From positions 1 through 35,924 of the forward strand of contig JAVZGN010000010.1 in NCBI GenBank assembly GCA_038872135.1: a stretch of 35,924 nt of DNA, in the 5' to 3' direction. The position numbers were made by a program, and so were the translations under genes. This stretch comes from Candidatus Hadarchaeales archaeon (GTDB lineage Archaea; Hadarchaeota; Hadarchaeia; Hadarchaeales; Hadarchaeaceae). Below, in pieces: positions 1 to 35,924 of this stretch (within the stretch, counting starts at the first letter, position 1; each line of letters begins with the position of its first letter). The notes below the pieces were generated by a model. That model saw only the letters and a program-made list of their open reading frames with translations, was not told the DNA's origin and made no database searches.

Positions 1-1
1 A

Positions 2-739
2 GGTGAATGAGTCGGCCAGCCACGTGTGGAATGGGATCATGGCAACTTTTACCATTATCCCTGTGATGAAGAGGGAGAGAGCCAGGACAAGAGAGACTGG
101 AACTGGCTGTCCTGCAGCGGCGTGGGCTGAGAGCTTTGCTCCAAGATCTGCGATGTTCAAACTCCCAACCGAACCGTAGAGGAGGACGATCGATATCAAA
201 ATCATGGAGTTTCCTAGGGATCCCATGAACATGTACTTCAGGGCTCCTTCTATCCCGCCGGCGTCCCGTCTGAAGGAAATCAGAGCATAGGAGGAGATGG
301 ACATTATTTCCAGAAATACAAAGAAGTTGAACATGTCTCCGGTAAGTACAACTCCCATCATTCCGGCGATAGCCAAGAGGCAGAGGGTGTAGAAGAGATC
401 CTTCCTGTGCTCTTCTCCCATGTAGCCGGAGGCATAGATAAAGACCAACAGCCCCAGCCCAGCTATCATTATTGCCATCTGAACTGAAAGGGCGTCCACC
501 GCAAGGACGATTCCCCATGGGGGCGACCATCCGCCAAGCTTGTACACAGTCATTCCATTTTGCCAAACATTGACAGCGACCGCGAAAGCCAGTACTAGAA
601 CAACCACCATCACGGATATTGCCACAATCTCGCACGCTCTGGCTCCATCCCTTTTTCTGAAAATGAGCCAGAGGAGAGGCATTGCAAACGCCGTAAAAAG
701 AGGCAGGACTATCAGGATTATCGGAAAATGTTCTATCAT
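2..739 (-). CDS. mnhD: Mrp/Mbh antiporter subunit D (MnhD/MbhH-like, proton-conducting membrane subunit); 3' end truncated by window edge
   Basis: Not in the ORF track because it has no stop in the window. Manual translation from ATG at 739 (ATGA overlap with the mnhC stop) gives MIEHFPIILIVLPLFTAF...GGWSPPWGIVLAVDALS...GVVLTGDMFNFFVFLEIMSISSYALI...GALKYMFMG...KVAMIPFHTWLADSF, typical MrpD/NuoN-like motifs. Confidence 0.93.
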   Translation of the reverse strand, partial: MIEHFPIILIVLPLFTAFAMPLLWLIFRKRDGARACEIVAISVMVVVLVLAFAVAVNVWQNGMTVYKLGGWSPPWGIVLAVDALSVQMAIMIAGLGLLVFIYASGYMGEEHRKDLFYTLCLLAIAGMMGVVLTGDMFNFFVFLEIMSISSYALISFRRDAGGIEGALKYMFMGSLGNSMILISIVLLYGSVGSLNIADLGAKLSAHAAAGQPVPVSLVLALSLFITGIMVKVAMIPFHTWLADSFT

Positions 740-1092
740 TCACGAAGCCTCCTCATCACAGAGACATCTAGAGTCCCAAAGTGTCTGTAGGCGTAGATGG
801 CCAGGGAAAGGGCGAATGCTAGGACTGAGACATTGATGACAATTGATGTCAGCACAAGGGCTTGGGGGAGAGGATCGACCGCCATGGCCGCAAACTGCGA
901 AATGTCGCCTCCCGTGTAGATAGGTGCGGTGACACCGGCGACGGTTCTGTAGCCCAAACTTATGAGGAAGAGGTGTATTCCATCGGTGAGAACAGAGAGC
1001 CCCATCACCATCTTTATCAGATTCCTTCTCACAAGAAGGCAGTAAAGACCTAAGCCGATGAGCAATGCCGCAAATGTGTAATTGAGGTACAT
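736..1092 (-). CDS. mnhC: Mrp antiporter subunit C (MnhC/MbhG)
   Basis: RNLIKMVMGL and DPLPQALVLTSIVI motifs, three TM segments, operon position. Confidence 0.93.
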   Translation of the reverse strand: MYLNYTFAALLIGLGLYCLLVRRNLIKMVMGLSVLTDGIHLFLISLGYRTVAGVTAPIYTGGDISQFAAMAVDPLPQALVLTSIVINVSVLAFALSLAIYAYRHFGTLDVSVMRRLRE

Positions 1093-1093
1093 A

Positions 1094-1525
1094 TTACTCC
1101 TCCTGCAGAGCCAGCGTCATGGCGTAAATTATCAGAAGAAGCCCCCCGGCCACCTTCAGCCCGACAGCGATGTAGAGGAGGAAGAGAATTTCGGCGCTCA
1201 AAAGCTCCCCAGGTGTCCCGATTGGCAAAAGATTTTGCAGGAACGCTGCACCAGCGACGAGGGCGAAAGCACAGATGGCCATGAGAAAGAAGCTGCCAAA
1301 AATCTCTATCCCCTCCACCTCCTCTGGAACTAGGAGCTTCTTGGGCAACTTTACTCCAAAAGCGAGGATAATTGAAACCACCCCTGCCGCAACCACCGCT
1401 CCTCCGGGAAATCCTCCCCCTGGGCTCAAATGCCCATGGACGATTATGTAGGCCCCAAAGAGGAGGATGAATGGGAAGAGAAGCCTTGCAACTGTCCTGA
1501 CAATCACCGTCATCCCGGCCATCAT
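1094..1525 (-). CDS. mnhB: Mrp antiporter subunit B (MnhB/MbhF)
   Basis: HGHLSPGGGFPGG signature; GLKV motif in the last TM. Confidence 0.93.
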   Translation of the reverse strand: MMAGMTVIVRTVARLLFPFILLFGAYIIVHGHLSPGGGFPGGAVVAAGVVSIILAFGVKLPKKLLVPEEVEGIEIFGSFFLMAICAFALVAGAAFLQNLLPIGTPGELLSAEILFLLYIAVGLKVAGGLLLIIYAMTLALQEE

Positions 1526-1818
1526 TCCTTCCCCCTGAAAGACCTCAGAACTGCAAGCACACCGATTGTCGCTGCAAAGAGGATGGTGGCTTCCCCGAGC
1601 GTATCATATCCCCTGTACCCCCAAACAATGCTTGTAACGACATTTACCGAACCGGTCTGTGAAACCGCATTTTCAAGGTAGACGGTTGCCACTGAGTTTT
1701 CTCCGATTTCCCTCGCCGGAAAAGAGCCGAACGGAGGCAGTGCCAGATGAACTACTAGGAGCAGGAGCAATAGGAGTGCCACAACTGCTGAAGTTGCTAT
1801 TAGCTCTCCCCTCTTCAT
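1522..1818 (-). CDS. mbhE: MbhE-like subunit (MrpA/B fragment) of Mrp/Mbh complex
   Basis: NVVTSIVWGYRGYDTLGEATILF signature. Confidence 0.88.
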   Translation of the reverse strand: MKRGELIATSAVVALLLLLLLVVHLALPPFGSFPAREIGENSVATVYLENAVSQTGSVNVVTSIVWGYRGYDTLGEATILFAATIGVLAVLRSFRGKE

Positions 1819-2054
1819 TCAACCCTCCTCGTCCTGCTTATGGCTATCACAAATAGCAGAGTGCTGAGTCCGGCCCCAACCGCGGCCTGAGTGATGGCGA
1901 TGTCTGGAGCCTGGAGCATGTAGAAAACCGCTGCCAGAGCAATGCTGCCGCCGCCAAGGAAAATTGTCGAATAGAGAAGGTCTCTCACCCTGATGGCCAT
2001 GAAGTAGAAGAGGAATATCACCAGAAGGAGAAAGTCGTGAACCACAGGTTCCAT
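1815..2054 (-). CDS. mbhD: MbhD-like / DUF4040 subunit of Mrp/Mbh complex
   Basis: RDLLYS...LQAPDIAITQAAVGAGLST motif. Start moved to ATG 2054, which follows an SD-like GGAGGGTGA. Confidence 0.88.
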   Translation of the reverse strand: MEPVVHDFLLLVIFLFYFMAIRVRDLLYSTIFLGGGSIALAAVFYMLQAPDIAITQAAVGAGLSTLLFVIAISRTRRVE

Positions 2055-2058
2055 TCTT

Positions 2059-2385
2059 TCACCCTCCATTCTCCCTAAGCTTGTCGACAACGCTGCCCTT
2101 CCAGAGTTTTACCCCTGAGCGGTGGGCTGCCCTTGCGATGGCGTGGGAGCCCACGGGATTGGTCAGAAAGAGAAAAACTGCGATTACAATTCCCTTGAGA
2201 AAAAAAACGCTTGGGCCTGTGGAGATGGTGGCTCCGATTATAAGCATGATTGCGCCCCCGACAACGACCACAGTGTTTGCATGGAGCCTTGTATAAACGT
2301 CCGGGAATCTCACGAGGCCGATGGCGCCTGCGAGAGAGCAGAAGGAACCAATCCCCAAGAATATCCACGAGAGGATCTCGATCAC
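2059..2385 (-). CDS. mnhG: Mrp antiporter subunit G (MnhG/MbhC)
   Basis: GLVRFPDVYTRLHA and LTNPVGSHAIARAA motifs. Confidence 0.93.
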   Translation of the reverse strand: MIEILSWIFLGIGSFCSLAGAIGLVRFPDVYTRLHANTVVVVGGAIMLIIGATISTGPSVFFLKGIVIAVFLFLTNPVGSHAIARAAHRSGVKLWKGSVVDKLRENGG

Positions 2386-2636
2386 GCCTCCACCCTCCTC
2401 CCTTCAAGATATTTAGCTATGACGAGAGTTCCGAGAAACAGCAGCATTGCATAGAGGATGGCAACATCTAGATAAAAATAGGCATTGTAATAAACACCAA
2501 GAATCACGAAAGCCGCGATGAAAAGAGAGGAGATGGCATCAATCGCCACCACGCGGTCGGGAGCAGTTGGTCCTGCTATCGCCCTTATGAGGGCCAAGAA
2601 ACATGCACCAGCGATTATCGCCATGAGCTCAATCAT
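2382..2636 (-). CDS. mnhF: Mrp antiporter subunit F (MnhF/MbhB)
   Basis: GPTAPDRVVAID, YLDVAILYA and FLGTLVIAKYL motifs. Confidence 0.93.
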   Translation of the reverse strand: MIELMAIIAGACFLALIRAIAGPTAPDRVVAIDAISSLFIAAFVILGVYYNAYFYLDVAILYAMLLFLGTLVIAKYLEGRRVEA

Positions 2637-3130
2637 CCAAAGATCCTCCCCACAAATCTTTCAAAACCTGAGGAGATTTCCCTGGCAGCCGCCTCTGGCT
2701 CAGTTGTCTTCACATTTATCCAGTGAACGTAAATTGCTTCATTGCTTACATCAACACTGAGGGTCCCGGGAGTCATCGTGATGGAGTCTGCAACGGCCGT
2801 GATGCCAAAATCCGTCTTGACTTTTATCGGGACTTTGACTATCCCTGGCTTTATTGGCATTTTCGGGTGGATTGCACGGTATATCACGTCTGCGTGGGCT
2901 TTGATCTCCGCCCAGATGTAGTAGGGGATGTACAGCAGAAAATGGGAGAGGCGAGATAGACTGAGCTTCTTCCATCCATCTCCCTGAAAAAGGAGCTGGT
3001 GAGAGGGGAAGGCGATGATGAGCGAGACACAGACACCTGCCAAAACCTCTTCGATATTCGCCGAGGCCGTCAGCGCTAGCCAGAAGCCGAAGAGACATGT
3101 GGCTGTGACTACAAATTTTCCTGAATGCAT
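2633..3130 (-). CDS. mnhE: Mrp antiporter subunit E (MnhE/MbhA)
   Basis: PGIVKVP and ADSITMTPGTLSVD...YVHWI motifs. Start at ATG 3130 is preceded by SD GAGGTG (3135-3140). Confidence 0.92.
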   Translation of the reverse strand: MHSGKFVVTATCLFGFWLALTASANIEEVLAGVCVSLIIAFPSHQLLFQGDGWKKLSLSRLSHFLLYIPYYIWAEIKAHADVIYRAIHPKMPIKPGIVKVPIKVKTDFGITAVADSITMTPGTLSVDVSNEAIYVHWINVKTTEPEAAAREISSGFERFVGRIFG

Positions 3131-3198
3131 GTGACACCTCTTAAAGGGCTTCATTCATTATCCTTTAACTTTTTCGATGACGCGGCTTAACCTGCCTC

Positions 3199-3206
3199 TT
3201 TATAAA
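3199..3206. promoter_or_regulatory. Archaeal TATA box (TTTATAAA, palindromic) in the divergent mnhE / CxxC-x17-CxxC intergenic region
   Basis: TTTATAAA reads identically on both strands. It lies about 24 nt before the structured leader that starts near 3230. Confidence 0.55.
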
Positions 3207-3228
3207 TCTCCACGCAGAGTGTTAAACA

Positions 3229-3290
3229 GCACAACTGGCTTTTCCCGCTGGAAAAGCTGAAGAAACAGGTTTTCTGTTTCTGAGTTGTGT
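3229..3290 (+). ncRNA. Predicted three-way-junction structured 5' leader or sRNA
   Basis: Outer stem CACAACT(3230-36)/AGTTGTG(3283-89) encloses hairpin GCTTTTCC-cgct-GGAAAAGC (3238-57) and hairpin AGAAACAG-gtttt-CTGTTTCT (3261-81). Confidence 0.5.
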
Positions 3291-3314
3291 AAAAAAAGAA
3301 AGGAGAGTTAGGAA

Positions 3315-3485
3315 ATGGCATATGGAAGATATGGCAGGCCAAGGAGATTCGGGCCCCGCGAGATGCACAAAGCTGTTTGTGCCGACTGCGGTGCCGAGTG
3401 CGAAGTCCCCTTCAAGCCTGCAGAGGGTAGGCCAGTCTACTGTAGAGACTGCTGGCAGAAGAGAAGAGGTCAGAGGGGGCCATAA
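3315..3485 (+). CDS. CxxC-x17-CxxC domain small Zn-binding protein (56 aa)
   Basis: Below the ORF-track cutoff. Manual translation: MAYGRYGRPRRFGPREMHKAVCADCGAECEVPFKPAEGRPVYCRDCWQKRRGQRGP*, with the typical REMHKAVC..C...VPF.P..GRPVYC..C pattern. Confidence 0.92.
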   Translation: MAYGRYGRPRRFGPREMHKAVCADCGAECEVPFKPAEGRPVYCRDCWQKRRGQRGP

Positions 3486-3579
3486 AGTTTGGGCCGTCTC
3501 TCAGACTTAAGCTCCTTGCAAAAGTAGTTGAGGGTATCGAGACCAAGAGAGATATAGGCGCAAAGAAAGAAACAATCTG

Positions 3580-4215
3580 ATGGCGCTGAGCATTCCAGTA
3601 ACGGCCCTGAACAACGCTGCAGCTTGTCCGTTCTGCTTCTGGCTCTCGTTGAAGGGCCTTTCTCCGCCCACCTTTCCCCTCCCAGCAGTTTTGACCAAAA
3701 TGGACTCTGTTGTGAAAGATTATATGCGAGGATTTGCTGGAGGAAAGGAGCTGCCCGAGTGGTTTCCGGTGAGGGGAAATTTTCTCGGTGAAAAATCTCT
3801 CAGAGCTTTAGACGAAGAGACGGGGATAACCCTGACCGGGAAGCTTGACGCCCTCGTTGAAGGAGAAGATGGAAGATATCACATAATTGATTACAAAACA
3901 GCTCAGGTGAAGACCGAAACCCCGGGGTATTATCAATGGCAGATGGATGGCTATGCCTATCTCCTGAGTAAAAACCACCTAGTGCCGATAGGGAAGGGAT
4001 ATTTAATTTACTTCATGCCGGAACAGGGAGATCTTTCAGCCCATACGATTACATTCAAGATAACACCAGTGGAGGTAGACGTTGATCCCAGCAGGGTACC
4101 CTCCCTTCTCAAGAAGATAAAGGAAATTGCTGAAAGCACCCGCCCACCGCAACCGGCAGAAGGATGCCAGATGTGCCAGTGGAGAAAAAATCTGAGGGAA
4201 GCTGGACTGATATAA
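3580..4215 (+). CDS. PD-(D/E)XK nuclease, RecB/Cas4-like (not CRISPR-linked here)
   Basis: GKLDAL...IIDYKT...QMDGYAY motifs; N-terminal CPFC and C-terminal CQMC. Confidence 0.85.
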   Translation: MALSIPVTALNNAAACPFCFWLSLKGLSPPTFPLPAVLTKMDSVVKDYMRGFAGGKELPEWFPVRGNFLGEKSLRALDEETGITLTGKLDALVEGEDGRYHIIDYKTAQVKTETPGYYQWQMDGYAYLLSKNHLVPIGKGYLIYFMPEQGDLSAHTITFKITPVEVDVDPSRVPSLLKKIKEIAESTRPPQPAEGCQMCQWRKNLREAGLI

Positions 4216-4217
4216 AC

Positions 4218-5765
4218 TCAGAGATGAATGGGCTTTCCCTTTTTGGGAATTTTCACTCTGGCCCCAAGAATCCTCTTGAAAAGACTCGGGTGCTCTGTGT
4301 GAACTGGGATTACGATGCCCGGGGAAATTGCTTCGACGATTTCCAAGAGTTCGTCGGCGCTCGCATGTCCAGAAGCATGAAATCCCGGCTCAAAAACCGG
4401 GCGACCCCTTCTCATTTGGAACCCCCGCGTGCGCAGGTTGAATTCCTCCAACCACTTCCAAAGCCTCTTGAAATCAAAAACATCCTCCTCGTTGTGGGCC
4501 TCGCTACTTGAATAGATGTAGGTTCCACCGGAAGGCCTAATGTCCAGGAGATTTTTTATGTCCCAGAAGCTGAAGCACAGGATGTAGCGGCCTGGATCTC
4601 TGGCTATTTCTCTAGGGTCTACAAATTTTTCCCCGAACTTCTCCTTAACAACACCCTCCCACCTGAATCTATCCTCTTTAAGCTCCTTGTAAACCATCAT
4701 TTCCTTCATCCTGTCTGTTCCATCCACAGTCCTCACAGCATCGAGCATGTAGGCGTCCTTTGCTAAGACGACCAGATGGCGGCCTGTTTCCTTTGCTATC
4801 GTGAGGAAGGTTTCGAGCCTTTCAAAATTTCTCGGGGAAAAATCTGCGATAACGAGCCCCTTCTCCTCGGAGACTGCTGAAAGACATTTTTCTCGCACAT
4901 TTTCCTCTGACTCTTGTCTCTCCCTCCCCTCACCCATCCTCGTCCCCTCAATTATGAGGAGCCTTGGGTCGAGCTTTGCGGCCTCCTCCACAAACTTCCT
5001 TGTCTTCTCTCCCATTCTCCCGTGAAGCCTTAGGTCCCCCGTGTAGACAATCCACCCGGCATCTGTTTCTATAGCAAAGGCAGCGGCGCCATAGATTGAG
5101 TGGTCGACCTCAAACCCAATCATTGGAAGTGGCGGTTCTTTTGCTTCTTCTATGATGCCGGGATCAAGGGGCCTTCCGGCGGGACAGGACTTCCAGAATT
5201 CCTGGAGTTCTTTAGAGGGTTTCCCAAACAGAAAGAAGTTTCTCCCCACAAAATTTGCCTTCCGGTAGTCTGCGGCCCTGAGGATGCGAGACTCATCGGG
5301 AAGCTGCTCCCTGGGCGTGGAATAGACAACTTCACTGTGGAGCTCAGATCTCCCCGCGTCTCTGTGGGCCTTTAGAATAGCGGCAGACATCGGGGTGCAG
5401 TAGATTGGGATGTCCCTTCTGAGGAGACCTATGCAGCCGGCGTGATCCATGTGAGCATGAGAAAGGAGAAGGGCATCGACCTTCACCGAGTGTAGGCCAA
5501 TGCCCTGGATGTCTGTGGGGAAGATTTCCGGCTGAAAAACATCGATGGGTGGAACGAGACCCATGGCCAAGTAGTCGTGAAGGCCTCTCCCAGACCTCGG
5601 CTTTAAGTATTCCTCGTAGAACTTCTCCATCTGCTTGAAGTTTAAGCCGAAGTCGAGTAGTACTCCCTTCCCGTTAGACTCTATGTGAATCTTGTTGCCG
5701 CCGATGGAGTTCTCGCCATCATAAACGGTGACGGTTGCCGTGGTCTCCCCTGTTGCCTTTTCCAC
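4218..5765 (-). CDS. Metallo-beta-lactamase / beta-CASP hydrolase, RNase J-like
   Basis: IGGNKI, LLDFG, SHAHMDH, VDHS, YTGD, IIEGT, HASGHA and PVHTE motifs. Start uncertain: GTG 5765 chosen to avoid overlap with lipS1; the ORF track extends to 5846. Confidence 0.85.
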   Translation of the reverse strand: MEKATGETTATVTVYDGENSIGGNKIHIESNGKGVLLDFGLNFKQMEKFYEEYLKPRSGRGLHDYLAMGLVPPIDVFQPEIFPTDIQGIGLHSVKVDALLLSHAHMDHAGCIGLLRRDIPIYCTPMSAAILKAHRDAGRSELHSEVVYSTPREQLPDESRILRAADYRKANFVGRNFFLFGKPSKELQEFWKSCPAGRPLDPGIIEEAKEPPLPMIGFEVDHSIYGAAAFAIETDAGWIVYTGDLRLHGRMGEKTRKFVEEAAKLDPRLLIIEGTRMGEGRERQESEENVREKCLSAVSEEKGLVIADFSPRNFERLETFLTIAKETGRHLVVLAKDAYMLDAVRTVDGTDRMKEMMVYKELKEDRFRWEGVVKEKFGEKFVDPREIARDPGRYILCFSFWDIKNLLDIRPSGGTYIYSSSEAHNEEDVFDFKRLWKWLEEFNLRTRGFQMRRGRPVFEPGFHASGHASADELLEIVEAISPGIVIPVHTEHPSLFKRILGARVKIPKKGKPIHL

Positions 5766-5824
5766 CAGAGGAATAAAGCTTTGAGGGCGTTCTTTTAGAG
5801 CCAAAAGGAGCAAAGTATTGTGAT

Positions 5825-6721
5825 ATGCGTGAAGATTTGCGGTCAAGGCTACAACACTCCAGAGGAACTATTTATGCCTGCTATCCCCATCCCTTTTATC
5901 CAACTATTTCAATAACCGGCCATGGGTGCAGGCTAGATTGTAAACACTGCAACAGACAGTATCTCGAGCAGATGCTCCCCTGCCCCTTCCCAGACCTCCT
6001 CTACAAAACCTGCGTGAAGCTCGCGGAGAGGGGGGCGAAAGGGGTTCTGCTGAGCGGTGGTTGCAACGAAAAGGGATATGTGCCCTATGAAAGATTCATT
6101 GATGCCATTGCCGCGGTTAAAAAAGAGACAGGACTTTTCCTGAGTGCCCACACCGGCCTTCTCCCGGAAAACCTAGCTGCTGAGCTTGGCCGGGCGGGGG
6201 TTGATCTCGTTGATTTTGACCTGGTGGGGAGCGATGAAACAATAAAAAATGTCTTCGGGTTGGAGAAGAAAGTTGAAGATTTTGTTGAAGCAATGAAAAT
6301 TCTCAAGAAGAATGTTGGGGAAGTTGTGCCGCACATCTGCATAGGACTTGATGGGGGAAAGATAAAGGGAGAATTCAGGGCTGTGGAGCTGGCGGCAGAG
6401 ATAAACCCGCGGCTCCTCGTCTTTCTCGTCCTAGTTCCAACTTCCAGGACTCCCTTTGAAAATATAAACCCGCCATCGCCGGAAGATGTTGGAAAAATCG
6501 TGAAATGGGCGAAAGAAAAACTTCCAGAAACCGAGCTTGCGCTTGGCTGCATGCGACCAAAAACCGTAAGGAGAGCGGAGGTCGAAATCTCAGCGATCCT
6601 CAACGGGGTGAGGAGGGTTGTGATGCCCTCGAGAGAAACGTTGGACTGGGCCCAGAAAAATGGCTTTCAAATGAAAAGGGTTGATGCGTGCTGCTCTGTT
6701 CCTCTGGGGGTTAGATGGTGA
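5825..6721 (+). CDS. lipS1: Radical SAM protein, archaeal lipoyl synthase subunit LipS1-like
   Basis: CRLDCKHC radical SAM motif plus GCMR and C-terminal CC (DACCS), the LipS1-type motifs. Adjacent to the LipS2-like gene. Confidence 0.8.
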   Translation: MREDLRSRLQHSRGTIYACYPHPFYPTISITGHGCRLDCKHCNRQYLEQMLPCPFPDLLYKTCVKLAERGAKGVLLSGGCNEKGYVPYERFIDAIAAVKKETGLFLSAHTGLLPENLAAELGRAGVDLVDFDLVGSDETIKNVFGLEKKVEDFVEAMKILKKNVGEVVPHICIGLDGGKIKGEFRAVELAAEINPRLLVFLVLVPTSRTPFENINPPSPEDVGKIVKWAKEKLPETELALGCMRPKTVRRAEVEISAILNGVRRVVMPSRETLDWAQKNGFQMKRVDACCSVPLGVRW

Positions 6722-7668
6722 AGGTGAGGGTGGCTTTCGGGACCGAGGTTCTGCTGGGGCTCAGAATGGGTAGACTTGAAGTAGCACCTACAACTGCTCA
6801 CTTTCTCACCTACTTTGAAGGGAGGTGCTCAGCCGGCTGCGCCTTCTGCCCTCAAGGGAGAAACAGCCTTGGCGATCTCAACATGCTCTCGAGGGTCCTT
6901 TGGCCGTCCCACGAGCTTGAAAAGGTTCTGCCTGCACTCAAAAATCGAGAATTCAAAAGGGTGTGTATCCAAGCCGTGAACTTTCCTGGATTTTTCGAAG
7001 ATGTCCTAACTCTTGTGGAAAAAATCAAGGAGGTGTCCAGTGCCCCAATTTCCATTTCATCGCCTCCTGTGGGAAAAGGAGAGATGAGGAAGTTGAGGGA
7101 AGCGGGTGTTGAGAGGCTATGCATCCCCCTAGACGCCGTAACAGAAAAAATCTTTGTAAATGTCAAAAATGGCTACAGATGGGATGCTCACCTTTCAACA
7201 CTTTTTTCGGCGAGAGAAATCTTCCCAGGAGTTACCTCCCACCTCATTGTCGGTCTCGGGGAAACTGAGGAGGAGGTAGCAAAGCTAATCCAGCTCCTCA
7301 CCGATAGAAAAATCACGGTGGGGCTCTTCGCTTTTACGCCGATAAAAGGAACGCCACTTGAAGGGAGGAAACCGCCCGAGCTTTCTGTCTACAGAAGGGT
7401 TCAGCTTGCAAGATATTTGATCCAGGAGAGAATGGTGAGAGTTGAGGAGATGGAGTTCGAAAATGGGAAAATCAAAAACTTTTCTCTGCCTCCTGAAGAA
7501 CTTCTCAGAGTAGTGCTTACAGGCACTCCATTCATGACCTCGGGATGCCCTGGATGCAACCGCCCATTTTACAATGAGTCGCCTAGTGGGCCGATCTACA
7601 ATTATCCGAGGCCTCTGAGCACCGAGGAAACAAAAGCCATCGCAAAACTTCTGTCTATCTCTCCATGA
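6715..7668 (+). CDS. lipS2: Radical SAM protein, archaeal lipoyl synthase subunit LipS2-like
   Basis: CSAGCAFC radical SAM motif and TSGCPGCNRP, which matches TxGCPxC(N/D)RP. Overlaps the lipS1 stop. Confidence 0.82.
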   Translation: MVKVRVAFGTEVLLGLRMGRLEVAPTTAHFLTYFEGRCSAGCAFCPQGRNSLGDLNMLSRVLWPSHELEKVLPALKNREFKRVCIQAVNFPGFFEDVLTLVEKIKEVSSAPISISSPPVGKGEMRKLREAGVERLCIPLDAVTEKIFVNVKNGYRWDAHLSTLFSAREIFPGVTSHLIVGLGETEEEVAKLIQLLTDRKITVGLFAFTPIKGTPLEGRKPPELSVYRRVQLARYLIQERMVRVEEMEFENGKIKNFSLPPEELLRVVLTGTPFMTSGCPGCNRPFYNESPSGPIYNYPRPLSTEETKAIAKLLSISP

Positions 7669-7810
7669 GCTTTTCATCAAACTTTGGGTGGCCGTTGTTC
7701 GGGTAGCGGCACTGGGGGCAGAGGTTCTGCTCATAATCGAGCATCAGCGGATACTGGTAGTAGAGGCCGCATTTCCCGCAAATGGTGTTGAGAGGCTTTG
7801 GGACATCCAT
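7655..7810 (-). CDS. Small Zn-ribbon hypothetical protein (~51 aa)
   Basis: MDVPKPLNTICGKCGLYYQYPLMLDYEQNLCPQCRYP... has two CxxC pairs. ATG 7810 directly follows GAGGAGG. The longer ORF-track start overlaps the upstream gene. Confidence 0.55.
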   Translation of the reverse strand: MDVPKPLNTICGKCGLYYQYPLMLDYEQNLCPQCRYPNNGHPKFDEKLMER

Positions 7811-7815
7811 CCTCC

Positions 7816-7896
7816 TCATCCCCATGATTCTATTGCTCTCACTATCGCTGCCAGCGCCTCGGGATCTGCCTTCAATCTCACCTGAAGACCTCTCAT
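7816..7896 (-). CDS. Putative 26-aa small protein
   Basis: MRGLQVRLKADPEALAAIVRAIESWG*. A perfect SD GGAGGTGA lies 5 nt before the ATG, and the ORF fills the gap between the flanking genes. Confidence 0.4.
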   Translation of the reverse strand: MRGLQVRLKADPEALAAIVRAIESWG

Positions 7897-7901
7897 CGCT
7901 C

Positions 7902-8858
7902 TCACCTCCTTCCAAATTTATCCCATGTGAACGGCCCACGGGAAAACAGCCTGAACGGCCTTTTCGGTTTCTCGGGAGATGGAATCCCGCGAAGGCCCCC
8001 CATTTTGCCATCGGCTTGGAAAAAGCATCTGCCAATCCCCCAAGAGGATGCGAGAAGCAGCCTCAGGAGAACTGACATCCCTATGAGCGCTACGAATGCT
8101 AAACCAAACCCAGTGGTGGGGGCAAGCGCTGGTGAAATTTCCAGTTTTCCGTCGTTGCTAACTGTGGCCGTTAAACCTGAAGTCTTGTCTCCGGTTAATG
8201 TTGCTTGGGGAACATCTGCTGGTGTCGCTGGGGGTGCTTCCTCGGTACCATGGGTTGTTTGCTGAATGTCCACATTGTCTGCGGGGGTAACGGCTGGGGC
8301 TGGGGTTCCCGGGAAAGAAATCACAGGGCGGTAAACCGCAGAAGAATAGAAAGTTTGAGGTGGAGTGATCACCACCTGCTGCACATCCCGAGTTTCCATG
8401 ACTATCAAATCAGAAGACTCTTCAACAAAATCGTCGGTGGGTAAGAGAGAAACGGCCGACTCTTCCTCCACAACCTCTTGATTCTCGGTTTCCAGCAGCA
8501 ATTCGTTTTCGGCTGGAACCGGCTCCCCATCGTTTGGTGTGTCCTCCAAGAGATCCTGATTTTCCTGAGCCTCGTCTAATGGCTGCTCCACCGTCTCTCC
8601 CAGAACCTCATTTTCTCTCCCCACTCCATCCAAAGGATCTGAAATTGTTTGGGTGTTATCATCTTCTCTTTCACCGAAGCGCTTGAAAACAGCATTGTCG
8701 TTGGCATGAGAAATTGCGATTTCAATTCCGGGGGCTTCTGAAGCCGGAAATTCTTCAAAATCTGTCTTTTTCTTGGCTATCCCCACTGGTGCTGTGCCGA
8801 GTAGAATCACCATCAGGCACACTGCTCCAACCTTCACTGAATTCATTTTCATCCTCAA
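7902..8858 (-). CDS. Hypothetical secreted/membrane-anchored acidic low-complexity protein
   Basis: N-terminal signal-peptide-like segment, Glu/Asp-rich then Pro/Thr/Ala-rich body, C-terminal TM (FGLAFVALIGMSVLLRLLL) and basic tail. Confidence 0.7.
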   Translation of the reverse strand: MRMKMNSVKVGAVCLMVILLGTAPVGIAKKKTDFEEFPASEAPGIEIAISHANDNAVFKRFGEREDDNTQTISDPLDGVGRENEVLGETVEQPLDEAQENQDLLEDTPNDGEPVPAENELLLETENQEVVEEESAVSLLPTDDFVEESSDLIVMETRDVQQVVITPPQTFYSSAVYRPVISFPGTPAPAVTPADNVDIQQTTHGTEEAPPATPADVPQATLTGDKTSGLTATVSNDGKLEISPALAPTTGFGLAFVALIGMSVLLRLLLASSWGIGRCFFQADGKMGGLRGIPSPEKPKRPFRLFSRGPFTWDKFGRR

Positions 8859-8987
8859 GCGACACTATGCCCCAATCACGTGCTTAAAGGAAGGAAGAGG
8901 GGGATAATGTTTCGGGGTTAATCGAAAGATATTTAAATAAACTCCGAATACAACAAAACTTTCCGGTTTTCGCATTTTCACGAAATC

Positions 8988-9057
8988 TTTAAAAATAAAG
9001 TAGTTTTTTTCTATATAAATAAAGTTTAAATTTTAAATTAGTAAAAAATTAATTAAA
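8988..9057. promoter_or_regulatory. Extremely AT-rich tract in divergent intergenic region (multiple TATA-like boxes)
   Basis: Only 5 G/C in 70 nt; contains TATATAAA and several TTTAAA. Confidence 0.5.
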
Positions 9058-9141
9058 CATCTCTGGGAAAACTGCTGAAGCTAATCCCCTGCCGACCCAT
9101 GTAAATATTAAAAACTGCATGAATGATTTAGAAATGAGACA

Positions 9142-9987
9142 TTGCCAGTTCTTTCAATTGTGGGAACGAAAGGTGGTGTAGGAAAGTCAACCATCGCCAT
9201 GGGCACGGCCATTTGGCTGAGCAAACTCCAGGACGAGCTTGTGCTTCTGGTGGACGGAGACATCCACGTGAGGACGATAGAGCTCAAGATGTGTCCGAAA
9301 ACAGACATCACCCTCGCCCAAGTCCTCGAAGGAAAACATGAACTTGTGGATGCCATCTACAGGTGCCAGCTAACTGCCAAGGACAAGTGGCTTTACCCGA
9401 AGCTCTCCATCTTGCCAGCGGGAAAGAGATTTATGCCCCTGGGAGGTAGAGACATCTTCAAATATCTCACAACCACCATAAACAGGTTTGAAAAAATGAT
9501 GGAAACTCTGAGAGAGTATTTTCCCTACATCATCGTGGACACTCCCCCATCTGTAACATTTGAGCATTTCATCCTCACCTCAATCGCCGATGGCCTCATC
9601 TTTGTGACCACGCCTGATGTTGTCTCCATCTTCTCCAGTAAAGAGACGGCTGCTGGCCTCAAAGAGATGCTGGGAATTGACACAGTAGGGACGATCTTGA
9701 ACAAGGTCCCCCTCTACTTCACGCAGGCTGAGGAGGAAAACTGGGAAAACTACAGCGCAACTATCGCCCCGCTTCTTGGAAAAATTTACAAGGAGGACCT
9801 TGTAGAATTTGCATTTAAAAGAAATCTACCCGTCGTTACCGCATATCCAAATTCTATGGCATCCAACAGCCTGAAGAAGATTGCAAAAAGAGTGGCGAAG
9901 CTTCAGCTGCCCAGAACTAGAGTCTCTTCAAAATTCAAAAGAGCGCTGGCGCTGGCACTCGCGAAGAAGAAAATCAGAAGAAGGTAA
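9142..9987 (+). CDS. MinD/ParA family ATPase
   Basis: Deviant Walker A KGGVGKST, LVDGD, IVDTPP, TTPD..S and ILNK motifs. Confidence 0.88.
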   Translation: MPVLSIVGTKGGVGKSTIAMGTAIWLSKLQDELVLLVDGDIHVRTIELKMCPKTDITLAQVLEGKHELVDAIYRCQLTAKDKWLYPKLSILPAGKRFMPLGGRDIFKYLTTTINRFEKMMETLREYFPYIIVDTPPSVTFEHFILTSIADGLIFVTTPDVVSIFSSKETAAGLKEMLGIDTVGTILNKVPLYFTQAEEENWENYSATIAPLLGKIYKEDLVEFAFKRNLPVVTAYPNSMASNSLKKIAKRVAKLQLPRTRVSSKFKRALALALAKKKIRRR

Positions 9988-10052
9988 GGAAATACTTTCC
10001 GCCTCCCCCCAGAAGATGCTTTAAGGTCTGGAAGAGAAAAAAAGATGATTAC

Positions 10053-12107
10053 GTGCAGATGGAATTTGATGAGATAGTGGGGAGAATTCTCGAAAAAAAT
10101 TCATCGTTAACATATGACGAACTCATGCAAAGGATAAAAAGGAAGCAGGAGGAATTGAAGAACCTGATCACCCCTGAAGGAGCAGCGATTATAATCGCTC
10201 ATGAGCTAAATGTCGATCTTGGAACCCAACCCCCGCAGATCGTCCCCCTTTACATTGAAGATCTCGCTCCAGGGATGTCGAGGGTTGATGTTGTCGGCCG
10301 AGTTGTGAGGGTTGTGGGGCCAAAAGATTTTGCGAAACAAACCGGAAGGGGCGGGAGCAGAGGGGTCCTCTGGCTCATGGACAAAACCGCAAGCATCAGG
10401 ATGGTTCTGTGGGATGAAAAGACCCAGCTTCTCAGAGAAAAGAAGATAGAGAAGGGGGATGTGATCAGGGTAAGAAATGGGTATGTGAAGATGGGGGTGG
10501 ATGGTCGGCCGGAGCTTCTCCTCGGCAAGCGGGGAACAATCGAGATAATCGGGGCTCAGGACGACCCTAGGGCTGCCGAAGTCCCTCCACTGCCAGCTGG
10601 CCACATGAAGATATCTGAGATCAGGGAGGGGGCTGGAGAGGTGGATGTGGTGGGGAGGGTGGTGAGTGTCGGGAGCGTGAAGACATTTGAAAGGGAAGGG
10701 GGTGAGGGAAAAGTGGCGAGCCTCATCATCTCCGACGGCAGTGAATGGATTAGGGTCTCCCTGTGGGATGAGTGGGCGGAGTTTGTTGGACAGCTCAGAA
10801 CCGGAGATGCCGTGAAGATTGAAAATGCCTCAGTGAGAATTGGACTTGGAAACAGGGTTGAACTGAGCTTAGGAACCGGCGGGAGGATAATAAAAGACCA
10901 TCCTGAGGCCCTGAAGATTCCCGAAAGACCCCGGGAGTATCTAAAGGTTAACGAACTGGATGTTAAAATGCCGTCCGTAAACTTTGCCGGGAGAGTAGTG
11001 AGAAAACTCCCCCCTGTTGATTTTCAGCGGCGAGATGGAAGCAGGGGGAGGGTCATGAGTGCAATTTTGATGGACGAAACAGGAATTATCCGTGCATCAT
11101 TCTGGGATTCCGCCGCCGCCACAGTTGAAAATGTTAAGGCGGGAGATGTCGTTCTCATAGAAAATGGTTACACAAAGCCCGGGGTTGGAAATGCTGTTGA
11201 AATTCACGCCGGCAAAAATGCTACTGTCAAGATAAATCCTCCGGGAATAGATGTTGGACCACCCATTGAGAAAAAGGTAAAAATAAGTGAAATCGGGCCG
11301 AACGCCTGCGGGTTGGTGGTTGCCGGAAGAGTCATCGAGGTGACGCCTCTCAGGGAGTTTGAGAAGGAGGGAAGGAAGGGAAAAGTGGCGTCAATGGTCA
11401 TCGGAGACGAAACATCGCAGGTGAGAGTATCCCTTTGGGGAGCCGTTGCTGAGAGGGTTGAGGAAATAAAGGTTGGAGACATTGTGAGGATTTCTCGCGC
11501 GTATTCTGTTCCCGGAGGCTTGGGCGTTGAACTTGCTGTGGATGAAGATGGAAAGATTGAGGTGAACCCCTCCGGGGAGGAGATCTCCGCCATCGCCCCG
11601 CAAAAAAGAGCTGTAAAAAGAGTTGAGATAGGAGCAATAAACAAGGAGGGGGAGGTTGTGGAAGTTCGTGGAACGATTGTCCATGTTGTCCACAAAAAGC
11701 CCATTTTTGGTGCTTGCCCAAGCTGCGGGAAGAGTCTCAGAAATCTGAATGGAGAAACTGTGTGCGAGGAATGTGGGAAAAGCGTGAAACCGCAGCCAAG
11801 ATGTGTCCTGACATTCACATTGGACGACGGGACCGGGACTCTCAGAGTAACTCTCTTCGGAAAACTCGCTGAAAAAATCGCTGGAGCGACCGCAGAGGAG
11901 ATTGCGGCGAGACTTGAAAAAAACCCAGATGTCGTAAAGTTATATGAAGAAATCAATTTGACAGGAAGGGAAGTGGTGGTGAACGGCGTTATCAGATATG
12001 ATGGTTTCATCGAGGGGTTTGAAATGCTCGGGCGAGAGATCAGGGGGGCGGACCCCTTTGAGGAGACGAGGCTTCTGCTTGAAAGCATAAAAGGTGGAAT
12101 GCCATAA
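10053..12107 (+). CDS. rpa: Replication protein A (ssDNA-binding; 5 OB folds plus Zn finger)
   Basis: Repeated OB units (V.GRV...D.T..IR..LW) and CPSC...CEEC in the last OB. Immediately upstream of radA. Start may be ATG 10059. Confidence 0.92.
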
Positions 12108-12121
12108 AGAGGGGTGAGGGT

Positions 12122-13081
12122 ATGAAGAGGGTAAATGCAGCTATAGAAGATCTCCCGGGGGTGGGGGAGGCTATAGCCGAGAAGCTGCGCGAGGCTGGAT
12201 ACAGGACGATTGAATCGATTGCCGTGGCATCGATTGGAGAGCTATGTGAAGCCGCTGAGATAGGAGAGGGTGTGGCGAAGAAGATCATTGCGGGGGCAAG
12301 GGAGATGGCGAGGGTTGGAGAGTTCACCACCGGAGACAAGGTCTTGGAGATGAGGGAGAAAATCGGGAGGATAACGACTGGGAGCAAAAAGCTGGATGAG
12401 CTTCTGGACGGAGGAGTGGAAACCCAGGGGGTAACTGAAGCCTTTGGGGAGTTTGGGTCGGGGAAAACCCAGCTTGGGCATCAGCTTGCGGTCAATGTTC
12501 AGCTGCCGGTAGAAAAAGGGGGACTTGAAGGAAAAGCCATCTTCATAGATACTGAGGGGACATTCAGGCCGGAGAGGATCAGAGATATGGCTGTAGCCGT
12601 TGGGCTTGATCCATTCCGAACTCTCAAGAACATCTACTGGGTGAGAGCTTTCAACACCGATGAGCAGATATTGATAACAGAGAAGGCCGAGGAGATGGCG
12701 GAGAAGGAGGACGAGAGGATAAAGCTAATCATCGTTGATTCCCTTATGTCCCACTTCAGGGCGGAGTATCCTGGGAGAGGAAAGCTTGTTGACAGGCAGC
12801 AAAAGATAAACAGGCTCCTGATGATCCTCCACAGAATTGCTTCCCTTCATGACCTCGCTGTTTATGTCACGAACCAAGTTCTGTCTGCCCCAGATGTGTT
12901 TTTTGGTGACCCGACGAGGCCTATAGGGGGGCATGTGGTGGGCCACAGTGTTACCACTAGGATATACTTGAGAAAATCAAAGGCTCCGAAGAGGATTGCA
13001 AGGATTTATGACAGCCCCGCCCTGCCGGAAAATGAGGCTGTCTTTGCCATCCTCTCAGATGGAATAAGGGATTTGCAGTAG
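12122..13081 (+). CDS. radA: DNA repair and recombination protein RadA
   Basis: N-terminal HhH (DLPGVG), Walker [35 protein letters not shown] and GGHVVGH. No intein seen. Confidence 0.98.
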
Positions 13082-13090
13082 GGGAGAAGA

Positions 13091-13780
13091 TTGATAAAGC
13101 TTCTGGCTGTGGACATAGACGGAACTATCACTTTTGAGGATAGACGCCTTGATCTCGCGGCGGTGGAAGCACTGAGAAAAGCTGAGAGCAGTGGAATGAG
13201 GGTTGTGTTGGCCACTGGAAATATTGCGGAATTTGCTGAGGCAGCATGTGTGCTCATCGGAACATCTGGAGACTTCATCGCTGAAGATGGGGGAATTGTG
13301 TTTGACAAAGAGAAGAAGGAGGAGATAATCCTGGGAGGACGTGGGGAGGCGGAAAAAGGGCTTTCTGCCCTCAGAGAGGTCTTCCCCACGATTGCCGAGA
13401 CAAGACAATCTCCAAAGAGATTGACGGGGCTGACGATAGAAAGGACCATTTCTGCAAAGGATGCTCAAAAAATTTTTTCTGAAAGGGGATTGAACCTGGT
13501 GGCGATTGATTCTGGGTTTGCGATCCATATAAAAGAGCCAAAGATAAACAAAGGAGAGGCCTTGGCGCTGCTGGCCGCGAGGAAGAACCTGAGGATGGCG
13601 GAGATTGCCGCGATCGGGGACGCCCTGAATGACGTTGAGATGCTGAAGCGGGCCGGTGTGAGCTTTGCCGTGGGAAATTCTTGTGAAGAGGTGAAGAAAA
13701 TTGCAACCCACAGACTTGAGGAAAATCATGGAAAAGGGGTTGCGAGGGCTGTGGAGATCCTGCTCAGGATGAAGGGGTAA
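13091..13780 (+). CDS. HAD-superfamily phosphoglycolate phosphatase (TA0175/Cof-type)
   Basis: DIDGTIT, LATGN, INKG and GDALND motifs. Confidence 0.9.
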   Translation: MIKLLAVDIDGTITFEDRRLDLAAVEALRKAESSGMRVVLATGNIAEFAEAACVLIGTSGDFIAEDGGIVFDKEKKEEIILGGRGEAEKGLSALREVFPTIAETRQSPKRLTGLTIERTISAKDAQKIFSERGLNLVAIDSGFAIHIKEPKINKGEALALLAARKNLRMAEIAAIGDALNDVEMLKRAGVSFAVGNSCEEVKKIATHRLEENHGKGVARAVEILLRMKG

Positions 13781-14480
13781 CCTTAAACTGAAAAGCGAGC
13801 ATCTTGAATTCTCTCGCTGCGAGAGACTGTGGGGCTTTTGTTATCACAGGTTCTCCGAGGGCGATAGACTGCCTGACGGCCCTATCCTCAGGGATGACGC
13901 CTAGGATGGGAATGTCGAGAATCATGGAGATTTCCCTTGGAGGAATGTCCAAACCTGTCTCTGTTGCTCTGGTGACTATCGCTCCTATACTTTTCAGACC
14001 GAGCTTCTCGGCCACGAGCTTTGTCTTGATTGCATTTGAAACTGCAGCGAGGTCAGGGGTGACGACGATGACAGCCTCCTTCGCCTGACTCATTGCCGTT
14101 ATCGCATCCCTGTCGAGGCCTGAGGGGACATCGATGAAAACAAACTGGAACATCTTGGAGAGCTGCTGTACGACGTTCTTTATCCCCTCCAGCTTCGCCT
14201 TCCTTATCCCCTCCATGCTCACGCCTCCGGGGACAACTTTCACCCCCTCGGGCCCGCTGGCAATCGCCTTCCTGATGGGCGCCTCCCCTGCCAAAACATC
14301 GTGAAGGGTGACCTTGTGGTCCTCAACTCCCAGGAGGATTGCGAGGTCTGCCATCATCACATCTGCATCTAGAAGGACTATTTTTCTCCCCAGTCTCGCC
14401 ATTGCCACTCCGAGGTTGGCAACTACTGTGGTCTTTCCCGTTCCCCCTTTACTGCCTATGAATGCAATTATCCTAGACAT
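13764..14480 (-). CDS. minD: MinD-family ATPase
   Basis: KGGTGKTT..ANLG, LDAD, TLHDVLAGEA, IDVPSG, VVTPD, IPED..VR motifs of archaeal MinD. Confidence 0.9.
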   Translation of the reverse strand: MSRIIAFIGSKGGTGKTTVVANLGVAMARLGRKIVLLDADVMMADLAILLGVEDHKVTLHDVLAGEAPIRKAIASGPEGVKVVPGGVSMEGIRKAKLEGIKNVVQQLSKMFQFVFIDVPSGLDRDAITAMSQAKEAVIVVTPDLAAVSNAIKTKLVAEKLGLKSIGAIVTRATETGLDIPPREISMILDIPILGVIPEDRAVRQSIALGEPVITKAPQSLAAREFKMLAFQFKVTPSS

Positions 14481-14538
14481 TGGCTACTCCTCCAGCAACA
14501 ATTATTAAAGGGTTTTATGGCTAAAAAGACTGAGTGAC

Positions 14539-14907
14539 TTACTCTTCCAGAATTGTTTTTACCCTCTCCACAAGCTCTGGGGGATCAAACGGCTTCGTGA
14601 GGTAATGCTGGACCCCGAGTTCATCCATTTTCTTCCTGGCATCGCTCTCTATGGTCACGGCGGTTATGAATGCCACCTTCTGGTTTTTGTTTATCTTCCT
14701 GATTCTCTTGTAGACCTCCCATCCATCCATCTCTGGCATCATCACATCAAGCAGGACCAGGTCGGGTTTTTCCTTTGGTAGCTTCTCCAGACACTCTTGA
14801 CCGCTGTTGCAGGTGACAACTTTGAAGCCTGCCTTTTTCAAAATCTTTTCTATGAGCTTTGTGATGTCGGGCTCATCGTCGACGGCCATTATTTTCGCCA
14901 TGCCCAC
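14539..14907 (-). CDS. Single-domain response regulator (CheY-like receiver)
   Basis: VDDE, LLDVMMPEMDG, FITA and TKPF; all phospho-site residues are intact. Start may be 14901. Confidence 0.93.
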   Translation of the reverse strand: MGMAKIMAVDDEPDITKLIEKILKKAGFKVVTCNSGQECLEKLPKEKPDLVLLDVMMPEMDGWEVYKRIRKINKNQKVAFITAVTIESDARKKMDELGVQHYLTKPFDPPELVERVKTILEE

Positions 14908-14965
14908 CGTTTTAACCTGCTCTCCTACATTTTAAAATCCTCCGCTCGGGTAGATTTTGGATGAG

Positions 14966-15652
14966 ATGAAGGTGGGAATTATTGCTGATGTCCATTCAAA
15001 CATCTGGGCCCTCGGAGCTGTTCTCGGGAAGCTTGGGGATGTTGAGAGGATAGTCTGCGCTGGGGACATAACTGGGTCCTACACCAGACCGAACGAGGTG
15101 GTCAAAATTCTGGCTGAAAAAAATGTTCTGGCGGTTCTTGGAGAGCATGACCGGGCGCTACTCTCCGGTGAAACCCGGGAATTGAGGGGGGCCGGGAGGA
15201 TGGCCGCTGTCTGGTCGAGGGGGATTGTAAATGGAAAAACCCTACGATTTTTGAAGAAACTAAGACCAAGCGTAACTTTCAGGATTGGGGGGCGCAGGGT
15301 TCTAATCGCCCACAGAACTCCTGGTGGTGAATTTCCCGATGGAATTCTCCCTGATACCAGCAGCAGGGATGTTGCCCGCGCTGTGATGGAAACTGATGCC
15401 GATATCATCATCTTGGGGCACACCCACATCCCACTTAGGAGGATGGCCTTGGGGAAAATCATCGTGAACCCTGGGAGCGTTGGGCAGCCGAGAGATAGGG
15501 ACCCGAGGGCCAGCTATGCTATTCTGAAACTTGGGGAAGATGTGGAGGTGGAGTTTCACAGGGCGGAATATGATGTTGATGCTGCGGCAAGAGAGGTCAT
15601 CGAGGTCGGGCTGGATGAGGAGCTGGCCACGAGGCTCAAAGTTGGGTGGTAG
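14966..15652 (+). CDS. Calcineurin-like metallophosphoesterase (YfcE/MJ0912-like)
   Basis: ADVHSN, GDI.G, GEHD, GHTH and NPGSVGQPRD motifs. Confidence 0.9.
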   Translation: MKVGIIADVHSNIWALGAVLGKLGDVERIVCAGDITGSYTRPNEVVKILAEKNVLAVLGEHDRALLSGETRELRGAGRMAAVWSRGIVNGKTLRFLKKLRPSVTFRIGGRRVLIAHRTPGGEFPDGILPDTSSRDVARAVMETDADIIILGHTHIPLRRMALGKIIVNPGSVGQPRDRDPRASYAILKLGEDVEVEFHRAEYDVDAAAREVIEVGLDEELATRLKVGW

Positions 15653-15926
15653 ATGAACCGTATCTCACCTGCTGGATAACCAGAACCTTTTCATTAACAA
15701 CGATAAAATCCCTGACGGAAACTACTGCGCTGTATGGAATGTTGATGAGACCTTGGGCGTCTCGTGGGATAGCCTTGAAAACATCGCCTGAGAGGGGCCT
15801 CACGAGGAGGGAGAGAACTCTTCCATCTTTCTCGTCAAAAGTTATATCAACAACTCTCCCTATCTGAAGGCCCTGGTCGGAGATGACCCCCATTTCCCTC
15901 AGCTTACTGGCTAGCACTTGCGTCAA
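15636..15926 (-). CDS. PRC-barrel protein (family of archaeal cell-division protein CdpB)
   Basis: ASKL..M.V.SDQG..IG.V.DI.FD...G.V...IPY.AV..V.DFI.V PRC-barrel pattern. Confidence 0.85.
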   Translation of the reverse strand: MTQVLASKLREMGVISDQGLQIGRVVDITFDEKDGRVLSLLVRPLSGDVFKAIPRDAQGLINIPYSAVVSVRDFIVVNEKVLVIQQVRYGSSTTQL

Positions 15927-15967
15927 GATGTCACTCGGTAAAATGTCTGTGCCTAGAGTTTAAAAGT

Positions 15968-18501
<2,534 letters not shown>

Positions 18502-18512
18502 GGGCGCACCAA

Positions 18513-18566
18513 TTGTTATATTTATAACAAGAGTATTTAAAGCTTTTGTTATATTTATAACAAAAG
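18513..18566. promoter_or_regulatory. Two identical palindromic operators flanking a TATA box
   Basis: TTGTTATA-TT-TATAACAA at 18513-18530 and 18546-18563; the second extends to 11-bp arms (18543-18566). Minus-strand TTTAAATA lies at 18534-18541. Confidence 0.8.
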
Positions 18567-18605
18567 TTAGGCTTGGGCCGCCCTTATTTTCACGGGGGCG
18601 AATGT

Positions 18606-18785
18606 TTATTCCGCTCTCTTCCCCCTTCTTCCGAGAAGTTGTGTAAGCAACATTTCAGTTTCGGTGCTCGAAAAGGCAATTCTTGAAGATCGTGGAAAAG
18701 ACGCGTATAGCATTGCAACAACACCGGGATATCGACAGGCCCTCCCCTTGCCATCTTGGTTCATTAACAGTTGCTGCTCTTTCAT
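18606..18785 (-). CDS. Possible 59-aa hypothetical ORF
   Basis: MKEQQLLMNQDGKGRAC...LLGRRGKRAE*, preceded by GGTGGTGG. No recognisable motif. Confidence 0.2.
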   Translation of the reverse strand: MKEQQLLMNQDGKGRACRYPGVVAMLYASFPRSSRIAFSSTETEMLLTQLLGRRGKRAE

Positions 18786-18869
18786 GCCACCACCCTTGCT
18801 TTCCTGGAACTAAAAATTTCCGGAGAAAACATTAAATCTATCCATCCCCCTTCCCAATAGGCGTCTACC

Positions 18870-21146
18870 ATGAAAATCCACATCTCAAGACAGGTGGCCG
18901 CGCTCATCGTTTTAACCGTGATATTAACAACTGGCTTCATGGCCTACGGCCTTACGAGGCTTGAAAGCACAACAAGGTTCCGCGAGTTCCTGCCCAAAGA
19001 CTCTCCAGCGATAAAAACCACCGAGGAGTTCGAAAACACTTTCGATGGGGGTGGCGGTGGCGCTGAGATCATCCTGGTGAAGGCCGCAGACGTCACTCAA
19101 GCAGAAATCTTCCTGGCCATCCTCCGCCTCGAGAATGAAATCAGAACCGACGCCGAACTTCTGGAATACATTGGAGAAGTGAACTCCTATGCAGACTATA
19201 TCCTTCCACATCTCCCTGCTCCACCATTCTCCATTCCCGAACCCCAGCTCGAAAACTACATCCAGCTTATCCTGAGCAACCCTTCCGTGGGTAGCACTAT
19301 AACCAGAATTCTGAGCGAGAATCGAACGACTGCACTGATAATCATTCAAACTACGCCGGGCTTCTCCGGTGAAGAAAGGAGTAGGAAGCTCCAGCGGCTT
19401 TCTGAAATCGTGGAGACCTTCCAGGAGAATTACAAAAACATCGTCTTTGAGCTGACCGGAGACCAGAGGCTACACGCGGAGATAATGGAGATAATGAACG
19501 GGGACAACAGGATTCTCATACCCTCCGCAGCCGCCTTTGTTGTTGTCATCCTCTTCTTCACTTTCAGGAAACTCTCAGACATCGGTCTCTCAATGCTCGT
19601 TGTGGGGCTAGGGGCCGTTTGGGCTGTTGGAGCGATGGGCTGGCTTGGAATGAAGTTCACAATGCTCCACGTTGCCCTAGTGCCCCTTCTTTTCGGTCTT
19701 GGGATCGACTACTCCATCCACATGCTCAACAGGTATTCTGAAGAGCGGAGAGATAGAGTTCCGCCCAAAGAAGCCGTGAAAAAATCCATCCAAACCACAG
19801 GGATTGCTGTAATCCTGGCCGCAGTGACAACCATGATCGGCTTCGGCTCCTTTCTGGTTTCTGATCTCTCGGCCATGTCGAGCATGGGAGTTTTCACCGC
19901 CCTCGGAATAGGGTTCATCTTCCTCCTCTCTGTGGTCTTCCTGCCCTCAGCGTTGCTTCTCCGCGACAGGGGTGAGGGGAAGATCAGAAGGGTGACGGCT
20001 AGACGAGGAAAGCATGCCGCCCTTGTGCTTTCAGCAGTGGCGGGCTTTGCCGAGCGTCACAAGAAGCCGATAATCCTCCTAGCAACGGCCCTAGCAGCCC
20101 TCTCCCTCCTCTCGGCCTCCAGCATCCAGACAGCTATGTCCTTCGAAACATTTCTTCCGGAAGATGTTCCCGCGATGAGGACAATGCGTGAGATAAGCGA
20201 GCAGTTCGGTGGGCAATGGACCATCGTCGTTCTCGCCCGCGGGGAAATCAGGTCCCCGGGAGGGCTGCAGGAGATGGTTGAGCTGGAGAACTCTGTTTTG
20301 AGAGAAAAGGAAAATCTGATCACCGGGTCTAGGAGCCTCGGGAGCACTGTTTCGCTGATTGCCGGGGCCCAGCCATCAGAACTCTCGCAGGCCCAGATCG
20401 ACGCCATCATTAACAATGAAAAAATTCTCGAACCATCCCAACGAAAGAGGCTACTGAGTGATAATCTGGCCGTGATCTACTTCTACATGAACCCAAGGAA
20501 CGACAAGGAGATGGCAGAAGCCATTCAAGCCGTGAAGTCATGTATCCAAGAAAGGTCATGGAACTTCATCGATATGCGTATAGATGGTGAACCGGCAGTC
20601 GGCGGGGAAGCCGTCATCATTACCGAGGTAATAGGAAGGATCCTCTCAAGCACCATACAAACAACTTTCTTTGCAATCATCCTCTGTCTCGCCGTGGTCG
20701 CTTCAGCTTTTCGCTCCCTCACCCTTGGTCTCGCTGCGCTCACCCCCCTCCTCCTCACCGTGAGCTGGGAATTCGGGATGCTCAAGATCCTCGGGTGGCC
20801 GCTGGATGTCCTCACCATGGGAATTTCGGCCCTCACAATCGGAGTTGGCATAGACTACGGTATCCACATCATCCACAGGTTCTTGGAAGAAAACAAGCGA
20901 AAGGATGTTGAATTCAGTCTAGCCCTCGAAACCACTGTGACCCATGTGGGGATGTCGCTGCTCGCTGCGTGGGCGACGACCATCGGGGTCTTCGGAATAC
21001 TGGCTCTCTCAAGGATGCCGGCGATGGCGAGGTTCGGAGGGCTGACCGCTCTTGTGATAACTCTTTCTTTTGTCTCCGCCCTCGTTGTCCTGCCATCGGT
21101 GCTCGCTCTCACAATGAGGAAAAGCTTCACGAAAAGAGGCTTTTAA
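18870..21146 (+). CDS. RND-superfamily / MMPL (HAE3-like) transporter
   Basis: Internally duplicated TM-loop-5TM architecture; GLGIDYSIH and GVGIDYGIH motifs. Confidence 0.92.
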   Translation: MKIHISRQVAALIVLTVILTTGFMAYGLTRLESTTRFREFLPKDSPAIKTTEEFENTFDGGGGGAEIILVKAADVTQAEIFLAILRLENEIRTDAELLEYIGEVNSYADYILPHLPAPPFSIPEPQLENYIQLILSNPSVGSTITRILSENRTTALIIIQTTPGFSGEERSRKLQRLSEIVETFQENYKNIVFELTGDQRLHAEIMEIMNGDNRILIPSAAAFVVVILFFTFRKLSDIGLSMLVVGLGAVWAVGAMGWLGMKFTMLHVALVPLLFGLGIDYSIHMLNRYSEERRDRVPPKEAVKKSIQTTGIAVILAAVTTMIGFGSFLVSDLSAMSSMGVFTALGIGFIFLLSVVFLPSALLLRDRGEGKIRRVTARRGKHAALVLSAVAGFAERHKKPIILLATALAALSLLSASSIQTAMSFETFLPEDVPAMRTMREISEQFGGQWTIVVLARGEIRSPGGLQEMVELENSVLREKENLITGSRSLGSTVSLIAGAQPSELSQAQIDAIINNEKILEPSQRKRLLSDNLAVIYFYMNPRNDKEMAEAIQAVKSCIQERSWNFIDMRIDGEPAVGGEAVIITEVIGRILSSTIQTTFFAIILCLAVVASAFRSLTLGLAALTPLLLTVSWEFGMLKILGWPLDVLTMGISALTIGVGIDYGIHIIHRFLEENKRKDVEFSLALETTVTHVGMSLLAAWATTIGVFGILALSRMPAMARFGGLTALVITLSFVSALVVLPSVLALTMRKSFTKRGF

Positions 21147-21159
21147 GGGGGACGAATAT

Positions 21160-21201
21160 TGGGCGCTGCGCCCACACTAGGCACAGGGTAAGGTTTTGTG
21201 C
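21160..21201. terminator. Two small hairpins between the convergent RND gene and tRNA-Trp
   Basis: TGGGCG-ctg-CGCCCA (21160-74) and GCACA-N11-TGTGC (21181-201). Confidence 0.25.
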
Positions 21202-21209
21202 AGCCGGAA

Positions 21210-21344
21210 TGGTGGGGTCGCCAGGATTTGAACCCGGGTTTGCAGGTCTCTTCGCACCGCTCCAGTTGGGTCATCATCCTTTCGTCAGCAGACCCGCAAG
21301 CGGCCACTGGAGCCTGCCGTGCTACCAAGCTACACTACGACCCC
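21210..21344 (-). tRNA. tRNA-Trp(CCA) with 59-nt intron at 37/38 and encoded CCA end
   Basis: Acceptor GGGGTCG/CGACCCC+ACCA, D arm, anticodon stem GCAGG/CCTGC with loop CT-CCA-GA after removing 21248-21306, T loop GGTTCAAATCC. Mature length is 76 nt. Confidence 0.96.
21248..21306 (-). ncRNA. Intron-encoded box C/D-like guide RNA of pre-tRNA-Trp
   Basis: The intron contains CTGA and ATGATGA boxes, guide GCGGGTCT antisense to AGACCTGC (3' splice junction and exon, one G-U pair), and guide ACTGGAGC antisense to GCTCCAGT (anticodon loop). Confidence 0.8.
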
Positions 21345-21379
21345 ACCATCCAAAAAATCGCCACAAAAAGATAAAAGCT

Positions 21380-22561
21380 TCACCAGGACGGCCCATAAAT
21401 GAACAAAACAACGAAAATCGCCACCAGCGCAGCAACTCCTAGTATTCTGATCAAAATGTGCGGCTTTGGCCTCTCCTCTATCTCATAGTAATGCTCTTCC
21501 TCTGGACCTGCTAGGCCCTCAGTGGCAGCTACTGCTGCCGCCCCAGCTGGCTTTGCAAAAACTTCTATCGGCTTCTCTTCTCTAGTTTTCTTCCTGTACC
21601 AGTAATAGATGAGGCCTAGAACAGCCCACGGAACCGCAATAACATAGAAGAGATACGGCACGAGGCCGAGAGCAGTTATCTGGGGAATTGTGTAGGAGGG
21701 GCTAACGCTAGCATTGTAAAGGTTCATGTTCCAGAGGATTATCGCTATGCAGGAATAAACGGTGAAGGCATTCCAGTAGGGGTTGGCAGCGCTCACCAGA
21801 TAGAGCCCGCTCGTCCTCTGCTTTGTGAGGGGCCAGAAGAGATTGTTTCCCATGTGTCCAAAAGTGTCCAAGACTATATGCATGAACCATCCAGCAAAAA
21901 TTATTCCTCCAACCTGCGGCATCCCAGTGAGAAGCCACCCAAGGATAGCGAAAATGACTCCAAGGGTGAGACTGTGACCTGCCCTGCGGTGGAAGGGGAT
22001 GAATACCACCTCCACAGCACCATCCTTCCGCTTGAGGTAGCCGAAAGATGGCCCGCTGAAGCCTTTTATTTCAGTTGGTCTCCCATAGGTCTCTATAAGC
22101 TTCACGTTGAACTTGGCCGCTCCAAAAGCCTTCTCGGGCGGTGGTTCTGTTCCCGGCGCTGGGACCCCGGACATCGTCACGTGCGGCCCCACCCTCACCT
22201 CCACCTGGCTCTCCTTTTTGTTGTAGTAAATGCTGTATGACTGCCAGAGATCTGGGCCTATTCTCAAAGTGTGCAGCTGAACCTTCCTCATCTCTCCTGG
22301 CTTAAGCGTTCCCGCCTTGTTTATCTCCCCCGCAATTTTCTCTGCAATCTCTTTTGGATTGATGTTATATGGATCTGGGTCAATCACCGCATCATATTTT
22401 TCCATGTAAACCAGAAACTTGAAGTCCAGGGTGTCTGGCAAAAGCCCAAAAATTCCACCCAAAATTATCAGCACCGAGTCCTCCAGAACTGCCCCGAGCA
22501 TCAGGCTCTTGAAAAATGTTGCAACAGTTATCCCCATGATGAAGTGTGTCAGACCTCTCAT
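21380..22561 (-). CDS. YdjM-like membrane metal-dependent hydrolase with large soluble insertion
   Basis: LTH at the N-terminus, LPDTLD, HRRAGHSL and HIVLD.....G..LFWP motifs; several TM segments. Confidence 0.8.
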   Translation of the reverse strand: MRGLTHFIMGITVATFFKSLMLGAVLEDSVLIILGGIFGLLPDTLDFKFLVYMEKYDAVIDPDPYNINPKEIAEKIAGEINKAGTLKPGEMRKVQLHTLRIGPDLWQSYSIYYNKKESQVEVRVGPHVTMSGVPAPGTEPPPEKAFGAAKFNVKLIETYGRPTEIKGFSGPSFGYLKRKDGAVEVVFIPFHRRAGHSLTLGVIFAILGWLLTGMPQVGGIIFAGWFMHIVLDTFGHMGNNLFWPLTKQRTSGLYLVSAANPYWNAFTVYSCIAIILWNMNLYNASVSPSYTIPQITALGLVPYLFYVIAVPWAVLGLIYYWYRKKTREEKPIEVFAKPAGAAAVAATEGLAGPEEEHYYEIEERPKPHILIRILGVAALVAIFVVLFIYGPSW

Positions 22562-23878
22562 CTAGTACACCCCCAGCAACTGCAGGATATCTCCTCTCAT
22601 TCCCGCCATGTTCAGAAAGATTGGGAAGAAGAATCCGATGATCAGGTTCAAGCGCCTCGTTCTAAACATCGGTGGAATTAACCCCAACCCCGTGGCGATG
22701 ACCATCACCAGCAGCCCCTTCAATCCCGTGAACCCATAGACCATGAGGAGGAGCACGATCAAGACAGCAAGAGATATTTTCCGATAGCTAATTCTTGAAA
22801 CCACCTTTGCCAGCACCCTTGAGAAGATGATGAGAAGAATGAAAGCTAGAACAGCGGTAAAGGCGAGGATGGAAGCAAGAAGCCAGAATTCCGACTCCGT
22901 CCTGGGTTGATAAATCATGCTAGTCATCCAGGCCATTCCCCCGCGGGTGAGATGGAGAAGTGGTACCCAGAAAAGGAAGAAAGCCCCCACATAATATGCA
23001 AACCTTCCTGCCGCTCCGGAAACCATGAACTGGACATCTCCCTGGGTAGAAGTAGAGTGCCCCGCCAACACCCCTCCAACCCCTGCAGTTACTACTGGCT
23101 CAAAAGCGGCGAAAGCCCCCCCAAGAAAGCCGGCGGATGCCCCTCTTGCGACATCCTTTTTCGTAACATACATCTCTCTAGTTATCACCTGAGGTGGAAT
23201 CTCTGCTTTTGAAACAAGATTTGTGAGAACCCATGGAACCGCAAAAAATCCCACAAAAACCGGCATTATATTCTGAAATGATATGTGGGCGGGAACCACC
23301 GGTATGTTCAAGACTATGAAACCAAGGGCCATCGAAAGGAAGAAGGTTAGCCACCCTGCACTCAAGCTCGCCCATCCGTCCTTTAGCCTCCCCAGCCTTG
23401 TCTTGGCCCTGCTCCCCCAGTCCTTCGGCCACTCCGATTGGAGAAGATAGGCGGCTATCCCTATCAGCACCCACGCAAAGTGAGGAGTGGTGATCTTTCT
23501 GAAAATCGGGAAGAGAATTCCTGACACCGGGGCAACTGCAAGAAGAAGAAGTGCTGAGATTAGGGTGCCCAATCCCGATATCACCGACGCCTCATAGCCC
23601 CGTCCATAAATGAGATACTTTTGATTTGGAAATGCCATGTACATCGTGCTGTCGTCTGGGGAGCCGAGGAAGGTCGTTGTCACCGTTCCAACAAAGGAAT
23701 ATGCAACAAGCATTCCAGCAAAAAGCATGGCCATCCCCAGGGGATCCATCGGGAAGGCAAGATAGATGAAAATTCCTATCCCCGCAAAATTCAGGGGGTG
23801 GAGCCCGGGAAGAATGGAAAGCCCCGAGCCGATCAGAACTCCAACAACACCGTAAAGCAGATATCCCAGCGACTCCAT
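22562..23878 (-). CDS. TctA-family (DUF112) tripartite tricarboxylate transporter-like permease
   Basis: ILPGLHPLN, FLGSPDD, P....I.GRG.EA and P..TAG motifs; about 12 TM segments. Confidence 0.85.
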   Translation of the reverse strand: MESLGYLLYGVVGVLIGSGLSILPGLHPLNFAGIGIFIYLAFPMDPLGMAMLFAGMLVAYSFVGTVTTTFLGSPDDSTMYMAFPNQKYLIYGRGYEASVISGLGTLISALLLLAVAPVSGILFPIFRKITTPHFAWVLIGIAAYLLQSEWPKDWGSRAKTRLGRLKDGWASLSAGWLTFFLSMALGFIVLNIPVVPAHISFQNIMPVFVGFFAVPWVLTNLVSKAEIPPQVITREMYVTKKDVARGASAGFLGGAFAAFEPVVTAGVGGVLAGHSTSTQGDVQFMVSGAAGRFAYYVGAFFLFWVPLLHLTRGGMAWMTSMIYQPRTESEFWLLASILAFTAVLAFILLIIFSRVLAKVVSRISYRKISLAVLIVLLLMVYGFTGLKGLLVMVIATGLGLIPPMFRTRRLNLIIGFFFPIFLNMAGMRGDILQLLGVY

Positions 23879-25327
23879 CTACTCCACCTCCTGAATGTCC
23901 TCCGGCATCCCTGGCTCAACCGCAACCTTCCCCAAAGCACTTCCAATCTTTCCAATGATTTTTACTCTCTCACCCTTCGCCGGCTGCTCAAGAAGTCTCT
24001 CCCAGAGATGGTTGGGAACATAAATGGTGAGCCTCCCCCCATGGTTATCCTCAATTTCCAGCAGACGATCGCTCGGCAGCTCCCCCTTCTTAATCTCTGA
24101 AGTCTCTTTGATGACGCCCTCAACTGTTACAAGATTGCCGCGTGGAATGGTGCCAATAGTTAAAAAGTTTTCTACCCTTGGCGGCTCAAAGGTTCCAGGC
24201 GTTAGCTCTGGCTGCTGCGGCCCCGTGAACTGTATCCTCACGCCTGCTGGATCGGCTGAATATTTCTCGACCCTCCCAATGAAATCGATCTCCGTCCCCC
24301 GCCTAATGAACGCCCTATTGTCCAGAAGTTTATAAACATCCTCATCCAGTTCAACCCTCGGACTGCTTTCGTTCTCCAGCCACAGGATCCTCTTGGTAAA
24401 CTTCAGGCTGTTGGCCTCCGGCACTGCTTCAACAAAAATTATCCGTCCCCCGACCCTCACCGGTCTTTTGACCATGTTCTCGTTCAGCTGCCAAAGCTGG
24501 AAACTCTCCACACTATCTCTTCCCACCACCTCGATCTCATCATAACTCGCCACTGCCAGCTGTGGAGTTCCATAGTACTGGGAAACTCCAGCCGTTATTC
24601 TGACCCTATCCATGACAGAAAATGGCGGCGGACTTTTCTCCACATAAGCTTCAAGCCCATTGTGAATGTAAACCTGAATTTCCGCCCCATTGTCGAGCAA
24701 TGTATAAATTTTTGCCGAGCTTTTTGGATCTACGCCCACCACAGTTCCCTCCACCGTCACCTTCTTGTAGACAGAGCTCTCGGGAGTTCCCCAGCCGCTG
24801 AGAATTCTTCTGATGGTTGTGTTTTCCGGCTCCATCCTTGTTATCTTTATGTCATCAGAACTTGTGACCCTTATCTCGCGGGTAACTGTAACAGCCGACC
24901 TCACCTGCCCGAAAACCCTCACGCGGTCACCGACCTTGGGAATGTTTTTCCCCGCGAGCATCTCCGTGAATGCTGGATCGTAAATCTCAACGTTTATCTT
25001 TGAGAGAGTGAAATCTGAAGAACTGTTATCCCAAATCTCAAACTCCATCGATGTCGACTGATACTCTGGACCTGAGACAACCACCCCCTCCAAGAGGACA
25101 TAGGAATAATCAAGCCAGGGATCTATCGTGGAAATGGGAACTGGTATCGGCTGAGAAGTCGCTAGGTGAAGTGAGAAGAAGACCCCACCGATCGCCAGCA
25201 CAACTAGGCAGAGCGCAAACGCCCATTTAACAGATATTTTGTACCTTGTATCTACGCCACAGTGGGGGCAGACGGGATAGCCGGGATTTGGTTTCCCACA
25301 GGCCGGGCACAATTTCTCATCACTCAT
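23879..25327 (-). CDS. Membrane-anchored protein: N-terminal Zn ribbon, single TM, three or more OB-fold-like repeats
   Basis: CPACG..CPHCG, TM at about aa 35-55, repeats of V.VEG.V...GD.VRV.G.V, and YYGTPQL. Confidence 0.8.
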   Translation of the reverse strand: MSDEKLCPACGKPNPGYPVCPHCGVDTRYKISVKWAFALCLVVLAIGGVFFSLHLATSQPIPVPISTIDPWLDYSYVLLEGVVVSGPEYQSTSMEFEIWDNSSSDFTLSKINVEIYDPAFTEMLAGKNIPKVGDRVRVFGQVRSAVTVTREIRVTSSDDIKITRMEPENTTIRRILSGWGTPESSVYKKVTVEGTVVGVDPKSSAKIYTLLDNGAEIQVYIHNGLEAYVEKSPPPFSVMDRVRITAGVSQYYGTPQLAVASYDEIEVVGRDSVESFQLWQLNENMVKRPVRVGGRIIFVEAVPEANSLKFTKRILWLENESSPRVELDEDVYKLLDNRAFIRRGTEIDFIGRVEKYSADPAGVRIQFTGPQQPELTPGTFEPPRVENFLTIGTIPRGNLVTVEGVIKETSEIKKGELPSDRLLEIEDNHGGRLTIYVPNHLWERLLEQPAKGERVKIIGKIGSALGKVAVEPGMPEDIQEVE

Positions 25328-26211
25328 TTGATCACCCTGAGATCATCCCAAGAAGCCACCCAGAGCTGGGGAGTTGTGTAGTAAAGCTGAATTGCCCCCT
25401 TCACTGTAATCACATCCCCAATCCTGGCCTGAAGCTCCCCAAACTGCCAGAGGACTTTCGGGAGCATCACATTCAGCTCTGCACCGGTTTCCGGCTCGAG
25501 AAGGGTAAGCACCAATGCCCACCCAAGATCACTTTTTCCGATGATCTTCCCGGTGACCATCAACCGGGAATACTGTGGGAAGTTCTCGGGGTGGAGGGCT
25601 ATCTGCTCTATCTTCACTGGGATTGCCTCCGGCCGGTTGATTTCAAGGAATCCCTCCGGGTACTGCACTATCAGCATCCTGAACTCTCCGGCCTTCTCCC
25701 TGGAGGCCCTCACCCGCAGGTTGCCTCTCAAGGTCACTATATCTCCAAGAGCCGGAAACTTTGGAGTGTTATCGCCCGCCCTGAGCCGCTCATTCTCAAG
25801 TTTAAGGAGGAACTTGGTTGTAGCATCATAGGCGCGAACAAAAACATCTGCATTTTCATTTTCAGGATCGGCAATATACATCCCGAGAAACTTCGTGTCC
25901 TCATAATACTTCACAAATGTCGCTTTTCCCGTCATCACGGCCTGAGCAAAGTTCAAGGTGGAGGCATTGTCTAGGTAGAGATCCGCCACCCTTATCCCAT
26001 GAGGGCCCTCCACGATGAGATGGGTTGTCCTGACATCCACGTAGAGGAACAGAATTCCTAAAACTGCTAATGCCAAACCGCCCCACTTGAGAAGCCTGAA
26101 GGAAAGGCGCTTTGGAACCTTCGCCCCACAGTATGGACACTTCTCTAGGGTTCCCACATATCTCTTGCACTTCGGGCAGTAGACTTCCTCAACTCTCCCA
26201 ACCGGTCTCAT
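25324..26211 (-). CDS. Membrane-anchored protein: N-terminal Zn ribbon, single TM, two OB-fold-like repeats
   Basis: CPKC..CPYCG, TM (WGGLALAVLGILFLYV), LGDIVTLRGNL and IGDVITVKGAIQLYYTTPQL. Start moved to ATG 26211 to remove overlap with the DUF429 gene. Confidence 0.8.
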   Translation of the reverse strand: MRPVGRVEEVYCPKCKRYVGTLEKCPYCGAKVPKRLSFRLLKWGGLALAVLGILFLYVDVRTTHLIVEGPHGIRVADLYLDNASTLNFAQAVMTGKATFVKYYEDTKFLGMYIADPENENADVFVRAYDATTKFLLKLENERLRAGDNTPKFPALGDIVTLRGNLRVRASREKAGEFRMLIVQYPEGFLEINRPEAIPVKIEQIALHPENFPQYSRLMVTGKIIGKSDLGWALVLTLLEPETGAELNVMLPKVLWQFGELQARIGDVITVKGAIQLYYTTPQLWVASWDDLRVIK

Positions 26212-26267
26212 GGGGTCACGAGTCCTTTTCGATAGCGATTTCAACCAAGGTATTAAATCACTTTTGT

Positions 26268-26816
26268 ATGGGGAGGAAAATTGTTGGCATAGATTTGGCA
26301 GGAAAAGAGGAAAATCCCACGGGAGTGGCATTTTTCGACGGAAGAGAAATAATCACCGCCACCTTGCACTCTGACGATGAAATAACAGTGGCCTGCGCTG
26401 GCGCCTCGCTTGCAGCCATTGACGCCCCTCTCTCACTTCCTAGGAAGGGAGCCCTGAGAAAATGCGACCTCCTCCTGATCGGGCGCGGCTTCAGGGTCTT
26501 CCCCCCATGCTTTGGTGGGATGTCAACCCTCACCAAGCGAGGGGCAGCTCTGGCCAAAAAGCTCCGCCAAAGGGGGCTGAACGTCATTGAAATCCATCCG
26601 AGAACATCTGCAGTGATCCTCTTCGGGACTGATGAAAGGAAGGAATGGGTGAAAATAATGAAGAAGAGAGGCATCAGGTTTTGCAGAGCAGCCAGCAATC
26701 ATGAGATCGATGCTGCAATTGCCGCCCTCACCGGATGGCTTCACCTTCAGAAAAAAACAGAAGAGGTTGGTGGCAGGGATGGGAAAATAATCATTCCCCT
26801 TCACAGAGCCTTTTGA
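26268..26816 (+). CDS. DUF429-like predicted nuclease (RNase H fold)
   Basis: VGIDLAG, AIDAPLS, R.CD, IEIHP and HEIDA motifs. Start at ATG 26268. Confidence 0.85.
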   Translation: MGRKIVGIDLAGKEENPTGVAFFDGREIITATLHSDDEITVACAGASLAAIDAPLSLPRKGALRKCDLLLIGRGFRVFPPCFGGMSTLTKRGAALAKKLRQRGLNVIEIHPRTSAVILFGTDERKEWVKIMKKRGIRFCRAASNHEIDAAIAALTGWLHLQKKTEEVGGRDGKIIIPLHRAF

Positions 26817-27681
26817 ATCTCGCCACAACTGTTGAGAGCCTGCTCAAACTCGCCCCGGTGGCCCTCGCTATCTCCCTCAAGACTTTTTTCTCGCCCACCC
26901 TCCGCAGGCCTAGATAGATCAGCGCAGCAGAGACGACAACCGGGGACTTTCCCTGCAGCTCATTTTTTGGTATCTCCCCATAAATTGAAGTTACGGCTTC
27001 CAGAGCTTTTGGCGAAAGCCCGAGCTCTGAAGAAAACTTGGCGATATAGTCCTGCACGGAAATTCTTTTAGTCCCGATCTTCAATGCGTCTGAAATTATC
27101 TTTGTGACATTTCTGAAATTCTTCCTGATCTTCCCCACATCTCCCCCATATCTTCCAACTATGGTCTCAACCATCTCCCGCTCAGTTCTGGCTATTCCTC
27201 TTCCCCTCAGCGCAAGATAAATGGCGGCAGCCCCTATCATCCAACACTGCCTCCCGGTCAGAAGATTCTTGGCCTTCGCCCTCCTGTAGATGTAGCATGC
27301 CTCGGCCTTCACCCCCTTCGAGACCCCGAGATCCTCACAAAGCCTGTCTATCTCCATGAACCCATCCCTCAGGCTCCTCTCCGTCCAGCCCGACACCCTG
27401 CTTCTCTCATGAACTACCTTGAGCCTCCTTAGTCTCGCCCTCAGAGCGGGAGAGGCTTCAAAGGATAGCCCAAAAGTCGTCCCAAGCCCAAAATCGTGAA
27501 AGGTAAAATCCTCCCCGCTACTTGAATCTATGTGTGAGGTTCCCTCTATCTGCCTCGTGAAGTACTGGGGGCCGGCCTCCAGAACTCTGTCATAGATCAC
27601 CAGCCCGCATCTTGTACACACGAACTCTCCCCTGATATCGTCGTAGAAGACGCTCGCACTCAGGCAGGAGGGACAGCGCAT
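26791..27681 (-). CDS. tfb: Transcription initiation factor IIB (TFB) paralogue, divergent
   Basis: Zn ribbon CPSC...GEFVCTRCGLV, HDFGLGT, ER.L..G..EI.R, and two cyclin repeats (GR...AAAIYLA, GKSP..V.AALIY). Confidence 0.88.
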   Translation of the reverse strand: MRCPSCLSASVFYDDIRGEFVCTRCGLVIYDRVLEAGPQYFTRQIEGTSHIDSSSGEDFTFHDFGLGTTFGLSFEASPALRARLRRLKVVHERSRVSGWTERSLRDGFMEIDRLCEDLGVSKGVKAEACYIYRRAKAKNLLTGRQCWMIGAAAIYLALRGRGIARTEREMVETIVGRYGGDVGKIRKNFRNVTKIISDALKIGTKRISVQDYIAKFSSELGLSPKALEAVTSIYGEIPKNELQGKSPVVVSAALIYLGLRRVGEKKVLREIARATGASLSRLSTVVARFKRLCEGE

Positions 27682-27688
27682 CCACAGA

Positions 27689-28882
27689 TCATCCTCTCAG
27701 CAGTTCTCCTATCCTCGAAACAGCGCTCTCCCCGATGATCTCATTGAACTCTCTGGCCCTTGTGATGCGACGCAGAGATTTGCCGACTTCACATCCAAGA
27801 TAAATATCCATCAGGGGCCCTCCCATGGCCGGGTGATCGCTCAAGAAATCGATGATTTTATCTAATTTCTCATCTTGGGCGGCGGCTACCGATGCGTGAA
27901 AGATCCTACATGCTTCCATCTCCCCTCCAACCATCTCTCGCCATTTCTTCTCATATCTCTGGAGCCCAGCTCTCGTCACATCTCCCTCGGTGATGGCGTC
28001 AACCGCCGCTTTCCCCGCTATTTCCCCGCAGAGAAATGGTAAAGCAATCGACTCTGGAGCAGTTGGGAAGAGCTGTCCAGCAGCTGCTCCTACGGCAAGT
28101 ATTCCATCCCCAGATGTTTGTTTCAATGGGCCTGATATCGGAAGCTGCAATCTTGAAGACTTTATTGGGGCTGAGCCGGAAACTCTCTGCGCCTCCTTCC
28201 CCAGAAACTCGTCCAAGGCTGTGTCGGGATGAATTCTAATCCCACAGATCCCCGCGGAAGCAAAATCGTCTTTCATTGGGTAAATCCAACATTTCCCAGC
28301 GGGGGCAAGATAAGTTGTGAAATAGATTTCTGCGCTGCGGCTCCAGGCATTGGTCATCAGATATTCACTGGAAAACGCTAGTTGCTCGGGTTTCCAGTCT
28401 TCTCCAAGAACCCTTCTAAGAAAAAGTGATGACCACTGGCCAGATGCACCACTGGCGTCTATAACTACCTCACCTGCAATCGTCTCCGACCAGCCCCCGC
28501 CCTCAGCCCTGATCCCCCTGACCACTCCATCCTTAAAAACCAGCTCTTTGACAGGGCAGTTTATCCATATATCCGCCCCTGCCGCTGTCACCTCCCGGGA
28601 AAGCACCTCCAGGAGCTCATCGCGGCGGACTACTTCCAGCTTCTTCTTCACCTCGATTTTACTTCTCGGGGAGCTGATGAGCAGGGTTTCGAGCCTTCTC
28701 CCGGCCACCTTGAACCTCCGCAGAAGATGCCTAGGAAGGATAACTCCAAACCCCCCCTGTTCCCCCACCCCTGCCCTCATCTCAAGCACTATTGTTTTCG
28801 CCCCCTCAGAGGCCGCAGCTCTCGCTGCCGCAAGCCCAGAGGCTCCCCCTCCCACCACTACAACATCGTACTTCTCGGCCAT
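27689..28882 (-). CDS. Geranylgeranyl reductase-family FAD-dependent oxidoreductase
   Basis: YDVVVVGGGASG, VIDASG and APAGKCWIYP; second FAD motif is altered to VGAAAG. Confidence 0.8.
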   Translation of the reverse strand: MAEKYDVVVVGGGASGLAAARAAASEGAKTIVLEMRAGVGEQGGFGVILPRHLLRRFKVAGRRLETLLISSPRSKIEVKKKLEVVRRDELLEVLSREVTAAGADIWINCPVKELVFKDGVVRGIRAEGGGWSETIAGEVVIDASGASGQWSSLFLRRVLGEDWKPEQLAFSSEYLMTNAWSRSAEIYFTTYLAPAGKCWIYPMKDDFASAGICGIRIHPDTALDEFLGKEAQRVSGSAPIKSSRLQLPISGPLKQTSGDGILAVGAAAGQLFPTAPESIALPFLCGEIAGKAAVDAITEGDVTRAGLQRYEKKWREMVGGEMEACRIFHASVAAAQDEKLDKIIDFLSDHPAMGGPLMDIYLGCEVGKSLRRITRAREFNEIIGESAVSRIGELLRG

Positions 28883-28946
28883 TCTCCCCTTTCAATTTGG
28901 TCGGACTTTATTTATAAGGGAGGAACAAAATTGAATTTGCGGGAAC

Positions 28947-29651
28947 TTGAGAAGCATCTCTCTTCTGTCTGGAAAAGGAGGTGTCGGGAGAACAACTATT
29001 GCCGTCAACCTTGGAGTAGCCCTGGCTATGATGAAAAAGGATGTCATCCTTCTTGATGCATCCTTCACCTCTCCAGATGTCGCCTTTCACTTCAAGCTTG
29101 AAAAGGCATTATACACGATAAACGACGCTTTGCTGGATCAGGCAGCATTTAGCAACGTCCTATATTCTGGTCCTGCCGGGCTGAGAATTGCGCCGGCTGC
29201 AGTCACCCTCGAGCAGATAAAGATGACCAAACCTGAAAGGTTGCCTGAGGTCATCCAGAAGGCCGGGCTTGATGTGGACTTCCTCATCATCGATGCTTCT
29301 GGGGGCCTGCGCAGGGAAACTGTGGCGGCCGTGAGGTCCACCAAAGAAGCCCTTTTCATCGCCACACCGGACATAGTTTCCCTCTCAGACTGCCTAAAAG
29401 CCAAGCTGGTGGCGGAGTTCCTCGGCGCCAAGTCGATCGGCCTTGTGCTCAATCGGGTGAGGGGTGAAGATTTTGAGCTGGACAAAAATGAGATAAAGGA
29501 GATTGTCGGGCTGCCGATAATTGAAATCATTCCTGAGGATGAAAAGGTCCAGCAGGCATTGAGAAAAGGAGAGCCGCTGATAGTCATGGACCCAAAAGCC
29601 CCGGCTGCGGTGGCGATAGAAAAGCTTGCAAAGAAAATCTCCAAGGGATGA
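28947..29651 (+). CDS. minD: MinD-family ATPase (Walker A K->R variant)
   Basis: SGKGGVGRTT..VNLG, LDA, IDASGG, ATPD, VLNRV and IPED motifs. Confidence 0.88.
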   Translation: MRSISLLSGKGGVGRTTIAVNLGVALAMMKKDVILLDASFTSPDVAFHFKLEKALYTINDALLDQAAFSNVLYSGPAGLRIAPAAVTLEQIKMTKPERLPEVIQKAGLDVDFLIIDASGGLRRETVAAVRSTKEALFIATPDIVSLSDCLKAKLVAEFLGAKSIGLVLNRVRGEDFELDKNEIKEIVGLPIIEIIPEDEKVQQALRKGEPLIVMDPKAPAAVAIEKLAKKISKG

Positions 29652-30596
29652 TCAGAAGCCTCCGGAAGGAGTCTCCTCTGGCGGCGCGGGGGCTTCTGAA
29701 GGCGGGGCCTCTGGCGGCGCTTGCGGAGGTGGGGTCTCCGGGGGGGCCTCAGGTGGCGCGAGCATTTCCCCCTCCGGCATTCCTCCTTTCCTTTTCATCA
29801 GCATGAAAACCGCGACTAAAACCACCACAATCACAACTGCGGCACCGATGATCTCAATTGGCAGCCCTCCTCCTCCACCCGCCACCTCAATCCCAGAGAT
29901 GGTGGTGTCGTAGTCAATCGTCCAGTAACCGCTAGCACTCTTCTCCAGGTAGAGATTACCTACCTGATACAGTTGATTAGGAGTTTTTTCCACATAGTCT
30001 CCACCATACTTTACACCATTGTAGACAAATGTGAGTTCATTTTGGTTATCTCCATCTATATCCTCAAACTGGATGGGTGTGTCTCCCCATCTCAATCTTA
30101 ACCTCGCCCTAAGCTTCACCGTCCCGCCAACGGGGATATCATTCATTCCAACCTTCGTCTTGTCCTCCTCCGGCCTTGGGTAAGGGACAACTGTGTTGTT
30201 GATTGTGAACTCACGGGTGTCTGGCATCTCGGCCGTCCAAGAATCCCCCTGCTTTCGATGGTCCCACCATCCAGAGTACAGGACGCTGCCACCTATAGTA
30301 GTGGGACTCCCTTCACTATAACAGTTTGTGCCATCATAGAAGTATGTTCTGACCTCCCATTTTGGCGGTGTTTCACCACTCGTCCAAGCCGGGAGAGCCA
30401 TCCCACGTGGTCGCGTCACTCGAACTGTTATCGGGTATGTCTTCCCCGGCTCAATGATGGATGGATAATCAATTATCTCTACGGTGAACTGCGGTGGAGG
30501 TGATACAGCTTGAGCGTGGGCCGGTGCTACCGAAGCTACACCTAAAAAAACCGCTGCAACGACAGCCAGTAGCAGCAGACTTCTCCAGGTGGTCAT
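29652..30596 (-). CDS. Hypothetical cell-surface protein (signal peptide, C-terminal TM, Pro/Glu-rich tail)
   Basis: Signal peptide ending AHA, Gly linker, TM, KRK, then EAPP-type repeats. TATA TTTAAATA lies about 30 nt upstream of ATG 30596. Confidence 0.8.
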   Translation of the reverse strand: MTTWRSLLLLAVVAAVFLGVASVAPAHAQAVSPPPQFTVEIIDYPSIIEPGKTYPITVRVTRPRGMALPAWTSGETPPKWEVRTYFYDGTNCYSEGSPTTIGGSVLYSGWWDHRKQGDSWTAEMPDTREFTINNTVVPYPRPEEDKTKVGMNDIPVGGTVKLRARLRLRWGDTPIQFEDIDGDNQNELTFVYNGVKYGGDYVEKTPNQLYQVGNLYLEKSASGYWTIDYDTTISGIEVAGGGGGLPIEIIGAAVVIVVVLVAVFMLMKRKGGMPEGEMLAPPEAPPETPPPQAPPEAPPSEAPAPPEETPSGGF

Positions 30597-30675
30597 TCCA
30601 CTCCCGCCTGAAATTTCCCCCAATATTTAAATACTTTGGCAAAACCTCAAACGCAGTGGGCTACACTAATTGTCT

Positions 30676-31497
30676 CTATTCTTCCGGGATGGGTGCCTCA
30701 ACTTTTTTGCTCAACACTATATATGCTCCGGCCCCCACAGCTGCTGCAATCGAAACTCCGGCCACAGTTAATTTCACTTCGGCTGGCAGATCAATCGGCT
30801 CTTCCGGCCTGCTCGTGGAAACCAGATCTATTTCAATGGGTTCATCAACATAGAAATCGGCTCTCTCAGGTGCTGTCTCACTAACATTCGCCGTCATGTC
30901 TTTGTCGATTACCAGCCTATATTTCCCCGCAGAGTCAAGATTTATCTTAGTTGGAAGCTTCGGTCCCTGCAAGACATAATCGTCATACACTTTTGTGTAC
31001 TGATACTGGAAAGTGGCTGCACCAAGAGAAAATATCACATAGCCTGCTTCTTCCCCCGCCCCACCAGAAAAAACTGGATTAATGTTCTTTATTATCAGCC
31101 TGAGCCTGAAGGTCACGGACTGCCCGATGGGAATTTCTCTCATCCCCTGAGCGATATCCTCTGGATTTCTTGGATAGCTGACCACCTTTGTGTGAATAAC
31201 TAAACTTTTTTCTTCCGGTGAACCCAGCCATTCATCTCCGATCACCCTGTGCTGGTACCAGCCGGTGTAGAAGCCTTCGCTCCAGCTTCCATCGCTGAAG
31301 CAGCTCGTCCCGCTGTAATAGTATGCTCTCACCTCCCACTGTCCATCCCTGAGAATCACATAGCTTGGCTTCCTAACGGAAAGATGAACTGTGTAATCTC
31401 CGCCCGGCCTTATGTCATATGTCCCTTGAGCCATGACAATGGGAGCCAAAGAGAGGAGCAGAAATACCGCGGCTGGGACAATCCAAATCCTCATCAT
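30676..31497 (-). CDS. Hypothetical cell-surface protein, paralogue of the 29652-30596 gene
   Basis: Signal peptide (MMRIWIVPAAVFLLLSLAPIVMA) and C-terminal TM. Shares WEVR.Y.Y.GT.C.S.G, GW..HR..GD.W and VV.YPR..ED blocks with its neighbour. Confidence 0.8.
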   Translation of the reverse strand: MMRIWIVPAAVFLLLSLAPIVMAQGTYDIRPGGDYTVHLSVRKPSYVILRDGQWEVRAYYYSGTSCFSDGSWSEGFYTGWYQHRVIGDEWLGSPEEKSLVIHTKVVSYPRNPEDIAQGMREIPIGQSVTFRLRLIIKNINPVFSGGAGEEAGYVIFSLGAATFQYQYTKVYDDYVLQGPKLPTKINLDSAGKYRLVIDKDMTANVSETAPERADFYVDEPIEIDLVSTSRPEEPIDLPAEVKLTVAGVSIAAAVGAGAYIVLSKKVEAPIPEE

Positions 31498-31525
31498 CAC
31501 CCACTCGGCTGTCGCAGGTATATAT

Positions 31526-31879
31526 CTAAGCTTTCTCTGGACGGGTGGTGAAGCTGAAAATCTTTGGCTTCGGCTCATAGATGCGTCCGGCTATCTTTTC
31601 CTCCTCCAAGATCTGATTGACCTCATCCTTTGTCAGCCCCACCTTCACAGCCAGCTCCACTATCTCATCTAGCTCTACCTGTCCCGCAGGATCTTTCGCT
31701 GCAAGGGCTCTCATCGCCCTTCTCACAAAATCAATTTTCGCTTCATGCCCCCTCAGCATGGGTGGCGGAGATTCTCTCCTGGAAGGCGTAGGTTCAACGC
31801 TGACATAGGTTTCGACCTCCAGCTCAAGGCCGAACATCTTTCCGCAGAATGGACACACCGCCTGCACCCTCTGTCTCAT
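31526..31879 (-). CDS. Small protein: single CxxC plus C-terminal winged helix resembling the archaeal MCM C-terminus
   Basis: CPFC near the N-terminus; LDEIVELA..VGL..DEV..IL......G.IYEPKP pattern. Confidence 0.7.
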   Translation of the reverse strand: MRQRVQAVCPFCGKMFGLELEVETYVSVEPTPSRRESPPPMLRGHEAKIDFVRRAMRALAAKDPAGQVELDEIVELAVKVGLTKDEVNQILEEEKIAGRIYEPKPKIFSFTTRPEKA

Positions 31880-31981
31880 TCACTCACCCCTCTTCCGTGC
31901 ACCCCATTCCTCTTTAAACTATCGAAATTTTCGTGAAATCCCCACCACATGTCTAATATCTCGGGCCTGGAAAGTTGTGTG

Positions 31982-34291
31982 ATGATGAGGGCCGAAATAA
32001 AAGTGCGCGGCCTCGTTCAGGGAGTGGGCTTCCGGCCATTCTGCTACCGGCTCGCCACAGCCCTTGCCCTGAGAGGATTTGTGAGGAACACCGGGGATGC
32101 CGGCGTCTTTCTTGTGGTGGAAGGAGAAAAACATTTGATCGAGGAGCTTCTCCACCGGCTTCAAAGTTCTCCGCCGCCCAGAGCCAAGATCGAGGAAATA
32201 GAGGTTGAGTGGAAGCCGGCGACAGGAGAGTTTAAGGAATTCTCAGTGGTGGAGAGCGACACCGCGGGCTCCCAAATGGTTTCCACAATTCCCCCTGAGA
32301 TTGCGATATGCGAAGATTGTCTCAAGGAAATGTCAGACCCCACCGACAGGAGATATGGATATCCATTCATAACCTGCGTGAACTGCGGGCCGAGATTCAC
32401 GATAATTGAGGATCTCCCCTATGACAGGGAGAGAACCTCCATGAGAGAATTTCCCCTCTGTGAAAGATGCCTGCGGGAGTACACTGACCCGGGAGACAGG
32501 AGGTATCACGCCGAACCGACCTGCTGTCCCCTCTGCGGCCCCCACTTCACCCTCTTCGATTCTGCCGGGAGCCCGGTGGGCGCCAGAAATCCATTCGAGG
32601 AAGCTCGAAAGCTGCTGGATGAAGGGAACATCCTCGTCTTGAAAGGACTTGGAGGGATGCACATCGCCACAAAAACTACAGAAGATGAACCCATCGCAAG
32701 ATTGAGAAAATCATTCATGAGGCCGCAGCAGCCCTTCGCAGTAATGGCCAGAGATTTAAAATCTGCTGAGAGTTTCGCCGAAATCGGGGAAGAGGAGAGA
32801 GAGCTCCTGCTGTCTCCCGCCCGTCCAATTGTCGTTTTGAAAAAGTCTGAAAAATTTCCCCTCTCAGAACTCATCGCACCGGGGTTGGACTCCGTGGGTG
32901 TGATGCTCCCATACTCCGGCTTCCACCACCTTCTCTTTCAAAAAGGAGAGGACCCGGCATACATTCTCACCAGCGCCAACTTTCCTGGACTCCCCATGAT
33001 CACGGAAAACGATGAGGCTTTTAGAAAACTTGGCAAAGTGGTTGATTATTTCCTCCTTCACAACAGGAGGATAGTGAACCGCTGCGATGATTCTGTCGTG
33101 CGGATGACGGCCGGCTCCCCGGTTTTCCTCAGGAGGGCTAGGGGTTATGCCCCGGCCCCTCTGAAACTAAAGGTGGAGTGGGAGGGGTGTGTGGTCGGTC
33201 TCGGGGGAGAGCTCAACGTTGCAGCTGCCATCCTCCTCGGTAAAAAATGTTTTCTCACGCAATACATCGGAGATGTGAGCAAACTGGAAACGCTCGAATA
33301 TCTCAGGGACGCGGTTAGGAGAATCCTTCATCTCCTCAGAGTGAAAGAGATTGATGCAATTGCCTGCGACCTCCATCCCGTCTATGCCACAACTGGAGAG
33401 GCAGAGGAAATGGCTGCAAGGAGCGGGGCTGGGCTGGTAAAAGTTCAGCACCACCACGCTCATCTCGCTTCTTTGATGGCCGAGCACGGGGTGGATGAGG
33501 CTGTGGGGATAGTGGCAGACGGTGCCGGCTATGGACCAGATGGAACCGTGTGGGGCGGAGAGATCCTTGTAGCAAGAGATGGGGAATTTTCGAGGAAAGG
33601 AGGGTTGATGAGCCGGCCAATGCCAGGAGGAGATCTCGCCACGATTTTTCCTGGAAGGATGGTGGCTGGACTTTTGTGGAAAATCCTTGGAAATGAAGAA
33701 ATTGAAAAAATTATCGAAAAAACTCCTGGCGGCTTCCCAAGGGGAAAGCTGGAGATCGAAACGGTGCTCAGGCAGCTTGAAACTGGCATCAATGTCTTCA
33801 TGACCTCAAGCTGCGGCCGGGTGCTAGACGCCATTTCCTTCATCCTCGGGGTCTGCTCCGAGAGAACATATGAGGGGGAGCCTGCGATGAAGCTTGAAGC
33901 CCTCGGCAGGAAAGGAAACCCCAAGACCGCCGGAATCCATCCAAAATTTAAAACCCTAAACGGGACCGAAGTCTTGGATACACCCCAGCTCATCCTCGAT
34001 GTCCTCGCCGCTGTTAAAAGTGGAGTTCCAAAAGCAGATGTTGCGGCCGGGGCCCAGTGGGCGCTGGCTGACGGGCTTGCACAAATCGCTGCTCGCGTGG
34101 CTGAAAAGGAGGGGATAAAAATAGTTGGAGTTTCTGGCGGAGTTTTCTACAATGATTTGATGACAATCGCCGCGAGGGAGAGGATAACCTCGGCTGGCCT
34201 AAAATTCCTGATGCACAGAGAAGTCCCTCCTGGAGACGGTGGAATCTCCCTCGGCCAAGTCTATGTTGCTGCCAAAAGAATCAAAAACTAG
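31982..34291 (+). CDS. hypF: [NiFe]-hydrogenase maturation carbamoyltransferase HypF
   Basis: Acylphosphatase-like G.VQGVGFRPF, Zn fingers CEDC/CVNCGPRF/CERC/CPLCGP, YrdC-like domain, QHHHAH, DG.GYG.DG..WGGE and GDGGISLGQ. Confidence 0.97.
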   Translation: MMRAEIKVRGLVQGVGFRPFCYRLATALALRGFVRNTGDAGVFLVVEGEKHLIEELLHRLQSSPPPRAKIEEIEVEWKPATGEFKEFSVVESDTAGSQMVSTIPPEIAICEDCLKEMSDPTDRRYGYPFITCVNCGPRFTIIEDLPYDRERTSMREFPLCERCLREYTDPGDRRYHAEPTCCPLCGPHFTLFDSAGSPVGARNPFEEARKLLDEGNILVLKGLGGMHIATKTTEDEPIARLRKSFMRPQQPFAVMARDLKSAESFAEIGEEERELLLSPARPIVVLKKSEKFPLSELIAPGLDSVGVMLPYSGFHHLLFQKGEDPAYILTSANFPGLPMITENDEAFRKLGKVVDYFLLHNRRIVNRCDDSVVRMTAGSPVFLRRARGYAPAPLKLKVEWEGCVVGLGGELNVAAAILLGKKCFLTQYIGDVSKLETLEYLRDAVRRILHLLRVKEIDAIACDLHPVYATTGEAEEMAARSGAGLVKVQHHHAHLASLMAEHGVDEAVGIVADGAGYGPDGTVWGGEILVARDGEFSRKGGLMSRPMPGGDLATIFPGRMVAGLLWKILGNEEIEKIIEKTPGGFPRGKLEIETVLRQLETGINVFMTSSCGRVLDAISFILGVCSERTYEGEPAMKLEALGRKGNPKTAGIHPKFKTLNGTEVLDTPQLILDVLAAVKSGVPKADVAAGAQWALADGLAQIAARVAEKEGIKIVGVSGGVFYNDLMTIAARERITSAGLKFLMHREVPPGDGGISLGQVYVAAKRIKN

Positions 34292-34856
34292 CGCCTTTTT
34301 GTTTGAGATATCTCACAAGAGCCCGGGAAATCAGAGGTTTGCCCTTCAGGAGGGGATATGAGAAGGGCAAGATAATGGAAAGCTTGGGGGCAATTTTAAT
34401 CTCAACCTCATGCACACAGGGGAGTTCCTCAAGAGAATGGCCCGAAGCTATCTGCTTCGCCAAAAACACGCTCCCATCAATCGAAAACTGGGATTTGCCA
34501 ATATTTCTTTTCTTGGCTCGTGGAAGCTTTTTGCTCAAAAGCTCTCTGGTCCTGCCCTGAGGTGGATCATCGCCTAGGATGCCGCCTACAACAATGGCTT
34601 TGGCTTTCTCGGCATCTTTTGCGAGCAATGTTTTTTTCGCCTGAGGGTCCAGCACGATTGTGTAGCGGTTGTCGAAAAGTGACGCCGCACTCTCGCTTGC
34701 AACTCTTGAAATCTTCGCCAGCTTTTTTCTCTCCGCCTCTCGCCTTACATTTGTTATCATCAGATTTTTTCGACCAACAATTCTCGCCGCGCTGGAATAT
34801 TCTATCATTAGCCACTCGCTGAGCCTCGGCTCTAGATGCTCAATCACAAAAAGCAT
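34281..34856 (-). CDS. SFM1/DUF431-like SPOUT-class methyltransferase
   Basis: FVIEHLEP..SEW..IEY, VLDP.A, VGGILGDDPP.GRT, QFSIDG and LPF.YP motifs. Start at ATG 34856. Confidence 0.85.
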   Translation of the reverse strand: MLFVIEHLEPRLSEWLMIEYSSAARIVGRKNLMITNVRREAERKKLAKISRVASESAASLFDNRYTIVLDPQAKKTLLAKDAEKAKAIVVGGILGDDPPQGRTRELLSKKLPRAKKRNIGKSQFSIDGSVFLAKQIASGHSLEELPCVHEVEIKIAPKLSIILPFSYPLLKGKPLISRALVRYLKQKGASF

Positions 34857-34864
34857 CTTGCTCA

Positions 34865-35924
34865 CTAGCCGATACACTCGCGGAGTTCTTTCATTCCCAT
34901 CTCAACGAGCTCTCTCGCCCTTTCCTCTGTCCTAGCCTCCGCAAAACATCTGAAGAGGGGTTCGGTGCCGGAGGGCCTGAGGAGAAGCCATCCATCGTCA
35001 AAATCTATCCTCAAACCATCCGTTCGATTGAGCTGATATCTGGAAAATTTCTCTGCCAAGACTTCGAGGACCTTCTGCTTCATTTCATGCGGGCATTTGA
35101 CTCTCTCTTTCATCTGATAAAATATCGGAAGGGAAGAATTCATTTCTGAAACTGGTCCACCATGCCTGTCGAGTTCAGCCATGAACTGAAGGGCCGTCAT
35201 TATCCCATCCCTTCCCGGTGTCCAGTCAAAGAAGAGTACTCCCCCGTTCTCCTCTCCCCCGATGTCGCCGCCTGCTCTCTTCCACTCCCCCACAATCTCC
35301 GGCTCTCCAACCCTTCCCCTCACCACGGCTCCTCCAAGCCTCCTTGCAACTTCATCCAAAACCAGGCTTGTGGCAACGGTTGTGATTATCTTCGGCGATT
35401 TTTTTCCTCTGAGATAGTGCATGGCGGCAAAGGCAAAAACCCGATCGCCGCTGATGATTCTGCCTTTTTCATCAACGACAATCGTCCTATCTGCATCCCC
35501 ATCGTGGGCGATGCCGAGATCCGCACCACACGCCACCACAGCTTTAGCCAGCTCCCCCAGGTTTTCCGGGACCGGCTCAAGCTTCCTCCCGGGAAAAGAA
35601 CCGTCAAGCTGAGAGTTCATGGAAATAACCTCGCAGCCAAGCTCCCTGAGAAGATAGGGCGTCACGAGAGATCCAACGGCATTTGCGCAGTCAACGACAA
35701 CCTTCCACCTTTTCTTGAATTTTTCCACTTTTTGTAGGGCAGCCGAAATGTAGGGCGAGATCCCGTCAGCGGCGATAACTCTCCCTATATACTCCCATCC
35801 CACCATCTCCGGGCCCCTCTCATAAATTCTCTCGATTTCTGCCTCCTGAGTCCTCTGAAATCCGGCTCCATCTGCTCCCCACATCTTGATTCCGTTGTAC
35901 TCTAGGATTGTGAGAGGCTGTAAT
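34865..35924 (-). CDS. Alpha-D-phosphohexomutase (PGM/PMM or GlmM); 5' truncated, apparent frameshift near 35903
   Basis: DGDADR metal loop, GEENGG and RPSGTEP. The catalytic ITASHNP is present at 35924-35904 but in a different frame from EYNGIK. Confidence 0.9.
   Translation of the reverse strand, partial: LQPLTILEYNGIKMWGADGAGFQRTQEAEIERIYERGPEMVGWEYIGRVIAADGISPYISAALQKVEKFKKRWKVVVDCANAVGSLVTPYLLRELGCEVISMNSQLDGSFPGRKLEPVPENLGELAKAVVACGADLGIAHDGDADRTIVVDEKGRIISGDRVFAFAAMHYLRGKKSPKIITTVATSLVLDEVARRLGGAVVRGRVGEPEIVGEWKRAGGDIGGEENGGVLFFDWTPGRDGIMTALQFMAELDRHGGPVSEMNSSLPIFYQMKERVKCPHEMKQKVLEVLAEKFSRYQLNRTDGLRIDFDDGWLLLRPSGTEPLFRCFAEARTEERARELVEMGMKELRECIG

Follow-up and report, generated by a model that had tools for sequence, protein, structure and literature searches.

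We describe a cluster of four genes, here called A, B, C, and D, in the genome of an uncultured hot-spring archaeon of the Hadarchaeota, which may form one operon for a membrane machine capturing or importing extracellular nucleic acid (DNA or fragments), a reading in which our confidence is about even. Its candidacy comes from the genetics of a methanogen gene pair of equal architecture, from the likeness of protein B to tandem-OB DNA binders, from the coupling and synteny of the genes, from a predicted complex between C and D, from the fact that TctC and the ComEC channel domain were not found, and from a thermonuclease homologue. In the mechanism that we propose, A and B would each be anchored by one helix, with the zinc ribbon inside the cell and tandem OB folds (two and four, respectively) outside. 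These OB arrays would replace the missing TctC binding protein and pass nucleic acid to C, which would move it, or pieces of it, inward. D would dock on a cytoplasmic loop of C with its His/Asp site and inserted domain directed inward, and could, at the inner membrane face, have as its substrate either the cargo or else a phosphoester or a lipid. The window, i.e., the whole stretch of DNA that was analysed, comprises 35,924 nucleotides, and the features relevant here are as follows.

25324..26211, minus strand: gene A, 295 aa (ORF; TM helix and charge bias; hhalign to B; orthologue alignment for the start)
23879..25327, minus strand: gene B, 482 aa (ORF; Pfam; structure model)
Residues about 76-163, 189-270, 289-376, and 399-480 of protein B: OB folds (model)
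22562..23878, minus strand: gene C, 438 aa, TctA-family membrane protein (PF01970, E 6e-38)
23372..23437, minus strand: C loop, residues 148-169, subfamily-specific and K/R-rich (SEWPK...DGW; alignments)
21380..22561, minus strand: gene D, 393 aa, YdjM-family membrane protein (PF04307; 27-sequence alignment; model)
21992..22402, minus strand: inserted alpha/beta domain of D, residues 54-190 (private to the family by sequence search)
26212..26267, no strand assigned: short intergenic stretch from which gene A and a DUF429 gene diverge, likely the operon promoter region (from coordinates)

The ORF list and the reading of the junctions show that the four minus-strand genes are co-directional and gap-free. 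At the A/B junction the coding strand carries ATGA (25324-25327), where the TGA of A overlaps the ATG of B; the TAG of B (23879-23881) directly abuts the ATG of C (23876-23878), and the TAG of C (22562-22564) abuts the ATG of D (22559-22561). The zero-gap coupling reported in the earlier note is therefore confirmed by the sequence at all three junctions. The longest ORF of A spans 25324-26331, and the ATG at 26211 is an alternative start, supported because nine Hadarchaeal orthologues start at the equivalent MRP/MKP position and because the divergent DUF429 gene begins about 56 nt away. The order A-B-C-D is kept in 8/8 other Hadarchaeota loci with enough flank, spread over several genera, and the C-type TctA (the subfamily of protein C, see below) occurs together with D in 10/10 assessable genomes, an eleventh being cut by a contig end. 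Outside the phylum, a metagenome census gave 80 loci of the C-type gene (denominators are loci with flank), and an OB gene lies upstream of it in 50/58. Given the conserved order in Hadarchaeota and this upstream OB gene, the arrangement exceeds chance, and the conservation of the gene neighbourhood, to which the earlier note had attached weight, holds in both sets. Adjacency by accident, or mere co-transcription without any common function, appears extremely improbable, as stop and start codons overlap or abut, the order is identical across genera, the OB-TctA pairing recurs across domains, and an interface between C and D is predicted (see below). None of the four proteins matched an NCBIfam profile above any cut-off, and PADLOC defence models gave 0 matches for all of them.

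A and B are paralogues, built as a CxxC..CxxC ribbon, one TM helix, and then OB folds, with residues 6-295 of A aligning to residues 1-269 of B (hhalign probability 100, E 2.6e-39). The ribbon reads CPKC..CPYC in A and CPAC..CPHC in B, and both carry a YYxTPQL motif, which is YYTTPQL near the C-terminus of A and YYGTPQL in B. In A the N-terminal ribbon is predicted to be cytoplasmic, the TM helix occupies approximately residues 38-56, and two OB folds are placed outside, while the AlphaFold model of B (pLDDT 89.9) consists of a TM helix (33-57) and four OB barrels, from which we count two OB folds in A and four in B. The shared ribbon, single TM helix, OB repeats, and motif described in the earlier note are thus all present, now with definite numbers of OB folds. 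Judging from sequence features, the OB domains are very probably extracytoplasmic, since the flank of the TM helix nearer to the ribbon carries K/R residues and since a lipoprotein-like signal lies at the start of the second OB gene of bacterial loci; both observations favour the extracellular rather than cytoplasmic position that had been assumed.

The OB domains match the nucleic-acid-binding families PF01336 and PF13742. Against PF01336 the match of B has an E of 1.4e-13, and that of A stays below the cut-off (E 0.0016, 18.8 bits), its ribbon match being also weak. The model of B gave 249 Foldseek matches at E<=1e-3, and the top matches of its ectodomain are tandem-OB DNA binders (p204 HINab-dsDNA, 4.3e-14, and RPA70, 1.5e-10); a sequence search of PDB with B returned a single, irrelevant match (E 0.87). 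Sugars, metals, and haem are further ligands of OB folds.

Protein C is a clear member of TctA (PF01970, E 6e-38, 131 bits for a cut-off of 28.9), with residues 7-413 aligned on profile positions 1-422 of 423. It represents a distinct subfamily, which we call C-type, monophyletic in a quick tree (SH-aLRT 100), and is about 25% identical to the other, canonical TctA of the same genome; the PDB gave 0 matches by sequence. All C-type rows of the alignments contain loop 148-169, whereas neither the canonical nor the other archaeal TctA rows do. Predicted to be cytoplasmic, this loop is richer in K/R than any other of the protein (4.6 per 19 residues). As in TctABC and BctCBA, the membrane component is a full-length PF01970 member; unlike in those systems, the places of TctC and TctB are taken by OB proteins tethered to the membrane and by a YdjM-like protein, and C has only 438 aa, with the subfamily-specific loop. 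The source genome is a Hadarchaeota MAG, 91% complete, so that absence of genes is unproven; in it TctC (PF03401) gave 0 matches, with none in the window either, and TctB (PF07331) gave none in the window and only one sub-threshold match elsewhere in the genome (17 bits vs 29.1). This agrees with the earlier description of C as a TctA permease without its TctB/TctC partners.

It could also be argued that the cluster serves the transport of solutes, with the tethered OB proteins as binding subunits for a small cargo other than nucleic acid (for example, an organic anion, metal chelate, or oligosaccharide) and with D, at the scaffold, as a structural partner replacing TctB. C is after all a bona fide TctA-family member, the missing TctB and TctC must be replaced by other partners, D is predicted to bind C, and OB folds accept many kinds of ligand. 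Furthermore, in the part of the source available to us (bioRxiv 10.64898/2026.07.27.740893), the model for TTT transporters, the TctA family among them, is that of carriers moving small solutes by an elevator mechanism. By analogy, a fold of this elevator type speaks against a DNA channel, its mechanism being hard to reconcile with the threading of a DNA polymer, and a carrier of this kind would fit fragments or nucleotides better. However, we regard the transport of small solutes as somewhat unlikely, given that the OB domains match PF01336, PF13742, and tandem-OB DNA binders, that the only genetics on OB/TctA-like pairs concern DNA uptake (PMC10133366, in its accessible part), and that the OB proteins of this module, which string together two to four OB folds or more, would suit a polymer better.

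Protein D matches YdjM (PF04307, E 1.1e-12, 48.3 bits for a cut-off of 29) in two stretches, profile positions 1-49 and 59-145, parted by an insert. The HxxxD/HRxxxHS motifs pointed out in the earlier note are present as HIVLD and HRRAGHS, and a 27-sequence alignment has as invariant residues H6, D43, D46, H191, R192, H196, H228, D232, N264, and N278. An extra C-terminal TM helix (369-392) is found only in the Hadarchaeal rows. The model has a pLDDT of 81.2, and loop charges indicate an N-in topology. From alignment, model, and loop charges together, the conserved polar residues sit at the level of the inner leaflet, and the modelled His/Asp cluster and inserted domain probably face the cytoplasm. 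A cytoplasmic site would make D unlikely as the outside strand-degrading nuclease required by analogy with ComEC.

The insert is a 137-residue alpha/beta domain that splits the YdjM core. It has no Pfam match, and its fold matches are weak and OB-like (E 0.1-0.3, including CcmE and CusF). A search of 1.84 billion representatives found 112 matches at E<=1e-3, all of them in similar-sized proteins at about the equivalent position, or in fragments. For the complete D model, Foldseek against the PDB gave none at E<=1e-3, a wide structural search reached a best Z of 6.3 with nothing convincing, and a sequence-profile search of the PDB gave 0 matches. These structure and PDB searches found no relative of D with known activity by fold or sequence, nor any PF04307 member with a solved structure or shown activity. 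A link between YdjM and the P1-nuclease/phospholipase C zinc enzymes was also considered but gained no support, with no Foldseek match at E<=1e-3 and none such among the wide-search matches listed. Like YdjM/DUF457 (PF04307; a LexA-regulated inner-membrane protein in E. coli), D matches both profile halves and keeps the His/Asp set, but it is twice as long, its core is split by the private domain, and a TctA-like partner is encoded alongside.

The structure prediction of the pair C + D gave a complex score of 0.80 (runs 0.82, 0.79, and 0.80), the best of three controls being 0.00. The 0.80 mark is reached by 58/80 solved complexes and by 2/110 mismatched pairs, a calibration that holds only roughly here, as the run used custom alignments. 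At least 86% of contacts are common to the runs, and the partner pLDDT is 78 or more. By sequence, neither C nor D has a relative of solved structure, so that a result memorised by the predictor is unlikely. On the side of C the predicted interface covers residues 125-172, enclosing loop 148-169, and D is thus predicted to bind C via the subfamily-specific cytoplasmic loop of the latter.

These data bear as well on whether the cluster is instead an envelope or membrane-maintenance module, with D as a lipid-directed hydrolase, the OB proteins as surface or scaffold components, and no role in import. A phospholipase function has been suggested for YdjM (review PMC11442139, in the portion available), and the conserved polar residues of D at inner-leaflet level would agree with such an activity. 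We find this improbable, nevertheless, because no other part of the cassette varies as much in its presence as D, which lies downstream of the C-type gene in 24/59 metagenome loci and is missing beside it in 35/59, versus the OB gene upstream in 50/58. The constant core is an OB protein plus a transporter-family protein, and the predicted C-D interface ties the role of D to the transporter.

Nucleic-acid import, the reading that we prefer, finds its closest support in methanogens. According to the accessible part of PMC10133366, the adjacent genes MMJJ_13020 (single-TM OB-fold protein) and MMJJ_13030 (TctA-like) of M. maripaludis are each essential for natural transformation, with complementation, as is the TctA-like homologue in Methanoculleus thermophilus; the M. 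maripaludis screen also hit a thermonuclease-class gene. A thermonuclease homologue is encoded in our source genome too. The link of a TctA-like gene to methanogen transformation that the earlier note mentioned is therefore real, and the idea of DNA uptake is not new, since Fonseca et al. (2023) published this hypothesis, which is here applied to a divergent subfamily. The methanogen transformation defect could be indirect. By analogy of architecture and gene order, A-D is an enlarged variant of the methanogen pair. Common to both are a single-TM OB protein gene directly upstream of a TctA-like gene and the lack of TctB, TctC, and ComEC. Unlike the methanogen pair, the Hadarchaeal cluster has two OB proteins, each with an N-terminal zinc ribbon, a TctA-like protein from a separate subfamily (with the K/R-rich extra loop) common to bacteria, and a fourth gene of YdjM type, whose product is predicted to bind the TctA-like one. 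Neither 'hydrolase' nor 'zinc' occurs in the text of PMC10133366.

The source genome contains in addition, on another contig, a second, canonical OB/TctA pair (OB 226 aa and TctA 409 aa), so C is not its only TctA. This is the plain two-gene version, as in methanogens, and all 38 canonical Hadarchaeota loci having upstream sequence (38/38) show an OB gene upstream of the canonical TctA. What is new in this work is the predicted binding of D to C, the probably cytoplasmic His/Asp cluster of D, and this second canonical pair. As a possible link to pilins, class-III-signal-peptide-like genes are clustered at a distance of about 1.3 kb from the canonical pair of the source genome; such clusters were detected upstream in 0/25 other canonical loci, a weak result obtained with a crude motif detector unvalidated on a positive case.

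There are also similarities to ComEC. The ComEC N-terminal domain DUF4131 (TM helices plus an OB fold) matches B with 27.8 bits (E 2.3e-6), under the cut-off of 31.6, and 13/20 members of the B family match it at E<=1e-3 (best 6e-8); the TM helix and first OB fold of B may resemble this domain. The parts list of the two systems would be similar, with an OB fold that faces outward next to TM helices, together with a polytopic membrane protein and a hydrolase that depends on metal. In A-D, in contrast, the parts are separate instead of fused, the membrane protein has the TctA fold, and the hydrolase is of YdjM type with a site predicted to face the cytoplasm, whereas the ComEC nuclease domain presumably acts outside. 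The Competence domain (PF03772), i.e., the ComEC channel domain, gave no match in A-D, where Lactamase_B was also without a match at E<=0.1, and Competence was above cut-off in 0/66 Hadarchaeota genomes. The earlier note had proposed a ComEA/ComEC-independent system, and this distribution agrees with the ComEC part of that proposal.

The cluster was found in 11/66 Hadarchaeota genomes, a patchy distribution from which it must be considered accessory. With a narrower TctA alignment, a scan of a genome collection gave 42 loci. No methanogen was among them, and 40 carry titles that name Hadarchaeota or Hadesarchaea. Among the metagenome loci, the equivalent ribbon is present in 50/68 OB ORFs, and the six loci with annotated flanks are all bacterial. 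In the Atlas cluster nearest to D, 94% of the members are Bacteria, with Chloroflexota the most frequent. Bacteria, too, carry the module, and Hadarchaeota probably acquired it from them. A GNAT-domain protein, the only frequent neighbour (17 of the 80 metagenome loci), occurs in a single clade of close relatives and was set aside as functional evidence. A bolder proposal, which we put forward as speculative and rather doubtful in its entirety, would be a ComEC-independent three-part importer of bacteria and archaea, where a surface OB array delivers DNA, or strands cut from it, to a TctA-derived conduit and a YdjM-type metal hydrolase clamped on the cytoplasmic loop processes or releases the strand that enters, the whole cassette having been acquired by Hadarchaeota from bacteria and kept alongside the two-gene version, the older one in archaea.

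For the passage of DNA across the archaeal membrane, the OB/TctA-like pair of methanogens is the only genetic lead. The locus described here would be a second, richer form of this pair, in which the receptors carry zinc ribbons on the cytoplasmic side, the permease has a loop by which its subfamily can be recognised, and a hydrolase is predicted to be physically bound to that permease. Should the cargo turn out to be a small solute, it would still be a new build of TTT-type transporter, without TctB or TctC. A bacterial route without ComEC could possibly emerge as well, and the cluster offers residues, interfaces, and possibly cultivable hosts with which to test whether a nucleic-acid importer arose from a transporter fold.

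The four genes of the operon (A and B encoding OB proteins, C a TctA-family protein and D a YdjM-family protein) lie in the window as follows:

25324-26331, minus strand: gene A, ORF (alternative start at ATG 26211)
23879-25327, minus strand: gene B, ORF
22562-23878, minus strand: gene C, ORF
21380-22561, minus strand: gene D, ORF

The zero-gap coupling claimed before can be read at the junction bases: A and B overlap by ATGA, and at B/C and C/D the TAG stop runs straight into the ATG. For A we favor the start at 26211, since the nine orthologues aligned share the same MRP/MKP beginning and this start fits the spacing to a divergent DUF429 gene, which begins ~56 nt away. The motifs described in the earlier note (CxxC..CxxC and YYxTPQL in A and B, HRxxxHS and HxxxD in D) are legible in the translations. 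Its proposed check of neighborhood conservation gave, for Hadarchaeota, the same order A-B-C-D in 8/8 loci with enough flank (a ninth is cut), and chance adjacency of the four genes is hardly credible. Elsewhere in the window, D is convergent with a gene (18870-21146, plus) for an MMPL/RND-type membrane protein of 758 aa that matches a sterol-sensing domain, and a MinD/ParA-type ATPase (28947-29651, plus) lies 2.7 kb upstream of A, beside two genes without clear family (29652-31578, minus). A MinD/ParA-like gene and the hypothetical gene adjoining it are also essential for transformation in M. maripaludis, according to the text of PMC10133366.

Pfam searches of B returned PF01336, an OB family of the nucleic-acid type (E 1.4e-13), together with a zinc ribbon (E 8.9e-5) and the ComEC N-terminal DUF4131 (E 2.3e-6; 27.8 bits, under the 31.6 cut-off), the OB and ribbon matches of A being sub-threshold only; no operon protein was above any NCBIfam cut-off. 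By hhalign, residues 6-295 of A align to residues 1-269 of B (E 2.6e-39, probability 100), which shows A to be a paralogue of B's first half. In the model of B (pLDDT 89.9, pTM 0.78) the ribbon is followed by a single TM helix (33-57) and then by four OB barrels. Foldseek gave 249 PDB matches at E<=1e-3, with tandem-OB DNA binders on top, namely p204 HINab with dsDNA (4.3e-14) and RPA70 with ssDNA (1.5e-10), RADX, Teb1, CST, POT1 and Pyrococcus RPA being further leaders. Among 20 B-family members, PF01336 was matched by all 20, DUF4131 by 13 and the ribbon model by 10 (E<=1e-3). Judged by hydropathy and charge, the ribbon of A and B is intracellular and the OB folds are extracellular, as had been proposed. 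The same ribbon occurs within the first 90 residues in 50/68 OB ORFs of the metagenome loci, and ribbon-less second OB genes there mostly show, by eye, a lipoprotein-like signal plus a Pro/Thr-rich linker at their start, which again points to an extracellular location of the OB folds. On the strand opposite to the operon and ~10 kb away from it, the window also encodes an RPA-like protein (10053-12107, plus; at least four OB folds, PF01336 E 4e-33, Rep_fac-A C-terminal domain) and, directly 3' of it, RadA/Rad51 (12122-13081, plus; E 7e-89).

Protein C covers the whole TctA profile (E 6e-38, Pfam), has only ~25% identity to the canonical TctA of the same genome and carries an additional K/R-rich loop (residues 148-169) which defines its subfamily (C-type). 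Some Hadarchaeal C-type TctA proteins reach 508 aa (L018:4855-6381, L019:4851-6377; also P0154), with a hydrophobic insertion of ~70 residues near the C-terminal third. C is not the only TctA of the genome (1.08-Mb assembly, 34 contigs, 91% complete), which encodes a second one (409 aa, E 5e-56) on another contig, directly 3' of a ribbon-less 226-aa protein that combines one TM helix with two OB folds:

6385-8295 of locus L004 (contig C5, 29000-43000), minus strand: plain OB (226 aa) + TctA (409 aa) pair

The claimed lack of TctB and TctC stood genome-wide, profile searches of this 91%-complete genome returning no TctC match and a single sub-threshold TctB match on a different contig. The ComEC channel domain was above cut-off in 0/66 Hadarchaeota genomes, with one sub-threshold match. 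The plain pair has 595 homologues at E<=1e-10; the OB gene is immediately upstream in 38/38 loci with upstream sequence (four more are cut at the gene 5' end), and D was never beside the pair in these canonical loci. Across the phylum Hadarchaeota this pair is a core feature. About 1.3 kb from it (L004 9593-13355, plus) runs a series of small genes with class III (type IV pilin) signal-peptide-like starts, one product matching PF04021 at 23.1 bits, slightly under the 23.7 cut-off; an unvalidated motif detector found such a cluster in 0/25 other canonical loci. Methanogen transformation needs pili. The genome also encodes an SNase (PF00565) thermonuclease homologue (E 3.6e-15, 195-aa frame, contig C17:9848-10105, L150); a thermonuclease was reportedly among the hits of a transformation screen in M. 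maripaludis.

Protein D matches YdjM in two pieces (E 1.1e-12, Pfam), and the alignment of 27 family members has invariant H6, D43, D46, D61, H191, R192, H196, H228, D232, N264, and N278. Its model (pLDDT 81.2, pTM 0.74) is organized as follows:

residues 2-53: helices
residues 54-190: inserted alpha/beta domain
residues 198-326: helices
residues 331-362: disordered stretch
residues 369-392: last TM helix, in Hadarchaeal rows only

Across the 27 sequences K/R are nearly nil in loops 28-30, 213-214, and 284-299 (means 0.22, 0.11, and 0.67) and average 3.56 in loop 235-260 and 2.56 in the tail beyond 326, which by the positive-inside rule indicates an N-in topology. The His/Asp cluster is probably at the inner-leaflet or cytoplasmic face in this predicted orientation, and the model and the same rule would place the inserted domain in the cytoplasm. 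Searching the insert against 1.84 billion representatives, 112/112 matches (E<=1e-3) were proteins of similar size with it at about the same position, or fragments, and the domain appears private to its family; its fold search gave only weak OB-like barrels (E 0.1-0.3). Neither fold nor sequence search found a solved relative of D, and these searches gave no support to a relationship with P1-nuclease/phospholipase C enzymes. A further YdjM-family match in the genome (contig C11:12644-13114, L068) has one in-frame TGA in the matched frame, for which gene decay, a sequencing error and codon recoding are all conceivable.

The predicted complex of C and D scored 0.80 (runs 0.82, 0.79, 0.80; best control 0.00), the mark for such scores being attained by 58/80 solved complexes and 2/110 mismatched pairs, a calibration that is only rough here as the prediction ran on self-made alignments. 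At least 86% of contacts were common to the runs, with partner pLDDT of at least 78:

C side: residues 125-172 (subfamily loop included), 237-242, 271-283, 424-426 (confident prediction)
D side: first helices 2-55; insert parts 97-104, 129-133, 168-170; 261-295; 326-334

A remembered known complex is an unlikely source of the score, since a PDB sequence search found no solved relative of C or D, and the prediction supports binding of C to D. Three features distinguish the module from the plain pair, the receptor ribbons, the C loop and D with its insert; all are predicted cytoplasmic and may form one inner-face sub-assembly.

D is present in 10/66 Hadarchaeota genomes (6/20 genera) and C-type TctA in 11/66; since the contig of the eleventh ends 22 nt past gene C, both occur together in 10/10 assessable genomes. 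The module is accessory in Hadarchaeota. Homologues of C at 33-46% identity come from sources with bacterial names ("bacterium," Wallbacteria, Auribacterota, Chlamydiota bacterium). Among the best 80 of 161 metagenome relatives (not dereplicated, three Hadarchaeota-like), a co-directional OB gene closely precedes the TctA gene in 50/58 loci whose flank is 1.5 kb or longer, 14 of these 50 having two; D is downstream in 24/59 with 1.3 kb or more (14 within 200 nt), and both neighbors occur in 15/47 with both flanks. Six annotated metagenome loci have bacterial flanks (HPr kinase, PTS enzyme I, SpoVG, signal peptidase S26), and the Atlas cluster nearest D has 1045 members, 94% Bacteria, with Chloroflexota most frequent. 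One bacterial locus (L075:2317-3549, minus) encodes, beside a DNA methylase and ~3 kb upstream of its OB-TctA-YdjM module, a 411-aa protein in which a metallo-beta-lactamase match is joined to a DNA-binding HHH_3 motif of ComEA type (E 7e-19). In a quick, midpoint-rooted tree of C with SH-aLRT support only (89 rows, i.e., 98 minus nine identical duplicates, ORFs outside 400-530 aa excluded beforehand), C-type is monophyletic (SH-aLRT 100) and the 13 Hadarchaeal rows form a single clade (SH-aLRT 100) nested among bacterial branches, the basal ones with D. This suggests a transfer from bacteria to Hadarchaeota with D ancestral, the direction being tentative given the long branches and quick method.

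The involvement of a TctA-like gene in methanogen transformation, raised in the earlier note, proved real: in the text of Fonseca et al. (2023, PMC10133366), in-frame deletions of MMJJ_13020 and of MMJJ_13030 abolish transformation, which complementation restores, and a TctA-like deletion abolishes it in M. thermophilus too. In the library searched, only that paper and its preprint report this link, and one further paper is listed as containing the locus tag. The main text of Fonseca et al. describes the OB/TctA-like pair without the words "hydrolase" or "zinc," and, as far as the searches reach, the occurrence as four genes, the distribution in bacteria, the predicted C-D interface and the probable inward orientation of D are unpublished. 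A preprint models TTT transporters as elevator-type carriers (bioRxiv 10.64898/2026.07.27.740893), and this, the probably inward D site and the accessory nature of the module count against nucleic acid as cargo; a small-solute transporter with OB receptors is a rather unlikely but sizeable alternative, and a membrane-maintenance role is improbable. The genetics of Fonseca et al., the nucleic-acid-type OB folds and the absence of ComEC speak for nucleic acid, and we give an even chance to a role of the module in nucleic-acid capture and import, in which case fragments or single strands would be a more likely cargo than double-stranded polymer.
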